DNA of 64,000 bases from Verrucomicrobia bacterium UBA3841 (lineage in GTDB: Bacteria; Verrucomicrobiota; Kiritimatiellia; RFP12; UBA1067): positions 1,315 through 65,314 of the forward strand of contig DGHT01000045.1 in the NCBI GenBank assembly GCA_002392765.1. Direction: 5' to 3'. The notes beneath the pieces are model-generated. The model ran no database searches. It worked only from the letters and a program-made list of their open reading frames with translations, and was not told the DNA's origin. A program made the translations under genes and the position numbers. Below, one piece after another: positions 1-64,000 of the stretch (the first letter of the stretch is position 1; each line of letters opens with the position of its first letter).

Positions 1-35
1 GCCTTTGGTCTCGGGGGATATGTTCCCCCAGTACA

Positions 36-61
36 CGGAGCGGGACGCTCCATCTCCTTGG
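36..61 (-). repeat. inverted copy of REP module H2 (CAAGGAGRTGGAGCGTCCCGCTCCG family)
   Basis: The reverse complement of 36..61 reads CCAAGGAGATGGAGCGTCCCGCTCCG. This matches the right half of the repeats at 14843, 18403 and 20202. It contains the hairpin GGAGCG-TCC-CGCTCC. Confidence 0.6.
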
Positions 62-210
62 TTGCAAACGGGCGAGACGCACGTTCTGTCCCGTTTTATG
101 ACAAGTTGACACTTTCTTTTTGAAGTCAAAGAAGGATAAGTCAAGGATATTTTCGAGGCTTCGGGCTTAGGTGCGGGTCTGAAGCAGCCACCGCTTGCGC
201 GCATTTCCCC

Positions 211-2310
211 TCAATCGCAGCGGGCGCAACCGCCGGCGGCGGCATCGCCGCCTTTCGCCCTGCGGGAAGCGTCGAAAGGAAGCCTCCAGGCGTTGTCGCG
301 GATGTCCCTGAGACAAGGCTTAAGCCCCGCGCCGTCGACAGGGGAAAGCTTCACGAGGTGCGTTGCATGGCCGGGGACCGAGGCGGAATACGATTCGACG
401 AACGTTCCATCGTCCCTCTGCCGCCAGAGATCGCGCACCTTCCACCTTCCGCGCATGCCGAGCTTCGCGAACGGAATCGAAAAGCCCTTCTCCTCCTCGT
501 CGGCATTCAGCATCGCGAAGGCGATGGAGCCGTCCGCAAGCGGACGCGCCCAGACCTCCGTCGACTCCTCTGCGTCTTCGAGGACGCGTGCCGCGGCCGC
601 GCCGAGCTCGTCCTGGTCGATCGCGAGCACCTCGTCGTTCGTAAGAAGCGACAGCGTGAACTCGTCGATCGTCGTCAGGTCGCACCCGATCATGAGCGGC
701 GAGGCGAACATGCACCACATCGACATGTGCGTGTACTGCTCGTTCGGCGTCAGGCGCGAGTCGTCCTGTCCGCCGCCCTTCCCGGCCCACACGTTGCGCC
801 CGAGAACGAGCATGTCCGCGTCGTTCCACGCTCCAGGGCCCGACCACGGCCAGAGCGCGGCCTGGGAGCGGATTCCGCCGTACACGCTCTGCCACGTGTC
901 GAAGATGTCGCCCGTCGTGCGCCAGGAATGTCCGCCCGCGAACGCACCCCACGTCTGCACGTCGTTCCATCCGTACTGGCACAGCGAGAACACTATGTCC
1001 CTCGGCTGCATCGCGAGGAAACGGCCCATCAGCAGGTACGGACGGCGAAACTTGTCGTCGCCCTCTCCGGTGGCGACCGAGCCATAGCTGCACCAGTCGT
1101 ACTTCAGGTAGTCGTATCCCCACGCCGCGTAGCTCTTCGCGTCCTGCAGCTCGTGCAGCCAGCTTCCCGTGCATCCGCCACAGGTGTACGGACCGGGCGA
1201 GGAATAGAGCCCCGCCTTGAGGCCCTTGGAGTGGATGTAGTCCGCGAGCGCCTTCATGTCGGGGAAGCGCGCGTTCGGCGCGATCGTCCCGTCCGCGTTG
1301 CGTTCAGGGCCCGCAAGCGTAGGATCGCTCTTTCCGTTCTGCGGATTCTTCTGCCAGAAGTCGTCGATGTTGACGTATGAGTATCCGTGCGCGTCGAGTC
1401 CAAGTTCGACGATCTTGTCCACCGCCGTGCGCATCTTCGCGTCGCTCACGCCTCCGGCGAAGGCGTTCCAGCTGTTCCATCCCATCGGCGGCGTAAGCGC
1501 GATCTTGTCGCCGACGACGAATGTCACCGTCTTGAACTCGACACGGCCCGCAACCGTGTTCTGTGCCGAAAACACTACGGGGTATTCGCCCGGCTTCGCG
1601 ATGGAGCCGGAGAGGATTCTCGTAGCAGGGTCGAACGAAAGCCCGCCAGGCAGCCCCTTTGCGGACACCTTGATCGGCTCAAGCCCAGTCACGGGCAGTT
1701 TGAAGAGAATGGGGCGCCCAGGCCTTACGCCATAGCGCGCAGGCGCGTTGATGCGCGGCGACGGCGATGCCTTCGGCGTGAGGATCCCGAGCTGCCGCGT
1801 CATCTCCGCCGCGGAAAGCGGCTTCGTGCCGTCCTTGAAGACGAACTTGGCGTCGCACCAGTCGGCGTGGTCGAAGTGCATTCCGTCGCCTCCGTCCGTC
1901 ACTTCAAGGACGATCCTCTTCGCGCCTGCAAGGTCGGCCGAGATCCGCTTCGCGGCTTCGCCGCCCTTCGCCGCGACCTCGGCTATGACCTTTCCGTCGG
2001 CGATGACGCGGAAGACTACGCTGCCCTTCCCGCCGCACTCGTCGTCTACTCCGACAAGCGCGGAGAACGACAGCGCGTTGCCGTTCGCAGCAACGCGGTG
2101 CGTGCTCGGCGCGTGCGTGCCGACGCCGCGGCGGTACTCCACTCCGCCGACCCTGAGCGCATTTCCGTCGACGGACTTCCCGGCCTTCGCCGAGCCGAAC
2201 CCGGAGCGCATCCTCACAAGCCCCGTATCCTCAATCGGAACGGACGAAACGCCAAGCGCGGCGAGAGTCGCAAAGGCAGCGCATGCGAACAGGACAGGAC
2301 GGAGTGTCAT
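211..2310 (-). CDS. secreted alpha-galactosidase (GH27 catalytic domain with N-terminal NPCBM-like module)
   Basis: 699-aa ORF with a signal-peptide-like N-terminus (MTLRPVLFACAAFATLAALG). NPCBM-like GVEYRRGVGTHAPS is present. GH27 hallmarks are PPMGWNSWNAF and YDYLKYDWC. Confidence 0.85.
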   Translation of the reverse strand: MTLRPVLFACAAFATLAALGVSSVPIEDTGLVRMRSGFGSAKAGKSVDGNALRVGGVEYRRGVGTHAPSTHRVAANGNALSFSALVGVDDECGGKGSVVFRVIADGKVIAEVAAKGGEAAKRISADLAGAKRIVLEVTDGGDGMHFDHADWCDAKFVFKDGTKPLSAAEMTRQLGILTPKASPSPRINAPARYGVRPGRPILFKLPVTGLEPIKVSAKGLPGGLSFDPATRILSGSIAKPGEYPVVFSAQNTVAGRVEFKTVTFVVGDKIALTPPMGWNSWNAFAGGVSDAKMRTAVDKIVELGLDAHGYSYVNIDDFWQKNPQNGKSDPTLAGPERNADGTIAPNARFPDMKALADYIHSKGLKAGLYSSPGPYTCGGCTGSWLHELQDAKSYAAWGYDYLKYDWCSYGSVATGEGDDKFRRPYLLMGRFLAMQPRDIVFSLCQYGWNDVQTWGAFAGGHSWRTTGDIFDTWQSVYGGIRSQAALWPWSGPGAWNDADMLVLGRNVWAGKGGGQDDSRLTPNEQYTHMSMWCMFASPLMIGCDLTTIDEFTLSLLTNDEVLAIDQDELGAAAARVLEDAEESTEVWARPLADGSIAFAMLNADEEEKGFSIPFAKLGMRGRWKVRDLWRQRDDGTFVESYSASVPGHATHLVKLSPVDGAGLKPCLRDIRDNAWRLPFDASRRAKGGDAAAGGCARCD

Positions 2311-2323
2311 TCTGGAATTCTCC

Positions 2324-3997
2324 TTATCTAAAAAAGATTGACAAGCCAGGCGCGGCAGGCGTTCCTGTCGGCGTTATGGAGACAGTATACGCCAATCCGC
2401 CATTGCCGTCAACAGAGGCGACGCGGTAGATGTAGCCAACTTTGGTCGGCCTTTCGGGACTGTCCGCATAAGTCGCGTCCGTGATTCCGCTCCTGGCGAC
2501 AGTCCATGTCGCGCCGCCGTCGGAGCTGCGCTCCACCCGGTAGCTCGCCGCATTCGGACTTGCAGTCCAGGTGATGACGGCCCTCGTGCCGCGCCACTCG
2601 GCGGCTAGGTCTTCAGGAGCAAGAAGGACGCTTTGCGATGACGCAAGAGTATATCCGTAGAGCGCGAGTTCAGCCACATTTCCGTAGAAGTCTCCATCGT
2701 TTGGCTTCATGACGTAGACATAGCGGTATGCAGCCTTGTCCGTGGTTTCAAACGTATACCACTGTGCCGCCGTAATCCCGCACGAAGCGGAAATTGCAGT
2801 TCCGTTCATCCAGTCGCCTGAATCGTTCGATGCACCGAGAACGACGCCGTTCAGCCTGTACAGGTAGCTGTCGGAGCGCGGATAGATTTTGAATGAGTCA
2901 ATGACATATGCGGATCCGAGGTCGACGCCGATTTTAATATTCACCTTGTCAGTCTCCTCGGCGTTCAAATCTGCGAATGTCGCGATATCTCCATCGAAAG
3001 CGCGCGCTCCAGTTGTATCAAGATTCCAGTTGTAACCTATCACCGACATCCCGGCCTTTAGCTGCGTGTCGGAAAGAGACGTGCGTTCAAGCTGCTCTAC
3101 GCGACGGAATGATGCACTTGCAGACAATTCTGATTTATATTCCGTTTCTCCAACGGTGTTTAAGAAATAGGCCCTGTAGTAGTACTTGACCCCTACGGAA
3201 AGTCCGGAAATGGCATCCTCACAGGAAATGGTCGTAGCTGCAAGCGTCGCGACAGTTGTCGTGAACGGTCCGCCGGGAGCCGTTGCGCGGACGACACGCA
3301 CGCTCTGGCAGGAAAACGACGGCAAATCCCAGGAAAGCGTCACATTGGCGTCACCACCAACGGCGGTGAGGTTCTGCGGCGCAGAAGCGGGTGTTCCGCT
3401 TGTCGCATCCGCCCAAGTCTTTCCGTAGAACTCGACTTCGATGAAATTGCCGCAGAATTCGTCATCCGCGACAACGCGCAGATATGTGAACGGCGAACTC
3501 TGCGCCGCACCTGCAACATCCACCTCCACCCATCCGGCCTTGAGCGTTTCGATGTCCGCATCTGCGGGAACGGTGTAAAGCGCCACGGCATCGGAGAAGT
3601 CCGCCGTGTTCGCACCCTCGAACCTGCATCCCCTTGCGCGCTCGGCCCATTCGTCGTTGCGCGTGATGAAACTGACGTGCGTCACCACGACCGGCTCTGT
3701 TGTCTGATAACCGGCCCAGTTGCATTCGCTGTCACCATGCACCCATCCCGGCTCGAACCAGCGATAAACGACTTTTTCGCCGTCCTGAAGTTCGGTGACG
3801 CCGTCGTAGATGCGTTCCTTGGTCCACTCCCATTCGCTGTCCGAGTAGTCGCCCGTTCCGAGAACGAATTTCCCGTCGGTCTCTGCGGCAAGCGTCTTCA
3901 AGTTGACGCCGGCGATGCCGTCCGTCGTGTGCGTGTATGTTCCCGCCCATGCGCAGGACGCGACAAGAGCGGCAACGGCGAAGATCGATTTTTTCAT
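2324..3997 (-). CDS. secreted glycan-binding protein with discoidin/F5-8 type C-like and FN3-like modules
   Basis: 557-aa ORF with signal peptide MKKSIFAVAALVASCAWA. There are two FN3-like segments (PQNLTAVGGDANVTLSWD; APEDLAAEWRGTRAVITWTASPNAASYRVERSSDGGATW). It lies 13 nt upstream of the alpha-galactosidase gene on the same strand. Confidence 0.55.
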   Translation of the reverse strand: MKKSIFAVAALVASCAWAGTYTHTTDGIAGVNLKTLAAETDGKFVLGTGDYSDSEWEWTKERIYDGVTELQDGEKVVYRWFEPGWVHGDSECNWAGYQTTEPVVVTHVSFITRNDEWAERARGCRFEGANTADFSDAVALYTVPADADIETLKAGWVEVDVAGAAQSSPFTYLRVVADDEFCGNFIEVEFYGKTWADATSGTPASAPQNLTAVGGDANVTLSWDLPSFSCQSVRVVRATAPGGPFTTTVATLAATTISCEDAISGLSVGVKYYYRAYFLNTVGETEYKSELSASASFRRVEQLERTSLSDTQLKAGMSVIGYNWNLDTTGARAFDGDIATFADLNAEETDKVNIKIGVDLGSAYVIDSFKIYPRSDSYLYRLNGVVLGASNDSGDWMNGTAISASCGITAAQWYTFETTDKAAYRYVYVMKPNDGDFYGNVAELALYGYTLASSQSVLLAPEDLAAEWRGTRAVITWTASPNAASYRVERSSDGGATWTVARSGITDATYADSPERPTKVGYIYRVASVDGNGGLAYTVSITPTGTPAAPGLSIFFR

Positions 3998-4065
3998 GTG
4001 CGAACTCCTTTTGTCTGGGAATGTTTACGCACATATTCTATCACTGTCCGATTTCCCGCGCAAGA

Positions 4066-4078
4066 TTGTCTAGACAGG
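4066..4078. promoter_or_regulatory. candidate operator TTGTCTAGACAGG (perfect palindrome TGTCTAGACA)
   Basis: The same 13-mer recurs at 8765..8777. This copy sits about 70 nt upstream of the 2324..3997 start codon. The GT-N4-AC core fits the general GntR-family operator pattern. Confidence 0.35.
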
Positions 4079-4098
4079 AAATTTCACAGCGGCGGAAA

Positions 4099-7000
4099 TC
4101 AATAGCGCTGCAGGAGCTCCAGCATTTTGCGATCGAGCTTGTGGCCGTTGAAATCCTCGTAGGCGACATCCGTCCGCCCGGAGTCGAGAACGCCGAAAGA
4201 TCCGCGCAGTTCCCACAGCGCCCACCCGATGTCGCGCTCTTTCCAGACGGAAAGCGCATCCTCCATGAACTTCAGCGCGGTCGCGTGCGGAGTCGCGCGC
4301 CATACGCCGAACTCGCCGATGTACGCGAACACGCCTTTTCCGATCGTATCATCCCACTGCGCGAGAGCCGTCCGGTAGTAGTATTCCCTTCCGTCGTCCG
4401 GATACGTCCTCGGCCCGCCATCCGACGCAAGAGGCCATTTCGGGGATTCGACCGGCATGTCGAGCCAAGGCGCCTTGTAGTGTGTGACGCTCAAGGGGTC
4501 GTATCCGCGCATTCCCGCGCCGACGCCCCCGATGCCGTAGACTGCGGGAGTAGGGATGCGTCCGTAGTCCATGCCGTCGGAAACGACGAACCGCTCCGGG
4601 TCCGCGGATCTTATAGCGCCGATCAGCGCCTTCGCCACGGGCAGGTATTTGTCCTCGCCGACGTTTTTCGGTTCGTTGACGATGTTGAACGTAAGCTCGC
4701 TGTTGGGAATCCCCTTGTAGCGTTTCGCCAGCGTATTCCAGTGGAGACACGCGACGCGCAGCGACTCCGGATCTGAAAATACGTCCGTCGGTTCCTGCGG
4801 CGTTCCGGCGGAATATCCCGGGAGCCGGTGGAGACATATCTGCACGTGAAGCCCGTATTTCCTGCCAAGCGCGACGGCAGCATCGATCTTCCCGAGTCCC
4901 CGTTCGTCGATGACATCCCAGTTCCTCCTGTCGCCGCCCTTTATCCAGTACCGGTAGTCGAGAGGGAGACGGACGAAATTGAAGCCCCAGCCGGAGATCG
5001 TTTTGAAATCCTCTTCCTTGAACCCTTCCGCATCTGGATTCCAATCGAGATTCAGCATTTCGGTGAGGTTGAATCCGCGCCAGCGGACGCCCGGACGACC
5101 GTCCGCGACTTCGCCGCCGAGCTTCACCGCGGCCGGCGCCGGCTTTGCGGCGAGATCGGCAAGAGAGACGACCGTCAGGCGCTTTTGGAATTCTTCGAAC
5201 GAAACGGGTTCTTTCGCCTCGAACACGAGTGTGCGCGGACGCCCCGGCAGAAGCGTGAGACAGTTGTCCGTAAACTCTCCGCGCGTTCCCCTGACGTTCG
5301 CCCAGACGAAAAACGCCGGCTTGTCGGCGGACAGCGTAAGTTCATACTTCCCGCCGTCCGCCATGCGCACGGACTTCCCGATCTTCGCCTGCCCGAGCGG
5401 CATGTCCCTGTACTTGCCGAAGTGCCAGTCGTTCACGAACGTCCCCTCGGCGGTCTCGAGCGACATGCAGAGGAATGCCGGCGTTCCGTCCGTTTGCGGC
5501 GCGGAGAAGCTGCCGACGGCCGCGACGCCGTCCGGCGGGACCTCGACGTTTTTCGTTTCGGACGACACTACCCTTCCGTCGTACCCCGTGTATTCGACGG
5601 TCAGTTTTCCGCGCAAGGGCGCGTCCGTATCGTTGAGCGCGAATATCCTGCCGCGCGAAAGGTCCGTCCTGCCGTTCGAAGTCTCCGGCAGCGCGACGAC
5701 GGCAACGGGCGCGAAGAAGCGTCTTGCCAGATGCTGGACCGGTTTCCACTTGCCGCCGTATTCTATCGAGCTCCAGGACGCGACGGGCCAGTTGTCGTTC
5801 AACTGCCAGAAAAGCGTGCCCATGCAGCGCGGACGCTGCGCGCGCCACCCCTCGCACGCCATCTTCATCGCCATGCCGTGCTGGAACTGCGACAGGAGAA
5901 GTTCCGATTCGACGTCTTTCGGCCGCTTGAAGTAGCGCTCCATCGTCTCGCGTATCCTGCGGTTTCCGCCCTGGTTCTTCTGGTGCCACTCGAAATCGGC
6001 GCCGTGCGACTCTATCGAGGCGCGGTCCGCGAACGTCTCGGCGATTTCCATCGACGGGAAGCTCTGGTAGCCGAACTCGCTGCAGAAGCGCGGCCGGAAG
6101 TTGTAGTAGTCGTCGAACGGCTTGTTCTCGTGCCAGACGTTCCAGTTGTGCATGTCGCCCTTGGAGTCGTCCTTCCAGGCGTTGCCGAAATCCCCGGGGC
6201 CGCAGCACGGCGAACTCGGCCAGTAGACGCGCGCGGGATCGTACTTTGCGACAAGTTCCCCCTGGAGTTTCGAGCGCTTCATCCACTCGCCGCGGTAGAA
6301 GCCGACGTCGTTCTTCGTCTCGTCGAACCATCTGATGGCGCCCAGGCATTCGTTGTCGCCGCACCACAGCGCGATGCAGGCATGGTCCTTCAGGCGGCGC
6401 AGCTGGTGCGAAAGCTCCTGTTCTATATCGCGCTTCATGATGTCGTCGCAGGGATACACGGCGCACGAAAACATCATGTCGTGCCACAGGAGGATGCCGA
6501 GTTCGTCGCAGATGTCGTAGAACTCGTCGCGCTCGTACTGTCCGCCGCCCCAGACGCGCAGCATGTTCATGTTCGCCTTCGCCGCACTTTCCAGGAGGTC
6601 GCGGTAGCGCTCCTCCGTCTGGCGGCTTTCGTAGGCGTCGCACGGAATCCAGTTGGCGCCCTTCATGAACAGCCGGCGGTTGTTGACGCGGAACACGAGC
6701 GAGAGCTCGTCCTTGCCGTCTTTCGACACGCTCTTCTCGTTCAGGACCTCGAGCTTCCTGAGCCCGATCCTGCGCGTCACCTTTTCGCCGAGGACGTCCA
6801 CGGTGAAAGTGTAGAACTTCCGCTCTCCTGCGCCGTTGGGCCACCAAAGCGGCGGATTGTCGATTTCAATCCTGTTCGTCACGACGGAGCCGTCGCTCAG
6901 GTCGGCGAACACGTCGAGCGTGCAGTGCGAAAGATCGTCCGAGAACGTCTGCCGCGTGTGGACGTAGTCGATGCGCGGACGGTCCGAGCCGACTATCTCG

Positions 7001-7605
7001 ACCTTTCCGCAGAATCCTACGACCTCGAGTTCCGGCCCCCAGTCCCAGCCGCCGTGGCAGGCGGGCTTGCGGATGTGCGCCTGGTTCTTCGCCCACGGCA
7101 CGTTCGACATCGGGTAGGGGCGCCCGCGCAGGGCCGCGATCGAGTCCGCTTCGGCGACGGGGCTCTTGAAGCGGCCGGCTATCGTATTTCTCCCCTCGCG
7201 GAGGAAAGGTTTCAAATCGAACGTGTAGCGCTGGAAACGGTCCGATGTACGTCCGACGCAGCTTCCGTTCACGCTTATGTCGCAGAAGGTATCGCAGTCT
7301 TCGAGGCGCAGCACGATTTCGCGCTGCGACAGCAGATCCGCAGACACGTCGAAATCGCGCGAGACCGTCCAGTCGCGTCTCGCCACCCATAGCGTCTTCT
7401 CCTCGTTGCGCCCGTAGAACACATCCGGCATCAGCCCCTGCGAGAGCAGCGCGGAGTGGACGTCCCCTGGAACAGGAATTGCGCATTCTATCGCCCCCCC
7501 GTCGGGATTGCGTCCGGAGAGCCTCCATTCTCCGGACAGATCAAGACTTGCGGCCGCGAGCGCGGACGACGCCGCGCACGCGATGGACATCAACTTGAAT
7601 TTCAT
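4099..7605 (-). CDS. beta-mannosidase (GH2) fused to a C-terminal GH5 (cellulase-family) domain
   Basis: 1168-aa ORF with a signal peptide (MKFKLMSIACAASSALAAAS). The GH2 beta-mannosidase-like body includes PLWWPNGAGERKFYTF, LWHDMMF and GDMHNWNVWH. The C-terminal third is GH5-like (GFNFVRLPLDYRYW, FNIVNEP). Confidence 0.8.
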   Translation of the reverse strand: MKFKLMSIACAASSALAAASLDLSGEWRLSGRNPDGGAIECAIPVPGDVHSALLSQGLMPDVFYGRNEEKTLWVARRDWTVSRDFDVSADLLSQREIVLRLEDCDTFCDISVNGSCVGRTSDRFQRYTFDLKPFLREGRNTIAGRFKSPVAEADSIAALRGRPYPMSNVPWAKNQAHIRKPACHGGWDWGPELEVVGFCGKVEIVGSDRPRIDYVHTRQTFSDDLSHCTLDVFADLSDGSVVTNRIEIDNPPLWWPNGAGERKFYTFTVDVLGEKVTRRIGLRKLEVLNEKSVSKDGKDELSLVFRVNNRRLFMKGANWIPCDAYESRQTEERYRDLLESAAKANMNMLRVWGGGQYERDEFYDICDELGILLWHDMMFSCAVYPCDDIMKRDIEQELSHQLRRLKDHACIALWCGDNECLGAIRWFDETKNDVGFYRGEWMKRSKLQGELVAKYDPARVYWPSSPCCGPGDFGNAWKDDSKGDMHNWNVWHENKPFDDYYNFRPRFCSEFGYQSFPSMEIAETFADRASIESHGADFEWHQKNQGGNRRIRETMERYFKRPKDVESELLLSQFQHGMAMKMACEGWRAQRPRCMGTLFWQLNDNWPVASWSSIEYGGKWKPVQHLARRFFAPVAVVALPETSNGRTDLSRGRIFALNDTDAPLRGKLTVEYTGYDGRVVSSETKNVEVPPDGVAAVGSFSAPQTDGTPAFLCMSLETAEGTFVNDWHFGKYRDMPLGQAKIGKSVRMADGGKYELTLSADKPAFFVWANVRGTRGEFTDNCLTLLPGRPRTLVFEAKEPVSFEEFQKRLTVVSLADLAAKPAPAAVKLGGEVADGRPGVRWRGFNLTEMLNLDWNPDAEGFKEEDFKTISGWGFNFVRLPLDYRYWIKGGDRRNWDVIDERGLGKIDAAVALGRKYGLHVQICLHRLPGYSAGTPQEPTDVFSDPESLRVACLHWNTLAKRYKGIPNSELTFNIVNEPKNVGEDKYLPVAKALIGAIRSADPERFVVSDGMDYGRIPTPAVYGIGGVGAGMRGYDPLSVTHYKAPWLDMPVESPKWPLASDGGPRTYPDDGREYYYRTALAQWDDTIGKGVFAYIGEFGVWRATPHATALKFMEDALSVWKERDIGWALWELRGSFGVLDSGRTDVAYEDFNGHKLDRKMLELLQRY

Positions 7606-8734
7606 TTTTCCTGCCTTTCCTTGATTTAGAAATCCTGGCGTTCACGCACGTCGAGGCGCGCTCGACAAGTTCCGCCGTCAGAAGCGTTTCGCGCGGAGCC
7701 ATGCGGCGGTTCGCAAGCCTCTGCAGCATGATCTCCACCGCGGTCTGTCCGATTTCCCGGCACGGCTGGACCATGGTGGTCAGACCCGGATCCGCTTTCT
7801 CCGCGCACTCGTCGCCGTTGATGCCTGCGAGCATGACGTCGCCGGGGACGTCTATTCCCATCGACTTCAGCGATTCGAGCAGACGCGCGGCGACGTAGTC
7901 GTTGACGGCCACGACCGCGTCTGGCCGGTCCGCGCCCCTGAACATGCGCCCGAGAAACCTCGTGTCGGACGGGTCGCCTATCACGATGCTGCCGCGGTTC
8001 CAGGCAAGGCCGGCCTCGGTCGCCGCAAAGCCGACGCCGCTGCCGCGCCGGAGCGAACTGGGCGCCGCGAGCCTGTTCGAGAAATACACGATCCGTTCGG
8101 CACCTTTCGAAATCAGATGGCCGGCGAGCCGGTATCCGGCGTTTGTGTTGTCGATGCTGACAATGTCGTATCCGCTTCTCGCCGGCGGAGTCGCGAAATC
8201 GCTGTCCAGCAGAACGACGGGTATGTCCGCGCCCGCGAACACGGACATGAGCGACCTGTTGAACTCCTCGGCCCTGTCGAGAAGCTGCACCGGCTGCAGA
8301 AACACCCCGCTCACTTTCTGCGACTTGCACACTTCCGCGAATTCGACCGCCTTTATGGCGCGCTCGTGCATTTCCCCCGAACCGAGCGCCGCCGCGAGCG
8401 TCGTATAGCCGTGCTTCTTCGCGCGGGATTCGATGCCGTCGCATATCCTCGCGTAGAAAGGATAGTATGCGTCAGGCACTATGACGCCGAAGCACTGCGT
8501 GGCAAGACGCGAAGCGCGGTCGGAAAGGAACGTGCCGTATCCGGGCCGGGTGTCCACAAGCTCCCTTTTCGTCAGTTCCCTGATGGCGCCGCGCACCGTT
8601 TCGCGCGCTGCGGAAAAACGGCGCATCAGCTGATGCTCGCTGGGGAGTTTCCGCGCCTCGTCGAACTTTCCGTCGACGATCTCCTGTCTGAGAATCTCGC
8701 TTATGCTCTTGCGTTTTGTTTTCATCTCATACAA
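7541..8734 (-). CDS. GntR-type HTH / LacI-type periplasmic-binding-fold sugar-responsive transcriptional regulator
   Basis: 397-aa ORF. The N-terminus is a GntR HTH (LPSEHQLMRRFSAARETVRGAIRELTKRELV). The remainder is a PBP type I sugar-binding fold (VVLLDSD, AVVAVNDYVAARLLESL). The 3' end overlaps the mannosidase start by about 65 nt. Confidence 0.8.
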   Translation of the reverse strand: MYEMKTKRKSISEILRQEIVDGKFDEARKLPSEHQLMRRFSAARETVRGAIRELTKRELVDTRPGYGTFLSDRASRLATQCFGVIVPDAYYPFYARICDGIESRAKKHGYTTLAAALGSGEMHERAIKAVEFAEVCKSQKVSGVFLQPVQLLDRAEEFNRSLMSVFAGADIPVVLLDSDFATPPARSGYDIVSIDNTNAGYRLAGHLISKGAERIVYFSNRLAAPSSLRRGSGVGFAATEAGLAWNRGSIVIGDPSDTRFLGRMFRGADRPDAVVAVNDYVAARLLESLKSMGIDVPGDVMLAGINGDECAEKADPGLTTMVQPCREIGQTAVEIMLQRLANRRMAPRETLLTAELVERASTCVNARISKSRKGRKNEIQVDVHRVRGVVRARGRKS

Positions 8735-8764
8735 TTATAACAGGAACGTCGCATACCGTCAACC

Positions 8765-8777
8765 TTGTCTAGACAGG
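8765..8777. promoter_or_regulatory. candidate operator TTGTCTAGACAGG (second copy)
   Basis: Identical 13-mer to 4066..4078. It lies about 30 nt upstream of the regulator start codon (8734), in the divergent intergenic region. Confidence 0.35.
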
Positions 8778-8884
8778 TTAATGCCCGGCGCAAGGTTTGC
8801 GCACTTGAACTCTGTCTTCTCGCCAACCATGTTTTCCCATTCTCTCTTCACCGCGAATCCGGAAAATATGATATAATCATTGTC

Positions 8885-9940
8885 ATGAAAATCTCGACTA
8901 TATTCGCGGCGGCGGCGTTTCTGGCCGTCTGCGCGCCCGCAGGCGCCTTTGCCGGCATGGAAAACCTGCACTTCGACCCGATGGCGGCGGCCGAGGGGAT
9001 TCCGCTGGCGATTGAGGCCTTGAAAATCATGGACAACGCATCCGCCAGAGAAGCGAAACACAGGCGCGAACTGGCCTCGAAGGGCATCGCCGAGGTGCCG
9101 ATGTCGAAAGCCGCGCTAAAATACACGATCGACACTCACGGCCTCGGAGACATGCTCTTCGACGACTGGGGCGAACTGTACATCGACAGGCGCTTCGTGA
9201 CGGACGCCGAACTCGAACGGATAAAGGTGATCGAAAAATTCGTATGGGACCATTTAATAGGTCCGATGCGCCAGGCCGGCGTCATTCCCGCACAGCGCAA
9301 GCCCGGCCCCGCGAAGAAGAACGTCCCTCCGGCGGTTGCTTCCGGCGCAAAGGCGGACAGATCCGTTTCTGGCGGCGCGGGCCTTCCCGTCTTCCGCGGG
9401 TTCGAGGATCCCCGCTACCAGGAGCACGATTCGCTCATAGCGTCGATGACCGCCGATTTCAACCGCGACAAAAAGGGTTGGTGCGGAGGGAGCGCCGCAC
9501 AGGCCGCGAAAATCCCCGACCTTGCGCCAGCGCAGGTAAAATCCCACATGATCGAGGAATCGGGGGGAAACGGCAAAAGAAGTCTCGCGGCGTGGAAGGT
9601 CGATCCGCTGCAGGTGAACGTTCCCGGCGACTGGGGCAGAGAGAAGGAGCTTGTCGGCCTGACAAAACCTGCAAAAAGGAACGAGGGCGACGTGCGCAAC
9701 AACGTCAAAGCCGCCATAATGTATCTTTCGAGAAAAGGATTCGGCGCCTCGGCAAGACCCGCGGAGGAACGGCCATCCGGATTCTTCGACGGCTGGAAGA
9801 GGGCCCTGCAGCGCTACAACGGACGGCGCGACAGGACCGATACCGACCGCTGGTACAGCGACGAGTACGCCGACAAGATATTGAAGCGCGCCGAAAACCC
9901 GGACATTTTCGTTCCGATCGAAATCAAACTGAAAAAATGA
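8885..9940 (+). CDS. secreted lytic-transglycosylase (SLT)-like domain protein
   Basis: I place the start at MKISTIFAAAAFLAVCAPAGAFA (a signal peptide), inside the longer track ORF 8765..9940. The SLT-like motif series is HMIEESGGN, DPLQVNV, AAIMYLSRKG and ALQRYNG. Confidence 0.5.
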   Translation: MKISTIFAAAAFLAVCAPAGAFAGMENLHFDPMAAAEGIPLAIEALKIMDNASAREAKHRRELASKGIAEVPMSKAALKYTIDTHGLGDMLFDDWGELYIDRRFVTDAELERIKVIEKFVWDHLIGPMRQAGVIPAQRKPGPAKKNVPPAVASGAKADRSVSGGAGLPVFRGFEDPRYQEHDSLIASMTADFNRDKKGWCGGSAAQAAKIPDLAPAQVKSHMIEESGGNGKRSLAAWKVDPLQVNVPGDWGREKELVGLTKPAKRNEGDVRNNVKAAIMYLSRKGFGASARPAEERPSGFFDGWKRALQRYNGRRDRTDTDRWYSDEYADKILKRAENPDIFVPIEIKLKK

Positions 9941-10659
9941 CCGACGCCCACTGCCATACCCGCGGGAAAGGCTCGCGGCATTTCATCTGCGATCCGTCCG
10001 ATTGCGTTTGCGCGGACGGCGACGTGCGTTTCTACGGACTCCACCCTTGGAATTTCACGGCCCCGAATGCCGCGCCTCCCCTTCCCGGAGACATTGAAGC
10101 GCTCGAAGCGAAACTGCTGGCCGACCCTCGGACTGGAGTCGGCGAAATCGGATTGGACAGACTTAAAACCCGCGACATCACGCCCGCGATGCGCTCGGCC
10201 TTTTCCATGCAGCTGGACCTCGCCGCGCGACTGCATAGACCTGTTGTCGTACACGGAGCGAAATGCTGGGGCGAAACCGTTGCGGAATGCAGAAAACGCG
10301 CGGACGGCATCCCTTCGTTTCTGTTCCACGGCTTTTCGCGGTCGTGGGGCCTTTTGAACGAAATCGAATCGATCGGAGGATTCATATCGGCCGGCCCCGC
10401 TGTTTTGAACCTCCATGCCGAAAACTACAGAAAGGCGCTCGCCTCCGTTCCCGAAAAAATGCTCCTTGCGGAAACCGACGCAACGGAGGAAAACTCCGGC
10501 GCCGTGCCGTCTGTTGAAGAAATCGCCGCAGAACTTGCGAAAATCAGGGGAACGCCTCCGGAGGAACTTGCAGCGGCCCTGGAATCGAACGCCGGCAGAT
10601 TCGCGGCTAGCCTTTTGCGAACAATCAGTCTCCCCTGCAGATTTCGACCTTGCCCTTGA
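9937..10659 (+). CDS. TatD-family metal-dependent hydrolase
   Basis: The internal start MTDAHCHTRG overlaps the upstream stop (ATGA). Motifs are DAHCH, GVGEIGLDR, RPVVVHG, FLFHGFS and LLAETDA. The upstream part of track ORF 9244..10659 is Arg-rich and overlaps the preceding gene, so I reject it. Confidence 0.7.
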   Translation: MTDAHCHTRGKGSRHFICDPSDCVCADGDVRFYGLHPWNFTAPNAAPPLPGDIEALEAKLLADPRTGVGEIGLDRLKTRDITPAMRSAFSMQLDLAARLHRPVVVHGAKCWGETVAECRKRADGIPSFLFHGFSRSWGLLNEIESIGGFISAGPAVLNLHAENYRKALASVPEKMLLAETDATEENSGAVPSVEEIAAELAKIRGTPPEELAAALESNAGRFAASLLRTISLPCRFRPCP

Positions 10660-10752
10660 TGCAGGCGCGGCGGATTTTCCCGACATCCGTGACGCCCTCG
10701 GCGCAACACGGTATTTTACGCGGGGTTGATTGAAACGATGCCGATTTTCGGC

Positions 10753-11370
10753 TCAGAGCAGATTGAGGTTCCTTATGTAGGGCAAGAGCGTATGCACGAC
10801 CAGATGTGCGTTCAGCCGGTGGCCGCCGTGGAATAGGCTCGACATCCCCGGATAATGCCGCTCGAAGACCGGACGCGCCTCCGACGCGAAAACCGTATCG
10901 TCTTCATCACCGAACAATCCGTGGCAAAGCGCACGGTCTTCGTCAGTCACGCCGTCGAACTGGTGCGCCTCCATCTCGCGGAAGTGCGCAATCGTCTCCT
11001 TTGTGACGTGGAACTCCGTTTCACCGTCCCTGCGACGGTTCATCCACTTGTGTTTGCCCACGAAGAGGACACTGTACTTGTCCGACAGGGTGAATGACGG
11101 ATTCACGCAGATTCGCGCAAATCCGTGGAGCTGCTGCGCGTACATGCCGCCCATTGAAGTGCCGATGACGAGATCCGGGCGCTCCCTGTCCGCCAACTCC
11201 TTGAGCATCGGCAGGGCGGCCAGCGGATCGAGCGGTATGTCGGGCGCCACCACGGCCGCGCGGCGGTTCGGCGCAGCCTTTTCCCAAAACTCGCGCCTCA
11301 GCAGCTCGACCGTGCCGCTCGCGCCCGACGACGCGAATCCGTGCAGATACATTATCTTTTTCATTTGCAT
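10753..11370 (-). CDS. YqiA-like esterase (alpha/beta hydrolase, UPF0227-like)
   Basis: Start taken at MQMKKIMYLHGFASSG. The nucleophile elbow is GTSMGG. The protein is about 205 aa. Confidence 0.6.
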   Translation of the reverse strand: MQMKKIMYLHGFASSGASGTVELLRREFWEKAAPNRRAAVVAPDIPLDPLAALPMLKELADRERPDLVIGTSMGGMYAQQLHGFARICVNPSFTLSDKYSVLFVGKHKWMNRRRDGETEFHVTKETIAHFREMEAHQFDGVTDEDRALCHGLFGDEDDTVFASEARPVFERHYPGMSSLFHGGHRLNAHLVVHTLLPYIRNLNLL

Positions 11371-11460
11371 TCCTCTATGCAGGTGCCGCAGTTTGCCATG
11401 ATGATGTACACCCTGAAAAAAAGTGTATGGGATGCATATTCTCCCTCCGGTCGCAGAACC

Positions 11461-11510
11461 GGTCGCCCGTGGCGAACTGAAGATGGTTGAACGGATTTCC
11501 CATGTCAAAT
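11461..11510 (-). pseudogene. 5' remnant of an AAA ATPase gene (paralog of 41473..42600)
   Basis: 11461-11510 (ggtcgcccgtggcgaactgaagatggttgaacggatttcccatg) aligns with 42561-42602, the start of the intact ATPase gene. Only the first codons survive here. Confidence 0.45.
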
Positions 11511-11742
11511 ATTATATCATCCCTGCTGTCGCGAAATCAAGTATCGGTTTGCGGAATTTTTCGTAGCGGAGAATTTCGTCTTTCGTGCTATGGGGCCCCA
11601 TTGTGTCGGTCTTCATTCTACTGTCAGATTCGCAAAACCGCATCGTATATGTATGGCAAAGGAACTGGAAACCAGAAACCGCAAACCGCCATCTTAATCT
11701 TCTACGTCCGCGCCCGCCGGGTCTGAAAATTGCCTTGACAGA

Positions 11743-13392
11743 ATGAAAAACGGCAAAAAATCAAAAACAAAGTTCGCAAGGATGAAATTCCTGGCGTCGG
11801 TCGTCTTGTCGTCGCCGGCGATCGTATTTCTCTATTCGCCTCTTATGGTCGCACTGTCCGTCGCGGGGATTGCAGTCCCGTTCGCCACCGGGCGATTCAT
11901 CGACTCCCTCGTCGGCGGGATGTCGCCTGCCGCGCCGTTCGCAATCCTCGCCGCGCTCATGGCCGTCCGGTCCGTGATGACACCATGCCTGCAGCGGTTC
12001 ATCCTCTCGCGCTCGAGAAACATCGAGCTGGACCTCCAGCGGCGCGTCCTCGACTCTGTCATGGATTTCCCGCCTTCCGAACTCGCATCGCTCGCCGACG
12101 GAACGCTCGTCGCCAAACTGACGCGCGACGCGTATGCGGTGGGCGGGTTCGCGAGCGGACTCTACCCGCGACTTCTCGGCGCGGTCGTCACAATGTGCGC
12201 GGCAGGCTTCGCACTCCATTCGCGCTCTCCGGCGCTCGGGCTTTCCTTCGTTGCGTTCATTCCGCTCTGCATTGTCATTTTCCTGCCGTTCGCGCGGCGC
12301 TTCGCCGCAAACTCCCGCAGTGTGCGCGCGAAAAGCGACCGGGCGTTCGCCGTGCTTTTCGACTCGTTCCGCTCGCTCCCCTTCCTGCGCACTCTTGACG
12401 CAGAACGACGCTTCGCCGACGCGCCCCGGCAGGCCCTTGACGGTTTCAAGGACGGCAACTGCGCGATGGACGGTCTGACGGTGGCTTTCGGGGCGCTTCT
12501 GGGCATGTTTCTGGTTGTCGGCGAAATTGCAGTCCTCGGCGTTGCGGGCGCGTTCGCCGCCAGGGGCGCGATCCCCGTCGGCGACGTAGTCGTATACCAA
12601 ATGCTGTTTCTCGCGGCCATGCAGTCCATTCAGGGGGTCGTCTCTCTCCTCCCAGAAACGGCGACACTTCGCGAAGGCGTCGATTCAATCGGCGAAATAC
12701 TCGCCCACGCACCGCCAAGGCGAGGAGGCACCCGTATCCACACCATAGAAAGCATCGAATTCCGAAACGTCTCGTTCGCCTACCCTGACACAGCGGCACG
12801 ACCCATTGTCAAGGACTTTTCAGCCACATTCCACGCCGACAAGGTCGTCGCACTCGTTGGAGCGAACGGGGCTGGCAAGACGACGCTTCTCAAATTGGCA
12901 ACTGCAGCACTCGAACCGCAGTCCGGCGAAATCCTCGTCAACGGTTCGCCCATGGCAACGCTCGACAGCGGGTCGTTCAGGCGCAGGATCGGGATCGTGT
13001 TCCAGGACAGTCTTCTCGTTTCGGGAACCGTGCGCGACAACATCACCCTGCGCGACCCCTCGTTCACCCGGGAGGACATAGACGAAGCCGCAGCGCTGAG
13101 CGGCCTTGAAGAAGTCGTGAAACGTCTCCCGCTCGGACTCGACACGCGCGTCGGTCTGTGGGGACAGTCCCTTTCGGGCGGCGAGATGCAGCGCCTAGCA
13201 ATCGCCCGCGCGGTTATACGCAGACCCGACATTCTCGTTCTGGACGAAGTGACGAACCACCTCGACGCGGAAGCGCGCGAGGCCTTCGGAAAACTGCTCC
13301 GCCGCCTCGCTCCCGGACGCATCGTCCTCGTCGTCAGCCACGACCCTGCACTCATCAATCTCTGCGACGAAAAGATTTATTGTCAGATTTGA
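11743..13392 (+). CDS. fused permease/ATPase ABC exporter (likely peptide exporter)
   Basis: 549 aa. The N-terminal half is a multi-TM domain. The NBD carries Walker A GANGAGKTT, signature LSGGEMQRLAIARA and Walker B ILVLDEVTNHLD. Confidence 0.85.
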   Translation: MKNGKKSKTKFARMKFLASVVLSSPAIVFLYSPLMVALSVAGIAVPFATGRFIDSLVGGMSPAAPFAILAALMAVRSVMTPCLQRFILSRSRNIELDLQRRVLDSVMDFPPSELASLADGTLVAKLTRDAYAVGGFASGLYPRLLGAVVTMCAAGFALHSRSPALGLSFVAFIPLCIVIFLPFARRFAANSRSVRAKSDRAFAVLFDSFRSLPFLRTLDAERRFADAPRQALDGFKDGNCAMDGLTVAFGALLGMFLVVGEIAVLGVAGAFAARGAIPVGDVVVYQMLFLAAMQSIQGVVSLLPETATLREGVDSIGEILAHAPPRRGGTRIHTIESIEFRNVSFAYPDTAARPIVKDFSATFHADKVVALVGANGAGKTTLLKLATAALEPQSGEILVNGSPMATLDSGSFRRRIGIVFQDSLLVSGTVRDNITLRDPSFTREDIDEAAALSGLEEVVKRLPLGLDTRVGLWGQSLSGGEMQRLAIARAVIRRPDILVLDEVTNHLDAEAREAFGKLLRRLAPGRIVLVVSHDPALINLCDEKIYCQI

Positions 13393-13473
13393 GAATAACC
13401 TTCGTATGTTAGTGTGCAACGGACGGGTGTCCGCTGCATTGGTTAACCAAAACAAGCAAAAAGGAAACAAATA

Positions 13474-13599
13474 ATGACACCTAACGACATCGCGACCGAT
13501 ATCAGCGGTCTCAATTCCACAGGTACTGGAAGCGTCGCCGCGTCAGTCAACTACACGTATACGTTCGAGCGGATGGACGATGCGAGGACCTGGGACTGA
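13474..13599 (+). CDS. candidate graspetide (omega-ester/amide RiPP) precursor peptide, 41 aa, not in ORF track
   Basis: My own translation is MTPNDIATDISGLNSTGTGSVAASVNYTYTFERMDDARTWD. The C-terminal part is rich in Thr/Ser donors and Asp/Glu acceptors. It lies between the ABC exporter and the ATP-grasp ligase and is followed by a hairpin. Confidence 0.45.
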   Translation: MTPNDIATDISGLNSTGTGSVAASVNYTYTFERMDDARTWD

Positions 13600-13623
13600 T
13601 TAGGCACGGCGTTTACCGCCTGA

Positions 13624-13658
13624 CATTGGGGCTGGCGTGCCAGCCCCAATGTTTTCGC
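13624..13658 (+). terminator. stem-loop plus T-tract (attenuator or terminator after the precursor peptide)
   Basis: CATTGGGGCTG-gcgtgc-CAGCCCCAATG is followed by TTTTCGCC. It sits between the 41-aa ORF and the ATP-grasp gene. Confidence 0.5.
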
Positions 13659-13684
13659 CAACGGCAAACGATGCAATTTGAACC

Positions 13685-14653
13685 ATGATTTTCATCTCCA
13701 CATGCAGCCAAGATTCCACTACGGACATCGTCGTGAAGGAACTCGACGCAAACGACGTCTTGCGCTTCAACATAGACAAGCCCGATGATTTCGCCTGGGA
13801 TTTCCACTCCCGCGGGTTCCGTGTCGCAGACAAAACCTCCGGGAAGGAGATTTCCGAAAAGACGCTCACCTCGTTCTATCTACGCAAACCAATGTACTTC
13901 GACCTCATCGACGTGCCCAAATACGGCTGCGTCGAAAACTGGCGGCGCGAGGAGACGGACGAGCTTTTCAACGACTTTTTCCGCGAGTGCCAGAGCCGTG
14001 GGCTGACCACGCTCGTCCGAAGTCAAAACAACAAGTACGGCAAGCTTCGGCAGTTGCTCGCCGCACAAAGACATTTCCGTGTCGCGCCCTGGCATTTCTT
14101 CCACGGCGAACTACCGGACGAATTGAAAAACGGCAGATGGGTCGTCAAGTCGATGACGCAAACGCCTATTGGACAAGGCAAGGTGTTCTTCGTAAAAGAA
14201 GTTGATCCACGTGCGCTCGACTTGAACTATCCTTGGTTCGTCCAGGAACGAATAGAAGGCGAAGAGGAGGTGACGGTCGTCTATATCGCCGGCAAGACTT
14301 ACGCGGCGAACGCGCCACGTACCTCCTTCGGTGGCGAAGACTCTCGCAAGTCCCTTATGGAAAAACCGACTGCCTGGCCGCGCTGCGAACTCTCTCCAGC
14401 GGAAGAACGCGCCATCAAAGGCTTCATGGACGAAACAGGCTACCGTTTCGGTCGCTTCGACTTCATCCGGAAGGACGGCGAGCTGTGGTTTCTGGAGCTC
14501 AACCCGAACGGACAGTGGGCGTGGCTCGACGAAAAGAACGAACACGGCCTCGTCTCGATGGTCGCTGACGCCGTCAAGCGCGAGGATGCCGCGCACCGTG
14601 CGCGGCAAAAGGCAGAAAGCAGGTCAGGCCTGGTTCCCTCAGTGGAATTGTGA
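13685..14653 (+). CDS. ATP-grasp ribosomal peptide maturase (MdnC/MvdD-like)
   Basis: 322 aa. FGRFDFIRKDGELWFLELNPNGQWAWL is typical of the RiPP ATP-grasp ligase family. The size and the position next to a small peptide and an ABC exporter also fit. Confidence 0.7.
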   Translation: MIFISTCSQDSTTDIVVKELDANDVLRFNIDKPDDFAWDFHSRGFRVADKTSGKEISEKTLTSFYLRKPMYFDLIDVPKYGCVENWRREETDELFNDFFRECQSRGLTTLVRSQNNKYGKLRQLLAAQRHFRVAPWHFFHGELPDELKNGRWVVKSMTQTPIGQGKVFFVKEVDPRALDLNYPWFVQERIEGEEEVTVVYIAGKTYAANAPRTSFGGEDSRKSLMEKPTAWPRCELSPAEERAIKGFMDETGYRFGRFDFIRKDGELWFLELNPNGQWAWLDEKNEHGLVSMVADAVKREDAAHRARQKAESRSGLVPSVEL

Positions 14654-14842
14654 AATTGCGGCTCTTCGGAGTTTTACAGAGGTCCTTAGCAACTCCTGCA
14701 TCGCTTCGTCAGCCATTTGAACTCCGTATATCCATTTACTATTTTTTGCAAAAATTTAATAATTCCATTTACTAAAACACGCATATGATATCATAACTGC
14801 ACCGATATGGTCGATGCTCTATCATTTTCGCGGGCGGTCAGA

Positions 14843-14920
14843 GTAGGGCTGGCGTTCCACCGCCAGCCGCCCCATCCGCCGACCCAAGGAGGCGGAGCGT
14901 CCCGCTCCGCCAGCCGCACC
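14843..14920 (+). repeat. REP-like modular repeat (H1 GGCTGGCGTTCCACCGCCAGCC plus H2 GGAGCGTCCCGCTCC)
   Basis: About 78 bp with two internal hairpins. The same unit occurs at 16881, 18403 and three times at 20202. Confidence 0.8.
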
Positions 14921-15086
14921 TAAGCCCACCTATCTGCCCGCACCTCCACGGCATCGAACCGCAATCCTTGTTCTCCGCCAGTTGTTCCATATACCGCTCT
15001 GCAATACTTTTTTATCCGCAATAAAACAATTATGCTTTTGCCAAGAAAATATGCTATACTATTAATCAACAATTGGAGAAAAGGCA

Positions 15087-16295
15087 ATGACAAAATCTGA
15101 AATTGAGGCAGCGATTGACGAACAGGCCGCTGAAGCCGGGCTCGCCTTGGGGATGAGGCGCGACGCGTTTCGCGATTTGCCGTGCGAAAAGAAGTTTGCG
15201 ACAATCCTGACAGGGGTTCGACGCTGCGGCAAGTCAACTCTTCTTGCGCAATGGGCGCACGATTCCGGCATGCGTGTCTTAAGCGTCCTTTTCGACGATC
15301 TTCGCCTGATGGATTTCTCCCCGTCGGATTTTAAGCTTCTGGGCAAGATAATAGCCGAACGGAAGCCCCAGGCCGTCGCCTTGGACGAAATCCAGGACAT
15401 AGACGGATGGGAGCTGTTCGTCAACGGCCTGCTGAATCTCGGCTATGCAGTATTTGTGACTGGATCAAATGCGAAAATGCTTTCGCGCGAACTTGGCACA
15501 AAGCTGACCGGGCGCCATCTGGACTTGCAACTTCTACCCTTCAGTTTTTCGGAGTTCTGCCGATTCAAGGGACTAGAGCGCAAAGGCGAATCAATTGACG
15601 AATATCTGCGCACCGGAGGATTCCCGGCGTATGTCGAAAGCGGAAACAGGCAGATCTTGGTAGAATTGTTCAACGACATCATCTATCGCGACATAGCCGT
15701 TCGCTACAACCTCCCCAATGCCGCCCCCGTCAAGCATTTGGCCGGATATCTCCTTGGGCACATCGGGACTCGCATTTCGCCCAGCCGATTGAAGGATGCC
15801 ATCCATGTGCAGTCCGCAAAGACCGTCCTCGAGTACTTCGACCATCTGACCGAATGCTGCATGATTCGCCGTCTGGAGCAGTATTCGGAATCGCCGAAAG
15901 CGAGAATGCTCGCGCCAAAGAAGGTGTATGCGTGCGATACCGCCCTGGCGTCGCTGTTCGACCGTGGCAAACAGCTAAATCTCGGACACAAACTGGAAAA
16001 CGTTCTCTTCTGGCACTTGAGCCGGATGGCAAAGGACATCACTTACCATCTCGACGACAAGGACCGCGAATGCGACTTTGTCGTCGAGGACGAGAACGGC
16101 TCGTTTTCGGTCGTGCAGGTCTGCTACGAGCTGACGGACGACAACAGGGAGAGAGAATTCGGCGGGCTTGCCTCCGCAGCAAAAAGGTTTGGCCTCAAAT
16201 CCGGAATCGTCGTCACTTGCAACCAATCCGACGAAGCGATCCACGACGGCTGCGAGATCTCCGTCATCCCAGCCGCCGACTACCTGTCAATGTAA
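15087..16295 (+). CDS. AAA+ ATPase with C-terminal DUF4143-like domain
   Basis: 402 aa with Walker A GVRRCGKSTLL and Walker B ALDEIQD. The architecture is typical of the uncharacterised AAA_14/DUF4143 family. Confidence 0.8.
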   Translation: MTKSEIEAAIDEQAAEAGLALGMRRDAFRDLPCEKKFATILTGVRRCGKSTLLAQWAHDSGMRVLSVLFDDLRLMDFSPSDFKLLGKIIAERKPQAVALDEIQDIDGWELFVNGLLNLGYAVFVTGSNAKMLSRELGTKLTGRHLDLQLLPFSFSEFCRFKGLERKGESIDEYLRTGGFPAYVESGNRQILVELFNDIIYRDIAVRYNLPNAAPVKHLAGYLLGHIGTRISPSRLKDAIHVQSAKTVLEYFDHLTECCMIRRLEQYSESPKARMLAPKKVYACDTALASLFDRGKQLNLGHKLENVLFWHLSRMAKDITYHLDDKDRECDFVVEDENGSFSVVQVCYELTDDNREREFGGLASAAKRFGLKSGIVVTCNQSDEAIHDGCEISVIPAADYLSM

Positions 16296-16448
16296 TACGC
16301 CGCCCCGTGCCGCACCGAGACCGTGCACCTCCTTGCGCCGTCCCCACACCCAAGGAGGTGGAGCGTCCCGCTCCGCCCGCCGCACAGGTGGTTGGATGAG
16401 TCCGAATCCGACAAGTCACGCTACATGTACACAGCGATTCAAGTGCAT

Positions 16449-16753
16449 TCACAACTCCAGCGGCTTGCCGACGTCATAAATCATAGTTGCCGGAAGCGAG
16501 TCTTTCTGCAGGAACATCACCATGTAGATTGGCGCATAGTATACTTTGCCGGCAGATTCCATCGCATCGTCGTCAAACACAATCGCCGACTCAATCCCGT
16601 ACTCATCGCATTCCAGAAGCTTGTCCAGTGCTCTGTGACGCTTGTAGTGCTTACCGCTCTTTACCTCGATCGGGCTCCATCAATGAGTAGTGCCGTTCTG
16701 CCTGCCTCTTGATAGAATCTTTCCAGTCTCTCCATTATTTTGCGATAAATCAT
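16449..16753 (-). pseudogene. internally deleted AAA/DUF4143 ATPase remnant
   Basis: The minus-strand reading starts MIYRKIMERLERFYQEAGRTALLIDGARSR and then hits a stop where the Walker A should follow. After a frame change it continues IEVKSGKHYKRHRALDKLLECDEYGIESAIVFDDD...GKPLEL, which is the family's C-terminal end. Confidence 0.5.
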
Positions 16754-16880
16754 ATACTTTCACCTTTCGCGGCAAATTATAGCATACCTACGTCAAAAAA
16801 TCAACCCGCAAATAAAGATTTTTGACAATTTTTGAACCACAAAAGAGTATCTACTTGACAAAAACTACCCCATCAGAAAT

Positions 16881-16957
16881 GGTAGGGCTGGCGTTCCACC
16901 GCCAGCCGCCCCACCCCCCGCCCCAAGGAGGTGGCGCGTCCCGCCCCACCCGCCACG
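16881..16957 (+). repeat. REP-like modular repeat, diverged copy
   Basis: GGTAGGGCTGGCGTTCCACCGCCAGCCGCCCCACCCCCCGCCCCAAGGAGGTGGCGCGTCCCGCCCC. A partial H2-only copy also lies at about 16345..16386. Confidence 0.75.
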
Positions 16958-17478
16958 CAGGAGATTGGATGCGCCCAACATCCGACAAGTCGCAGCATTT
17001 ATGGCGAGACGGGTTTACAATGGGGTCTGCCCCCCAACTGGGAAAGCACCCCTGCTAGGGCATCGCCAAGGCGACTCGCCTTCGGCTCGGGGGATATGCC
17101 ATCTTGGCGGCTGTATCAAGGAGATGGAGCATCTTGCTCCGTCCTAACTGGGAAAGCCGCCGTCCCGGCGGCTTAGGAATTTCGCAATTGCGGAATCGGT
17201 AGGGCGGCGTGTCCCCACACCGCTGGTAGGGCGCGATCACCGGTATCACCCGAACATAGCGAGCCGCGCAAGCGGTCGCTAGAGGGGTGCGCCCCGCCGT
17301 CGCCGCTGTCAAAAGAACAGAGGAAGGTATGCTCCGAAAAGTATCGTTGCATTCCCGACAATCGCACATTTCAGTCCATATGTCAATGCGACCCGTCGCA
17401 TGGCGCGGTTCAAACCCATCGCTTGGCACAACGGCACTGTGAAATCCACCCAAGCTCAAATCAAGGAAACGAGTGAAA

Positions 17479-17547
17479 CTTGACAAAATGACGGAGTGAA
17501 GCTTGGCAAAATGACGGAGTGGAATCTGGCAAAATGACGGAGTGCTG
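17479..17547 (+). repeat. three tandem 23-24-bp repeats (core GRCAAAATGACGGAGTG)
   Basis: cttgacaaaatgacggagtgaag / cttggcaaaatgacggagtggaat / ctggcaaaatgacggagtgctg, immediately upstream of the truncated ATPase ORF at 17556. Confidence 0.7.
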
Positions 17548-17555
17548 TTGCGTTT

Positions 17556-18167
17556 GTGCTGAAGTCGCTTGCACGCAATGTCTCGTCCATTGCCACCCAG
17601 CAGACAATCATTGACGACATGTGCGCCAACGACTGTACGGCGTCGGACAAAACGGTGGCAGACTACCTAAATGCACTCAGGAAGATATTTGTTGTTGAAG
17701 ACACGCCGGCGTGGACGCCCGCGCTACGGTCGAAGACGGCCATACGATCAGCTGCGAAGCGCCAGTTCTCGGATCCATCAATTCCAGCAGCCGTCCTGGG
17801 GGCGAATCCCGACGGCCTTATGCGAGATATCGTGACACTGGGATTCCTGTTCGAGTCGATGTGTTGCCGTGATCTCCGAGTTTACGCGCAGGCAATGGAC
17901 GGACAGGTTTCGCATTTCCGCGATCGGCATGGACTGGAAATTGACCTCGTGGTGTCATTGCCGGACGGAAGATGGGGCGGCGTGGAGGTGAAGCTCGGCA
18001 GTGGGCGGATAGACGAGGCTGCGCAGAATCTTCTCAAGGTCGCCGGACGAGTGGATGAGATGCGCACGGGCAAGCCTTCGTTTCTGATGGTTCTGACCGG
18101 GGCGAAATTCGCCTTCCGACGCCCTGATGGCGTCATTGTCTGTCCCTTGGGCTGCCTGAAACCTTGA
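17556..18167 (+). pseudogene. N-terminally truncated AAA/DUF4143 ATPase (C-terminal 203 aa only)
   Basis: The ORF lacks any Walker A region. It begins inside the DUF4143-like part and ends in the restriction-endonuclease-like tail (ENLGLEIDLVV..WGGVEVKLGSGRID pattern: GLEIDLVVSLPDGRWGGVEVKLGSGRIDEAA). Confidence 0.55.
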
Positions 18168-18190
18168 CCTTTCGCAGATCGACGGCGTCC

Positions 18191-18402
18191 TTTCGGTCGT
18201 GCAGGTCTGCTACGAGCTGACGGACGACAACAGGGAGAGAGAATTCGACGGGCTTGCCTCCGCGGCAAAAAGGTTTGGCCTCAAATCCGGAATCGTCGTC
18301 ACTTGCAACCAATCCGACGAAGCGATCCACGACGGCTGCGAGAACTCCGTCATCCCAGCCGCCGACTACCTGTCAATGTAATACGCCGCCCCGTGCCGCA
18401 CC
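18191..18402 (+). pseudogene. duplicated 3' end of the 15087..16295 ATPase gene
   Basis: 18191-18402 is near-identical to 16105-16320. It encodes ...VQVCYELTDDNREREFDGLASAAKRFGLKSGIVVTCNQSDEAIHDGCENSVIPAADYLSM together with the same downstream flank. Confidence 0.65.
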
Positions 18403-18481
18403 GGTAGGGCTGGCGTTCCACCGCCAGCCGCCCCACCCGCCGACTCAAGGAGGTGGAGCGTCCCGCCCCACCCGCCGCACC
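18403..18481 (+). repeat. REP-like modular repeat
   Basis: Full H1+H2 unit: GGTAGGGCTGGCGTTCCACCGCCAGCCGCCCCACCCGCCGACTCAAGGAGGTGGAGCGTCCCGCCCCACCCGCCGCACC. Confidence 0.8.
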
Positions 18482-18534
18482 ATGGGGAAAAAGGGATAGA
18501 CGTAGCCATGGCGCCTGCCGTACTCACTGCCGCG

Positions 18535-18654
18535 TCAGAACTCGCGAGTCGACGGGAACATCGCCCCATTTCGTTCTGCCGCAAGATACGGGCAGCCGCC
18601 CATTGGCATGCACAATATCAGGCAGCCAATTATGATCACGATTCTCTTTTTCAC
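18535..18654 (-). pseudogene. truncated paralog of the lipoprotein gene 20425..21090 (signal peptide only)
   Basis: A GTG-start reading gives MKKRIVIIIGCLILCMPMGGCPYLAAERNGAMFPSTREF then a stop. The DNA at 18600-18720 aligns with 21040-21140, including the upstream region. Confidence 0.45.
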
Positions 18655-18818
18655 AGCACAGCCTCCCTATCCAATTCACCAATGGCAAGAACGCGATGCT
18701 CGCGAGGTTTGCCGCTGTGCATAGATTTTCCAACTGCCGGTTATTAGATTAAAGCCAACAGCGGCACCATCAATCCGAACCTATGAAGCGATATCAGATC
18801 TGCCACGATATGTCGCCT

Positions 18819-18906
18819 CTTGCGATTTCCTTCGACGCCTACTTGCGATTTCCTCTGATTCCTACTTGCGATTTCCCCTGATTCCTACTTGCGATTTCCT
18901 CCTATG
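18819..18906 (+). repeat. four tandem 23-bp repeats (CTTGCGATTTCCNCTGATTCCTA)
   Basis: The units start at 18819, 18842, 18865 and 18888. The array ends about 40 nt before the ATPase start codon at 18946. Confidence 0.75.
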
Positions 18907-18945
18907 TTATGCTATAATATTATCAATAAAAATGGAGATAGTACG

Positions 18946-20163
18946 ATGATATCCAGATGGCAAGAAAATAATCTAATACATGGGCTCAAGGTGCGTCGCG
19001 GCATCCATCTTACAGGTGCTAGACAGGTAGGGAAAACCACACTGGCAGAAGCCATAAGCATAGATTCTGTCGTGCATCGCTCTCTGGACAAGTCATCACA
19101 AGTCAGGGCGGCAAAATCCGATCCAGAGCTGTTTGTGCGTAGGAAAGGGGCTGAAACCATTGTTATTGATGAAATACAAAAAGCGCCCGAGTTGCTTGAA
19201 GAGATAAAACTCAAAGTTGACCACGACAATTCGCCTGGCCAATATCTTCTTACCGGCAGCTCAAATCTTCGTTTCCTCAAATCTGTAAAGGATTCGCTTG
19301 CCGGACGGTTTGGCACAATCAGGTTGCGAACGCTAACCCTTGGTGAACTAAACGGCTCTGCTCCCGACTTTCTCGACCAGTTATTCAATGAAGACTTCAG
19401 GAGAGCTTCAAAGGGCTTTGACAAACCATCACTAATCCATGCAGCCTTCATGGGCGGCTATCCGGAGCCGCTTGAGTTTTCGCATAGAGACAAGAAAGAC
19501 TGGGTGAAGAACTACCTCAATGATATTCTGACGAAGGACATAAAGGACATAACGGAGCTTAGGAAGCTGGATTCCTTGAGTGCAGCCGTGCTTTGGCTGA
19601 TGGCCCACACGGCTCAGCTCTTTACAATCGAGGAGTTCGGCGCCAAAGCCGGACTCACGCGAGAAACATCCCAGACATACATAGCCGCGTTGACAGCGCT
19701 TTACCTCTTCGACAAGGTCCCAGCATGGGCGAAAAGCGATTATGACAAAATCGGGAAACGTCCAAAATACATCATCACAGACACCTCGCTCGCCTCAATC
19801 ATGCTGGGCTGGCACGAAGACAATGTGGTTTTCGACGAACACACAAACGGGAAACTTGCGGAGTCCTGGGCCTATCATGAGATAGCCGCCCAGGCTGATA
19901 TCACAGGCGACTACAGCATAACACATTACAGAGACAGTGACAAGCGCGAAATTGATTTTGTCGTTGAGCGCGACGACGGACATTGCGCCGGGATTGAGGT
20001 GAAATGCGGTTCCTCCGTCGGGGATGAAGATTTCAAGCATCTTAAATGGTTTCGTGCAAAGTTCAATATGGACCGATTCACAGGAATTGTCCTTTACACG
20101 GGAAACGACGTGCTGAGTTTCGGCAATCACATGTACGCCGTCCCCTTTGCGAACTTGACCTGA
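18946..20163 (+). CDS. AAA+ ATPase with DUF4143-like C-terminal domain
   Basis: Start taken at MISRWQENNL, preceded by GGAGA. Walker A is GARQVGKTTLAE and Walker B is VIDEIQK. The C-terminus is REIDFVVERDDGHCAGIEVKCGSS. Confidence 0.8.
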   Translation: MISRWQENNLIHGLKVRRGIHLTGARQVGKTTLAEAISIDSVVHRSLDKSSQVRAAKSDPELFVRRKGAETIVIDEIQKAPELLEEIKLKVDHDNSPGQYLLTGSSNLRFLKSVKDSLAGRFGTIRLRTLTLGELNGSAPDFLDQLFNEDFRRASKGFDKPSLIHAAFMGGYPEPLEFSHRDKKDWVKNYLNDILTKDIKDITELRKLDSLSAAVLWLMAHTAQLFTIEEFGAKAGLTRETSQTYIAALTALYLFDKVPAWAKSDYDKIGKRPKYIITDTSLASIMLGWHEDNVVFDEHTNGKLAESWAYHEIAAQADITGDYSITHYRDSDKREIDFVVERDDGHCAGIEVKCGSSVGDEDFKHLKWFRAKFNMDRFTGIVLYTGNDVLSFGNHMYAVPFANLT

Positions 20164-20201
20164 CGCTCCGCAAAAAACGGCAATCCGCCCCGTGCCGCAC
20201 C

Positions 20202-20403
20202 GGTAGGGCTGGCGTTCCACCGCCAGCCGCCCCACCCGCCGACCCAAGGAGGTGGAGCGTCCCGCTCCGCACGCCGCACCGATAGGGCTGGCGTTCCACC
20301 GCCAGCCGCCCCACCCGCCGACTCAAGGAGGTGGAGCGTCCCGCTCCGCCCGCCGCACCGGTAGGGCTGGCGTTCCACCGCCAGCCGCCCCGCCCGCCGC
20401 ACC
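20202..20403 (+). repeat. tandem array of REP-like units (two full units plus one H1-only)
   Basis: The units span 20202-20280, 20281-20359 and 20360-20403. They are directly abutting with no spacers. Confidence 0.85.
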
Positions 20404-20424
20404 GGAGCTTGCATCCTTCTGCCA

Positions 20425-21090
20425 CTACCGCAACATCCCATAACCAGGTATCACGACTTCGAGCGGACCGTATAACTCGGGCGCATAATGGTATGGCGCG
20501 ACAGAATATTCTGCGAAAACGAAGTGCAGACCATCCTTGCCGACATAGAAATTCTCCGAAAGCGAGGCGAGTACCTCGTTTGCCGTCGGCAGCAAATTCA
20601 TTTCCCCGCCGATCTTGGCGATTACGGCCTCTCGCACCCTTGCAATCGCCTCAGCGCGTTTGCCTTCCGGGATTACGTCGGCGGTAGTCAGCCGCTTCCC
20701 CGTCCTCACATCTATCGTCCCGACTTTGACAACCGTGCCGCCATGCGCTCCACCAGTGTACCTGAAGCATTCCGCACGATAGCTGAAGAACGTCCGTTGG
20801 TCGGTATAAACCACCTTGTATTCAGACTTGTATTCCCGTGTGGTCAGCATGTAGAACCCGCCGCCCTCCGGCTCGAAATAACTCGCCAGGTTCGTGTCGC
20901 CAAAGACATCCCGAACCTCGTTCACATAGCAATCCAGGTAATTCCTGAAATCGCTCGCAAAGGCATCGGCATCCTTCACAACAGAGTCGCACGCGCCCCC
21001 CTCTCGTCCAACTTCGCCATATCTGCACCCGCCCACCAAAGCGATACCCAATACCAGACAGCCGATTATGATCACGATGCTCTTTTTCAC
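20425..21090 (-). CDS. lipoprotein with DUF4163/DUF3298-like domains
   Basis: 221 aa with a GTG start and lipobox LVGGC. FRYTGGAHGG is characteristic of the DUF3298 (RsiV-like) fold. Confidence 0.6.
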   Translation of the reverse strand: MKKSIVIIIGCLVLGIALVGGCRYGEVGREGGACDSVVKDADAFASDFRNYLDCYVNEVRDVFGDTNLASYFEPEGGGFYMLTTREYKSEYKVVYTDQRTFFSYRAECFRYTGGAHGGTVVKVGTIDVRTGKRLTTADVIPEGKRAEAIARVREAVIAKIGGEMNLLPTANEVLASLSENFYVGKDGLHFVFAEYSVAPYHYAPELYGPLEVVIPGYGMLR

Positions 21091-21279
21091 GGCATCTCCT
21101 CCCTATCCAATTCACCAATGGCAAGAAGCAGCCCCAAGGTCGATTCCAATATCATCGCGACAAAACAGCTTTGACATGATGCTCATACTTGCGTTCCTTT
21201 CTATGTGATACTCGCCTTACTCGAATATACGATCCTCTCGCAAAATTATGACAAGGCTGTTCCCGACATCCCCGCCGTA

Positions 21280-22569
21280 CTATCCGTTGAACAGCACTTC
21301 GCGAAGCTTTTCCGGCGACGCTTTGCAGTTGCGCGGAAGGCTCAGCACGAGCGAGCAATTCTCCGGACGGAAAATTTCGGCCGCAAGACTCTGCAGGTCG
21401 GAAGCCGATACGCTGCGAATACGTTCCACTTCCTCGTCGATTCCTTCAATTTTCTTATGATTTTCCAAACATCCTTTAAGTATGTTGTATTCACCCTCGC
21501 AGTTGGCTTCGTTCCCCAAGATGGCGATGCTGGCAAACTTCTCGCGCAGGAAAGCGAGCTCTTGGCGTCCGACCGGTTTGCCGGCGAGCGCCTTAAGCTC
21601 GTGTCCGCAGAGTGCGAGCGCCTTCTCGATCGAATCAGGAGACACCTCGGCGCTAATGCATATCGTTCCATTATCTTCTTCCGCGCCGAAGAAGGCCCCG
21701 ACTGCATAGGCAAGGCCGTGGCGCTCGCGCACGCTTCGATACAGGCGGGAACTCGAACCGCCTCCGAGGATGGACGTCAGAAGCGTCTGCGCATCCTTGC
21801 GGGGATCCGAGTCCGCCACGCCTCGAAACGATATGATGAAGCCCGCACCCGACTCGTCGCAGCGATCCACCGCGACAGGTTTTACGGGCCAATCCGGGGA
21901 GGCCCGGCGGTAGCGAGGCTCTGGCGCGTCCGAAAGCGCGTCGAACACGGGACGGACGCGCTCGACGATCTCATCATGGTCGACCTTTCCCGCCGCGATG
22001 AACATCGCGCCCCGCGATGTGTAGCGCGCGCGGTGGAACGCCTTGAGAGAATTCGCGTCGATAGACGCTATCGACTCCGGCGTTCCGATGATCGGCCTGC
22101 CGAGCGGATGTCTGGGCCACAACGACTCGTTTACAAGATGAAAAAGCCTGCTGGCCGAATCGTCTGCCGCCATCCGGATTTCCGAGAGAATTGCATTGCG
22201 CTCGATCTCGATATCCGGCTGGGAAAAGAGCGGATGTGCAATCGCGTCTCCCAAGACTCCAATGGTTTTTCCAATGCCGTAGGCGGGAACATGCGCATAG
22301 AACCTGGTCCAGAGATCCGACGTCTCGGCATTTTTGCACCCGCCGAATCTGCCCAGAATGCGATTGATGATTTTCTGCGATGGATACTTCTCCGATCCAC
22401 GCAGGACCATGTGTTCTGCAAAGTGGCTCCATCCTGCCTCGGACGCCTTCTCGCGGCGGCTGCCCATCGGGATGTGGAACCCGAGATGGCAGACGTTCGA
22501 CCCCTTCATCTCAGACGTCGCGACGCACGCCCCGTTTTCAAGCTTCGTGATCTTCACATTCTCGAACAT
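21280..22569 (-). CDS. M16-family (pitrilysin/insulinase-like) zinc peptidase
   Basis: 429 aa. It carries the inverted zinc motif HFAEH (HxxEH) followed by the RGSEKYP region. Confidence 0.8.
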   Translation of the reverse strand: MFENVKITKLENGACVATSEMKGSNVCHLGFHIPMGSRREKASEAGWSHFAEHMVLRGSEKYPSQKIINRILGRFGGCKNAETSDLWTRFYAHVPAYGIGKTIGVLGDAIAHPLFSQPDIEIERNAILSEIRMAADDSASRLFHLVNESLWPRHPLGRPIIGTPESIASIDANSLKAFHRARYTSRGAMFIAAGKVDHDEIVERVRPVFDALSDAPEPRYRRASPDWPVKPVAVDRCDESGAGFIISFRGVADSDPRKDAQTLLTSILGGGSSSRLYRSVRERHGLAYAVGAFFGAEEDNGTICISAEVSPDSIEKALALCGHELKALAGKPVGRQELAFLREKFASIAILGNEANCEGEYNILKGCLENHKKIEGIDEEVERIRSVSASDLQSLAAEIFRPENCSLVLSLPRNCKASPEKLREVLFNG

Positions 22570-22602
22570 TTCTTCGTTCCTTTCGTTATGTTACTTTTAT
22601 GT

Positions 22603-22728
22603 TTAACAACCCTTGAACAGGAAGATGAGTACAACCAGAACTATGATTATCCCCAAACACCCTGAATTATCATCTCTGTGAATATGTATCCACTCATCCG
22701 ATCTTGCGTGAATATGGCGATGTCTCAT
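22603..22728 (-). CDS. small His-rich membrane peptide (41 aa, not in ORF track)
   Basis: My own translation is MRHRHIHARSDEWIHIHRDDNSGCLGIIIVLVVLIFLFKGC. A strong SD (AAAGGAGGGAAAAATG) precedes it, and it has one hydrophobic helix. Confidence 0.3.
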   Translation of the reverse strand: MRHRHIHARSDEWIHIHRDDNSGCLGIIIVLVVLIFLFKGC

Positions 22729-22798
22729 TTTTCCCTCCTTTTTCAGTTTATGAGATTAGTTTGTATGTCGGCGTTGTCTTTTATCGACTAATCATACA

Positions 22799-23566
22799 CT
22801 ACCCTGCGATGCCATCTACCGAATCGGGCGTCCGATCTCTTCTATGCACGCATTCCGCACCTCGATACGAAATTTTCAGGTCTTTCGAGCATGACACGAA
22901 CACCGCGTCCAACGGTTCGTTTTCCAGATGTCGAGGTAGCGACACGTTCTTAAGATGCCTACATCCAAGAAACGCGCACCGCCCTAAGCGCATCACACTA
23001 TCGGGTATTGTTATGCTTTCAAGTTGTATGCAATCATCAAACGCATTCTCCTTGATTTCTTTAACACCATGGGAAATCGTTACATGCAACAGACTACAGC
23101 AAGATGAAAATGCATACATAGGAATACTCTCTAATGTCGAAGGTATCGTCACGCGTACTAATCCATAGCACATGATGAATGCGGAAAAGCCCATCCACAC
23201 GACACCTTCCGGTATGTCCACCCACCTCAGTCCTTCGCATCCAGCAAATGCGCATTCTCCAATAACCCTTACGCTTGGCGGAATCTTGACGCATGTCAAC
23301 ATCGGACTGTATGCAAACGCAGATTCACAAATCCATACCACACTATCCGGCATAGTCACACCTGTCAATTCGCCGCAACCAGCGCTAAACGCAAGACCGC
23401 CTATGCGCTTGACAGGGAGACCCTCTATTTCGGAAGGTATCGCGACATACCCATGCGCCGCTTCCCCCCAAGTAACCGTAACATACGGCACCGCTTCATC
23501 AGCAGCATTGCCGCCAATTTCAACTTCATACTCCAGCTTCGCACCTGGCAATCTTATCTTACCCAT
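22799..23566 (-). CDS. BspA-type leucine-rich-repeat (LRR_5-like) protein
   Basis: Start taken at MGKIRLPG, preceded by AAGGAGGA. There are repeated roughly 23-aa units of the form IP.SV..IGE.AF..C..L..V.IP. Confidence 0.7.
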   Translation of the reverse strand: MGKIRLPGAKLEYEVEIGGNAADEAVPYVTVTWGEAAHGYVAIPSEIEGLPVKRIGGLAFSAGCGELTGVTMPDSVVWICESAFAYSPMLTCVKIPPSVRVIGECAFAGCEGLRWVDIPEGVVWMGFSAFIMCYGLVRVTIPSTLESIPMYAFSSCCSLLHVTISHGVKEIKENAFDDCIQLESITIPDSVMRLGRCAFLGCRHLKNVSLPRHLENEPLDAVFVSCSKDLKISYRGAECVHRRDRTPDSVDGIAG

Positions 23567-23689
23567 TCCAGCTCCTCCTTGCTTTGTTTTCATAATTGCT
23601 TGTCTATATTGCCTTGCAAATATGCTTTTAAATCCCCAGTCCCATGTCACAACCTTCTCTTTGTCCTTCGCGGTGTACTACAGACCTCT

Positions 23690-23962
23690 TTATTTTCCCA
23701 CATAAACTTTCGGAGGAAATAACCCCAGATACACTTCTCCTTTTCTGGGATGCCAAGTCGTGCGCGAATACTCCCCACTTCCTCCGCATTTGCGGCAAGT
23801 CTTTCCATGGACTTTGCCAGAACCATTGCAGCGGAAACATTCGCCGCTTACCTCCTTGTACCTACAACCGAATAAGTTTTTACCACGCTTCACACGTGTA
23901 TCACGCTTATTACCTGCGAAAGCCGATAGGATCGCGCACCCAACCAGAAGCTCTACGATCAT
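23690..23962 (-). CDS. small membrane-anchored protein with DnaJ-CR-type zinc finger
   Basis: Start taken at MIVELLVGCAILSAFAG, preceded by AAGGAGGA. The motif is CFRCNGSGKVHGKTCRKCGGSG (two CxxCxGxG units). Confidence 0.5.
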   Translation of the reverse strand: MIVELLVGCAILSAFAGNKRDTRVKRGKNLFGCRYKEVSGECFRCNGSGKVHGKTCRKCGGSGEYSRTTWHPRKGEVYLGLFPPKVYVGK

Positions 23963-23978
23963 CTCATCCTCCTTACTT

Positions 23979-24506
23979 TTAACCATTTTTCTGATACACA
24001 CCCATGCCGCCACATTTGCGACACGTTTCCCCCGTTTTATGGAACACTCCTGTCCCATTACAGCGGAAACATATGCCGCTGTATGACCTTGAATAGCCAG
24101 GGAGTATCACACCCCTGCGTCCGCGCCACGAGCCAACAGATTCCCCATCTTCCCCATAATGCTCAAGCTTGTCACAATTCCCGAACAATCCGCAATTCAT
24201 AGTCTTTACAGACTTCTTGACCCGCCCGTGTTCAAACTCCAACTTCTCAACATCGTGCCCCCAGGCATCTTTCTTGATGCTGCCTTTCCCGACTCTTCTT
24301 CCATCCCGATAGACCTTGACATCCGTCCGATCGCCAAAGAAGCCTTGCCCATGCTTATACTCCTTCGTTGTCCCTGTGTCGTAATTGTGGACCACCGTCT
24401 TCTTGTTGCCCCAGAAGTCCCTAGTCCTAGTAATCGTCGTTCCAGACTGCGTCAGATAGTTGAACATCCTTCCGAGCAGTCCTGTCTCGCGTCTTCCATG
24501 TCCCAT
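23979..24506 (-). CDS. protein with C-terminal DnaJ-CR-type zinc finger (paralogous finger to 23690..23962)
   Basis: Start taken at MGHGRRETGLL. The upstream part of the track ORF would run through the AT-rich promoter region. The C-terminus is CFRCNGTGVFHKTGETCRKCGGMG. Confidence 0.5.
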   Translation of the reverse strand: MGHGRRETGLLGRMFNYLTQSGTTITRTRDFWGNKKTVVHNYDTGTTKEYKHGQGFFGDRTDVKVYRDGRRVGKGSIKKDAWGHDVEKLEFEHGRVKKSVKTMNCGLFGNCDKLEHYGEDGESVGSWRGRRGVILPGYSRSYSGICFRCNGTGVFHKTGETCRKCGGMGVYQKNG

Positions 24507-24643
24507 GGCACACACCTTTCTATTTGATCTACCCGATGGCACCCACTCGAGCGCCTCACTATATGTCTGAAATCCACAAACAGCCCTCCTTACCCCATTT
24601 TGACAGCATAATCTATTTATTTTAATATGTATACCTATTGGTA

Positions 24644-24672
24644 TTGACATTTCATATTTAAAATGATACAAT
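24644..24672 (+). promoter_or_regulatory. near-consensus sigma-70 promoter for the RtcR-like gene
   Basis: TTGACA (24644-24649), a 17-nt spacer, then TACAAT (24667-24672). The ATG follows 38 nt downstream. Confidence 0.55.
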
Positions 24673-24709
24673 GCCATCAATTAAAAGTTGAGCAGGAAAG
24701 GACCGCCTA

Positions 24710-26647
24710 ATGGACAGCAAAGGCAGAAAAGTTGTTGTATTCTCTTTTTTCGACGAAACAGAGGACTATCGCGGCATAATCAATGCCGCACTTAGAAAAG
24801 ATTGGGAGAATGAGGTTGACAAGTGGGCAGAGAATAGCTATTCAGGAGAAAGACCCTCAAGAAATAAATATAAGAAAAACAGCACCAAAAAGTTTTCCGA
24901 AACACATAATCCAGAAGAAATTGACAAAACGTACTGGCGGCCATCCACCGCCTTGGCACTCTCATTACGGGAAAGACAAAAAATTACCATAGACGAGTAT
25001 CACCTATTCTATCAACCGAAATTAAAAGATCACGAAAGCGAGCAACTCAATGGTACACACTATATTAAGGATGCAATTGAACGTTTAGTGCCAGGCATTA
25101 AAGTTAATCTTGAGAAAATTGACATAGGCAACGGTCACAATCTCAAGATCGTGTACGAAAACCTCTTTACATACTTTCTGAATTACTTTAATCCATCACA
25201 AGCAGACGCTAACACCACGAACATTCGATATCTAGTCCACGTCACATCTGGTTCACAGGCCGTCCGCATGTGCCTCTTTCTTCTCGCCCAGAACAGATGG
25301 ATACCAGCTGAATGCATTCAACTCTGGACAACAAAAAAGAACGATCCAGTCGGGGAATGCTCAATAACAGCGCTTGGGGCTTCGACCAAAGGGGAAACCA
25401 AGCTCTTGCAGAACGACCCCGAATCCCTTGGCGAAATTATCGAAACAAGAGATAAAGACTACAGCAACACACTTGCATATATTAAGCGGATTGCAGACAA
25501 AACTAATGAACCAATCTTGCTATTGGGCGACACTGGAGTCGGAAAATCCCAAATTGCGAAGTTAATATTCGACCATCGTAAAAAATCCCTTGCAAGCAAA
25601 GATGACTATATATCAAACAAAAACAATGAATGGATTACAAAGGATGGAGCCTTTAAATGGGTTAACTGTAGCGGCCTCGACGACGCTCTTGTAAATGACA
25701 CTCTGTTTGGGCATGTGAAGGGTGGGTACACAGGCGCGACAGAGGACAAAGCTGGGCTAGTAGAACTGGCCTGTGGAGGTGTGTTGTTTCTGGATGAAAT
25801 AGGCAATCTCCCTATCGAAACACAAGGGAAATTGCTTACTCTCATTGACGAGCATAAATTCAACCCCATTGGTGATCGCGGAGCGCCAAAAGAATCTAAA
25901 TTCCTCCTCATCTGCGCTACCAATGAATGGATACCAGATCTAATTGAGAAAGGTAAGTTTCGCCGTGATCTTTTTGAACGTATTCGTACTTGGACATTCC
26001 GCATTCCAAATCTTAAAGAGCGCCCGGACGACATTGACCTTAACATTGACAACCTGTTAAAGATCTTCAGCAGAGACAATGGCACCAATATTCAGTTCAG
26101 CAACGAACTGTCACGCCAAAATTTCCTATCCGCCATAAAAGGCATGACGTTCAATGGTAATTTCAGAGAACTAAGACGGATCATATGGCGTATGGCAACC
26201 ATTGCCACACTTGAAAAACACGTCATTGACGACAGCATAATTCAAGACGAAATCGAAAGACTCAAAAGCGAGCAGGAATGGAATAACAAGTCCTCGTCCA
26301 AGCAAGTGCAGTCACCACCCAAGATAGCATCTATCAACGAAACCTTTGCCGACAAAGTCTTGAATGCCATCCACCAAAAATATGACATCAAATCTAATAT
26401 CAACAACATTGAACTTCATCAACTGCGGCACGTTATTGAGGTTTGTTTACGAAGCAAGACAGGTGCGGCCGCTGCGAGAGAACTGTTTAATGTAAGTTTA
26501 AAAGATAAAGGCAATGGTTTAGGCGCTAAAAGCAATGCCTCCGATTATATGAGCCGTTATTTTAGGCGAAAAGCCATTAGCCAGCTAGGCATCGACTTTG
26601 ACACGATTAAGTCTATCGCAAGGGAGCTCCGCCAAAAAACTACTTGA
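24710..26647 (+). CDS. RtcR-like regulator: CARF-like N-terminal domain, sigma-54-interaction AAA+ domain and C-terminal HTH
   Basis: 645 aa that is collinear with my recollection of E. coli RtcR. The matching blocks are YLVHVTSGSQAVRMCLFLLAQNRWIPAECIQLW, Walker A GDTGVGKS, LFGHVKGGYTGA (a GAFTGA-loop variant, 25721-25738), GGVLFLDEIG, GKFRRDLFERIRTWTFRIPNLKERPDDI and NGNFRELRRIIWRMA. Confidence 0.85.
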   Translation: MDSKGRKVVVFSFFDETEDYRGIINAALRKDWENEVDKWAENSYSGERPSRNKYKKNSTKKFSETHNPEEIDKTYWRPSTALALSLRERQKITIDEYHLFYQPKLKDHESEQLNGTHYIKDAIERLVPGIKVNLEKIDIGNGHNLKIVYENLFTYFLNYFNPSQADANTTNIRYLVHVTSGSQAVRMCLFLLAQNRWIPAECIQLWTTKKNDPVGECSITALGASTKGETKLLQNDPESLGEIIETRDKDYSNTLAYIKRIADKTNEPILLLGDTGVGKSQIAKLIFDHRKKSLASKDDYISNKNNEWITKDGAFKWVNCSGLDDALVNDTLFGHVKGGYTGATEDKAGLVELACGGVLFLDEIGNLPIETQGKLLTLIDEHKFNPIGDRGAPKESKFLLICATNEWIPDLIEKGKFRRDLFERIRTWTFRIPNLKERPDDIDLNIDNLLKIFSRDNGTNIQFSNELSRQNFLSAIKGMTFNGNFRELRRIIWRMATIATLEKHVIDDSIIQDEIERLKSEQEWNNKSSSKQVQSPPKIASINETFADKVLNAIHQKYDIKSNINNIELHQLRHVIEVCLRSKTGAAAARELFNVSLKDKGNGLGAKSNASDYMSRYFRRKAISQLGIDFDTIKSIARELRQKTT

Positions 26648-27311
26648 AGAGTCGCCGCAAAGGAATGCTTCCATTACTCCAAGCAAGACGGGCTGCACCC
26701 AAGTACTTCGAAAATGACGGCAATAGAATTTTCTGATCTTTTTTCGCATTAAGAACCTCTAGAAACTCCGTCTGCGTAATCGGCTTATGCTTTGAAAGAA
26801 ACTCGACCGGGGAGGCTAACTGCTTCATAGCACCAGGCTCCATAAGCCATTCAGCAGTTGCACAATAGGCTTCACGGCGCTGAACAAGCTTCAGTAAAGT
26901 GTTTCTGCCAAGTACACTACGTCCAACATATGTCTCTCCCCCCATCTCTGGCACGTCTATTTCAATCCTACCATCTTCATTTCGAAATACGCGAAGCACA
27001 TATGCGGCATCCGTCAAAAAAGGCCCCGTCTCGAAAACCTCGGACAAAACCGCATCACTTTCGACCGTTAATGCATCTTCATCCGAGAAATCCCACTCCG
27101 CGTCAAACACTTCCTCGGCAAGCTCATCGTCTATTGCCAAATCTTCATATCCAACGGAAATATCCTGGACTATGTGCCCTCGCTGCTCCAGTTCCTGTAA
27201 GTTGCGCTGCACTTCCAGAGGCCCCCCAGAACAAACTATATCGGCCAGAACGTGTAATGCCTGAGTTTGCTTCGTCTGCTGTTCCTGCCCAATACCAAAT
27301 CCGAGGCCCAT
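26640..27311 (-). CDS. truncated sigma-54 (RpoN)-like factor, about 223 aa
   Basis: It has a Gln/Leu-rich Region-I-like N-terminus (GIGQEQQTKQTQALHVLADI...LEVQRNLQELEQ) and an acidic Region-II-like stretch. This is followed by AYVLRVFRNEDGRIEIDV, RNTLLKLVQRREAYCATAEWLMEPGAMK and KPITQTEFLEVLN...LPSFSKYLGAARLAWSNGSIPLRRLF, which resemble the sigma-54 DNA-binding region up to the HTH (..STISRVT..KY..TPRGIFELKYFF). No RpoN box is present. The start at 27311 has an AAGGAGG 9 nt upstream, inside the RNAP gene's end. Confidence 0.6.
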   Translation of the reverse strand: MGLGFGIGQEQQTKQTQALHVLADIVCSGGPLEVQRNLQELEQRGHIVQDISVGYEDLAIDDELAEEVFDAEWDFSDEDALTVESDAVLSEVFETGPFLTDAAYVLRVFRNEDGRIEIDVPEMGGETYVGRSVLGRNTLLKLVQRREAYCATAEWLMEPGAMKQLASPVEFLSKHKPITQTEFLEVLNAKKDQKILLPSFSKYLGAARLAWSNGSIPLRRLFK

Positions 27312-27312
27312 C

Positions 27313-30300
27313 TTAAGCATCCTCCTTTCCGCAAGTCTTTTCGCGATGCCCCCAGCGATTGAACATCACCTTGGCAAATGGTGAATCAAATGACAACACA
27401 CCGTCGCTTATCGCAAGTTCAAATATCTGCCGTTTCTGCCTCTGAAAAAGAATATCCGTAAACGTTTTGTCCGCCGATTTATCAGCTGCCGCACTATTTT
27501 TCGTTGCCTCTCGTTTCTTCTTCAGTGCCTCCCAGAGGATTTCCAGATACTTATCGTCAATTTCCGCATATTCGGTCTCTTCATTATCCCCATTTTTTCT
27601 AATTGCATTTATAAAACCGACCTTATCGTCATCCCTAACATAATCTCTATGTTCAGGACTCCCCTTCTCCCCAACTTCCCCGGTTAAGAACAACGCACGG
27701 GATCGCGCGATGTCGATTCCCTTCCCACCTGTATGGAACCCCTGCATCGCGACCTGAAGTCCCCTTTCGCCTATTGCCTGCGCCGCGATAAGACCTTCTT
27801 GCCCTTTCGGCCAGAGCATAAACACAAGGCGACGCGTAAGATCGCCGGCCTTACCTGCACCAAGCTTCTTATTGCACATAGTGGTGCGAGCATTTAACGA
27901 CGACCAGAACATTTCGTCCCACGACATCCCATGCACGAGCGAACAATCGAACTTCTTGGCCTTATCCGGGATTAGGTCTTTTGAGTACCCCAAATGATCC
28001 ATGTCCACATGCAACTCGCCTCGCGAACCTATTAATTGGCGTATTTGGCTTTGACCGTTTGCACCCGACCTGACCATGTCCAAAACTGACTTCTCTCCGG
28101 CAGACAGATCGGACGCTCCACGCACTTTGTCGAGAATGCCTTGCTCCTCCATCTTCCCAACTCGCGAACTAAGGTCTAATAAATCATAGAACCCAAAGGA
28201 CACGCCTTGGCGTGTACATGCATGATAAGCAAGACGGGCGAGAGCAGCAATCGCCTTTGCCGACTTCTCACCATTCTCCTCGGACAACTCATCAATAAGT
28301 TTCTTGCCGAACTCGCCAGGCTTATCAAACTTCTCCTCAAATAGCTTGCGAATCCCGTCATCCAGATTAATCTCGTCAATCTCTTTCTTATACTTCACCT
28401 GGTTCTCATAGACAATCTGCAGCCCAGTCACAAAATCGCGGTCATACTGCGCCGAAGCTTTTCCCGTACCTATCATACGAAGATTATTGCGCGGTAGCAT
28501 TACAACAGCCTCTTTCTGGGCCTCGTCAGATACAGGATAGTGTCCAACCATCTCGTCACCATCGAAGTCGGCGGCAAAACCCTTGCAGCAGAGCGGCGAT
28601 ATCTGCAGCACTTCGCCGTCTTCGGGCTTCAATGGCTCAGGGTAAAACGCCTGAAAGCCATGACGATGAAGTGTTGGCTGACGATTGAGCAAAATCAACT
28701 GCGGATGTTCATTCAAATAGTCGCGAAGCAACTTATACTTCTCGTCATCTGTAAGCGAAGAAGCGGCCTTATTCCACCACCATCCAACGCGCAGTACAAT
28801 TTCGGAGTCATTCGATCCAGACACTACCGTTTCTGAGTCTGCAGGATTGCTTGTTTCAGCCCCCATAAACGAAGCTAATACTCTGTCTCCCATCAATTCC
28901 CACAGGACATCTGTCGGTACGCGGACCTTATCCCATTCCAATTCGGGATTTGGCGTAATGACCAATCGGAATGAACGATCAACGCGACGCCCCAGTCCTT
29001 CGCGACGCAACAATCCATCCTTTTTGTCAAGACGATTAGCGATTTCCACGAACAGCTCTTTGACCGCTGTCTTAACACCGGCCAAGCACTTCTCTTTATC
29101 TTTAACTCCACATGCCCTAACAAGTTTGCGGTAGAGGTTATTAATCTCGGCGCAGCTTGCCGCATTGTCGGATATTTCCGGGATCGGCCGTCGATAGCGA
29201 ATCGGGAGAACTGGTATAATTGTTAGTTTGGGCAGTTCCTGTCCCAACGACCTCAAATCTTTTGCAGATATGCCAAAAGCATCGTATGGATAATCAACTG
29301 GCTCTGGAAGTTTAACATATCCCCACTTATCATCGCAAAGTTCCGGCTTTCTCCAATCACCAAATATCACTTCGTCAAATATACTGCCCGGATTGGCTTT
29401 ATAATAACACCCGTATGGAGGCGTCGCTTTCAGAGAGATTGTCGCGTGGTGAGGACATGTGACAGAGAAGTCTCCCAGCGCCGGACCCTCTTTCTCTCCA
29501 CATAACGAACTAAGAAGATCTTTAGCGGATCTGTTAAGCGGTTTGCCAGCCACCTTCCCCTTGCTAAACCTCCCGTAACAGGTCATCGTTTCCATACCAA
29601 CCGGCCATTTAGGAGGTTGCATTCCAGGCTTAGGAACAATCTCAGCCTTTATCCAGTCTTTCTGCGGGTCATAGTCTTTTAGCGTCACAACAAGAGTACA
29701 TTTGGGAGCGCCCTCAACCGGAGTTAAATCCCACTCAAAGACCGCAGGTCCCATGCCTTGACCTGGCATCGGATGAATAGGCTTTGTGCAATCATACCCC
29801 CAGCTGCGCAAAACACTCTTAACTCTGAGCGCATTGGTGTTTTTGTTGTCACCACTACCTTTTGGCAGCTTCTCATTGCCAAACGGCATCCCACATCCTT
29901 TGGGACAGACAAACGAAGCTGTTGGCTCCTTTGAAACACCACCGGCAGACAACACACGCTGCGCACCATTGTCTTCAATCCATTCCCTGATCGTCTCTTC
30001 TGACATTAACGAGAATCGAACCTTGTCTGCCCCTGCCTGCTCCATATCAATCCCAAGCGCCCAAAGCCAATCTCGCGCAACTCGCGGGAATCCAGAAAAC
30101 AGCTCCTTTACAGGCGGGGCTCCTTCAGCTTTCCATTCGCTCGCCCATTCAACGTCGGACTTCGCGCCCAGCATCTCTTCAAGAATATGCGGCACGCCGT
30201 ATGCAGCAAGCGCCCACACCTCCATCTCCCCCAGTCTCTGCCCGCCGCCAATTCGACGTCCATGCGCAGCCTGCCGAGTGGTAGACGAATATTTTGCATC

Positions 30301-32460
30301 CGAACCACCACATCGTGCCTGCGCTTTAAACTCTGGCACATGATGAAGCCGGACAAAGTACTCAAACCCAACGAGTACAGGGCTCTCCGTCTTCGACCCA
30401 TCTGGCAACACCAATTGGATGCATCCCTTCCGGTCTAGCCCACTTGCCTCAAGGGCGTGGCGAATTGCATCATGGTCAAGATTCGCGTTGTCGAAGCAAC
30501 CAAGTTCAGGCGACACTCCGCCACTTTTCAAGAAGTTAGCCCCATTCCACCCCGCATGAAGCAGCCAACCAAGATGCGTTTCCAGAAGCTGGCCAGGGTT
30601 CATCCTAGATAGCACACCATGTGGGTTAAGCAGAACATCTATGGCTTTGCCACGCAGATTCGCTGGCAACCGAGGATCATCGGGGAGGTGCGGCATTTCT
30701 TCTTCATCAAGAACCCTCGCGACCACCCCCTTGTTACCATGCCGCCCCATCAACTTGTCACCGAGACCAAGCGGCACCTCTTTCTCTAGTTCAAATGACA
30801 AACGCTGAGACAACTCTTGCAATGCTTCAGAATCTTCACACCCTTCATTAGGCGGAAAGAATGGTCCTTTGGAAATCCGGGCAGGATTCGGGTCCTCATA
30901 TCGCAAGACAAGCTTTTTCTTGTCACCATTGGCAAAAGATATGACAACATCTCCTTGCTTTAGAGGTGTGCAATTGTCAATCCTTTTCCAGAACGGGACC
31001 CATTCCGGGCTAATTTCGTGCGAAAACCACTTGCGCTCCGCAATCGCCATTTTTTCTGCGACTTTCCGACTGACAACAATCGCATCATCCACATTCCATC
31101 CATTCCACGACATATAGGCCACAAGAAGATCGCACCCGAGCGCAAGATCACCCTTCTCATCGATGGTGTTTGGACAGATGCCTATGTCTGTAAGCCGACA
31201 CATCTTTTCGACAAGTTCGCGCTCCGCGCCAGTCTTTACAAGCGGTGCGCAGCGTCCTGAGACGAGTGTTGCCTGCCGAAGGTTCTTTGCACCCAGCATA
31301 TTCCTGGCGTCGTCATTATGTTGCGCAAAGGGAATCATAGAAACTCCCCAGCCCACGCTCCCCATAGCTCCACCATGCTGCTCCATTGCCCCCTCAGCCA
31401 TGACAATCTCGCCATTTGCAGTGACACGAGCATGCCGAGCCAGTTGCAATGAGATGCCAATCATTTCGGATTCAGGTGTCTCAATCGGACAAATCCGGCC
31501 ACGGAACGACGGATGATTCTGCCGAAAATCCAATGGGAAACAAAGCACATTGGTTCGCTTGACATGGTAGCGCTTTATACCGGTGATGCTTGCCATCAGC
31601 TCCAGTGCGTTGTTCGGTTGGACAGGGGTGACAAAACCACCTCGCTTCAGCCCATTCAACGGCACCAAGCAATCGGGAACATATTTGGCCACTTCTTCTG
31701 AAAAGAAATCATCCCCATCCTTGTGTTTCGCGAACAATTTACAAAGTCGAAAAGCAAGCCAGCGCGGGAATGAAACAACAACACGATGCGCAAGATCATC
31801 CTGATCAACAGGCTGCATCAATTCACCTGCATGTTCGCGCACAGCATCAATCACATCCTTTGCCTTGCCGTTCAAAGCCTCCTTTAACCATTCGGGGATG
31901 AGCTCTTTGCTATCCTGTGCCCCACCCCACAATGGACCGAACGGCATGTCATCCATCAACTTCTGCAGACGCTTACAAACGTTATCTGACGGTTCATCCC
32001 ACAGCAAAGACCCTTTTGGTCCGTCCGGAAGTTTCACACTAAACTGCACACACGAAGCATCTGGGAATCCTATTCTCAATTCAACCTCTTTTTCAACCTC
32101 TCGCCTCGTTTTTCCGGCAGGATACACGAACCTAATGCCGGGCTTTTCGGCAAGCCATGAATTCCATACAAGTGACTGCGCATGTTTATCAGAAGCGCCT
32201 ATAAAGACTCCGTCTATGGGAAAAGGTAGCTTCTCAATTCTAAGTACATTTTTGGGATTGCAATTCGACCTGATCTCGATTTCACCGCACAACGTTCGGT
32301 TGTTGTTCCAACACTTCTCTGCCAGCCTTTCAGAAGGAAGTCGCAAACAGGCAGAGACATCCTGCCTCAATATCCGAGAAAGAACCTCCGAAACAGCATC
32401 GTTCCATTCTTTCGCGGTTTCAGGATCAAACATTAGCCAATTAGTTTTTCTGTCTTCCAT
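27313..32460 (-). CDS. single-polypeptide fusion of multisubunit RNA polymerase beta-like and beta'-like moieties (minimal, 1715 aa)
   Basis: Beta motifs are FRGRICPIETPESEMIG (aa 319-335), IPFAQHNDDARNMLGAKNLRQA, VAYMSWNGWNVDDAIVVS, GDKLMGRHGNKGVV (GRHGNKG at 30727-30747), IDVLLNPHGVLSRMNPGQLLETHLG and QRLGEMEVWALAAYG. Beta' motifs are GRRVDRSFRLVITPNP, LLNRQPTLHRHGFQAF, PLCCKGFAADFDGDEM (AADFDGD at 28555-28575), SQIRQLIGSRG, the bridge-helix-like GDLTRRLV and AAQAIGERGLQVAMQGFHTGG. Confidence 0.9.
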   Translation of the reverse strand: MEDRKTNWLMFDPETAKEWNDAVSEVLSRILRQDVSACLRLPSERLAEKCWNNNRTLCGEIEIRSNCNPKNVLRIEKLPFPIDGVFIGASDKHAQSLVWNSWLAEKPGIRFVYPAGKTRREVEKEVELRIGFPDASCVQFSVKLPDGPKGSLLWDEPSDNVCKRLQKLMDDMPFGPLWGGAQDSKELIPEWLKEALNGKAKDVIDAVREHAGELMQPVDQDDLAHRVVVSFPRWLAFRLCKLFAKHKDGDDFFSEEVAKYVPDCLVPLNGLKRGGFVTPVQPNNALELMASITGIKRYHVKRTNVLCFPLDFRQNHPSFRGRICPIETPESEMIGISLQLARHARVTANGEIVMAEGAMEQHGGAMGSVGWGVSMIPFAQHNDDARNMLGAKNLRQATLVSGRCAPLVKTGAERELVEKMCRLTDIGICPNTIDEKGDLALGCDLLVAYMSWNGWNVDDAIVVSRKVAEKMAIAERKWFSHEISPEWVPFWKRIDNCTPLKQGDVVISFANGDKKKLVLRYEDPNPARISKGPFFPPNEGCEDSEALQELSQRLSFELEKEVPLGLGDKLMGRHGNKGVVARVLDEEEMPHLPDDPRLPANLRGKAIDVLLNPHGVLSRMNPGQLLETHLGWLLHAGWNGANFLKSGGVSPELGCFDNANLDHDAIRHALEASGLDRKGCIQLVLPDGSKTESPVLVGFEYFVRLHHVPEFKAQARCGGSDAKYSSTTRQAAHGRRIGGGQRLGEMEVWALAAYGVPHILEEMLGAKSDVEWASEWKAEGAPPVKELFSGFPRVARDWLWALGIDMEQAGADKVRFSLMSEETIREWIEDNGAQRVLSAGGVSKEPTASFVCPKGCGMPFGNEKLPKGSGDNKNTNALRVKSVLRSWGYDCTKPIHPMPGQGMGPAVFEWDLTPVEGAPKCTLVVTLKDYDPQKDWIKAEIVPKPGMQPPKWPVGMETMTCYGRFSKGKVAGKPLNRSAKDLLSSLCGEKEGPALGDFSVTCPHHATISLKATPPYGCYYKANPGSIFDEVIFGDWRKPELCDDKWGYVKLPEPVDYPYDAFGISAKDLRSLGQELPKLTIIPVLPIRYRRPIPEISDNAASCAEINNLYRKLVRACGVKDKEKCLAGVKTAVKELFVEIANRLDKKDGLLRREGLGRRVDRSFRLVITPNPELEWDKVRVPTDVLWELMGDRVLASFMGAETSNPADSETVVSGSNDSEIVLRVGWWWNKAASSLTDDEKYKLLRDYLNEHPQLILLNRQPTLHRHGFQAFYPEPLKPEDGEVLQISPLCCKGFAADFDGDEMVGHYPVSDEAQKEAVVMLPRNNLRMIGTGKASAQYDRDFVTGLQIVYENQVKYKKEIDEINLDDGIRKLFEEKFDKPGEFGKKLIDELSEENGEKSAKAIAALARLAYHACTRQGVSFGFYDLLDLSSRVGKMEEQGILDKVRGASDLSAGEKSVLDMVRSGANGQSQIRQLIGSRGELHVDMDHLGYSKDLIPDKAKKFDCSLVHGMSWDEMFWSSLNARTTMCNKKLGAGKAGDLTRRLVFMLWPKGQEGLIAAQAIGERGLQVAMQGFHTGGKGIDIARSRALFLTGEVGEKGSPEHRDYVRDDDKVGFINAIRKNGDNEETEYAEIDDKYLEILWEALKKKREATKNSAAADKSADKTFTDILFQRQKRQIFELAISDGVLSFDSPFAKVMFNRWGHREKTCGKEDA

Positions 32461-32473
32461 AACACATCAAACT

Positions 32474-34468
32474 TCATTCAAGACTCAACATCTTCTTAGC
32501 AATTTCTATCTGCCCTTCTGCAAATACAGAAAACACATCATACGTTTGAACGGTATTTACATTTGCACACACATGTCCAACACACTGGGAAGCAACGTCT
32601 TCCCCGCCAAGTAGACCATTTCTCGAGAAAGTCATATGTGCATTTCTCATCAACGGGTTTACTCTTGCTCTTAGAGAATCCGTCCATGGTGGACCATTCT
32701 GTTCCACTTCATCAGGATTAAATTCTATCGCCGCAGCCCCATCCTTTGGGCCAGAATAAATCAGCCAACTCTGATTCGGTAGTTTATCATTAAACCACAC
32801 GCCATCACGATATTTATCTCGCTTCTCTACGTCATTTGTGTCAAGATACGGGCAAGATTTTGCATCCAAAACAATCCAATACTGACTTTCTGGAGAATTA
32901 TCACTATAAAACACAATTGCATAATCAGGAGTCAACAGATAGCGAGACGTAAAACCTCTTATGTTAGAATTCTGGTCTTGATATGCTCTAATGCCGCCGT
33001 ATAATTCCACCCTCAATGGACAATCTCTCTGTTTTAGTTTTGCACAGATTGGGCCATTGAATGTTGGTCCAAGATGAATATTCTTGATGCATTGCACGAC
33101 TTGCCTTGCATAGTTAGTCCCAAGATCTTCAAGTCCCTCATTCATAAATGCTTGGACAAGACGCTTAAACACCCATGCCTCATATATAAACGAGTAGTTC
33201 TTTTGCCAAGTTGAACATTCGCCATCATCCAAATCGCGCACATGCTTGGGTAAACGAAAACAACCATTCAAACGGCCCTTAAAGTCTCGCAATTTCAAGA
33301 AGTCCATCATTAATTTATGTGTACGGTTATATGCTTCAGTATTAGGAATGTCAACAGTTGCGAGGTAATCAATGGAACCGGAAACAACGCCTATGCACTG
33401 CATCCATGGACATCCTTCCGTGAAGAAAGGTTGACACTGCCCAACAATCTCCCTCACTTTATCAATCAAAGACCGTTTGAATTCAATTTCTTTCTTTATA
33501 TCCTTAAGAAGGAATTTATCGATATCCGGAACCTTGCTCAACCAATCTTCATCTGCCGATATACTATCTTTTATTTTGTGTATCAAATCAACCACGCAGT
33601 TCTTAAAATACAACAGGAATCCTTTTATTGCCCTATGTATCGGCACATCGTATGACATTGACAACACTGGAGCATAAACCTTTCCATGAGATATTCCCAA
33701 CGACAATCTGCGATTCATATCACGTCTTGTCTTCGATGATATCTTACGTAGTTTCTCCTGGGGAGTCCTCTGATAAGATCTCACAACACCCCCCGCACAT
33801 CTACTTGCAATGTCTAAAAGATATGGCTTCAATGAACTTATCAAACCTTTAAACTCGAGAATTTGCCTCTCTACATCCCTAAGAATGCTCGCCGTCTCGG
33901 AAGAAAAACATTCCTCTTTTATGTTTGTCCTTGAAAGCCCCTCAAATGTAGAAAGAACCGCAGAAGGATTCACACCAATCATCTCATCAACCATACGATC
34001 CAACAACTGCTTCTTGTCAGGATTCGGCTCTACCTTAATGTCAAACTCTGCAATAGTAACCCATTCAAAGTTTTCTGTCATGTTAGCGCGACGACGTAGC
34101 CGCAGCATTGACGGCCCAGAAGCACCACGCAACATCTGCATTCTAAAAACATGAACTTTGTTACCTTTATTATCCTTTCCCCATGTAAAGAACCGCCCTC
34201 CCGAGTCTGTCTGTGGTTCATAATCTGGTCGATACGCAAGTTGTAATTGATATAAAGAATCCAAGTCTTCATTGGGGGCAATCTTTTCAAGTCTCGCCTC
34301 CAAAAACAGAAGGTCACTAACAGCACCTTTGACGCCCCACGCACCTTCGCTAAAGTGAATAAGATTTCGAATGCTGCCCACCACCCCATCGCCAAGAGGA
34401 AGCGATGGTGTTTCAACGAAAGACTCCTTGGAATCTTTATCCTTATAAAAGAAAATCTTAAGATCCAT
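32474..34468 (-). CDS. McrC/DUF2357-like protein with C-terminal PD-(D/E)xK nuclease motif
   Basis: 664 aa. FIYEAWVFKRLVQ is followed by LLTPDYAIVF ... WIVLDAKS (D515, D535-x-K537; 32858-32929). It is immediately downstream (7 nt) of the McrB-like gene. Confidence 0.65.
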   Translation of the reverse strand: MDLKIFFYKDKDSKESFVETPSLPLGDGVVGSIRNLIHFSEGAWGVKGAVSDLLFLEARLEKIAPNEDLDSLYQLQLAYRPDYEPQTDSGGRFFTWGKDNKGNKVHVFRMQMLRGASGPSMLRLRRRANMTENFEWVTIAEFDIKVEPNPDKKQLLDRMVDEMIGVNPSAVLSTFEGLSRTNIKEECFSSETASILRDVERQILEFKGLISSLKPYLLDIASRCAGGVVRSYQRTPQEKLRKISSKTRRDMNRRLSLGISHGKVYAPVLSMSYDVPIHRAIKGFLLYFKNCVVDLIHKIKDSISADEDWLSKVPDIDKFLLKDIKKEIEFKRSLIDKVREIVGQCQPFFTEGCPWMQCIGVVSGSIDYLATVDIPNTEAYNRTHKLMMDFLKLRDFKGRLNGCFRLPKHVRDLDDGECSTWQKNYSFIYEAWVFKRLVQAFMNEGLEDLGTNYARQVVQCIKNIHLGPTFNGPICAKLKQRDCPLRVELYGGIRAYQDQNSNIRGFTSRYLLTPDYAIVFYSDNSPESQYWIVLDAKSCPYLDTNDVEKRDKYRDGVWFNDKLPNQSWLIYSGPKDGAAAIEFNPDEVEQNGPPWTDSLRARVNPLMRNAHMTFSRNGLLGGEDVASQCVGHVCANVNTVQTYDVFSVFAEGQIEIAKKMLSLE

Positions 34469-34475
34469 ACGCTAA

Positions 34476-36479
34476 TTATACTTGCATGATTCTTTTAGTG
34501 TAGTCATCTATTCGCCTTTTCAAGAGCTCCGCAGAAAGTGGTAACTTGAGAACATCCGAGTTTACATTCTGATCGCCCTTGCCACTCACCTCAATTTCAA
34601 ATCCTTTGTTAACGTTATCGTAAAGTGTATTAATAGCAGTTATCGTCCCTGGTGTGGGTCTGCATGCAAAAAACACCCTTTGCGCGAGAAATTCATCCAG
34701 CGCGACTTTCTGTCGCTCGGCTTCAGTAAGGAATGAATTATTTCCTTCATATGGAGGCCTGTTCCGAATATATGTAAACATATCTGAGACAATACGCCCG
34801 CTCATATCGAACCCTGCGTCTGACATAATGCTTTCATTCCCATCCTTAGGTCCTAGAAGAGACAAAATGGCGTTAACAATTATATTGTCAATGTCGCGAG
34901 ACGACTCACACCAACGCTTAAAGGTCCCATATGTGATTGGTTCTCGGCCGACGAAAGGCTTTATTTCAGGGGCATTTCCATCTGCAAGATCCGTCACAAG
35001 CTTCTTCGTAGTTTCAAAAGAACTTGCTAGTTCAATGGTGTTGCAGCGACTTAAAAAACGCGGACTCAATGGGCGTGTTGTTTCGTCCGAATTACATGTA
35101 CCGATCACGCGGAAGTTTTGCTCCACAAACAAGTCCATGCCATTATCCTTACACCCAGGAATCACCCCCATTCCTCGACTCATGATTTGGATAAAATCAG
35201 AGAAGTAATGCTCAACACATGCAAGATTCATTTCTTCAAAACAGACAATGCCCATCGGCAAGTTCTCACCTTCAGATATATTCCTTATGAATTCTGCCAA
35301 GTGACTCGGCGCATGCCGAAAACCACCGTCTGTCTCATAGCCAAGTAGATCCGCAGGTTCCATCCATGCCGGGTTAACAAAAATCTGCCGCCACGACCGC
35401 TCGGCCGGCGGCCGCTCGGCGTCATTCTTTGCGGGCGAACCAGCAACAGCCCTCATATACAATTCTGCCAATGAAGATTTACCTGTGCCGGGGTTACCCG
35501 CTAACAGCGTACACATCGAACACTTGACGCTTGTGTGTAGTCTTACTAGATCGGCCGTGCTATACTTGAAGCCGCACCTTTTGACATATTGCTCAAAACT
35601 TTTCAAAAAAGATATCTCTGTCTCATCCCATTTATCGTCATCCTTGTTGCCTGCACTTTCATGTGACGAATTCTTTCCTGTCAAGCCAGCCGTATCAGAA
35701 GTGGCATCACCAGTCGCTTGTGGCCGGCCAGATATTGCTCTTTCTACGCTATCGCCAACATTGGCACCTATCATGCCGCCTCCACTCAACGGCTCGTCAT
35801 CTTCTGCCTCTGCCCCACGTTCACAACCATCATCGACGGGCAACTTTCGCCAAATGTTTTCATCCGCAAGAAGATCGTCGGTAGTCACATTTTTGAACGG
35901 ATTCACTAACACAAATTGGTCACCATTAAACTTGATCTCCTTACGACGATCGTCATTGCTGAAGAAATAAAACGTCTGCTTCAGGGTCTTCTCCTCATGA
36001 TCCGGCAACCGATCTTCACGAACACCTTCTCCAACTTGAACACGGCCCGTCTCACGATCATAAGTAAATCCTGAATAAAACTTGTTTTCATCTGAAATGA
36101 TAACGTCTCGCGTCCATATTTTATACTTTGGACATAGCCCTTTTGCTGAATTATTTCGGATGAAATCATCCAACGAGGTAGTCTTTGACTCCTCAAATTC
36201 TTCCCATTTCCTCATCTGCACAGGGCGTTTTGCGTTTGCAAATAGGAGTGTCTTTCCATTTTTTACTGTGCACACCGCAAACTCATCACAGACGCAATAT
36301 GGCTTTTCCCCTGAATCAACATGTATTTCACGATCGCCAAGAGGATTGCCAGCTGCATCTACTGCGCTTTTCAATATATGCTTTCGAACTGCGCCTGTCG
36401 CATCACGATCGCGATCATCGTATATCCCATAAATAAAGTCGTCCTTCTTGACATTCCTATTGTAGTGTTTTGGTGCCAT
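34476..36479 (-). CDS. McrB-like AAA+ (AAA_5) NTPase with large unknown N-terminal domain
   Basis: Start taken at MAPKHYNRNV, preceded by AAGGAGAG. Walker A is LLAGNPGTGKS (35475-35498). Walker B plus the McrB-type segment is IVCFEEMNLACVEHYFSDFIQIM, followed by VIGTCNSDETTRPLSPRFLSRCNTIEL. Confidence 0.75.
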   Translation of the reverse strand: MAPKHYNRNVKKDDFIYGIYDDRDRDATGAVRKHILKSAVDAAGNPLGDREIHVDSGEKPYCVCDEFAVCTVKNGKTLLFANAKRPVQMRKWEEFEESKTTSLDDFIRNNSAKGLCPKYKIWTRDVIISDENKFYSGFTYDRETGRVQVGEGVREDRLPDHEEKTLKQTFYFFSNDDRRKEIKFNGDQFVLVNPFKNVTTDDLLADENIWRKLPVDDGCERGAEAEDDEPLSGGGMIGANVGDSVERAISGRPQATGDATSDTAGLTGKNSSHESAGNKDDDKWDETEISFLKSFEQYVKRCGFKYSTADLVRLHTSVKCSMCTLLAGNPGTGKSSLAELYMRAVAGSPAKNDAERPPAERSWRQIFVNPAWMEPADLLGYETDGGFRHAPSHLAEFIRNISEGENLPMGIVCFEEMNLACVEHYFSDFIQIMSRGMGVIPGCKDNGMDLFVEQNFRVIGTCNSDETTRPLSPRFLSRCNTIELASSFETTKKLVTDLADGNAPEIKPFVGREPITYGTFKRWCESSRDIDNIIVNAILSLLGPKDGNESIMSDAGFDMSGRIVSDMFTYIRNRPPYEGNNSFLTEAERQKVALDEFLAQRVFFACRPTPGTITAINTLYDNVNKGFEIEVSGKGDQNVNSDVLKLPLSAELLKRRIDDYTKRIMQV

Positions 36480-36495
36480 CGTACTCTCCTTATTT

Positions 36496-36672
36496 TTAAA
36501 TTCCAACCTCTTGCTGAGCTTGCAGTCTCCGATCCAAGTCCAATTGCATATAATCCACCGCTACAGAACGAAGCCCCATAAAATCATATCCAAGATCATC
36601 AAGAAACATTTTCGCTACAAAATAATTGGCATCAACTAATGCGTTGAAATACCTGTACTTATTCTCTTCCAT
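36496..36672 (-). CDS. 58-aa acidic helical protein, first gene of the island operon (not in ORF track)
   Basis: My own translation is MEENKYRYFNALVDANYFVAKMFLDDLGYDFMGLRSVAVDYMQLDLDRRLQAQQEVGI. A strong SD (GAGGAGGAGGCTCTACAATG) precedes it. Its composition is AT-rich like the island. Confidence 0.4.
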   Translation of the reverse strand: MEENKYRYFNALVDANYFVAKMFLDDLGYDFMGLRSVAVDYMQLDLDRRLQAQQEVGI

Positions 36673-36736
36673 TGTAGAGCCTCCTCCTCAGCGCCACAAA
36701 CCTATCCGATCGGAATCGTGCCACTGTTCCCCTCTT

Positions 36737-36934
36737 TCATTCCAAGCCTTCAAGCGCCTTCAGTACCGCTTTGATGTCTGAAAGGGTATACCGGCCCGGC
36801 GTAAAGACCACCTTGTCGCCGACGACTTTCCACCGCGGTGAAGGCTTTTTCGCGCCAAGGCGCTTCTTCGCCGCTGAAGTCTTCGTCTTCGGGGTCTCAA
36901 CATGTTTCTGCGCCTTAGATGACATTCGTTTCAT
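36737..36934 (-). CDS. small basic hypothetical protein
   Basis: High-GC ORF reading MKRMSSKAQKHVETPKTKTSAAKKRLGAKKPSPRWKVVGDKVVF... I recognise no motif, and the start is uncertain. Confidence 0.3.
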   Translation of the reverse strand: MKRMSSKAQKHVETPKTKTSAAKKRLGAKKPSPRWKVVGDKVVFTPGRYTLSDIKAVLKALEGLE

Positions 36935-36997
36935 GCTATTGCCCACCTTACCTTCCCTTTGCACCGTGTTCCACTGCAGACGGCACGCTCGGTGATC

Positions 36998-37272
36998 GCG
37001 CCCTACCGTTCCCCGCGCAGGAAATCTGTTTGTACATATTATACCACAAAAATGGAAAATGCGGCGGAATTTTTCCCGTTCACAACGACGAGGGCGTCGT
37101 CGCTACGCAGGACATCTGTCAGCTATCTCCAACTTTGCAACATTGCCAAAATCAGGTCTGCGGCACGAAAATTCCCGCGAGAGATCCCCGCCCGCAGGCC
37201 TGCCCGGGCTCTCTCAGCCGGGTTTACGCCTAGTGGCATTACAGTATACGGGAGAGCGGCGGGAATCTGACA
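36998..37272 (+). repeat. composite repeat A+B+C (left end of the cassette-like stretch)
   Basis: A (36998-37065) recurs at 41079-41145. B+C (37089-37272) recurs at 39466-39649 with one mismatch. C (37235-37272, GGCATTACAGTATACGGGAGAGCGGCGGGAATCTGACA) recurs four times in total. Confidence 0.85.
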
Positions 37273-37343
37273 ACGAGAGCGATGAGGATAGCGACATTCA
37301 TTTGAACCGGAACGATACACGCGCGTAAATTGCGAACGCGCCC

Positions 37344-38309
37344 TTGCTATTATTCCGCAAATATGGTATCATGTGCGGCATGGACGGAAGCGATATACTA
37401 TATCTATCGAGCGAAGATACGGCGAAACGGTGGGAAATATCCGACCGGAGAGTGCGCGTTTTATGCGAGAACGGGCAGATTCCCGGCGCTATACGCGATG
37501 GGAATCTGTGGAAAATCCCCGCCCCTGCCGTGAAACCGCGCGACGGGCGGACGATGCGCGGCCTCGGAATTCCCGTCGCCTTGCGCGGAACTATCGCCGA
37601 AATCGATTCGCTCAAAGAACAACTCGCAGCCAAGCGCCCATTGACGGACGGCGAGCGCGAACGGTTGCGCGATGCGTTTCTTGTCGATTACACCTACTCG
37701 TCGAACGCCATCGAGGGCAACACGCTCACGCTCAGCGAAACAGCGATGGTGCTTTCGGGTATGACAATTGGCGAAAAGCCGCTTCGCGACCATCTTGAAG
37801 CGACTGGACACCGGGACGCCTTTTGCTTCCTGGAAGATTTCGTGAAATCCGGCGAGGCGATTGGCGAAGCCTTCATCCGCCAGCTCCATTCGCTCGTCCT
37901 TGCAGACAAGCCGATGGACAAGGGCGTCTATCGCCGCATCCCCGTCATTATTACCGGAGCCGTCCATACGCCGCCGCAACCTTACATGGTCGCGCCGATG
38001 ATGGAAGAATGGGTGCGGGACTTGCGCGCTACGCGGCACCACCCGATTGTCGCCGCAGCGGAATTTCACATTCGCTTCGAGGCCATCCATCCGTTCATCG
38101 ACGGCAACGGAAGAACAGGGAGGCTTTTGGCAAACTTCATCTTGATGCAGTCAGGCTATATGCCGGTCAGCGTCAAATACGAAGACCGCCGGGCCTACTA
38201 CGACGCCTTCACCGCCTATCATAAAGACGGCGACATCGCGCCCATGCTTGGAATATTCGCCGAGCGTGAACGGCAACGCCTGTTGGATTGTCTCGCTGCA
38301 ATAGGCTGA
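37344..38309 (+). CDS. Fic-family protein (AMPylase-type Fic/DOC domain)
   Basis: It carries the Fic motif HPFIDGNGRTGRLL. There is an N-terminal HTH-like segment. The start codon is uncertain (alternative ATGs at 37371 and 37380). Confidence 0.85.
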   Translation: MLLFRKYGIMCGMDGSDILYLSSEDTAKRWEISDRRVRVLCENGQIPGAIRDGNLWKIPAPAVKPRDGRTMRGLGIPVALRGTIAEIDSLKEQLAAKRPLTDGERERLRDAFLVDYTYSSNAIEGNTLTLSETAMVLSGMTIGEKPLRDHLEATGHRDAFCFLEDFVKSGEAIGEAFIRQLHSLVLADKPMDKGVYRRIPVIITGAVHTPPQPYMVAPMMEEWVRDLRATRHHPIVAAAEFHIRFEAIHPFIDGNGRTGRLLANFILMQSGYMPVSVKYEDRRAYYDAFTAYHKDGDIAPMLGIFAERERQRLLDCLAAIG

Positions 38310-38483
38310 AAAACGCCTGCATGCTTTAGTTGCTGTCAGTTCCTTTATTACCGTAATATGTCGGATGATGGGATAGGGACTCGATTTCCTGCACCGCAAT
38401 TCGGCTGTAGCCCGCCGCTCTCGCACTTGACAAATGTAGCCCACAAATGCTACAATACGCTCATCATTTCTTGGAGGCAATCA

Positions 38484-38816
38484 ATGCAAGCTACGCGAAC
38501 CGACACAGTCAGAGCAAGAATATCTCCCGAGTTGAAGAACTCGGTTGAAGGGATATTCTCGTCGCTCGGCATGAATTCATCACAGGCGATAGTCCTGTTT
38601 TTCAAACAAGTCGAATTGCATAACGGGCTTCCGTTCGACGTGACTTTGCCGCCAAAGAAAATCCCCAACATGGCCACGATGTCCGACGAAGAGGTTGATG
38701 CCGCTCTTCAGGCGGGCATCGATGAAATTGACGCGGGCAAGTGCGTTCCGCTGAACAGGGCTTATGCCGGATTTCGCAGGAGACACGCAAAATGGGCGAC
38801 TATGGCATCGAAATAA
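38484..38816 (+). CDS. RelB/DinJ-family antitoxin
   Basis: The start MQATRTDTVRARISPELKNSVEGIFSSLGMNSSQAIVLFFKQV is preceded by GGAGG. This is a ribbon-helix-helix DinJ-like N-terminus. Confidence 0.75.
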   Translation: MQATRTDTVRARISPELKNSVEGIFSSLGMNSSQAIVLFFKQVELHNGLPFDVTLPPKKIPNMATMSDEEVDAALQAGIDEIDAGKCVPLNRAYAGFRRRHAKWATMASK

Positions 38817-39094
38817 CTCCTGCGGCAATCAGGGACATTGACGAGGCGTTCGGCTACTTCTCCTTTCATCTTGAAAACCCGCAGGCGGCATTTGACTTGA
38901 CCAACGAGATTTATCTCCGCATGCAGGATTTGGACTGCATGCCGGAGCGCTTTCCCGTATGGAAACGAGAGCCGTTCAGATCAAGAGGCGTCCGCAGTTT
39001 TGGAGTAAAGAACTTCAACGTCTTCTATACGGTCGACAAAGAACGGCTGCGCGTAAGCATCATTCGCGTCATCTACAATCGTCGCGACGTGTAA
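38792..39094 (+). CDS. RelE/ParE-family toxin
   Basis: 100 aa, overlapping the antitoxin's end by 25 nt. The C-terminus NVFYTVDKERLRVSIIRVIYNRRD is typical of ParE/RelE. Confidence 0.75.
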   Translation: MGDYGIEITPAAIRDIDEAFGYFSFHLENPQAAFDLTNEIYLRMQDLDCMPERFPVWKREPFRSRGVRSFGVKNFNVFYTVDKERLRVSIIRVIYNRRDV

Positions 39095-39465
39095 ACGAAA
39101 AAAGCGGCCGCGCCTCCATGTTAGAAGCGTGACCGCTCTGGTCTACCCTTGAGGCTTGCAATCTTCACATTGCCCGCATTTCGCGTTCTCGCTACACCCG
39201 CCATCGCACGGCGCATCCGGCAGTCAATCTGAGCACTCGTCCTTGCGCGCCCGCACCTCCTCCGCGGCAGCCTTGCGATTTTTCATCTGCCAAGTGATCG
39301 AGCCTCTCGCCCAGTGCGAACGACGCTATGCCAAGCAAACCTCCAGCAGCGCGCGCCTTAGGTGCTTTGCCGTATCGTGCAACGGCTCCCAGCGCTGCAA
39401 TACGGTGCACTTTTTATCTATATCTACCGACGTCTTTGCCATTCCCTGTTGATTGTCAAACTGGG

Positions 39466-39649
39466 CGAGGGCATCGTCGCTACGCAGGACATCTGTCAGC
39501 TATCTCCAACTTTGCAACATTGCCAAAATCAGGTCTGCGGCACGAAAATTCCCGCGAGAGATCCCCGCCCGCAGGCCTGCCCGGGCTCTCTCAGCCGGGT
39601 TTACGCCTAGTGGCATTACAGTATACGGGAGAGCGGCGGGAATCTGACA
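39466..39649 (+). repeat. repeat B+C copy
   Basis: 184 bp, near-identical to 37089-37272. Confidence 0.9.
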
Positions 39650-39730
39650 AGCAAAAATTGCAAAAAACACCTGCAAAAACACCTGCGGCCGACACGTATT
39701 CTACGACGGCTTTTCAGCAAAAGGATGGAC

Positions 39731-40042
39731 TTATACCATATCCGCACAATCCTCGCGCACGGCATCGGCAAACAGCTTCGGCTGGCGAATCGCAATGCGG
39801 AGAAGAACCCGCGCCGCTCCGGTCGGATGACGCCGCCCTTGTTCCCAATTGCGCAGTGTGCCGACGCTGACGCCCATGAATTTTGCAAATGAGTCCTGGC
39901 TGAGATTGAAGGCCTGACGCACATGTTGTACGTCTTCCTTGTTTTCGACCACAAAACGGCGAGAAGGCCTGCGCTCTCCCCTAAGGATTTCTCCCCCTTC
40001 GCGCATGCTCTCAAGCAGCAAGTCAAAATTCTTCTTATTCAT
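39731..40042 (-). CDS. XRE-type HTH antitoxin (HigA/COG2944-like)
   Basis: Start taken at MNKKNFDLLLESMREG, preceded by GGAGGG. The HTH is LSQDSFAKFMGVSVGTLRNWEQGRRHPTGAARVLL. Confidence 0.7.
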   Translation of the reverse strand: MNKKNFDLLLESMREGGEILRGERRPSRRFVVENKEDVQHVRQAFNLSQDSFAKFMGVSVGTLRNWEQGRRHPTGAARVLLRIAIRQPKLFADAVREDCADMV

Positions 40043-40107
40043 GTTTATAACCCTCCGCAATTTCCTTCATCAACTTTTTCTGACCTTCTGTCAGATTTTC
40101 TCCTAAT
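40035..40107 (-). pseudogene. 3' remnant of the cognate toxin gene, truncated by repeat C
   Basis: The frame reads ...LGENLTEGQKKLMKEIAEGYKHE then a stop, and it overlaps the antitoxin's ATG. The reading frame disappears into the repeat copy at 40108-40145. Confidence 0.35.
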
Positions 40108-40145
40108 GGCGTTACAGTATACGGGAGAGCGGCGGGAATCTGACA
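40108..40145 (+). repeat. repeat C copy (alone)
   Basis: GGCGTTACAGTATACGGGAGAGCGGCGGGAATCTGACA. Confidence 0.85.
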
Positions 40146-40240
40146 GGGATGTTTACGGCGAGGCCGACCCGAGTCTGATTCCACGGCATCTTCAGGGCGG
40201 CAATTCTGCCGACATCAGGGAGATGCGCCATTCTGGCGCG

Positions 40241-40990
40241 TCACAGTTCCGAAAGGATGTTCTTCCGCCCGGACTGGTATTCCTCCTCGGTGACGAGGTT
40301 CTCGTCCTTCAATTCCTGCAAAGCGGCGAGACGGTCTTTGAGCGGCTGTTTGCATGGAACGGCAGCTGCTTCGCTCTTCCTGTTCCAGCAAGCCAGCAAA
40401 GTCGCGTAAAACACGAAAAGCGCAATTTGCCCGATCAATTCAAACCACGGGAAAACGTTTCTGTACAAAGGCGAATAATCGTTCTGGGCATAGACGATCA
40501 GGCGAACGACGAGCATTTCTGCAATCGTCGCGAATCCGATCATGCCTATGCAGCCGACCGCTCCTGCCACTCTGTCCTTCAACAGATGCACGGGCGTCAG
40601 CGTCAATGCCGTAAAAGCGGACATCAACGCAAGCCAGTGCATCTGGTTCTCCCTGGCGAACTCAATAATGAAATCCGCCTCGCAATACACGGCAAGATTA
40701 TGCAGCAGGCACATGAAACCGCCCGCCAATCCAAGGTAGGGAGTTATGCGATGCGGCTTGAAAACAAGCAGCGACACAATTCCTCCGATAAAGCAGACAT
40801 TCCCTGTCAGGTAAAGCAGCTGGATAAAATCGTAATACGACTTGAATTCATCGTAAGACTTGAAATCGAACTTGATCAGCGTAAGTCCCGCGTTTATTGC
40901 AAACAATGCGTACGCAATGGCGCAAAGTGCGCCTGTCCATACCAGGCATTGCCTGCGCTCCACGTTTGGTTTTACAACTTGACCAGTCAT
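40241..40990 (-). CDS. multi-pass membrane protein with C-terminal SHOCT-like domain
   Basis: 249 aa with about six hydrophobic helices. The C-terminus is LAALQELKDENLVTEEEYQSGRKNILSEL. Confidence 0.6.
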   Translation of the reverse strand: MTGQVVKPNVERRQCLVWTGALCAIAYALFAINAGLTLIKFDFKSYDEFKSYYDFIQLLYLTGNVCFIGGIVSLLVFKPHRITPYLGLAGGFMCLLHNLAVYCEADFIIEFARENQMHWLALMSAFTALTLTPVHLLKDRVAGAVGCIGMIGFATIAEMLVVRLIVYAQNDYSPLYRNVFPWFELIGQIALFVFYATLLACWNRKSEAAAVPCKQPLKDRLAALQELKDENLVTEEEYQSGRKNILSEL

Positions 40991-41078
40991 TTTCCTGTTC
41001 CTCTCGCTTATATTTCAGGTTTGGTTTGATAAAACAGCAGAAAACTGGGCCGCAGGGATGGCGGCGCACCCGGAGTGT

Positions 41079-41186
41079 GCGCCCTACCGTTCCCCGCGCG
41101 GGAAATCTGTTTGTACATATTATACCAAAAAATGGAAAATGCGGCAATGGCATTACAGTATACGGGAAAGCGGCGGGAATCTGACA
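41079..41186 (+). repeat. repeat A+C copy (right end of the cassette-like stretch)
   Basis: A spans 41079-41145 and C spans 41149-41186. The B module is absent. Confidence 0.85.
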
Positions 41187-41250
41187 AGGCTTGCGCCAGT
41201 TGAAAGGTTGAAGGTTGAAAAGTTGAAAGGCGGCTTTCCCGGTTAGTAGA

Positions 41251-41430
41251 ACGGGCGGGACGCCACCCTGCTAGGGCATCCGCTTCGCGGACGGTCTTCG
41301 ACCGGGGGATACGTTCCCCCAGTTACGGGCGGGACGCCACCCCTGCTAGGGCATCCGCTTCGCGGACGGTCTTCGACCGGGGGATACGTTCCCCCAGTGA
41401 CGGGCGGGACGCCCATTCCCCCAGTGACGG
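41251..41430 (+). repeat. tandem 74-75-bp repeats (two full units plus a partial)
   Basis: The unit is ACGGGCGGGACGCCACCCCTGCTAGGGCATCCGCTTCGCGGACGGTCTTCGACCGGGGGATACGTTCCCCCAGT. Related single copies lie at 1-35 and 17040-17110. Confidence 0.8.
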
Positions 41431-41472
41431 CGGTGCGGGGTCACACCGCCCTACCGGACGCGCTTATGCGAC

Positions 41473-42600
41473 CTATGCAAAGCGGAGGAATTGCGCGAAA
41501 AAAGGATCGGCAACGACGTACTTTCCTTCAGACTGCTCGATATGACCGTCTTCCATCAACTTGCCCTTGGCGGAATTTACAGTAGACGAGACTCCGAGCG
41601 CATGACGTCTTCGATATGCATCGCCAAACTCATCCGTCCGTTCGCGCGACAGTGCGATCAGCAGTTTCTTCTGCGAGACGGACAACGTGAGCATCAGCTG
41701 TTCGTACTGGTCGCGGTTGAACCCGGAAAGATTTGCGAACGCCGAGTCCACGTCATCCGGCGAAACCGACTTCCGGCGCGCGTCGTCGATCAACCGGAAT
41801 GTCTCGAATCCCAGCTGCTGGATGAAATATGGTATGTTCTCCACCTTCGCGACAAGCCGTTCGGCCGTCTCACACGCAATTGCCTTCCCAGCGCTCGCGA
41901 ACCTGTCGACCACGAAACGGACACTCTCATCCACCGGCGGCTTGTCGATGTGAATCGTGACAGCCGACTTGTAGAACGGACGGTTGTGGTCGGTGAACAT
42001 CCTCCGAAGCATGTGGTATCGGCTGCCGAGAAAGATATACGAGACGTTGCGGTGCGACTGTATGGCCGAGCGCATGACCCTCTCGAAGCCGTCGTTCGGC
42101 AACAGGTCCTTCACCTCCTGGAATTCGTCCAACACGACAACGGCCCGCTTCTTTCCTGAAAGCAGCTTCTGCGGGAGGTCCAGAACCTCCGTCAACGCCT
42201 CGGCTCCAATCTGCTCATCCGACGGCTCGAAGGAAAAACCCGCCTCGCCCGTCTGGTCAAGCGTCATCTTTGGCCTGAGGCTCTTTAGGAACGTCCCCAA
42301 CTTCCTCAATTCGAATTTGACGGGCGCAAGCCGCCGGTATACCTTCGTCGCGTACGCGGAGACGAACAGGTCGATCGACGGGACCTTCACCACGTCAAGC
42401 GTCACGCACGGGATTCCGGCCTTTTCGAGATCGCCTGTCAACTCGGCGACAAGCGAACTCTTGCCGTAGCGTCGCGGTCCGTACAGGACAACGTTCGACT
42501 GTCCGCTCAAGAACCTGGAAAGAAGGTCTTCGCGGATATCCCTCCTGTCGTAGAACTGGTCGCCCCTGGCGAACTGAAGATAGTTGAATGGATTTCCCAT
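41473..42600 (-). CDS. AAA+ ATPase (archaeal-ATPase/PF01637-like, with C-terminal winged-helix-like part)
   Basis: Start taken at MGNPFNYLQFARGDQFYDRRD. Walker A is GPRRYGKSSL and Walker B is VVLDEFQE. Confidence 0.75.
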   Translation of the reverse strand: MGNPFNYLQFARGDQFYDRRDIREDLLSRFLSGQSNVVLYGPRRYGKSSLVAELTGDLEKAGIPCVTLDVVKVPSIDLFVSAYATKVYRRLAPVKFELRKLGTFLKSLRPKMTLDQTGEAGFSFEPSDEQIGAEALTEVLDLPQKLLSGKKRAVVVLDEFQEVKDLLPNDGFERVMRSAIQSHRNVSYIFLGSRYHMLRRMFTDHNRPFYKSAVTIHIDKPPVDESVRFVVDRFASAGKAIACETAERLVAKVENIPYFIQQLGFETFRLIDDARRKSVSPDDVDSAFANLSGFNRDQYEQLMLTLSVSQKKLLIALSRERTDEFGDAYRRRHALGVSSTVNSAKGKLMEDGHIEQSEGKYVVADPFFAQFLRFA

Positions 42601-42865
42601 GCCGACAATTATACCATTTGCCAAACGGATTATCAAGTATCAACTTACGAAATTTTTCGTTACGAGAAACTTCGTAATGCGAGGCGGCTTCCGCCAATTT
42701 TACATTTTACACTTTACATTTTACACTATTCCCCGGCGGTTTTGTTGTCAGATTCGGGGAATGGCGCCGTATATGACGCCAGAATGGACAGCGGTTCGTC
42801 CTTTCGCGCACGAGCGACATCGAACTGCGGTTGCAGGAATCGGTTCTCCGCGCCATTCTGGACAT

Positions 42866-43180
42866 CCCCCGCCGGAACTTTCGTCCGTCGCGGACGGAAC
42901 GCCCGTCGCCAAGGGCGCGATCCCCGTAGGGGACGTGGTCGTCTATCAGATGCCTTTCCTCGCGGCGATGCAGCCCGTACAGGGCATCGTCTCGCTCCTC
43001 CCCGAAGCCGCAGCGCTACGCGAAGGGATCGACTCCATCCGCAAGAACGGCGAGCTATGGTTCCTTGAACTGAATCCGAACGGGCAGTGGGCGTGGTTAG
43101 ACGAAAAGAACGAACACGGACTCGTTTCGATGGTCGCGGATGCGATCAAGCGCGAAGATGCCGCGCATCGGGCGCGTCCA
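42866..43180 (+). pseudogene. deletion-fused remnant of a second ABC-exporter / ATP-grasp (graspetide-type) locus
   Basis: The reading ..PPPELSSVADGTPVAK|GAIPVGDVVVYQMPFLAAMQPVQGIVSLLPEAAALREGIDSI|RKNGELWFLELNPNGQWAWLDEKNEHGLVSMVADAIKREDAAHRAR joins three segments. They are homologous to 12070-12120, 12560-12690 and 14470-14610. Confidence 0.65.
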
Positions 43181-43772
43181 TTTCGGCAAGAACCTGCGCA
43201 ACCGCCTCGCGCAGCCTCGCGGTGAGGCGCTTGCGGATCTGGTAGAGATTGTCGCGGGATATGCCGTAGATACGCATGACGGTTTCGGTGTCCTGCCCCT
43301 CGACCGCGCTCGCGACAAACGCCGCATAGTGCTCGGGACGGGCCTCCGGCTTGATTCGGCGGAGCGCCTCTTCCATCGCCGCCTGCTGCCACTCGCGCTC
43401 GGAGAAGCCGTCATCGTCGGACGCAGCAGCCTTGGCTTCCTCCCAGAACGACGCCTTCAGCCCGGCGTCGCGTTTGCCGGACCTCAGTCTGTCGTTGACG
43501 CGCCAGTGGACCAGCCCCGTAAGATACGACCTGAATTTTCCTTTGGCGCGATCGTATTTGAACGCCGGCAGGTTGCGCGCAAGATCAGTGAAAACGACTT
43601 GCACGATGTCGTCGGCGTCCTCTTCTTTGAGTCCCTTCGAGCGCGCAATGGAGAACACGAACCCTGCGTAGAGGTCGAAGAACTTCTGCCACGCCGCCTC
43701 GTTTCCCGTGTCCGCGACAGCCCTGATGACGCTGGAGCGCGTCGTTTCGTTGTTGAAGTGTCTGTATGTCAT
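43146..43772 (-). CDS. ECF-type sigma-70 family sigma factor
   Basis: The start MTYRHFNNETT overlaps the kinase stop (ATGA). Region 2 is FFDLYAGFVFSIARSKGLKEEDADDIVQVVF. Region 4 is the HTH ETVMRIYGISRDNLYQIRKRL. Confidence 0.8.
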   Translation of the reverse strand: MTYRHFNNETTRSSVIRAVADTGNEAAWQKFFDLYAGFVFSIARSKGLKEEDADDIVQVVFTDLARNLPAFKYDRAKGKFRSYLTGLVHWRVNDRLRSGKRDAGLKASFWEEAKAAASDDDGFSEREWQQAAMEEALRRIKPEARPEHYAAFVASAVEGQDTETVMRIYGISRDNLYQIRKRLTARLREAVAQVLAEMDAPDARHLRA

Positions 43773-45271
43773 CTTAACAACCAGGGTTCGAATCCACAAT
43801 CGTGGTGTATGCGCCAAACTATATGGAAGAATGCCTCGACCTGAGGATATATTTCTACGAACAGCGAATTGCGCTTTTTGAATATTTTCTGCGCTTGTCC
43901 GAATTCCTCCTTGTCGTCTAATCCGGACAAGACCTTTTCTTTTCCCTTGGAATGCAACAGGATTATCTCCTTCTTCAGCGAGGCGTCTTTGGCGTCAAGT
44001 CCGGCTATCTTTTCCGCAAGATTGTCGTAACTCCGTTGCAACTGTTCCGCCTTTGCTTTGTCGACAGTGCCGATTTCTTCGATATCTCTCTCGATAATAT
44101 CTATGAACGACTCGATCGCGCCTCTATTCTCCGCTTTTATTTCAAGACCTCCCCAGTTGGAGTATCGCCCGTGGGACTTGATCTGCAAGACTTCATCTTC
44201 GATTCTGTCCTCCGGGAGTATGCCTTTCAATGTTTCCCGGATTGATTCTTCCGCCATTGCATCAAACGCGGATACGGTTTTTTTCGCCTCTGCGATCTCA
44301 GCGGATTGCTTCACAATGCCGTTTTTCGCTTGAACAGCATTTTCATTGGCTTGATTGGCGGCGTTTTTGATTTGTTTTATAGCGATTATCGAAGCCGCCG
44401 CAACAGCAGCGATGCACAACGCCGCCAGCGCATATACGGTTTTTGCAGTCCGGGACTTCGCAAAAGAAGCAATCGCAATCTTTCTGCGGAGAGCCAGCAA
44501 ATCCTTCAGCAAAGCCTTTGCCGATTGGTAGCGGCGAGCAGGCGTAGGATCGGTTGCCTTGTTGAGGATGCGCCACCACGCGGGGAAGAGCGGCGCGCCC
44601 GTATCGGCTTCCAGCGCGGGGCCTTTGTCGAGGTCTTCCAATTTCCTTCCGAAGCTCGCCGCCTTGAGCGTGAGGCCGAGACTGTAGATGTCGCTGGCGG
44701 CATCAGTGAACTTCTCCGGCGGAACATATCCGGGCGTACCGACGGTGGAGACTGCGACGGATTCTTCAACGAGAAGCCCGGGGTCGGAAAGAACGGGACG
44801 TCCTTTGACGTACAGAACGTTAGCGGGCTTGATGTCGCGATGGAGCAGATGGTGGCGCTGGAGGACGGCAAGCCCCTTCGCCAGCGACAGGGCGAGGCCG
44901 ATGCACTCCTTGACCGGCAAAGCCTTCTCGCTCTCGATCACGCGGGCGAGCGTCTTCGGGCGATAGCCGGACTCTGCTTCCCGCGAACCGCCGAATTCAT
45001 CGTCCGCAAGATCCATCACGGCATAGAAGCATCCGTCCGCCTCGCGGAGGCCCCTCATGCGCACAAGCCCCTCATGCGGAGGAATCGAACGGTAGAGCTT
45101 CGCTCCGCGCAGCTCGCGTTCGTAACGCTCGTCGCCGACATCTTCACGACGGCAGACCTTAACCGCCGCGCGTCCACCGTCCGGACCGGCAGCCATGTAG
45201 ACCGCGCCGTACGCGCCGCGGCCGATCTCCCGCGACAGTTTCCACTCTCCGCATGTTTGCATCATCGACAA
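43769..45271 (-). CDS. Hanks-type Ser/Thr protein kinase with TM segment and coiled-coil C-terminal domain
   Basis: Motifs are GRGAYGAVY, AVKV, HRDIKPANVL, SDPG and GTPGYVPPE. A hydrophobic helix follows (VYALAALCIAAVAAASIIAI). Confidence 0.85.
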   Translation of the reverse strand: MSMMQTCGEWKLSREIGRGAYGAVYMAAGPDGGRAAVKVCRREDVGDERYERELRGAKLYRSIPPHEGLVRMRGLREADGCFYAVMDLADDEFGGSREAESGYRPKTLARVIESEKALPVKECIGLALSLAKGLAVLQRHHLLHRDIKPANVLYVKGRPVLSDPGLLVEESVAVSTVGTPGYVPPEKFTDAASDIYSLGLTLKAASFGRKLEDLDKGPALEADTGAPLFPAWWRILNKATDPTPARRYQSAKALLKDLLALRRKIAIASFAKSRTAKTVYALAALCIAAVAAASIIAIKQIKNAANQANENAVQAKNGIVKQSAEIAEAKKTVSAFDAMAEESIRETLKGILPEDRIEDEVLQIKSHGRYSNWGGLEIKAENRGAIESFIDIIERDIEEIGTVDKAKAEQLQRSYDNLAEKIAGLDAKDASLKKEIILLHSKGKEKVLSGLDDKEEFGQAQKIFKKRNSLFVEIYPQVEAFFHIVWRIHHDCGFEPWLLR

Positions 45272-45359
45272 TTCCTTTCATTTGAGCCGCCGGGACGGAC
45301 GGCTTTCCCAGTCAGTGACGGAGCTGGAAGCACCATCTCCTTGGCGGCGGTTTCGACAT

Positions 45360-47471
45360 TCAAGCGCGCGGACAGAACAGCGCGAGCTGGCCTTCGGCCT
45401 GCGCCTTGAGCATGGAGTATCCGTTTTCCGTCCTGCATCCCGCCGCCGACGCGCGTTCCATGAGCGGCGTGACGGGCGGTTCGTAGCGCAGATCGTAAAC
45501 GAGCTGGTCCGGCGAAAAAACGTAACCGGGAACCGGATCGACCGGCGTCGCGTTCACGATCAGATCCGGCCGCGTCAGAAGCGGACGGCGATGTACGACC
45601 TCCACCTCCGCGCCAAGCCTTTCCAAGGCGCATTTGACGGCCTTCGCCGCGCCTCCGTTTCCGAGAAGCGCGGTTTTCACGCCTTTCAGGTCCGGCCTGC
45701 CAATGAAATCGAGAATCGCTTTCGCGAATCCAGGTTCGTCCGTGTTGTACCCGCGTTTCGCGCCGTCCGAAAAGACGACAGTGTTGACTGCGCCTATCTT
45801 TTCCGCCGCGGCGTCCACCGAATCGAGATGCTTCATGACGGCTTCTTTGTGCGGGATCGTCACGGCCATTCCCTTGACGGCGCACCTCTCCGCGAACCGG
45901 AGAGCCTCTTCGATCGTGCGCGCCGGGAAAGAAACCATCTCCGCCGCCCTTCCGGCTTTCGCGTGGGCGGCATTGTGCAAGGCCGGGCTCCCGGTCTTCG
46001 CGAGCGGCCAGCCGGTGACGGCGTAAAGATCCATCTTGAAAACATCCCAAAATCCCGGATACGACTTGTTCACGCACGAGGCGCCGTGAATCAGGACGGG
46101 GCCGTCCGCAACAGTCGAAAGGACTGCCGCGGCCATCGCAATCCTGTGGTCGTTTCGCGGATCGACGTCGCTCGGATCGCGGAACACGGCCTCCATCGCT
46201 TCAATGCGGTCAGATTCCTTGATGCGCAGCCTTTCCGTTCCGGTAAAACGCGAGGGGGATCTCAGAGCGTGCGCAACGACGGAAAGCGCGGGATAGTTGT
46301 CGGGACATTCCGACACGTCCACCGTCTCCCCCATTTTTATGCGTTCGATCAAATCGCAGACGACCCTGTCCGGCTGCGCCGATCCTCTGTCGAGTCCGGC
46401 CACCTCCAGTTCGCTTCCGAGAGCGTTCGCCGCGAACCAGAACGCCGCGCCGCTCCAGTCGGCCTCAGCTTCGATCCGCCCGGCAGCGGCGTACTTCTGG
46501 CGTCCGGGCACCCTGAAGCCGCTCTCCGTCTCCTCGACCGAAACCCCGAACCGCGAAAGGACGCGGAGCGTCATGTCGACATATCCGCGCGACTGCAAGG
46601 GGACTGTCAGCACGATTTCCGAATCCCCGTCCAGAATCGGCAGCGCGAAAAGAAGCCCCGTCACGAACTGGGACGAAACGTTCCCCGGAAGTTCGAATCT
46701 CCCGGGCGAAATCGAATCGTACTCGATCGACGGGCGGCTCGCAAGACGCCCTCTTTTCACGAATTGCGCTTTGATTCCCAAAGCGGCGGCGACCGGCGAA
46801 AAGAATCTGAGAGTCGAACCGCTTTCGCCGCAATCCAGCACGGCGGACGCGGATCCGGCGGCGCGGGCGCGCGCCAGCGCCTCGATGCAGCGCCGCGTCG
46901 CGGCGATATCCTCGCTCTCCTTTACGCCGGCCGGAGCGGGATCTACATCTGCCCCGGAAAGGAACTGCGCGATCAGAATCCTGTGCAAATGCGATTTCGA
47001 GACAGGAGGCACGACCCTGCCGCGCAAAGGGCGCGGCAGAAGGATTTTGTCGTCCGGACCGAAATGATGCGCGAACGACGCGTAATGCGCCCGGCGCTCG
47101 GCAAGCATGTCGCCGAGCGGACGCGTCCCCGACGCGGCTTCGATTCTTCTTGCGATTTCTTCCGGATCCGCGTCGAGGACGACGACGAACCCCTTCTCCT
47201 CCGCGTACTCCCTGTTGCGCGGATCGAGAAGCGTTCCGCCGCCAAGGGCGATTATCGGCGCGTCGATCTCTCTCAAGGTCTCGCTTTCGATGCGGCGGAA
47301 CTCAGCCTCCCCGTCCTTCGAGAAAATGTCGGGGATCGTCCGCCCCGTGCGCCGCACGATTTCCTCGTCGAGATCGAGATACATCCTGCCGCACTCGCGC
47401 GCCAGCCGTTTGGCCAGAGTCGTCTTTCCGCTCGCGGGCGGTCCGTACAGATAAAGCGTTTTCGGTTTCAT
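45360..47471 (-). CDS. trifunctional fusion: shikimate kinase, EPSP synthase and shikimate dehydrogenase (AroK-AroA-AroE)
   Basis: AroK is marked by YLYGPPASGKTTLAKRLA. AroA is marked by PPVSKSHLHRILIAQFL, CGESGSTLRF, LPGNVSSQFVTGLLFALP, RLRIKESDRIEAM, DHRIAMAAAVL and VNKSYPGFWDVF. AroE is marked by VTIPHKEAV, IGAVNTVV, GYNTDEPG and LLGNGGAAKA. Confidence 0.8.
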   Translation of the reverse strand: MKPKTLYLYGPPASGKTTLAKRLARECGRMYLDLDEEIVRRTGRTIPDIFSKDGEAEFRRIESETLREIDAPIIALGGGTLLDPRNREYAEEKGFVVVLDADPEEIARRIEAASGTRPLGDMLAERRAHYASFAHHFGPDDKILLPRPLRGRVVPPVSKSHLHRILIAQFLSGADVDPAPAGVKESEDIAATRRCIEALARARAAGSASAVLDCGESGSTLRFFSPVAAALGIKAQFVKRGRLASRPSIEYDSISPGRFELPGNVSSQFVTGLLFALPILDGDSEIVLTVPLQSRGYVDMTLRVLSRFGVSVEETESGFRVPGRQKYAAAGRIEAEADWSGAAFWFAANALGSELEVAGLDRGSAQPDRVVCDLIERIKMGETVDVSECPDNYPALSVVAHALRSPSRFTGTERLRIKESDRIEAMEAVFRDPSDVDPRNDHRIAMAAAVLSTVADGPVLIHGASCVNKSYPGFWDVFKMDLYAVTGWPLAKTGSPALHNAAHAKAGRAAEMVSFPARTIEEALRFAERCAVKGMAVTIPHKEAVMKHLDSVDAAAEKIGAVNTVVFSDGAKRGYNTDEPGFAKAILDFIGRPDLKGVKTALLGNGGAAKAVKCALERLGAEVEVVHRRPLLTRPDLIVNATPVDPVPGYVFSPDQLVYDLRYEPPVTPLMERASAAGCRTENGYSMLKAQAEGQLALFCPRA

Positions 47472-49768
47472 AAACCTCCCTTCGCACTTCCGCGCGACGG
47501 CACCTTCGCGACCTCGCGCATGATTTCCTCATTGCGACGGAGCGGGACGCTCCATCCCCTTGATGTCACCGCCGCGACGGCGCGGATGATTCTCGCTGCG
47601 CACTTTCGAAGATCCTCGCGGCGCACTTTGCCGCGCACGACCGCCTCGTACAAGTCGTCTATTTCGTCCGGCACGCCGGGCATGACAAGATCGTTCCCCG
47701 CCTGCGGATGCTCCAGCTTGTCCGAGACGCACCACCAGTCCGTCATGACGATGCCGCCGAACCCCCATTCGCCGCGCAAAATGCCGTCTACGAGACGCCT
47801 GTCCGCAGCGGGCCATTTTTCCCCTACGCGGTTGTAGGACGTCATTACCGCGAACGGCGACGACTTCGCGACCGCTATTTCAAACGGTCTCAGATATATT
47901 TCCCTGAGCGTACGCTCGTCGACCGCGGATACGGTCTCGCGTCTGTGCGATTCCTGATTGTTGCAGCAGAAATGCTTCACTACGGCGTACCGTCCCGACG
48001 GCGATCCGTCATCGCGCGTCTGCACGCCGCGCACGACGGCCGCGGCCATTTCCCCGGCGAGCAGAGGATCTTCCGAAAAATATTCGAACAACCTTCCGCA
48101 AAGCGGATTCCTGTGGATGTTCACGCCCGGCGCCAGTATGACGTCCACGCCCGCCTTCTCCATGTCGCGCGAGAGCATCCTGCCGAATTTCACGGCGGCG
48201 GAAAGGTCCCAGGTCTGCGCTATCGCGGTTTCGCTCGGCCACTGGAACATCTCCATCGCCGCGGCGGACGGCCTGTCCGAACCGAATGGCGCAAGCCTCA
48301 CTCCGGCTGGTCCGTCCGCCAGCACGACGGGCGCGCACCCGAAACGCGGCGGAAGGCGTATTTCCGCCGCCTCGCCTTCGACGGCGCCGCCGGACGCGCC
48401 TCCCGCCCACGCCCTGTCGCCCGCCGGAAAGCCGTTGACGATCTGCGCAAGTTCGCGGTCGTCAAGCGACGCCTCGGGATCCTGAATGCGCGCGCCACCG
48501 GCGGTTTGCTCTGCAAACGGGCGGGCCGCCCGTTCTACGGCGCCGGGGGCGCGATAGGCGGTTGCATCGATCTCCTCCGTTTCGAAACGGAACGCCTCGC
48601 GGAGCGACGCGGCGGTATCGCCGATAGAGACCGTCCATGCGTCAGCCGGCACTTTCCACGCGCCGCACCCCGCGTCGTACGATGCAAAACCCCTCAAATC
48701 GAAGGAAAGATCGACATTCACGCAGGCACCGGGGGCGATCTCGCGCGTCTTGGCAAACGCGCAAAGGACGGCGGCAGGCTCCGTCTGCGGACACCTTCCG
48801 CTTCGGGACAGATACGCCTGCACGACATGGCGTCCGGCGCGGCGTCCGGTGTTTTCCACATCGGCCGAAACGCGCACGACGGTTCCGTCCAGCGAACCGC
48901 CGCGAGGAGCGACCGAAAAACCAGTGTACGAAAGTCCGTGTCCGAAAGGATAGCGGACCTTGTCCGGCCGGTCGCAAAAATACCTGTAGCCGACAAGCAG
49001 GCCCTCGCTGTACGGAACTTCGAACGAACCGAAATATCTGCGCGCCGGACAATCGCGGTACGCCGCCCACGTATCGACAGTCCTGCCCGACGGATTCACC
49101 GTCCCCGAAAGGACGCGCGCGATCGAAACGCCGGACGCTTCCCCGAGAAGCGGCGCGTAGAGAAGCGCTCCGACGCGATGTCTGTCCATAAACGAAACAT
49201 CCATCGCGCCGCAGGCGTTCAAGACGACCGCGACCTTTTCGAACCTCCTGCAGGCGAGGCGCACGAGACGCTCCTCTTCCCTGTGAAGACGGAACGATCC
49301 TCCGCGATCCTTGCGGTCGGCGGATTCGCCGGACATCCTGCCGACGACGACAACGGCGGTTGCATCCCGCGAAACCTCCGCTGCGAGCGCATCGAAAACG
49401 GCGTCGGGCATTGAAGGCTCCGGAATGCGTTCTGTCCACTTCCACCAATCGCAATTCAGCCGCGCGAACTTGCGCCGCACCGCAAGAAGGTTCCCGGAAT
49501 AGAAACCGTCGAAAGAACGTGCGATCGCAACGCCCTCCGCCTTCAACCCTTCGACGCAGGAAACCGGCCGCGAAAAAGGTTTGTCTCCGCTGCCCCATCC
49601 CATTCTGACGCCGAAATAGGCCGAAATCCCCAGAAGAACAACCCCGGAGCCCGGCGTCAAAGGAAGAATCCCGCCGCGATTGTCCAGCAGGACGATTCCG
49701 TCCGCGCCGAGAGATGCCGCGAAATCCATTCTGCCGTCGGCGGGCTTTGAAGTGTCGGGGCGGATCAT
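47468..49768 (-). CDS. GH3 beta-glucosidase-family enzyme with permuted domain order
   Basis: The start MIRPDTSKP overlaps the upstream stop (ATGA). The GH3 C-terminal-type sandwich and FN3-like parts come first (YPFGHGLSYTGF, VVQAYLS). The (alpha/beta)8 domain comes last (GIVMTDWW, KHFCCNNQE). Confidence 0.75.
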   Translation of the reverse strand: MIRPDTSKPADGRMDFAASLGADGIVLLDNRGGILPLTPGSGVVLLGISAYFGVRMGWGSGDKPFSRPVSCVEGLKAEGVAIARSFDGFYSGNLLAVRRKFARLNCDWWKWTERIPEPSMPDAVFDALAAEVSRDATAVVVVGRMSGESADRKDRGGSFRLHREEERLVRLACRRFEKVAVVLNACGAMDVSFMDRHRVGALLYAPLLGEASGVSIARVLSGTVNPSGRTVDTWAAYRDCPARRYFGSFEVPYSEGLLVGYRYFCDRPDKVRYPFGHGLSYTGFSVAPRGGSLDGTVVRVSADVENTGRRAGRHVVQAYLSRSGRCPQTEPAAVLCAFAKTREIAPGACVNVDLSFDLRGFASYDAGCGAWKVPADAWTVSIGDTAASLREAFRFETEEIDATAYRAPGAVERAARPFAEQTAGGARIQDPEASLDDRELAQIVNGFPAGDRAWAGGASGGAVEGEAAEIRLPPRFGCAPVVLADGPAGVRLAPFGSDRPSAAAMEMFQWPSETAIAQTWDLSAAVKFGRMLSRDMEKAGVDVILAPGVNIHRNPLCGRLFEYFSEDPLLAGEMAAAVVRGVQTRDDGSPSGRYAVVKHFCCNNQESHRRETVSAVDERTLREIYLRPFEIAVAKSSPFAVMTSYNRVGEKWPAADRRLVDGILRGEWGFGGIVMTDWWCVSDKLEHPQAGNDLVMPGVPDEIDDLYEAVVRGKVRREDLRKCAARIIRAVAAVTSRGWSVPLRRNEEIMREVAKVPSRGSAKGGL

Positions 49769-50601
49769 GGTCCGAATCCGAGAAATCCCAGATACCAGGA
49801 CGCCAGCTCCGGCCCGCGGAACATCCAGACAAGCGACCCCAGACAGATATAAGGCCCGAAAGGTATTTCCGCGAACGAGCCGAATTTCGTCTTGGACAGC
49901 GCGATCGCCGAAAGGCCGACCGCAGATCCCGCTATGGAAGAGATTATGATCACCGCGACGGTCGCAACCGGTCCCTGCAGCGCGCCCACGGCGCCGAGAA
50001 GAAGAACGTCGCCCATCCCCATCGCCTCCCGGCGGAAGGCGAGAGTGCCGAGAAACCTCACGAGCCAGAGCGAGCCGAAACCGGCGGCGGCGCCCAAGAG
50101 CGAAGTCAGAGGCTTGATGAAAAACGCACTCCCGTCCGGCGGCGGAAGAGACACGCCGCAAAACGCTCCGGCGGCCCAAAAAGAAACGGAAACGGCGATG
50201 CCGTACACCATGCCGCCGACAGTAACGAAATCGGGCAGCAGCTTGTGGTCGAAATCTATGAACGAGCCGGTTATCATGAGCGAAATCCAAACCCATGCGA
50301 GCGGTGCGAAAATTCCGTAGCGCCAGAACGCGGCGGCGAAAAGCGCGCCGCCGAGAATCTCCACGAAAAGATATCGCGGAGAAATCGGTTCGCCGCAGTT
50401 CGCGCACCTGCCCCTGAGCGCCAGCCACGAAAGGATGGGGACGTTCTGCCACCAGCGGATCGTCGCGCCGCACTTAGGACAGTGCGAGCGCGGCGAAATG
50501 ATCGACTCGCCGCGCGGCACGCGCCAGACCACCACGTTCAGGAACGAGGCGATCGTCGCGCCGAACGCAAAGGATATAACGTAGAAGGGCGCGTACATCA
50601 T
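49765..50601 (-). CDS. prepilin (type IV leader) peptidase, A24 family
   Basis: SFLNVVVWRVPRGESIISPRSHCPKCGATIRWWQNVPILSW, followed by a multi-TM body with GMGDVLLLGAVG. Confidence 0.8.
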   Translation of the reverse strand: MMYAPFYVISFAFGATIASFLNVVVWRVPRGESIISPRSHCPKCGATIRWWQNVPILSWLALRGRCANCGEPISPRYLFVEILGGALFAAAFWRYGIFAPLAWVWISLMITGSFIDFDHKLLPDFVTVGGMVYGIAVSVSFWAAGAFCGVSLPPPDGSAFFIKPLTSLLGAAAGFGSLWLVRFLGTLAFRREAMGMGDVLLLGAVGALQGPVATVAVIIISSIAGSAVGLSAIALSKTKFGSFAEIPFGPYICLGSLVWMFRGPELASWYLGFLGFGP

Positions 50602-51539
50602 TCGCGCTTTCCGGCGGGCGGCGGCGTCCGGCACCATTCGTCGATGCCCTGCGCTATCGCCTCGCCTATGCGCTTGCGGCGCTTCCAGTCCCAGATGGCC
50701 TCTTCGCCTTCCGGAGTGGTTATGAAGTCGGTCTCGACGAGACAGCTCGGCACTTCTGGATTTCTCGTCACCGCGAAATTGGCGTGCAGGACGCCGCTAG
50801 ACGGGATGTCGCCTTCGAGTTCGGCCGCCATCTTCCCGGAAACGGCCTTCGCGAGAGCCTCGCCTATCGGATTCCAGGCGTAGACGGCGGTATACCGGAC
50901 CTTGCGGGGATCCGAATTGCAGGCCGTCGCATTGTGGTGGATCGACACGAACGCATCGGCCTCGCCTTCGCACGCGCTCCTGGGGCGCTCTGTCAGCACG
51001 AGCGGGACGTCGGAGTCGCGCGTCATCTCGACGCGGTAGCCCATGTTTGTGAGAGCGACGACGACTTCCCGCGCCAGACGGAGGTTCGCCTCCTTTTCGA
51101 AAAATCCGTGGGGACTGACGGCGCCCGTGTCGGCCGGTCCGCCGTGTCCGGGGTCTACGACGATCAGGATGTCGGACGGCGCCTTGCCCGAAGGATGGAC
51201 GCGGGGCTCGTCCTTGGCGTATTCGAGTTTCGTCCACTTCTTCTCGCGCGCCGCGGTCTTGTTCACCGGCAGCGGCTTCGGCTTCTGTTCGACACGGACC
51301 GTCACGTTCGTCTTTACATCCCCGGCCACGATCTCTATCTGGTTCTCGCCGGAAACGACATCGACCATCGTCACCCATCCGCCGGTGCGGTACACGGACA
51401 CTTCCCTGCCCTGGACGGTTATCGTCTGGGTGCCCCGCGGAACCGCACCCGACATGTAGGTCGAATCGACCGGCGGAAGAACCTGTCCGGGTTTCGGGAA
51501 CGCGACTGAAACCGCGAGCATCAGCGGCGCGACGGTCAT
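50598..51539 (-). CDS. N-acetylmuramoyl-L-alanine amidase (Amidase_3)
   Basis: Motifs are ILIVVDPGHGGPADTGAV, EKEANLRLAREV, DAFVSIHHNA and ETDFIT. Confidence 0.8.
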   Translation of the reverse strand: MTVAPLMLAVSVAFPKPGQVLPPVDSTYMSGAVPRGTQTITVQGREVSVYRTGGWVTMVDVVSGENQIEIVAGDVKTNVTVRVEQKPKPLPVNKTAAREKKWTKLEYAKDEPRVHPSGKAPSDILIVVDPGHGGPADTGAVSPHGFFEKEANLRLAREVVVALTNMGYRVEMTRDSDVPLVLTERPRSACEGEADAFVSIHHNATACNSDPRKVRYTAVYAWNPIGEALAKAVSGKMAAELEGDIPSSGVLHANFAVTRNPEVPSCLVETDFITTPEGEEAIWDWKRRKRIGEAIAQGIDEWCRTPPPAGKRE

Positions 51540-52138
51540 TTGTCCATGCTCCTGAAAATGGCCGCAAGGAAATCGTCGTACGTCTCGAACGCGGGGATGT
51601 CGGGATTGGCCGCCTTGATCTCGGGAGTGGACCTGAAAAGGAAGCCGGCCTTCGAAGCGCGGATCATGGCGAGGTCGTTGTAGCTGTCGCCGGCGGCGAT
51701 CGTATCGAACCCGCAGCTCTGGAGGGCGCGCACGGTGGTGAGCTTCGATTGCGGACAGCGCATCTTGTAGCCGGTCACGCGTCCGTCCTTCACGACTAGC
51801 GAATTGCAGAAAATCGCAGGCCAGTTGAGCTTGCGCATCAGCGGACGCGAGAACTGGTCGAACGTGTCGGAAAGTATGAGCACCTGCGTTCTCTCGCGCA
51901 GTTGGTCGAGAAATTCCTCCGCGCCGATCAGCGGACGCATCGACGATATGACATCCTGTATCTGCTTGAGTCCGAAACCGTGTTTATCGAGAAGATCGAT
52001 GCGGTAGTGCATCAACTTGTCGTAGTCGGGCTCGTCGCGCGTCGTTCTCCTGAAGTCCGGGATTCCCGTGGCTTCGGCGAACGCTATCCAGATTTCAGGC
52101 ACGAGAACGCCTTCAAGATCGAGACATACTATTTCCAT
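51536..52138 (-). CDS. ThrH-like phosphoserine phosphatase / homoserine phosphotransferase (HAD superfamily)
   Basis: Start taken at MEIVCLDLEGVLVPEIWIAFAE. Also present are LILSDTFDQF and AAGDSYNDLAM. Confidence 0.7.
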   Translation of the reverse strand: MEIVCLDLEGVLVPEIWIAFAEATGIPDFRRTTRDEPDYDKLMHYRIDLLDKHGFGLKQIQDVISSMRPLIGAEEFLDQLRERTQVLILSDTFDQFSRPLMRKLNWPAIFCNSLVVKDGRVTGYKMRCPQSKLTTVRALQSCGFDTIAAGDSYNDLAMIRASKAGFLFRSTPEIKAANPDIPAFETYDDFLAAIFRSMDK

Positions 52139-52167
52139 TTTATCTTCCTCTTTCGCTTTCCGGGTTT

Positions 52168-53235
52168 TCAGAAACGGGGTTTTTCGCTTTTGGACACGAC
52201 TTCGCATCCGTTTTCCGTGACAAACACGAGATCTTCGATCCTCACGCCGAGATTGCCTTCCAGATAGACGCCGGGTTCGATCGTCACCGTCATGCCGGGC
52301 TTCAGGACTGTTTTCGAGCGCTTTGCGGCCGCGGGGGCTTCGTGTATGTCGATGCCGACGCCGTGTCCGAGCGAGTGTCCGAACGCTTTCCCGAATCCGT
52401 TCTTCTCAAGGAAGGACCTCGCAGCGCGGTCGAGCGCGCCTGCCGTCATGCCCGGCTTCAGGGCCTTGATCGCGCGCTCGTTGGCCTCGAGGACGAGGGA
52501 ATAGACCTTCTTGTAGAGCCGCGACGGACGGTCCGGCAGGATGTTTCTCGTCATGTCGGAACAATATCCGCCGAGTTTCACGCCCATATCGACGAGAACC
52601 GGCTCCTTGCCGTTCCATACGGTCGAATCCGGCACATGGTGGCACTCCGCCGCGTTCTTTCCGACGCAAACGATCGTCTCGAACGCCTCGCCGTCCCCTC
52701 TTTCGATCATCAGCTTCTTTATCTCGCGCGCCATGTCCTTTTCCGTCATGCCCGGAGAGAAACGTTTCTGCGCCTCGGCCCATATTTCGTCGTTGAGGAG
52801 AACGGCCGCCCTGATTTTTTCAAGTTCCTCCGGCGTCTTCTCCATTCTCAGGTCGAGAATGCTCTGGAGCACGTCGACCAGTTCTGCCTTCGGAAACGCT
52901 TTCTTGAGCGTCAGGTATTTCGAATACGGCACGGAAGATTCGAATCCGATTTTGGCGAACGCCCTCGCGCCGGACGGGAAAGGCTTCTTGCCGTTGAACT
53001 TCTTGATGTCGCCCGTCTTGAGCCACGGAGCCGTGCGGTTGACGCTCGCCGTATATCTGAAATCGGTGTAGAACACGACGGACCGCGGCGTCACGAACAG
53101 ACACGCGTTGTCGCAGTCGACCCCCGTAAGGCTCATGACGTTCGACTGTCCGGACACGACCGCCGCGTCCAGTCCCTTGTCTGCGACGGCGGCGGAGAAC
53201 GCCGCCAGTCTTTTCCCGAATGGATTATTCTTCAT
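52168..53235 (-). CDS. Xaa-Pro aminopeptidase (M24 family)
   Basis: Metal ligands lie in VLVDMGVKLGGYCSDMTR, HSLGHGVGIDIHE, TIEPGVY and RIEDLV. Confidence 0.85.
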   Translation of the reverse strand: MKNNPFGKRLAAFSAAVADKGLDAAVVSGQSNVMSLTGVDCDNACLFVTPRSVVFYTDFRYTASVNRTAPWLKTGDIKKFNGKKPFPSGARAFAKIGFESSVPYSKYLTLKKAFPKAELVDVLQSILDLRMEKTPEELEKIRAAVLLNDEIWAEAQKRFSPGMTEKDMAREIKKLMIERGDGEAFETIVCVGKNAAECHHVPDSTVWNGKEPVLVDMGVKLGGYCSDMTRNILPDRPSRLYKKVYSLVLEANERAIKALKPGMTAGALDRAARSFLEKNGFGKAFGHSLGHGVGIDIHEAPAAAKRSKTVLKPGMTVTIEPGVYLEGNLGVRIEDLVFVTENGCEVVSKSEKPRF

Positions 53236-53268
53236 TTTCGGATCCTCCTTGAAACCGTTCCACCGCGC

Positions 53269-54612
53269 CTAGAGCGCGGCGAGAATCTTCTGCGCCCATT
53301 CGCGGGCGCGCGCAAACTGGCCGGCCGAATAGCTTTCGTTCGGCGAATGTATCCTGTCCTCCGTCTGGCCCCACCCTACGATAAGCGGAGCTGCGCCGGA
53401 AACCTCCTTGAGGACGGACACGACCGGTATCGACGCCCCGTCCCACACGAACGCGGGTCCGCGCGGATCCATTTGCGAAAGAACGTCCTGCGCAAGCCTG
53501 AAAAGCGGAGATGAAAGAGGCAGCCTGAAACCGCCGGCGCCGGGCGTCCAGTCCTCTATCGCCATTTTCATACCGCGCGGCACGCGCGATTCGAGATGGC
53601 GGCGCACCGCATCCATCGAGCCGGCGGGGGTCTGTCCGGGAACGAGACGCATCGAAATCTTCGCGAGCGCCGCGCACGGGATGACCGTCTTCGCGCCGGG
53701 GCCGCCGTAGCCGGAATGGATGCCGTTCACTTCGATCGTCGGCTCGAACGATCCGCGCTGGGAGACCGTCTTGCCGAGCTGTCCGCCGGCCGGTTCGCAG
53801 CCGATGTCGGCGGCGACGGCCTCGTCTCCGCCGTAAAACGCCTCCGCGAGTCTGCGCTCTTCATGCTCGGGCGGAATCGCGCCGTCGCAAAAACCGAATA
53901 CGGCGATCGACCCGTCCGGGTTGTGGAGGGACGCGACGAGTTCGGCAATCCCCTGCGCGGCGTTCGGCGCTATGCCGCCGTACTCGCCGGAATGCAGATC
54001 GCGCGATGCCGCGGACAGTCTGATCGTGAAATGGCTCACTCCGCGCAGCCCTGCGACAATGGCGGGACGCATGTCCGGCGCGGCGGAAGTGTCGCACACC
54101 AGAAGGACGTCGGCCGCGAGCTCCCTGCGCATTTCGGGCGCCATCGCGCAGAGCGCCGCGCTGCCGGACTCCTCCTGCCCTTCGAGGACTATCTTGACCG
54201 TCGGCTTCTCTCCGGGCGTTTCCAGGTAGTCGCGCATTCCAAGGAGGAACGCGAAGAACTGCCCCTTGTCATCCTGGGCTCCGCGGCAGTACACCCGCTC
54301 CCCGTCGACGACAGGTTCGAACGGCGGCGTGCGCCACTCGTCTGCGGGGTCGGCGGGCTGGACGTCGTAGTGCCCGTAAAAGAGAACCGTCGGACGGCCT
54401 TCGCCGCCTTTCCTCTCAGCGACGACCACCGGCGGCGCAGCCTTGCCGTCCTTCACGTCCGGCATCGCCAGACGCACGGCGAACCCGGCGGAGGAAAGCC
54501 ATTCCTTCAGAAACACCGCGCATTTCGCGCACTCGCCGAGCCTCGACGGATCGGCGCCCACGCTCTCGAAACGCAGCAGTTTGAAATACTCTTCGGGGAA
54601 ATCCACGTGCAT
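53269..54612 (-). CDS. M20-family dipeptidase (ArgE/DapE/CPG2-like)
   Basis: Start taken at MHVDFPEEYFKLL. Motifs are LFYGHYDVQP, CRGAQDDKGQ, LEGQEESGS and HSPNE. Confidence 0.8.
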   Translation of the reverse strand: MHVDFPEEYFKLLRFESVGADPSRLGECAKCAVFLKEWLSSAGFAVRLAMPDVKDGKAAPPVVVAERKGGEGRPTVLFYGHYDVQPADPADEWRTPPFEPVVDGERVYCRGAQDDKGQFFAFLLGMRDYLETPGEKPTVKIVLEGQEESGSAALCAMAPEMRRELAADVLLVCDTSAAPDMRPAIVAGLRGVSHFTIRLSAASRDLHSGEYGGIAPNAAQGIAELVASLHNPDGSIAVFGFCDGAIPPEHEERRLAEAFYGGDEAVAADIGCEPAGGQLGKTVSQRGSFEPTIEVNGIHSGYGGPGAKTVIPCAALAKISMRLVPGQTPAGSMDAVRRHLESRVPRGMKMAIEDWTPGAGGFRLPLSSPLFRLAQDVLSQMDPRGPAFVWDGASIPVVSVLKEVSGAAPLIVGWGQTEDRIHSPNESYSAGQFARAREWAQKILAAL

Positions 54613-54628
54613 CCTCCTGTTCCGGCGG

Positions 54629-55105
54629 TCAGCGCCCTTTCTTCCCGCCGGAATTTTCGGCGAAAAGGATTTTTCCGACACCCTGCCCTTTGGCTATTTC
54701 GGCAAGTTTCATAAGTTCTCCGCCCTTGACGCGCCTGTCGGCAAGGACAAGCAGGGCGGGCTTCTCCGCCGCGGACGCCCTTCGCGCCAGCAGCGCAGTG
54801 AACTCCTCCATCTGGCGTTCGTCGTCGAACACGTATCTCGTGTCGTCGAAAAAGACGAGCGTACCCTGGGAGGCGGGGACCATCAAGACGGACATGGTCG
54901 TGTCGGCGACATCGCCCACGGACCCTTCGGGCAGATTGAACGCGACGCCTTCGCGTCCCGTCAGCGTTCCGCTCATCGCCCATATCGTCATCGACAGGAT
55001 CCCGAGCGAAATCCAAGGAGCCAGCATCGCCGCCGTCCTCAGCCAGGACGGACACGGATCCGTCCCGGATCTTGCGTGGATGGCAGACCATCCCCAGCGG
55101 TTCAT
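54629..55105 (-). CDS. ExbD/TolR-family biopolymer transport protein
   Basis: 158 aa with a single N-terminal TM helix followed by a periplasmic domain (LLVLADRRVKGGELMKLAEIA). It shares an ATGA overlap with the upstream ExbB-like gene. Confidence 0.65.
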   Translation of the reverse strand: MNRWGWSAIHARSGTDPCPSWLRTAAMLAPWISLGILSMTIWAMSGTLTGREGVAFNLPEGSVGDVADTTMSVLMVPASQGTLVFFDDTRYVFDDERQMEEFTALLARRASAAEKPALLVLADRRVKGGELMKLAEIAKGQGVGKILFAENSGGKKGR

Positions 55106-55707
55106 ACGCGAGACTCCTTCGACATGATGTAGCCGATGATTTCCGTAGCCGCCGCCTCAAGCTCCGTCACGAGCCTGTCCATTTTCAGTCTGAGCGTGGC
55201 GTACATGACGGCGACCGGTATCGCGACGGCCACGCCCGCCGCCGCGTCGACCATCGCGGAGAGCGCCGGCATGATGAGTTCCGTGCGCGGCACTATGTCG
55301 TACCGGCTGACGGCCGCGACGACTTTCACGAACCCTGCAAACGTTCCGAGAAGCCCGATCAGAGGGGCTATGTGCCCTATCACCGAAATAGCCGCGATGC
55401 GCCTTTCCAAACGGCTCACCTCGGCGCGCCCCTGGGCGTCAACCGCCTCCCTCAAGGCATGGACAGACCCCTTCCTGTGGCGGATGGCGCAGGCGGCGAC
55501 GTTTGCCACAGGCACGGGAGTGTCGGCGCATATCGCCAGCGCCTCGTTCTCGTTCCCCCCGGAAAGCACGTTTATAACGCCCTTCAGAAAATCCTGCCAG
55601 TCGATCTGCGACCGCCTGAGTTCGACAAGCCTCCCGAAAAACATGACAAGCGCCGCCACCGCCATCGCGCAAAGCAGCCAGAACACCGGATCGCGAAAAT
55701 CGATCAT
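55102..55707 (-). CDS. MotA/TolQ/ExbB-family proton channel
   Basis: The start MIDFRDPVFWLL overlaps the TPR gene's stop. IAPLIGLLGTFAGF is characteristic of the family. Confidence 0.75.
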   Translation of the reverse strand: MIDFRDPVFWLLCAMAVAALVMFFGRLVELRRSQIDWQDFLKGVINVLSGGNENEALAICADTPVPVANVAACAIRHRKGSVHALREAVDAQGRAEVSRLERRIAAISVIGHIAPLIGLLGTFAGFVKVVAAVSRYDIVPRTELIMPALSAMVDAAAGVAVAIPVAVMYATLRLKMDRLVTELEAAATEIIGYIMSKESRV

Positions 55708-57824
55708 TCGTCCATTCCTTTCTTTTTGAGGCGTTCGCGCCTGTTTTTGGCCTCCTTGACCGCAGGCAGGACGTCGCTTTTGACCACAAGGCGCAGAATC
55801 CTGTCGGCCTGCGCCAGATCGCCGCGCGCCTCGAGCATGTCGGCGGAGATGAACGCCGCGCGCGCGAAAGTCGCCTTCGACTCCTCGGAATACGCGACTC
55901 CTCTGGCGCGCCCGTCGCGGTACGCCAGAACGACATCGCAATAATAATGGTCGAGGGCTTCGTCGGCGTTGCCGAGCTTGTCGAGCGTGCGGGCGGTCTT
56001 GAACGCGAGAAGGAGTTTCATGTCGGCATCCAGTTCCTCGCCCATCTGGAGTTCGCGGTACGCGTCAAGCGCCTCGACGTAGCGCACGGGGTTGTCGGCG
56101 CCCAGCACGAAAAACGAATCGGCCCTGAGCATTTTGGCGCGGCGTCTGTCGCCGGCGGAGGCCCTGGAATCGGACATGACGCTCTCGAACACGACCGCCG
56201 CCTCGTCCAGTCTCGACAGCTCCACGAGCGCCTCGCCCTGGACAAGCATGCCCGCCGGCTTCTCCGGAGAGTCGGGTCCCGCCTTGGAAAGCGTCGTGAC
56301 TAGATCTATCGCCCGCTGGAATTCGTTTCCGGCGAACGCGGCGCGCGCGGCCCAAACGAGCGACGACGGGGCGTGCGGCGAATCGGGCGCCAGTTTCACG
56401 GCGTATTCCTCGAAAAGATCGCACGCGTCGCGCCACTGGCGGGCGTTGTAGAAAAACTTCGCGAGCCAAAGCGTCGCCTCGGCGCGTATGGCGGGATTCT
56501 TCGCCACGGCCGCGATGTTTTTCGCCCGGCGCGACGCTTCGGCGTCCTGGCCCTGGCCGTAAAGGCAGAGCATTATCATGTAATCCATGCTTTCGCGCCT
56601 GGACGGGTCTCGCTTGCCGACCTCGTCGAACGCGGAGGCCGCCTCGCGGAACTTGAAATTCTCGAACAGTTCGCGTCCGTCGCGCTCCATCTCCTTCACC
56701 TCGACGACGTTCTTCAGTTTCGCGCCGGCGGGAGTGTCGGGGTATTTTTCGAGGACGAGCTTGTACTTGGCGAGCGCCTCGGCTCCGCGCGACGTCTCCG
56801 CAAGCACGTCGCCCTGCTCCATTAAGGCCGAAGCGCGCAGGACGTCGTTTGTCGCGCACTCGCCGGCCTTGCCGAACGACTCGATCGCCTCGTCGTATCT
56901 GCCCGCCTTTCTCAAAGCCCACGCGAGACCCTCGTGGACGGAATGGAGTTTCGCCGCGGACGGCCAGGCTTCCATCGCCTCCTTGTAGGAGGACGCCGCC
57001 TTTTCCCAATCCTCCTTCTCGAGGTACGCGTCGCAAAGGCAGAGGAACGTCTCCATCGCGCCTTCCGTGTCCGGGGAGTCGTACACCGCCGACCTGACGA
57101 GATTCGCGCCTTCCTCGAAGCTTTCGTCCTTCTCCGTCAGGATCCTTCCGAGCGCCAGGGCGAGCGAGCGCTTGAGGGCCGGCGTACCGGCCCTGCCGTA
57201 GGCGATCCTGTACGATTCCGCATCGCCCAGCCCGGCCGCGGCGATCGCCGCGGCCTCCTCGCCGGAATCCTCCGTTTCGAGGACTCCGCGCCAGATTTCC
57301 TTCGCCTCCCGCGCCATTCCGGATCGCGAAAAAACGGCCGCGGCGACAAGTCTGGCGTCCACGTCCGCCTTTTTCAAGTCGATGCCGCAGTCCGCCACGA
57401 TCCTGGCCGCCTTAGGCAAGTCTCCGGCGTCGAGCGCGATCACCGCCTCGAGAAGCGGCGCCCTCTTCGCATACGGTCCGGAGCCGTTCCCGGAAAGCGG
57501 CTTGAGCGTCTCCAGGGCCGCCGCGCCGTCGCCCTTCATCGCCTGCGCGAGAGCCCTGTAGTAGACGGCGCCGTCCCCTTGCGCTGCCGCGCCGCCGGCG
57601 GTTTTTTCGAGAATGTCGTCCCAGCGCCGCTCTTTCGCGTACGACTCGAGAACGGCGATCGGCGCATCGGGGTCGGCGCTCTTCGCCGCCTCCATGCGCA
57701 CCACGTCCCAAAGGCCGTCCCTGAGGGCGTTTCTGGCCATATCGAGAGGTCTGTCGGCGAACGCGGCGGAAACGGCTCCGGCGGCGCAGAAAAGAAATGC
57801 GGAACGGACGCGCTTGAAAATCAT
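55704..57824 (-). CDS. secreted TPR-repeat protein
   Basis: The start MIFKRVRSAFLFCAAGAVSAAFA (a signal peptide) overlaps the era stop. It is Ala/Leu-rich with TPR-like periodicity throughout. The N-terminal extension of the track ORF overlaps era, so I reject it. Confidence 0.65.
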   Translation of the reverse strand: MIFKRVRSAFLFCAAGAVSAAFADRPLDMARNALRDGLWDVVRMEAAKSADPDAPIAVLESYAKERRWDDILEKTAGGAAAQGDGAVYYRALAQAMKGDGAAALETLKPLSGNGSGPYAKRAPLLEAVIALDAGDLPKAARIVADCGIDLKKADVDARLVAAAVFSRSGMAREAKEIWRGVLETEDSGEEAAAIAAAGLGDAESYRIAYGRAGTPALKRSLALALGRILTEKDESFEEGANLVRSAVYDSPDTEGAMETFLCLCDAYLEKEDWEKAASSYKEAMEAWPSAAKLHSVHEGLAWALRKAGRYDEAIESFGKAGECATNDVLRASALMEQGDVLAETSRGAEALAKYKLVLEKYPDTPAGAKLKNVVEVKEMERDGRELFENFKFREAASAFDEVGKRDPSRRESMDYMIMLCLYGQGQDAEASRRAKNIAAVAKNPAIRAEATLWLAKFFYNARQWRDACDLFEEYAVKLAPDSPHAPSSLVWAARAAFAGNEFQRAIDLVTTLSKAGPDSPEKPAGMLVQGEALVELSRLDEAAVVFESVMSDSRASAGDRRRAKMLRADSFFVLGADNPVRYVEALDAYRELQMGEELDADMKLLLAFKTARTLDKLGNADEALDHYYCDVVLAYRDGRARGVAYSEESKATFARAAFISADMLEARGDLAQADRILRLVVKSDVLPAVKEAKNRRERLKKKGMDE

Positions 57825-58738
57825 ATCTCGCCTCCCAGATACCCCATCTCGGAGAGCAGCCTCTCGTTTCCCATCCAGCCGGGTTCGACGCGCACCCAGA
57901 GTTCGAGCGACGCCTTTACGCCGAACATCGAGGAAATCTCCTTCTGCGCCCTGATCCTGGCGTTCTTGATCAGCCCGGCGTCGCGGCCTATGACGATCGG
58001 CTTCTGAGACGGACGGTTCACTATGACGTCGGCCTTGACGCCCCAGCGTCCGCTTTCCTCCGATATCGATTTCACGATTACGCCGAGTTCGTGCGGAAGC
58101 TCCTGGTGGAGGCGCGCGAGGAATTTCTCCCTTATGACGTCTGCAATCGCCAGTTTTCTCGGATAGTCGGTGGCGATATCCTCGGGGAAAAGAGGCTCGC
58201 CCTCCTCCGCCATCGAAAAAAGGGCGTCCTGCACGCCGTTCGCGCCACCTTCGGCGGAGGCTATGCATTTGACCCACGCGGGCTGCGGGAAACCCGCCCC
58301 GGAAGAGCGGTGCGCGGCGGCGATTCCGTCCCACGCCTCCCTGTACCCGGACTCGCAGAACGGAGACTTGTCCGCCTTGTTGAGGACGAAAAGGGTTTTC
58401 GCCGGACGCTCCTTCGCGACGCGCTCCATCCATCCCGCATCCTCGATTTTCGGGGGGACGGCGGCGTCGAACACGACGCACAGGATGTCCGTTCCGCTCG
58501 CGCTCCGCCGCGCCATCCTGTTCAGAAGCTTTCCGAGTCTGCCCTCGGCCTTGTGGAGGCCGGGCGTGTCGAGAAGGACAAGCTGTCCGCGCGGTTCGCA
58601 CACGATCCCGCGGACGGTGTTCCTCGTCGTCTGCTGCACGGGCGAGACGATCGACACCTTTTCGCCGACGAGCCGGTTTACGAGCGTCGATTTACCGGCG
58701 TTCGTGCGTCCGACTATGCCGACGACTGCGACCTTCAT
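57821..58738 (-). CDS. era: GTPase Era
   Basis: Motifs are VGIVGRTNAGKSTLVN, DTPG and NKAD, with a C-terminal KH domain. Confidence 0.9.
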   Translation of the reverse strand: MKVAVVGIVGRTNAGKSTLVNRLVGEKVSIVSPVQQTTRNTVRGIVCEPRGQLVLLDTPGLHKAEGRLGKLLNRMARRSASGTDILCVVFDAAVPPKIEDAGWMERVAKERPAKTLFVLNKADKSPFCESGYREAWDGIAAAHRSSGAGFPQPAWVKCIASAEGGANGVQDALFSMAEEGEPLFPEDIATDYPRKLAIADVIREKFLARLHQELPHELGVIVKSISEESGRWGVKADVIVNRPSQKPIVIGRDAGLIKNARIRAQKEISSMFGVKASLELWVRVEPGWMGNERLLSEMGYLGGEI

Positions 58739-58781
58739 GCCAAGAACATCTTCCTTTCCGGTTTTCCGGCCCCGGCGCGCT

Positions 58782-60461
58782 TTACGGCACGGGGAAACCG
58801 GCCACGAGTTCCTTCGCCTCGCGTTTCACGCGCTCCTGCACGGAAACGTCGGCGATGTTGTCCAGGACGTCGGCGATCCAAGTTCCGATCTTGATCATCT
58901 CGGCCTCTTTCATGCCGCGAGTCGTGACGGACGCGGTGCCCACGCGTATGCCGCTCGTCTTGAAAGGCGATTCGGTGTCGTACGGGATCGTGTTCTTGTT
59001 GACGACGATGCCCGCCGCGTCGAGGGCCGCCGCGGCCTCCTTGCCCGTGATGCCTTTCGTGGACTTCACATCGACGAGGAAAAGATGGTTGTCGGTGCCG
59101 CCGGAGACGATCCTGTAGCCGCGGTCCTGAACGGTCTTGCAGAGGACCTGGCAGTTCTTGACGACCTGCTGCGCGTAGCCCTTCTTCTCCTCGCTCATCC
59201 ACTCCTTGAACACGACCGCCTTCGCGGCGATTATGTTCTCGAGCGGGCCGCCCTGCATTCCCGGGAACACGGCGCTGTCGAGCGCTTTCGCCCACTTCTC
59301 CTTGCAGAGCACCATGCCGCCGCGCGGACCGCCGAGCGTCTTGTGAGTCGTCGTGGTGACGAAATCCGCGTACGGAACGGGGCTTTCGTGCGCCCCGCCG
59401 GCGACGAGTCCTGCGATGTGCGCCATGTCGACCATCATGATGCAGCCGGCCTTGTCGCAGATTTCGCGCACGCGCTTGAAATCGATCTTGCGCGGATAGG
59501 CGCTTGCGCCCGTCAAAAGGATCTTGGGCTTGATTTCGAGCGCAAGGCGTTCGATCTCGTCGTAATCGAGCATTTCAGTCTCGCGGTTCACCGTGTAGGG
59601 GACGATGTTGTAGATCTTGCCTGAGAAATTCACGGGGGAGCCGTGGCTCAAATGTCCGCCCTGGTCGAGCGACATGGAAAGGATCGTGTCGCCCGGCTTG
59701 ATGGTCGCGAAATACACGGCCATGTTCGCGGCGCTTCCGCAGTGCGGCTGGACGTTCGCGTGTTCCGCGCCGAACAGTTCGCACGCGCGCTTGCGAGCAA
59801 GCTCCTCGGCGGCGTCCACCGGGACGCACCCCGAATACCAGCGCTTGCCCGGATAGCCCTCGGCGTACTTGTTCATCAGAACGGAGCCGGCCGCTTCGCG
59901 GCACGCGCGGGACGAAGTGTTTTCGGACGCGATGAGATTGATCTCGGTATCCTCCTGCGCCGTCTGCGCGGCGATCGCGGCGAACACCTCCGGGTCGGCG
60001 GCGAGAAGACCGGACGCGTCGGAGAGGCGTCCGGCGCGCTCGAGTTTCGCGCGGCGACGGGCGTGACGCTCCGATTCGTCTACGGGCGTTGCGGCGAAAG
60101 CGCGTATCATTTCAAGCGCATACTCGCCGGAAACCGAATCGCCGGCTATGCAGATCACGTTCGCTCCGTTGTGCTGGCGCGACAGCACCGCCGCGTCGAC
60201 GGTGTGGCACAACGCGGCCCTTACGTTCTGGAAACGGTTCGCGGCCATCGACATGCCGATGCCGCTGCGGCAGATCAAAACGCCGAAATCCGCCGCGCCC
60301 GATGCGACGTCGAGAGCCACCTTGACGGCGTAGTCGGGATAGTCGCATGGATCCCTGTCGAAGGGTCCCTTGTCGTCGATTGCAAACTCTCCGGAAAGGG
60401 CGGAAACCGCAAGAGCCTTGAGCTCCACGCCGCCGTGATCCGATCCTATCGATATTTTCAT
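58782..60461 (-). CDS. glyA: fusion of ribose-5-phosphate isomerase B (RpiB/LacAB) and serine hydroxymethyltransferase
   Basis: The N-terminal roughly 145 aa are RpiB-like ([29 protein letters not shown]). The remainder is SHMT ([38 protein letters not shown]). Confidence 0.85.
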
Positions 60462-61369
60462 GTGTTCTCCTTGTCGTTTTCGGTTTCAGACTGGTTTCGG
60501 GGTTCTTCCGGGACGGACTGCCCCGCCGGTTGCGGTTCCTGTCCGGCCGTCCCGGGCGCGGAGGCCGGCGCGGAGGCAGGCGCGTCGAACCGCGTTGGAT
60601 TCTTTGCCATAAATTCCCATGCGAACGCCTTGTAGCTTTCCGCCCCTTTCGAGGACGAATCGAGGAACACCACGGGGGTGCCCATCGACGGCGCTTCGGA
60701 AACGCGGACGTTTCTGGGAATGATCGTCTCGTACACCTTGTCGCCGAAGTGGTTGCGGACTTCCTCCATGACATCCTGCGTGAGCCTCGCCTGCCTGTTC
60801 ACCATGGTGAAAATTATGCCGTTGAGCTCAAGCGACGGGTTGACGCTTTCCTGGATGCGCTTTATCGAACCTGTAATGAGCGCGAGTCCGTCCATGGCCA
60901 GGAATTCCGCCTGGATCGGAATGAGAATGCCGTCCGATGCGGCCAGGGAACTCGTCATCACGATTCCGAGCGACGGCGGACAGTCGAGGATTATGTAGTC
61001 GAACGCGCCCGACTCCTTTACGGGCGCAAGAGCGTCGCGCACCATGGAAAGCCGGTCTTCGCGGGCTCCGAACTCAAGCTCCGCCCCGGCCAGATCGACC
61101 TCGGAAGGTATGACGTTCAGATTGTTCCACTTCGTGGGCTCTATGACATCCTCGACCGGTTTTTCGCCGGTGAGGACCCTGTACAGCGACGTCCCCTGGC
61201 GCTTCTCCAGGCCGAGACCGAGCGTCGCGTGCGCCTGCGGATCGAGATCGACCACGAGGACGGCCCGCTTTCTTGCCGACAGCGCGGCGGCGAGGTTGAC
61301 CACAGTGGTGGTTTTCCCTACGCCCCCCTTCTGGTTCGCTATGGCTATGGTTTTAGTCTTTCTTTGCAT
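60458..61369 (-). CDS. parA: ParA/Soj-family partition ATPase with low-complexity C-terminal tail
   Basis: It has the deviant Walker [15 protein letters not shown]. It shares an ATGA overlap with the downstream fusion gene. No parB is seen adjacent. Confidence 0.85.
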
Positions 61370-61378
61370 ATTCGCTCC

Positions 61379-61876
61379 TCAGGATTGTTCGCCGAACAGC
61401 TTCCCGCGTTCGTTCAGCTCCATGATGTTGCGCCCGGCGCTGCGCATGACTTCCCTGCGCCAGAGTTCCACGAGCGCGACGTCCCACGGATCGTCCACGC
61501 CCTGGAGGACGGCGGCGAACTTGTCGTTCTTGACTATCGCCTCGCGCTTGATCTTCGCCGCGACCGCTTCGATCGGTTCCGTAAGGACCGTCTCGGAGAA
61601 ATTGTCGCTCTTCAAATGGTATCCGTACTCGAGTATGCGCAGGTTCTTCTCCGTCTGTCTCAGAAATTCGAGATATTCCTGCGCCGCCTCGCCGAGTCCG
61701 TCCGTCGTTATCCCAGAGAAATCGGGGGTTATGACGAGAGGCTTGTGCGCTTCCAGACGGCCCTCGCGGATGCGGATCTTCCCGGGTCTGTCCTCTATCT
61801 CGGAAATAAGATGGTAGTTGACGAGCGTGGAGCCGAACGTCTCCAGTCCGTGCGAAGGCGAAAGGAATATCTTCAC
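61379..61876 (-). CDS. hypothetical protein (about 165 aa, GTG start proposed)
   Basis: Only the C-terminal 165 aa of track ORF 61379..62500 have non-biased composition (VKIFLSPSHGLETFG...). The upstream part overlaps the HAD gene. I recognise no motif. Confidence 0.35.
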   Translation of the reverse strand: MKIFLSPSHGLETFGSTLVNYHLISEIEDRPGKIRIREGRLEAHKPLVITPDFSGITTDGLGEAAQEYLEFLRQTEKNLRILEYGYHLKSDNFSETVLTEPIEAVAAKIKREAIVKNDKFAAVLQGVDDPWDVALVELWRREVMRSAGRNIMELNERGKLFGEQS

Positions 61877-61917
61877 GTTCCTCGCCGCGTACCACCTGTC
61901 GAAACCCGCGTCCGCGC

Positions 61918-62580
61918 TCACGGCAGTTCCTCCATTTCCGAAAGATCTCCCACTATCCACCTGGCGCCAGGGAAATCCGAGGCCGGATTCCCGCGGCGGT
62001 TGACGGCGATCGCCGGCATTCCCGCCGCGACAGCGGACGCCACCCCGACGGGCGAATCTTCGACGACGACGCACCGCGACGGTTCGACGCCGAGAAGTTC
62101 GGCGGCTTTCAGGTATCCGTCGGGTTCCGGTTTGCCGCGCGCGTAGTCGCCCGCGCCGAGAACGAGCGCCACCATGCCGGCAAGCCCGCAGTCCGCCGCC
62201 GCCGCGAGCACGTCGCCGCGCGGCGAGCCGGAAACGATCGCGCAGGGCGCGGCTGCGGCCGCCTTCTTGAAGAACGCGACCGCGGACTTTATGATTTTGG
62301 GCGCGGCCGAATATTTTTTGTAGAACGAACGAAGCTCCGCGGCGTCCTGTTCGAGCGGCGACTCGCCGATCGCCGGAAAGCGCCTGTGCAGGTCGCGGTC
62401 GATATCGATCCAGTTGCGTCCGATGATGGATGGCAGTATGTCCTCGAAGCGCGCGCTCTGCGAGCGCGACGCAAGCCAGTCGACCATCGCGCGGGCCCAA
62501 TACTCCTCGGTATCGACCAGCGTGCCGTCAAGATCGAAAAGGAACGCTCCCGCCTTCAACTCGCCTTCGCTCCGCAGCAT
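61918..62580 (-). CDS. HAD-superfamily hydrolase (beta-phosphoglucomutase-like subfamily)
   Basis: Start taken at [25 protein letters not shown] (the DxDGT motif). Also present are VSGSPRG and [17 protein letters not shown]. Confidence 0.7.
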
Positions 62581-63074
62581 TTCTTGTATTTCTTCCCGCT
62601 GCCGCAGGGACACGGATCGTTGCGCCCCACCTTGGGGGATTCGCGTCTCTCCGGCTCCTCGGGCACGAGTTCGCCGTCGTCGAACTTCCATCCGTCGGCC
62701 TCCTTGACGAAAACCGCCCGTTCGCGATGGTTGCAATATTCGTTGTTCGCGGTGTACTTGGCACGGAATTCGACGACGCCTTCGGTGTCGTTCTCTCCAC
62801 CCTTCTCGGTGCTTATTATCGTAAGGCCGTGCCACGTCGCCGCCTTGCTCCAGGCGGCGCTGACCTTCTCGTTGAATTCGTCCTGCACCTTTTTCGTGCC
62901 GCTCTCCTTGAGAAACGGTATCGAACCCGTCGCGTACGCGCTGTATCTGGCGCGCATCAAAGCCTCCGCCGTGCGGGCCTTCGCCTTGCCTTCCAGAATC
63001 GGCCCGCAGCATTCTCCGTAAGCGCTGCCGCTGCCGCAGGGACAACTGTCTTGTTCGTTTATGCTCATAGTCAT
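62556..63074 (-). CDS. YchJ-like SEC-C motif protein (UPF0225)
   Basis: SEC-C metal-binding motifs occur at both ends ([13 protein letters not shown]; [15 protein letters not shown]). Confidence 0.8.
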
Positions 63075-63152
63075 ACTATTCTATCAAATATTGTGGTGGA
63101 ATTGCAAAAAAAATTAAAAATTACGGGGGAAAATTTGGTATAATAACAGGCA

Positions 63153-64000
63153 TGGACATCTATTCGAAAAATATCGCGGCGGCTTGCCTGGCCGCGCTGG
63201 CAGTCGCTTTCGCCCCGCAGGGCCATTGCAAAACGAAAGTCGTGACGACGACTTTCCCGCTTTACGACTGGACGAGAAACGCGATAGGCGCGGAAACCAA
63301 CGATTTCGAGCTTGTTCTTCTGGAAACGTCCGGAGCGGACATGCACAGCTTCCGTCCGACGATGCGCGACGTGAAAAACATGAGGGAATGCGATGTATTC
63401 GTCCAGATCGGGGGCGAATCCGACGAATGGATCGACAAGGCGCTCGCCGACGGCCAAGGATTGTCGCGCAAAACGGTCAAGGTTCTCGACATCCTCGGCA
63501 GCGAAGCCGTCGACGACGGGGACGGCGACAGGGACGAACACGTGTGGCTCTCTCCGCGCAGGGCGGAAAAGATCGCCGGAGCGATTGCCCAGACTCTCGC
63601 AGCCGCCGAGCCGTGGAAGCGCGAGACGGTCGTCTCGAACGCGACAGCCTATTGCGCAAGCCTGTCGGCGCTGGACGCCGAATACGCCGCGCGGCTCTCA
63701 AAACCGGCGCGGAGAACGCTCGTAATTGCCGACCGCAACCCGCTGCGATACCTGACCGCCGACTACTCGCTCGATGCGGTCGCCGCGTTTTCCGGATGCG
63801 GCGCCGAATCCGAGGCGAGTTTCAAAACCGTCGTCTCGCTGGCGAAAAAGGCCGATTCCCTCGGCGCGAACGCCCTGCTTGTTCTAGAAAACGGCAACCG
63901 CAGGCTTGCGGCGTCGGTGAACAGGGCGACGAAGCGCAAAAATCTGAAGACGGTCGAGTTCGACTCGCTCCAGTCTGTTTCGTCAGGCGACGTCGAATCG
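63153..64000 (+). CDS. ZnuA/TroA-like metal ABC transporter substrate-binding protein (3' end outside the window)
   Basis: My own translation is MDIYSKNIAAACLAALAVAFAPQGHCKTKVVTTTFPLYDWTRNAIG...DMHSFRPTMRDVKNMRECDVFVQIGGESDEW. The frame is open to the window edge, so it is absent from the ORF track. Confidence 0.7.

Follow-up and report, generated by a model that had tools for sequence, protein, structure and literature searches.

The island and its genes

When examining the window, that is, the whole 64,000-nucleotide stretch of DNA analysed here, we observed a horizontally acquired genomic island, with a GC content of 42-52% against about 60% in the flanks, in which a gene for a bacterial enhancer-binding protein (bEBP) of the RtcR type meets, tail to tail, an operon for a compact, single-chain RNA polymerase (RNAP) and is read divergently from a set of cargo genes (Table 1).

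Table 1. Features of the island, with positions in the window
Feature	Positions	Strand	Evidence or description
Further genes in cargo direction	20425..23650	-	BspA-type LRR, M16 peptidase, DUF3298/PdaC
DUF3298/PdaC protein	20425..21090	-	
M16 peptidase	21280..22569	-	
BspA-type LRR protein	22799..23650	-	
First cargo gene, 175 aa from ATG at 24506	23979..24506	-	ORF; C-terminal CxxCxGxG zinc-ribbon motif
Promoter-like element facing the cargo genes	24538..24580	-	conservation in related loci
Sigma-70-type promoter of activator gene (TTGACA-17-TGaTACAAT)	24644..24672	+	promoter scan, conservation
RtcR-like bEBP (activator) gene	24710..26647	+	645-aa ORF; Pfam, NCBIfam, PADLOC, AlphaFold
CARF-like sensor domain (residues 1-222)	24710..25375	+	Pfam RtcR at residues 74-221; AlphaFold strand order
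Helical insert directly after strand 1 (residues 16-88)	24755..24973	+	alignment, AlphaFold; not in canonical RtcR
Sigma-54-interaction AAA+ ATPase domain (residues 247-428)	25448..25993	+	PF00158 Sigma54_activat, 141 bits
Walker A	25526..25549	+	intact
Sigma-54-contacting loop GGYTGA (GAFTGA in the canonical form)	25721..25738	+	sequence, alignment
Walker B	25784..25804	+	intact
GNFRELRR motif	26156..26179	+	sensor II position by analogy with other bEBPs
C-terminal helical region, presumed DNA-binding HTH (residues 585-645)	26462..26644	+	RtcR HMM collinear to 624; AlphaFold
Overlap of two convergent stop codons, 8 nt	26640..26647	.	ORF coordinates
Small partner (226 aa); candidate specificity factor, resembling a truncated sigma-54	26640..27320	-	synteny, weak sigma-54 similarity
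Compact fused beta-beta' RNAP, 1715 aa	27313..32460	-	Rpb2_6/7, Rpb1_2/5 domains; catalytic motifs
Catalytic DFDGD motif of the RNAP	28555..28569	-	
664-aa protein, same operon as RNAP	32474..34468	-	without Pfam, NCBIfam, PADLOC or PDB match
AAA_5 (McrB/MoxR-type) ATPase, 676 aa, first large gene of RNAP operon	34476..36506	-	PF07728

The initial annotation had proposed that the activator gene possesses its own near-consensus sigma-70 promoter and that its stop codon overlaps that of the convergent gene with no terminator in between, and both proposals held. The promoter (TTGACA at 24644-24649, a 17-nt spacer and TGaTACAAT at 24664-24672) matches the consensus in 11 of 12 positions, includes the extended -10 TG, is the best sigma-70-type match within 22.5-37.5 kb, and retains its architecture in all 8 relatives examined (the loci named are L001, L002 and L004-L008). 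The stop codon of the activator gene (TGA, 26645-26647) and that of the 226-aa ORF on the minus strand (cta, 26640-26642, read TAG) share an overlap that, across nine loci, varies from 14 nt to a 7-nt gap. A terminator scan between the convergent genes found none and picked up only a weak hairpin within the 226-aa gene (26701-26689), and folding of both strands gave no stable hairpin (z-scores +1.96 and -0.01); collision or antisense pairing of the convergent transcripts is plausible with this arrangement. The three metatranscriptomes from the source sample, the only ones available for it, showed no coverage of the island, and no Rfam RNA family was found in 18-42 kb.

The fused RNAP combines Rpb2_6/7 domains (residues 554-769) with Rpb1_2/5 domains (residues 1157-1600) and contains, in addition to the catalytic DFDGD, the motifs GNKGV, SRMN (SRMNxGQ), GEMEVWAL and RQPTLH; its closest solved relatives are the bacterial beta and beta' subunits. 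The family to which it belongs is a separate one with about 80 clusters, whose lengths span 1043-1896 aa and mostly lie at about 1,430-1,900 aa; the locus encodes no alpha or omega partner. The fused RNAP is absent from phage, plasmid and IMG/VR collections, where only cellular rpoB/rpoC matches were obtained, and a phage-borne polymerase was rejected; the N-terminal domain of the activator likewise has no match in these collections. Of the two other large genes of the operon, the AAA_5 ATPase matches the PADLOC candidate PDC-M26A (E 1.6e-16), and the 664-aa protein contains, by eye only, a PD-(D/E)xK-looking stretch, 'PDYAIVF...VLDAKS'.

The activator is RtcR-like but not an RtcR orthologue

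RtcR of Escherichia coli and Salmonella is the sigma-54-dependent activator of the rtcBA RNA-repair operon; RtcR that lacks its N-domain is constitutively active. The island activator has the domain order of RtcR, namely, the RtcR-type, CARF-like N-terminal domain, the Sigma54_activat AAA+ domain and the C-terminal helices. Pfam RtcR (PF06956) is recognized with 61.2 bits (cut-off 23.1), AAA_lid_14 is found at residues 436-522, the PADLOC profile RtcR--CARF_AAA_HTH matches with E 2.4e-101, and the NCBIfam RtcR equivalog NF038308 aligns with 345 bits (E 8.6e-103) along residues 75-624, which bears out the collinearity with RtcR originally noted for the N-domain, the AAA+ domain and the C-terminal part. 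The same 345 bits fall well short of the curated equivalog cut-off of 650 bits. Moreover, the lack of RtcBA that had also been pointed out was confirmed: neither RtcB nor RtcA domains are present in the 35 window ORFs scanned or in the precomputed Pfam annotation of nine subfamily loci (flanks of 10 kb or to the contig end). Because the score lies below the cut-off, rtcBA is missing and the motifs of the ligand pocket are rewritten (see below), we rejected orthology and regard the protein as RtcR-like only. It is a member of a rare subfamily from ruminant-gut Kiritimatiellae, in which 15 relatives at 35-77% identity preserve both length and synteny.

The motor domain of the activator bears out the expected sigma-54-activator signatures, and strongly so. 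Besides the strong Pfam match, it shows about 30% identity to solved bEBP AAA+ domains, e.g. those of NtrC1 and FleQ, and its modelled fold matches NtrC1, FleQ and PspF (TM-score up to about 0.9 on target); K279, D362, E363, R418 and R486 are invariant over 68 aligned sequences. The loop that contacts sigma-54 reads GGYTGA, at the position and with the letters first reported. T341 is universal among the 16 subfamily members, of which 11 have F and five have Y as the aromatic residue, and 12 have G and four have D at the fifth position; GAYTGA, GAFTDA and GSFTGA are other versions of the loop in the subfamily, and GSYSGA and GAYTGG are found in more distant loci. Of 52 canonical RtcRs, 45 have A at the second position and 51 keep F as the aromatic residue; all 52 have the second G and 51 the final A, so variants of the kind of GGYTGA, GAFTDA, GSYSGA and GAYTGG are commoner here than in canonical RtcR. 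The C-terminal region, modelled as helices at residues 585-600, 610-618, 621-624 and 630-644, is presumed to be a DNA-binding HTH.

A re-tooled sensor domain

In the AlphaFold model, with pLDDT mostly above 90 in this part, the N-terminal domain consists of six strands (7-13, 96-101, 131-136, 172-177, 200-206 and 216-220), with helices between strands 1 to 5 and none between strands 5 and 6. [quoted passage not shown] 2014, PMC4012209), so the predicted fold is consistent with the CARF assignment that had been put forward; the fit rests on the order of secondary structure elements, and the search with the whole protein fold returned AAA+ matches only. Neither of the two conditions under which the initial annotation was to fail, an N-domain that does not model as a CARF/Rossmann-like fold and an AAA+ domain lacking sigma-54-activator signatures, thus applies. 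The Lys/Asn-rich insertions reported for this domain are real: about 55-60 residues (approximately 20-75) have no counterpart in canonical RtcR and are modelled as confident helices (16-41, 52-55, 58-65, 68-74 and 78-88) rather than low-complexity filler. In other CARF families, inserts after strand 1 have been described as 'caps' of the ligand pocket (PMC4012209).

The motif following strand 1, IGLLGTTLD in canonical RtcR, is FSFFDExED in the subfamily, and the strand-4 motif, HITTGTHVAQI, is HVTSGSQAxRM. In particular, canonical RtcRs (n=52) contain G15 in 51 and L18 in 46 sequences, and T180, H183, Q186 and I187 in all 52, where the subfamily has D, E, S, Q, R and M, respectively. By contrast, the WRP motif, Y174, G181, C188 and Q204 are common to the activator and all 52 canonical RtcRs. 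The CARF signature after strand 4, [DN]x[ST]xxx[RK], corresponds in the activator to H/N177-V-T179-S-G-S-Q183, with the basic residue located three positions further along; this residue, R186, is present in 11 of the 16 subfamily members and is replaced by Q in every one of the 52 canonical sequences.

Salmonella RtcR is activated by tRNA fragments ending in 2',3'-cyclic phosphate (PMC7790460, PMC10159003), and a structure of the RtcR CARF domain was still needed as of 2020 (PMC7790460); comparison of the N-domain profile with PDB sequences detected no RtcR N-domain structure. The initial annotation had extended an RNA-damage-derived ligand to the present protein, an extension that our results neither support nor refute; support is wanting because the strand-1 and strand-4 motifs depart systematically from those of canonical RtcR. 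The RtcR-type sensor domain has been re-tooled: its pocket and its cap are both new, and the signal it serves is probably different from the one known in RNA repair.

A conserved triad and a conserved promoter-like element

In all nine subfamily loci (35-77% identity), the activator gene is arranged tail to tail with a gene for a protein of about 225 aa and the fused RNAP of about 1,700 aa. Four distant loci (L011, L013, L014 and L015), chosen via distant members of the small-protein or RNAP families, all retain the RNAP and the small protein; L011, L014 and L015 also encode a Sigma54_activat AAA+ protein, whose N-terminal region differs, as does the gene order, and L013 has no recognisable activator. 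Thus, the triad is present in 12 of the 13 related loci, a conservation that strengthens the earlier suggestion that the activator is the signal input of the island, so far as comparative genomics can indicate. L015 sits with an integrase and a primase.

The small protein, which belongs to a family with 76 representatives of about 220-355 aa, adjoins the compact RNAP in 13 of 13 related loci. bEBPs are known to act only on sigma-54, and to work only with the cell's own polymerase carrying it; the strict linkage between a bEBP and the small protein therefore predicts that the latter is a sigma-54-like partner. Its first designation as 'sigma-54-like' stands in part: there is a weak remote similarity to sigma-54, but no Pfam match (Sigma54_AID, Sigma54_CBD and Sigma54_DBD failed to match the window protein and 13 close relatives even at E <=10), and every test is below threshold. 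The comparison of a 74-member family alignment with E. coli sigma-54 using hhalign gave E 1.3e-3 and a probability of 18.5% across residues 324-406, the extra-long-helix/HTH region, the module that reads the -12 box. The score of 31.6 was not reached in any of 200 shuffles (mean 13.9, sd 2.4, maximum 22.2); with just the 13 close relatives, the comparison was insignificant, so that it is informative only with the 74-member family. The top match of the family profile in the PDB is Aquifex RpoN, again in this region of sigma-54 (E 0.26), and one family member matches positions 59-92 of Pfam Sigma54_DBD (E 0.19). Hence three matches, each sub-threshold, fall on the same region, so that the resemblance to the DNA-binding core of sigma-54, although weak, is reproducible. 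The short form of the protein, which ends in ...PLRRLFK, lacks the RpoN-box domain and most of the core-binding domain; only the long forms (320-355 aa) are extended at the C-terminus, by a part that can be loosely aligned with the RpoN region. The AlphaFold model of the small protein is poor (pLDDT 46).

Between the activator and the cargo genes, there is a DNA element that consists of TTTGTGGATTTCA (24580-24568), seven intervening nucleotides and AGTGAG (24560-24555), with the core GGATTTCA and a predicted start near 24557. One copy, unchanged in place and orientation, is found in eight related loci, and the consensus, TTTGTGG(A/G)TT(T/G)CA, is present upstream of variable cargo genes in three distant clades; L007 contains three copies, located intergenically between cargo genes, the distant L011 and L014 contain two and one, respectively, and L005 only has a shifted variant, AGGATTTGCT. 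The 8-mer of the element would be expected by chance with a probability of about 0.03 per locus (one strand, a region of about 250 nt), and at least six independent lineages have it. The core of the element, TT[GT]C[AT], coincides with the -12 box of sigma-54 promoters, and the conserved block about 12 nt downstream falls where a start site would be expected; we take the element to be putatively promoter-like. The element lacks a GG 10 nt upstream of the -12-like box, and it could alternatively be an operator for another regulator. In L011, the activator stops right after the AAA+ lid, without an HTH, and yet the element is kept, which argues that it is read by the factor or the polymerase rather than by the activator. 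Canonical -24/-12 promoters (TGGCAC-N5-TTGCW) are present in the window at chance level (25 matches against 24.3 expected), none of them suitably placed.

A predicted signal-gated transcription switch and its alternatives

What is directly observed are the domains, the motifs, the synteny and the conserved element in the DNA. The constant company of the RtcR-type ATPase, the fused polymerase and the small sigma-54-like protein suggests that the island carries a transcription machine that is self-contained and gated by a signal. On balance, we consider it probable, albeit by no means certain, that the activator senses a signal and, as an ATPase, permits the polymerase of the island to transcribe the cargo. 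We infer which parts bind one another, how ATP would drive opening, that a ligand would act and what biological role the cargo would have. A bEBP of RtcR architecture, with a divergent CARF-like sensor, an AAA+ motor and a C-terminal DNA-binding region, would have been recruited away from RNA repair. The host polymerase would produce the activator from the conserved sigma-70 promoter; the activator would cooperate with the products of the two abutting genes, the truncated sigma-54-like factor and the compact RNAP; these two would form a closed complex on the single-box promoter that points into the divergent cargo; and binding of a ligand to the N-domain would free the ATPase, so that the GGYTGA loop remodels the factor and cargo transcription starts. 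If these four steps are correct, the module would be an orthogonal, tightly gated expression switch of the island.

The most serious alternative is that the activator is a conventional bEBP that acts on the host sigma-54 holoenzyme at an island promoter, of either the cargo or the RNAP operon, with the linkage to the RNAP reflecting co-regulation only. This is how canonical RtcR operates (PMC7790460, PMC9879122), and in its architecture the protein is a sigma-54 activator throughout, with the essential T and the aromatic residue retained in the loop; conceivably, the host carries its own sigma-54 that is open to use by the activator. However, promoters of the canonical type are neither enriched nor suitably placed in the window, the conserved element does not include the upstream GG, and the loop is more variable than in canonical RtcR. 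The triad persists across clades with about 29-33% RNAP identity and differing gene orders, which is hard to square with host sigma-54 as the partner, so we hold this scenario to be unlikely, if worth serious consideration.

A still less probable alternative is a defence regulator of the CoCoNuT/McrBC type that senses RNA fragments produced during infection and switches on the AAA_5 ATPase and the 664-aa protein, the RNAP being an effector or a passenger. RtcR homologues are found in, and head, CoCoNuT (McrBC-type) defence superoperons (Bell 2024, PMC11090510), and RtcR-like CARF-AAA-HTH regulators have been linked to restriction-modification systems rather than to Rtc (PMC4012209); the similarity of the AAA_5 protein to a PADLOC defence candidate and the conflict-like cargo of the relatives fit the same picture, as do the lack of rtcBA and the horizontally acquired, conflict-type neighbourhood. 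Those regulators, however, are the 5'-terminal genes of operons read in the same direction, and they are assumed to employ host sigma-54 (PMC4012209, PMC11090510), whereas here the activator is convergent with the AAA_5 operon, and the conserved element lies on the opposite side, facing the cargo. Furthermore, the AAA_5/664-aa pair is present in only five of the nine subfamily loci (the window, L001, L004, L006 and L008) and missing in four, against nine of nine for the RNAP and the small protein, the invariant partners of the activator. RNA polymerase is not mentioned in the CoCoNuT paper (PMC11090510) and is mentioned once, as a target of phage ADP-ribosylation, in PMC4012209.

Finally, the notion that the gene is what is left of a decaying rtc locus, or an ORF called in error, and has no present function, to which the sub-cut-off score and the missing rtcBA might point, is effectively refuted by conservation, and a pseudogene or chance ORF was rejected, inasmuch as the 645-codon frame is unbroken, the ATPase motifs are invariant, the relatives share length and synteny, the promoter is conserved and the AlphaFold model is confident (mean pLDDT 87.4).

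Relationship to known systems and possible role of the cargo

Compared to RtcR as defined by NF038308, with which it shares the divergent CARF, the NtrC-type AAA+ domain and the HTH at about 31% identity over residues 75-624, the activator has the 55-60-aa insert after strand 1, the GGYTGA loop and the changed pocket motifs, and is encoded beside a private polymerase and a sigma-like factor, with neither rtcBA nor a -24/-12 promoter. The AAA+ fold, the GAFTGA-type loop and a TTGCW-type box are shared with the paradigm of NtrC1, PspF and FleQ acting on E-sigma54 closed complexes, but the putative sigma is about 225 aa long, compared to about 480 aa for sigma-54, and neither an RpoN box nor a core-binding domain is detectable in it; there is a single promoter box instead of two, and the locus encodes, as its private polymerase, a beta-beta' fusion but neither alpha nor omega. 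Like the non-canonical two-barrel RNAPs of mobile elements, such as YonO of prophage SPbeta, the non-virion RNAPs of jumbo phages and the virion RNAP of crAss-like phages (PMC7598289), the fused RNAP is a reduced polymerase that is not encoded in the core genome and presumably serves a gene set of its own; unlike these, it clearly derives from bacterial beta/beta', with the motifs kept, and is the only one known to be paired with a bEBP. The fused beta/beta' of Helicobacter and Wolbachia (NCBIfam PRK09603 and PRK14844) similarly comprises both subunits in one polypeptide but is the cell's only polymerase, with 2,200-2,900 aa and all domains, and is separated from the island family by a gap in scores from E 1e-130 to E 1e-69. 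No RtcR-like or bEBP gene with linkage to a fused polymerase was described in the literature searched. It is tempting to propose, although we do so tentatively and with slightly more doubt than conviction, a new class of machine, in which a single-chain beta-beta' RNAP, a miniature sigma-54 relative that uses a one-box promoter and an ATP-driven activator with interchangeable sensors, here a re-tooled CARF, are carried by islands or mobile elements and fire conflict or cargo genes without the host holoenzyme.

If true, the module would amount to a naturally occurring orthogonal system for gene expression, shut off as tightly as is typical under sigma-54 control, and to a minimal model of an AAA+ motor opening a promoter complex. 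It would also suggest a route by which islands express defence or toxic cargo at times when transcription by the host cannot be relied on, and the machine could act even where a phage has disabled host transcription.

A role of the cargo in conflict or defence appears likely, and mobile-element expression is possible. In the related loci, the cargo includes a STAND NTPase, VWA/PP2C/kinase genes, dynamin-like GTPases and a WXG100/FtsK set. The start of the first cargo gene in the window was chosen downstream of the conserved element, behind a Shine-Dalgarno-like AAAGG; its product has no Pfam match and shows weak matches to TIGR02642 and anti-TRAP. M16 peptidases, one of which is encoded further along in the cargo direction, recur in the cargo of L001, L004 and L006.

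A conserved module of activator, small protein and compact RNA polymerase

When examining the surroundings of the RtcR-like activator, we observed that its gene adjoins a minus-strand operon for four proteins, one of which, a fused bacterial-type beta + beta' RNA polymerase, retains the catalytic DFDGD motif as well as the GNKGV, SRMN, GEMEVWAL and RQPTLH motifs. In all nine loci examined of the activator's subfamily (L001-L008 and L012, with one activator protein common to L002 and L003), the activator gene is arranged tail to tail with a gene for a protein of ~225 aa, which is followed by a fused polymerase of 1,713-1,761 aa (in L012, the contig ends within the polymerase gene); the activator gene and the small gene overlap by up to 14 nt or are separated by up to 7 nt. 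The AAA_5 ATPase and the ~660-aa protein, in contrast, are present as a pair in only five loci, the window included; L005 has a STAND NTPase in their place, and L007 lacks the pair.

The small-protein family has 76 representatives among 1.84 billion proteins, and the compact polymerases fall into about 80 clusters of 1043-1896 aa, with most between about 1,430 and 1,900 aa, that are sharply separate from the normal fusions of 2,200-2,900 aa and are absent from the phage, plasmid and IMG/VR collections searched. Four additional loci, chosen via distant members of these two families (L011, L013, L014 and L015), have the polymerase and the small protein side by side, and three of the four contain an adjacent Sigma54_activat AAA+ protein, with other N-terminal regions and gene orders. 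In total, polymerase and small protein occur together in 13 of the 13 related loci, and the activator is present in 12. In L013 (12468-16724), a 1,169-aa protein without a Pfam match follows the pair in place of a recognisable bacterial enhancer-binding protein (bEBP); it might be an activator of another kind. The AAA_5 gene is preceded by two small ORFs of about 58 and 65 aa, below the 80-aa limit of the ORF list; small genes are called in the upstream position in L001 and L006 as well.

Coordinates of the module and of neighboring features in the window
Feature	Position	Strand	Remark
AAA_14/DUF4143-type ATPase gene	15087-16295
AAA_14/DUF4143-type ATPase gene	18889-20163
Repeats	18386-18481, 20185-20438, 36981-37273, 39466-39650, 40087-40145, 41062-41186, 41266-41413		79-nt unit x3 in tandem at 20185-20438
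ORF overlapping first cargo gene	23690-24058	-
First cargo gene	23979-24506	-	175 aa
Conserved element TTTGTGGATTTCA	24580-24568	-	then 7 nt, then AGTGAG
Activator promoter, TTGACA	24644-24649	+	17-nt spacer follows
Activator promoter, TGaTACAAT	24664-24672	+	sigma-70-type
Activator ORF	24710-26647	+	645 residues
Walker A	25526-25549	+	intact
Sigma-54-contacting loop GGYTGA	25721-25738	+
Walker B	25784-25804	+	intact
GNFRELRR motif	26156-26179	+	intact
Small protein	26640-27320	-	226 aa
Fused beta-beta' polymerase	27313-32460	-	1,715 aa
664-aa protein	32474-34468	-	no match
AAA_5 ATPase	34476-36506	-	PADLOC candidate PDC-M26A
Small upstream ORFs	36497-36671, 36737-36934	-
TTTGTGGCGCT string	36700-36690	-
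Fic/DOC protein gene	37344-38309		N-terminal HTH
RelB-type antitoxin gene	38358-38816
Overlapping small ORF	38741-39094
ATPase gene	41473-42636		AAA_14/AAA_16 matches only

The activator and its sensor domain

Judged by its sequence, the activator is RtcR-like but is not RtcR. A database search yielded 15 relatives of 607-682 aa (35-77% identity), as well as canonical RtcRs in the thousands (about 530 aa, about 31% identity). The initial annotation, made from the sequence alone, described a protein collinear with RtcR, and the alignment with the NCBIfam RtcR equivalog indeed spans residues 75-624 (E 8.6e-103), with a score, 345 bits, that is about half of the curated cut-off of 650; the PADLOC RtcR--CARF_AAA_HTH model matches as well (E 2.4e-101). 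The sigma-54-activator signatures expected of the AAA+ domain are recovered by Pfam, which detects the sigma-54 interaction domain (PF00158, residues 247-428, 141 bits) and the AAA+ lid next to the RtcR domain (PF06956, residues 74-221, 61 bits). By analogy to other bEBPs, the GNFRELRR motif would correspond to sensor II. The sigma-54-contacting loop had been read and placed exactly. Across the system, it takes the forms GGYTGA, GAYTGA, GAFTDA, GSFTGA, GSYSGA and GAYTGG and is more variable than in 52 canonical RtcRs (A in position 2 in 45, F in 51, the second G in all 52, the final A in 51), which fits a non-standard partner.

An AlphaFold model of the activator (68-sequence alignment, mean pLDDT 87) shows the N-domain as a six-stranded beta-alpha unit (b1 7-13, b2 96-101, b3 131-136, b4 172-177, b5 200-206, b6 216-220) in which b5 and b6 are consecutive, with no intervening helix, as in a hairpin; given this strand order, the proposed CARF/Rossmann-like fold is borne out at the level of topology. 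The fold search with the whole model yielded AAA+ activators only (NtrC1, FleQ, PspF), and no RtcR N-domain was detectable in the PDB by sequence. The CARF ligand pocket is formed at the positions of the strand-1 and strand-4 motifs, and helical inserts after strand 1 cap it and diversify the ligands (Makarova et al. 2014, PMC4012209). When set against 52 aligned canonical RtcRs, the subfamily has FSFFDExED in place of IGLLGTTLD in strand 1, HVTSGSQAxRMC in place of HITTGTHVAQIC in strand 4, where T180, H183, Q186 and I187 are each invariant in the canonical set (52/52), and about 55-60 extra residues after strand 1 that are modeled as confident helices. Given this rewritten pocket, the ligand of the activator is probably different from that of canonical RtcR.

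The small protein and sigma-54

Neither the 226-aa protein nor its close relatives have a match in Pfam, and the structure model is poor (pLDDT 46). The 74-member family alignment, when compared with E. coli sigma-54 (a sequence checked against Pfam) using hhalign, gave an E-value of 1.3e-3 over residues 324-406; the score was 31.6, whereas 200 shuffles scored 13.9 on average (sd 2.4) and at most 22.2. Aquifex RpoN was the best match among 177,635 PDB sequences (E 0.26), and a single family member matched positions 59-92 of Pfam Sigma54_DBD (E 0.19). Each of these independent signals is weak and below threshold, and all three converge on the extra-long helix and HTH of sigma-54, the elements that read the -12 promoter box. 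A signature is common to the two families, FSRY..L.W..GS.PL..LF in the small proteins and STISR...KY...P.G...LK.FF in sigma-54. A greedier alignment pairs YVLRVFRNEDGRIEIDVPE of the small protein with YVIPDVLVRKHNGHWTVELN of sigma-54 and places the C-terminal extension of the long forms (320-355 aa) against the RpoN-box region, a domain that the short form in the window lacks. Distant homology of the small protein to sigma-54 seems, accordingly to these comparisons, probable but unproven.

Promoters and the convergent junction

The near-consensus sigma-70-type promoter initially assigned to the activator gene is the best such match within 15 kb and is kept in all loci compared, in a spacer between the activator and the divergent gene that is otherwise unalignable. 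The overlap between the stop codons of the activator (TGA, 26645-26647) and the convergent 226-aa ORF (26640-26642) was likewise described exactly, and neither a terminator scan nor folding of both junction strands (z-scores +1.96 and -0.01) revealed a hairpin separating the genes; the only match of the scan nearby is a weak hairpin inside the 226-aa gene (26701-26689). We infer that the strong activator promoter would read antisense through this junction into the sigma-like and polymerase genes, which could act as a brake. Unlike this arrangement, the corresponding genes of other clades are co-directional.

On the strand opposite the activator promoter, a conserved element precedes the start codon of the first cargo gene by about 50-115 nt in the window, L001, L002, L004, L006, L007 and L008. 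L007 has three copies, each in an intergenic stretch of the cargo operon and oriented with the gene; in L011, two copies, TTTGTGGGTTGCA/T, lie a short way downstream of the triad; in L014, TTTGTGGATTGCT is found in the gap separating the activator gene from the following one; and the variant in L005, AGGATTTGCT, is shifted. The core, TT[GT]C[AT], equals the -12 box of sigma-54 promoters, TTGCW, and there is no GG 10 nt upstream, which fits a factor without the RpoN domain that reads the -24 box. Counting the C of the box as position -12 puts the predicted start near 24557, where it coincides with the conserved downstream block. Because the element is there in L011 although the activator of this locus has no C-terminal HTH, it is more likely to be read by the factor or the polymerase than by the activator. 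No copy precedes the polymerase operon; a string upstream of the AAA_5 gene, TTTGTGGCGCT, resembles the first half of the element. Canonical -24/-12 promoters are not enriched anywhere in the window (25 matches vs 24.3 expected).

Proposed mechanism and relationship to known systems

The evidence for the triad and for its mechanism is comparative only. In the mechanism that we favor, the host polymerase would produce the activator as well as, presumably, the products of the polymerase operon; the compact polymerase and the mini-sigma would occupy the one-box promoter without opening it; the N-domain would keep the ATPase off until a ligand binds; and the motor would then open the complex through the GGYTGA loop, allowing transcription of the cargo.

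RtcR homologs without rtcBA are not without precedent, being found beside R-M systems (PMC4012209) and at the head of CoCoNuT/McrBC defense superoperons (PMC11090510). The CoCoNuT paper mentions no polymerase, and the CARF paper names RNA polymerase once, solely as something that phages ADP-ribosylate. In the literature searched, we found no account of a fused polymerase with a linked bEBP. As a protein, the activator is a new variant of the RtcR-like bEBPs; the triad, taken as a system, may represent a transcription module of a new kind.

Genomic context and cargo

The activator sits on a horizontally acquired island. Ordinary chromosomal genes (for glycoside hydrolases, SHMT, shikimate enzymes and ParA) occupy the flanks, which have about 60% GC, compared with 42-52% across 22-38 kb. 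As initially noted, RtcBA is missing: no RtcB or RtcA domain was detected among the 35 window ORFs scanned or in the annotated flanks of related loci. Relatives bear the names of Kiritimatiellae MAGs, and the DNA is found in sheep, bovine and other gut metagenomes; the subfamily N-domain is present in only 2 of 185,579 species-representative genomes, both MAGs, one of goat-ileum Kiritimatiellae and one from rumen. The island has no coverage in the metatranscriptomes of the source sample.

The cargo varies between loci. L002 (1-9806) encodes WXG100, a 1,065-aa FtsK/SpoIIIE ATPase, VWA proteins and a protein kinase, a set reminiscent of type VII secretion in what is presumably a Gram-negative host; L005 carries VWA, PP2C and AAA genes, L007 dynamin-like GTPases, and the window, L001, L004 and L006 small unknown proteins and an M16 peptidase. 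Because the cargo is often conflict-like, a role in defense or toxin delivery is plausible. In L015 (1610-4030 and 15890-17139), an AEP-type primase, an HTH_17 excisionase-like gene and a tyrosine integrase lie beside the triad, which looks to be on an integrative mobile element; this suggests that some versions of the module serve mobile elements. The L011 triad is directly downstream of Cas6, reverse transcriptase, Cas1 and Cas2 (1-4500) and upstream of NUDIX, MazG, AAA and radical-SAM genes; in a CRISPR-like array there (46-257), a 31-nt sequence, GTATGAAGAAAGGACTGCATATAATGCAGAT, is present three times without change, the last copy being truncated where the region read ends.

Short dispersed and tandem repeat families, among them a 185-nt pair and a 59-nt family of four copies, bracket the low-GC island and the adjoining small modules, and contigs assembled from the source run are interrupted at these repeats. 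Just past the island, a Fic/DOC gene is followed by a RelB-type antitoxin gene and a small overlapping ORF downstream that may encode its toxin; they look like a toxin-antitoxin pair, which fits a mobile or defense neighborhood. Three ATPase genes lie around the island, and L001 likewise has an AAA_14/DUF4143 gene in this position. The first cargo gene is overlapped at its 3' end, by about 80 nt, by a second ORF, and both products end in a DnaJ-type CxxCxGxG-x(5-8)-CxxCxGxG zinc-ribbon motif (CFRCNGTG...CRKCGGMG and CFRCNGSG...CRKCGGSG), with weak matches to TIGR02642 and anti-TRAP.

Follow-up and report, generated by a model that had tools for sequence, protein, structure and literature searches.

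A fused, reduced beta-beta' RNA polymerase, a sigma-54-like protein and an AAA+ activator form a conserved module that looks like a second bacterial transcription machine

To our knowledge, bacteria are thought to depend on one core RNA polymerase, the enzymes of phages and prophages aside. A 64,000-nucleotide stretch of contig DGHT01000045.1 of Verrucomicrobia bacterium UBA3841 (hereafter the window) contains a long open reading frame that a sequence-only reading took to be a single-polypeptide beta-beta' RNA polymerase, and the questions it raises are whether this is a genuine enzyme, with which partners it works and for which genes. The 1715-aa open reading frame was found where it had been placed, on the minus strand and beginning with an ATG start codon (open reading frame list and translation). 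It is divided as follows.

27313..32460, minus strand: fused, reduced beta-beta' two-barrel RNA polymerase, 1715 aa (open reading frame, Pfam, hhalign and homologues)
31636..32460, minus strand: family-specific N-terminal region, aa 1-275, which replaces the beta lobes (family conservation; no beta/beta' profile match)
30085..31635, minus strand: beta-homologous core, aa 276-792 (hhalign, E 2e-55, and invariant columns)
29239..30084, minus strand: junction and Cys-containing insertion, aa 793-1074, between the beta and beta' cores (AF2 fold)
27718..29238, minus strand: beta'-homologous core, aa 1075-1581 (hhalign, E 1e-53, and Foldseek)

The proposal that beta blocks are followed by beta' blocks in one chain was borne out by the order of the Pfam domains, which were Rpb2_3 (aa 311-346), Rpb2_6 (aa 554-736, E 3e-41), Rpb2_7 (aa 739-769), Rpb1_2 (aa 1157-1321, E 1.5e-21) and a weak Rpb1_5 (aa 1556-1600). 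Similarly, hhalign aligned E. coli beta 511-1341 with the first core and E. coli beta' 235-941 with the second. These two cores could thus be mapped onto the bacterial subunits, but the N-terminal 275 aa, the junction, the flap remnant and the C-terminal tail showed no significant similarity to bacterial beta or beta' profiles in hhalign. Within the N-terminal region, F86 and W99 are invariant across the family (alignment columns). The beta core contains the fork loop (FRGRICPIETPE), GWNVDDA, the GRHGNKG barrel and GEMEVWALAAYG, with the flap region shrunk to ~90 aa, and the beta' core contains the lid and clamp helices, GRRVDRS, NRQPTLHR, AADFDGD, the bridge helix and the trigger loop. All motifs quoted in the sequence-only reading were present in the translation; the coordinates given for GRHGNKG (30727-30747) and AADFDGD (28555-28575) were exact, GDLTRRLV, claimed around 27811-27903, was located at 27823-27846, and the fork loop covers 31471-31506 rather than 31471-31500.

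We modelled the beta' half of the protein (aa 771-1715) with AF2 (pLDDT 84). The junction was confidently folded within this model, which matched bacterial beta' chains in Foldseek (E ~1e-20). The bridge helix spans 1514-1552, the first trigger helix 1554-1577 and a short second helix 1584-1593, beyond which there are ~120 residues more. The trigger loop is therefore untruncated, contrary to the suggestion that the beta' part ends soon after the first trigger helix.

The polymerase shares its block order (fork loop, both double-psi barrels, bridge helix and trigger loop) with bacterial RpoB and RpoC, its beta signatures GRHGNKG and GEMEVWAL are of bacterial type, and beta precedes beta', likewise in the known rpoB-rpoC fusions of Helicobacter and Wolbachia. 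In contrast to RpoB and RpoC, it has only 62% of their length (1715/(1342+1407), in agreement with an estimate of a little over 60% of E. coli beta plus beta'), no recognisable beta lobes, a minimal flap, no SI insertions, a family-specific N-terminus, junction and tail, Gly or Ala at the Asn of NADFDGD, and a sigma-like factor of its own. It also has no alpha or omega gene nearby; as had been noted for this locus, none appeared in any neighbourhood listing of the examined loci. The polymerase scored below the cut-offs of the NCBIfam rpoB models (PRK00405, 249 bits versus 896; TIGR02013, 235 versus 801), far under those for rpoC, and below those of the full-length rpoB-rpoC fusion models of ~2800-2900 aa (NF007172/NF011417, 243 bits versus 5372 and 240 versus 4632), which supports its distinction from full-length fusions.

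Homologue searches yielded ~78 clusters of 1500-1900 aa in which beta and beta' domains are fused in one chain. These clusters are independent, come from many samples, share 28-85% identity and keep the catalytic residues invariant; their names are all "hypothetical" or generic. Because they share the fused architecture, a frameshift or assembly error, named earlier as what would undo the proposal, is ruled out as the origin of the fusion. Apart from the unusual size of the protein, nothing favours a mis-assembled rpoB-rpoC junction or a functionless, degenerate paralogue, and the sequence range of the clusters, their invariant catalytic residues and the confident AF2 models of both the beta' half and the adjoining small protein (below) make an artefact or decaying pseudogene extremely improbable. 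The open reading frame is a real, single-polypeptide, reduced beta-beta' paralogue.

The catalytic elements had been described as intact. This holds for the three catalytic Asp residues, the GRHGNKG barrel, the bridge helix and the trigger loop, but not for the Asn of NADFDGD, which is Ala in this polymerase (AADFDGD, with the three Asp present). Across the family, there is no variation in the Mg-binding Asp triad, GRHGNKG, R1260, M1572 or H1576, among which are the Arg equivalent to beta' R425 and the trigger-loop Met and His. The Asn, however, is Gly or Ala in 37/37 family members and in 3/3 divergent relatives, whereas it is kept in all sampled sequences of bacteria (71/71), phages (75/75) and the archaeal type (about 67). 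In E. coli, beta' N458 touches the ribose hydroxyls of the incoming NTP, and beta' R425 is the main 2'-OH sensor. The consistent replacement of a ribose-sensing residue would fit a polymerase whose products are DNA, mixed polymers, or short molecules for signalling or priming rather than ordinary transcripts. Such changed chemistry nevertheless appears quite unlikely, given the invariant R425-equivalent Arg and trigger-loop Met and His and a remaining active centre of standard RNA polymerase type. Judged from its residues, the polymerase is probably a catalytically competent, pared-down bacterial-type enzyme.

Two kinds of reduced polymerase provide a comparison. YonO, encoded by the SPbeta prophage of B. 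subtilis, is described as a ~100-kDa protein with only very distant homology to multisubunit polymerases (PMC5467207). Like the present enzyme, it is a single polypeptide homologous to the beta/beta' cores and encoded outside the housekeeping operon; relative to that description, the present polymerase is set apart by being ~2-fold larger, readily recognisable by Pfam and accompanied by a sigma-54-like factor and an AAA+ protein. Uncultivated tailed phages (PMC7481178; IMG/VR contigs) also have reduced beta/beta' subunits, of ~910 and ~1000 aa, to which the polymerase is 25-33% identical, at bit scores similar to those against bacterial subunits. However, the tailed-phage genes are separate, lie in the order beta' then beta, and keep NADFDGD, whereas the polymerase is fused, has beta first and has lost the Asn. 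Family HMMs detected no sigma-54-like or AAA+ neighbour at the tailed-phage loci.

Two genes lie one after the other on the 3' side of the polymerase gene in the window.

26640..27320, minus strand: sigma-54-like mini-factor, 226 aa (hhalign, AF2 and Foldseek)
24710..26647, plus strand: RtcR-like CARF-AAA+(sigma-54 activator)-HTH ATPase, 645 aa (Pfam, PADLOC and alignment with E. coli RtcR)

The start of the first gene overlaps the polymerase stop. Its product consists of N-terminal helices, an acidic linker, a small beta domain, and a long helix plus HTH, with the C-terminal end SFSKYL..L.W..GS.PL..LF, and belongs to a family of 215-340 aa with 152 representative clusters. Pfam searches up to E 10, including Sigma54_CBD and Sigma54_DBD, left this protein unmatched, as did searches of NCBIfam, PHROGs and PADLOC; an 8-sequence profile gave insignificant homeodomain matches only among PDB sequences, and HMMER, run exhaustively against 1.8 billion representatives, returned the 152 family members and no sigma-54. 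By hhalign, the family profile aligned with sigma-54 aa 324-407 (E 6.9e-6, score 49.6, probability 85%), and a second family profile aligned with the same segment (E 2.4e-4). In control comparisons, 120 column shuffles scored no higher than 19.2, and the reversed alignment scored 14.2. The AF2 model (pLDDT 85) was compared with 350,542 PDB chains in Foldseek, and the top 14 matches were all sigma-54 in holoenzyme complexes (probability up to 0.98). A sigma-54-like protein, which had been hinted at earlier, is thus indicated by both profile and fold.

The matched region is the ELH-HTH segment, which in sigma-54 touches the -12 element. The protein lacks the core-binding domain and the RpoN box, the chain stopping right after the HTH, and the C-terminal extension of long forms of the family fails to align with the RpoN box; recognition of a -24 GG is therefore not expected. 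The AF2 model has two confident N-terminal helices, which show no sequence alignment to sigma-54 region I, followed by the acidic linker, which resembles region II. In contrast to sigma-54, the factor is at most half the size, would recognise a single compact motif, and would have as its partner a dedicated paralogue rather than the host core enzyme.

The AAA+ gene is convergent with the polymerase operon, with overlapping stop codons. Its product matched Sigma54_activat (3.5e-41) and RtcR (1.2e-16) in Pfam and RtcR in PADLOC (2e-101), and is 33% identical to E. coli RtcR over the full length, although its score with the NCBIfam RtcR model (345 bits) is below the cut-off of 650. The module activators resemble RtcR, PspF and NtrC in their Sigma54_activat domain and aromatic pore loop, and the window ATPase has the complete RtcR layout. 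An aromatic residue occupies the sigma-54-contacting pore-loop position in 11/13 loci. In contrast to the GAFTGA of enhancer-binding proteins, the loop is GGYTGA in the window and mostly GAYTxG in the family. Several family activators terminate just past the AAA+ lid and have no DNA-binding domain, so that a role in regulating some distant host promoter by enhancer binding is unlikely for them.

The small sigma-54-like protein lies directly 3' of the polymerase gene in all ~16 distinct loci examined, and an AAA+ protein of the sigma-54-activator type adjoins in ~13 of them. The same layout was found in a more divergent lineage (L189/L194/L197), and a scan of metagenomes with the beta'-segment alignment, which returned mostly archaeal and phage polymerases, added five new module loci. 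The polymerase, the sigma-54-like factor and the AAA+ activator are thus a conserved three-gene module. No such polymerase or module is described in the literature and family libraries that we searched, and neither came up in term searches of the CoCoNuT paper (PMC11090510) and of a paper on NTP-dependent conflict systems (PMC7159879). The module appears to be a second transcription machine, so far undescribed and distinct from the main one of the cell.

If so, its target genes may lie close by, and two further features of the window bear on this.

24568..24580, minus strand: candidate promoter element TTTGTGGATTTCA (family consensus GTTTGTGAATTGCWAT; recurrence across loci)
23690..24506, minus strand: putative cargo, a pair of small proteins bearing DnaJ-type CxxCxGxG zinc fingers (open reading frames and weak Pfam DnaJ_CXXCXGXG)

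The cargo genes are transcribed divergently from the RtcR-like gene, and L001, the closest relative, has a cargo homologue at the same position. The element precedes the divergent small gene by 62 nt and is an instance of a conserved asymmetric motif, TTTGTGRRNTGCW, the 3' end of which is a sigma-54 -12-like TTGCW. Ten intergenic copies, drawn from six independent lineages (seven loci), lie 9-240 nt upstream of the next gene and in the same orientation to it, compared with a background of 19 matches in 4.1 Mb. Besides the copy in the window, the motif recurs in L001, L003 (twice), L167, L169, L181 (twice), L184 and L185. The downstream genes of L003 and L181 are oppositely oriented relative to the module, yet the motif precedes them in both. 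It is absent from L005 and L170, and four validation loci fetched afterwards had no motif above threshold, with a near-match in L264 and none in the other three. A CRP-type palindrome was considered for the TGTGA-containing motif and rejected, the second half-site TCACA occurring in no instance. The recurrence of the motif suggests that it may serve as a promoter element. Sigma-70-type extended -10 boxes precede the polymerase or activator gene in several loci, which fits a machine that is expressed by the host and exerts dedicated control over its cargo.

We consider it somewhat more probable than not that these parts constitute a self-contained three-part sigma-54-type transcription switch, encoded on the spot and working without the host polymerase. 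In this switch, the small downstream protein would be a miniature sigma-54 that binds the compact element through its long helix and HTH, reading the -12-like 3' half. Its N-terminal helices would keep the polymerase-promoter complex closed until the adjoining AAA+ ATPase switches it on. For the window's RtcR homologue, the signal sensed by the CARF domain might be damaged RNA ends or cyclic oligonucleotides. The GAYTG-type pore loop would then grip the N-terminus of the factor, and ATP would be spent on opening the complex; in published structures (PMC11839083), the ATPase threads sigma-54 region I. Finally, the mini-polymerase would transcribe the neighbouring cargo, here the small zinc-finger proteins, independently of the host polymerase. 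The module is likely a tightly gated switch for gene expression, triggered by stress or defence.

Several observations count against a self-contained switch. The similarity of the small protein to sigma-54 spans ~90 residues only, and the Foldseek matches had E-values of ~1e-2 and low TM-scores. Three loci (L168, L183 and L265) have the polymerase and the small protein and no adjoining AAA+. The motif was first spotted by eye, the loss of the Asn of NADFDGD makes an altered substrate or activity possible, and the L262 activator has a canonical GAFTGA loop and could therefore work with host sigma-54.

The last point also favours ordinary RtcR-type regulation, in which the ATPase would activate the host sigma-54 polymerase at a host-type promoter of the island genes. 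Rather than a sigma factor, the small protein would then be an accessory or assembly subunit, and the mini-polymerase an induced effector that is promoter-independent, RNA-templated, or a backup when the host polymerase is blocked. Consistent with this, the window activator is homologous to RtcR over its full length and includes a DNA-binding HTH, RtcR homologues have been proposed to drive defence operons through host sigma-54 (PMC11090510), and RNA serves as template for other two-barrel polymerases, QDE-1 among them (PMC9508822). However, the host-type -24/-12 promoter TGGCAC-N5-TTGCW is not found here, where only a -12-like TTGCW occurs, inside a different compact motif; matches to TGGCAC-N5-TTGC with <=2 mismatches in the window are at chance level (58 versus 57.6 expected). 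Together with the many family activators without any DNA-binding domain, the specific sigma-54 match of the small protein and the sigma-70-type promoters before the polymerase gene in several loci, this leads us to regard RtcR-type regulation as unlikely, though worth keeping in view.

The genomic setting bears on whether the proposed switch belongs to the host. The sequence-only reading had placed a stripped-down paralogue on an island. The island stands on base composition alone, with a G+C of 42-52% over roughly 22-38 kb compared with ~60% in the flanks. The reading had overlooked the three-gene module with its candidate promoter motif. Two more genes lie upstream in the apparent operon of the polymerase (32474..36506).

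34476-36506, minus strand: McrB-like AAA_5 ATPase (Pfam AAA_5 and PADLOC PDC-M26A)
32474-34468, minus strand: McrC-like protein, 664 aa (PD...(D/E)xK-like PDYAIV...LDAKS in the translation)

The pair is also present in L001 and absent from the other loci, and is therefore probably an associated defence pair rather than part of the core. Defence-type neighbours are common across loci (McrBC-like pair, type III CRISPR, PARG/NUDIX/helicase, NYN and TCAD9), and RtcR homologues are known beside McrBC-type defence operons (PMC11090510). The module may instead serve a mobile element as its own transcription machine, for which YonO of the SPbeta prophage (PMC5467207) is a comparable precedent, and transcribe late, transfer or maintenance genes of that element rather than act as a defence or stress switch of the host. 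The low-G+C island with its Fic/DOC and RelB genes, and the T4SS coupling protein, TraG-like or excisionase-like (HTH_17) genes near some loci, are in line with such an origin. On the other hand, the inspected loci showed no integrase, capsid or replication genes around the module, the module was missing from IMG/VR viral contigs among the best 80 matches, the flanking gene order of the window, housekeeping-like genes included, is common to L001, and the cargo varies between loci and is often defence-like. We therefore judge a mobile-element machine to be improbable.

Returning to the self-contained switch, we tentatively propose, with rather less than even confidence, that its bearers, probably the present Kiritimatiellia or other PVC members, possess a second complete sigma-54-type apparatus with a sensor-coupled AAA+ activator and a compact promoter of its own, a damage- or infection-triggered effector switch that is independent of the host polymerase and whose product might be changed by the altered NTP-sensing residue. 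If true, gene control would gain a new layer from a conserved, chromosomal second polymerase that has a sigma-54-like factor and an activator dedicated to it. The module would also present the sigma-54 mechanism in a naturally minimal form, the polymerase being ~190 kDa and the factor ~25 kDa, and would hence be attractive for structural studies of ATP-driven promoter opening. We know of no relatives of sigma-54, and the small-protein family would thus bear on the evolution of sigma-54 and its activators. The module might become a synthetic-biology part, as a tightly gated orthogonal expression system. If it is linked to defence, it would demonstrate that immune loci can bring along a transcription machine of their own and so evade phage takeover of the host polymerase.

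A sequence-only reading had described the following ORF as a single chain with RNA polymerase beta blocks followed by beta' blocks.

27313-32460 (-): fused mini-polymerase ORF of 1715 aa (translation)

All of the motifs that it quoted were found in the translation, with small coordinate slips, and the fused ORF is real and not an artefact, as approximately 78 clusters (1500-1900 aa), drawn from many samples, carry the same fusion (28-85% identity). Pfam placed beta domains 3, 6 and 7, then beta' domains 2 and 5, on one chain, and the top PDB sequence matches were bacterial beta (E 1e-48) and beta' (E 2e-27). A 37-sequence family profile aligned aa 276-792 with E. coli beta 511-1341 and aa 1075-1581 with E. 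coli beta' 235-941, each at 100% probability; no sequence similarity to beta or beta' was detected in aa 1-275, in the Cys-containing junction between the two cores (aa 793-1074) or in the C-terminal tail of 135 aa. Across the family, no variation occurs in the three catalytic Asp residues, GRHGNKG, the NRQP(S/T)LH(R/K) block or the Met and His of the trigger loop; beyond the family, search E-values jump to the level of housekeeping enzymes. The beta half scored somewhat better against bacterial beta; for the beta' half, bacterial and phage beta' gave about equal scores. Residues 771-1715, modelled with AF2 (pLDDT 84, pTM 0.74), matched the fold of bacterial beta' chains with E ~1e-20. In the model, the bridge helix has 39 residues and the trigger loop has two helices; the chain thus continues beyond the first trigger helix, contrary to the earlier proposal that the beta' part ends soon after it.

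The active site of this family carries a characteristic substitution. In E. coli beta', the residue that mainly senses the 2'-OH is R425, and N458 makes contacts with the ribose hydroxyls of the incoming nucleotide. Ala replaces the N458-equivalent Asn of NADFDGD in the window polymerase.

28570-28575 (-): Ala1296-Ala1297 of AADFDGD (translation and family alignment A1)

This Asn was Gly or Ala in all 37 aligned family members and in three of three more divergent relatives, and the Arg equivalent to R425 was invariant. Asn was kept in 71/71 bacterial and 75/75 phage sequences sampled, and in ~67 other sampled metagenomic sequences, mostly archaeal-type. A subgroup of the family (P0076-P0078) has DADGD instead of DFDGD.

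Reduced phage enzymes differ from the mini-polymerase in that their genes are split and NADFDGD is kept, whereas the mini-polymerase is fused and has lost the Asn. Their order, beta' then beta, is also the reverse of that in bacterial operons and in the fused chain. Loci compared with the window carry L numbers.

L088 9263-15005, L093 9260-15023: phage contigs, beta'-like gene (~910 aa) then beta-like gene (~1000 aa)
L266 3891-8396, L268 3978-8405, L269 3945-8396, L272 3939-8405: viral single-ORF polymerases (IMG/VR)
L186 4331-12148, L188 5708-12433, L190 5285-12814: metagenome contigs, fused polymerase ORFs of 2240-2600 aa

The viral single ORFs (~1475-1500 aa) matched the fused-polymerase profile at ~290 bits and could represent a further class of phage polymerase with two barrels on a single chain. 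Three GADFDGDEM-type motifs counted among the metagenome loci outside the family probably belong to the 2240-2600-aa ORFs, beside which no sigma-like neighbour was detected; if so, these ORFs would have the Asn-to-Gly change in common with the mini-polymerase family.

The mini-polymerase is part of a conserved module together with a sigma-54-like mini-factor and an AAA+ activator. In every locus inspected, a gene for a 215-340-aa protein lies directly 3' of the polymerase gene, within a few bases, and the polymerase stop and small-protein start codons often overlap. In most loci, an AAA+ gene of the sigma-54-activator type comes next, in one of three forms.

Window, L001, L005, L262: RtcR-like CARF-AAA+-HTH, tail-to-tail
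L003, L167, L169, L181, L184, L185, L263, L264: short form, 400-490 aa, same direction
L170: 1208-aa form

Several short activators stop right after the AAA+ lid and are therefore without a DNA-binding domain. An adjacent activator was missing in L168, L183 and L265. A more divergent lineage (L189 1041-7215; L194; L197 5611-12262) has its three genes arranged in the same way, and its fused polymerase is smaller still, at 1300-1450 aa. There, the middle protein (~302 aa) has a basic N-terminus, an acidic linker and an HTH-like 'VSKNQLSWYL...DG' segment, and the 460-aa AAA+ protein has the loop GSWTGS or GSFTGS.

The small protein had no match in Pfam, NCBIfam, PHROGs or PADLOC, and an exhaustive profile search defined a family of 152 representative clusters in two size classes. 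In a 76-sequence profile, its last 90 residues aligned with sigma-54 aa 324-407, the extra-long helix and HTH (probability 85%, E 6.9e-6, score 49.6); column shuffles scored at most 19.2 and the reversed alignment 14.2. A separate long-form profile matched the same sigma-54 region (E 2.4e-4). In the AF2 model (pLDDT 85), two helices at the N-terminus lead through a disordered acidic linker to a small sheet, which is followed by a helix of 25 residues and an HTH. A fold search with this model against 350,542 PDB chains placed sigma-54 chains of holoenzyme complexes in all of the top 14 positions (probability up to 0.98), with modest E-values (~1e-2) and low TM-scores. These results show that the protein is related to sigma-54. 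Because the core-binding domain and RpoN box are absent, we refer to it as sigma-54-like and not as a sigma-54.

The window activator is 33% identical to E. coli RtcR over a whole-length alignment, with the pore loop GGYTGA in place of GAFTGA. The loop aromatic is kept in 11 of 13 loci (Tyr 8, Phe 2, Trp 1). In recently published structures, the activator pore threads region I of sigma-54 (PMC11839083, PMC12054792). By analogy, the ATPase of the module would take the mini-factor's flexible N-terminus as its substrate. Just upstream of the RtcR-like gene is a near-consensus sigma-70 promoter; the divergent small genes on the opposite strand have no such promoter.

24644-24672 (+): TTGACA-17-TACAAT with TG present (extended -10)

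Host-type extended -10 promoters also lie upstream of the polymerase gene in L005, L168 and L183.

Reading by eye the DNA downstream of activator genes, we found an asymmetric element, TTTGTGRRNYKCW, with the consensus GTTTGTGAATTGCWAT, located 9-240 nt upstream of the next gene and co-oriented with it.

24568-24580 (-): motif instance in the window
L001, L003 (two sites), L167, L169, L181 (two sites), L184, L185: instances elsewhere

One of the two L181 sites precedes the operon containing the polymerase itself. Unrelated loci totalling 4.1 Mb contained 19 matches to the strict pattern, which gives a chance of ~1e-3 for a given 430-nt region; judged against this background, its presence in six independent lineages greatly exceeds what chance would give, even when the by-eye search is taken into account. 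It was not found in L005 or L170, and none of four loci fetched later as a test of the motif scored above threshold, with a near-match in L264 only. The 3' half of the motif, TTGCW, is the -12 box of sigma-54, the element recognised by that portion of sigma-54 which is kept in the mini-factor. The motif is a candidate dedicated promoter of the module. Genes downstream of it include those for small zinc-finger proteins, small membrane proteins, an NYN nuclease and a SprT-like protein, and the following are candidate effectors.

23690-24506 (-): two small paralogues carrying DnaJ-type CxxCxGxG zinc fingers, divergent from the RtcR-like gene
L001 18037-18962: zinc-finger homologue, then a 149-aa Gly/Ala/Thr-rich membrane protein

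The window module lies within a low-G+C stretch, and the genes around it are as follows.

32474-36506 (-): McrB-like AAA_5 ATPase (PADLOC candidate PDC-M26A) and a 664-aa protein with a PD...(D/E)xK-like motif, directly upstream of the polymerase
~36496-36672 (-): ~58-aa ORF preceding this pair
37344-38309: Fic/DOC protein with HTH
38358-38816: RelB antitoxin-like gene
15087-20163 (+) and 41473-42636 (-): DUF4143/AAA_14 ATPase genes flanking the island, two intact and one fragment

The McrBC-like pair, in the same orientation as the polymerase gene, resembles a type IV restriction-like pair appended to the module; the trio with the ~58-aa ORF also occurs in L001. The flanking genes also include a STAND-like ATPase, and no integrase was found among them. 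In L169 (1-9700), the module directly follows a type III-B (Cmr) CRISPR-Cas system with an RT-Cas1 fusion, and the CRISPR array reaches the polymerase start codon. Neighbours at other loci are PARG, NUDIX and helicase genes, RecBCD, or a TCAD9 protein. Three distant loci (L167 4860-9947, L263 4155-9998, L264 12072-19198) share a 259-aa protein, a 431-aa response-regulator-like protein and an unannotated ~870-900-aa protein, joined by an inosine-uridine nucleoside hydrolase (L167, L263) or the TCAD9 protein (L264), which hints at a larger conserved system. Among the best 80 matches, the module was not seen on viral contigs.

NCBIfam scores of the polymerase were far under every curated cut-off. 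No description of the module was found in the literature searched, whose coverage left out most subscription journals; the module is apparently undescribed, although an earlier description may exist. One published study describes RtcR homologues alongside McrBC-type defence operons and mentions no polymerase there (PMC11090510). Together with the defence-type neighbours, this suggests, but does not prove, a stress- or defence-triggered switch, a function that we infer from the anatomy of the module. The original observation of a fused polymerase was real, and the finding is more interesting than first stated: this single-chain mini-polymerase belongs with a sigma-54-like mini-factor, an AAA+ activator and a candidate dedicated promoter in a conserved module.
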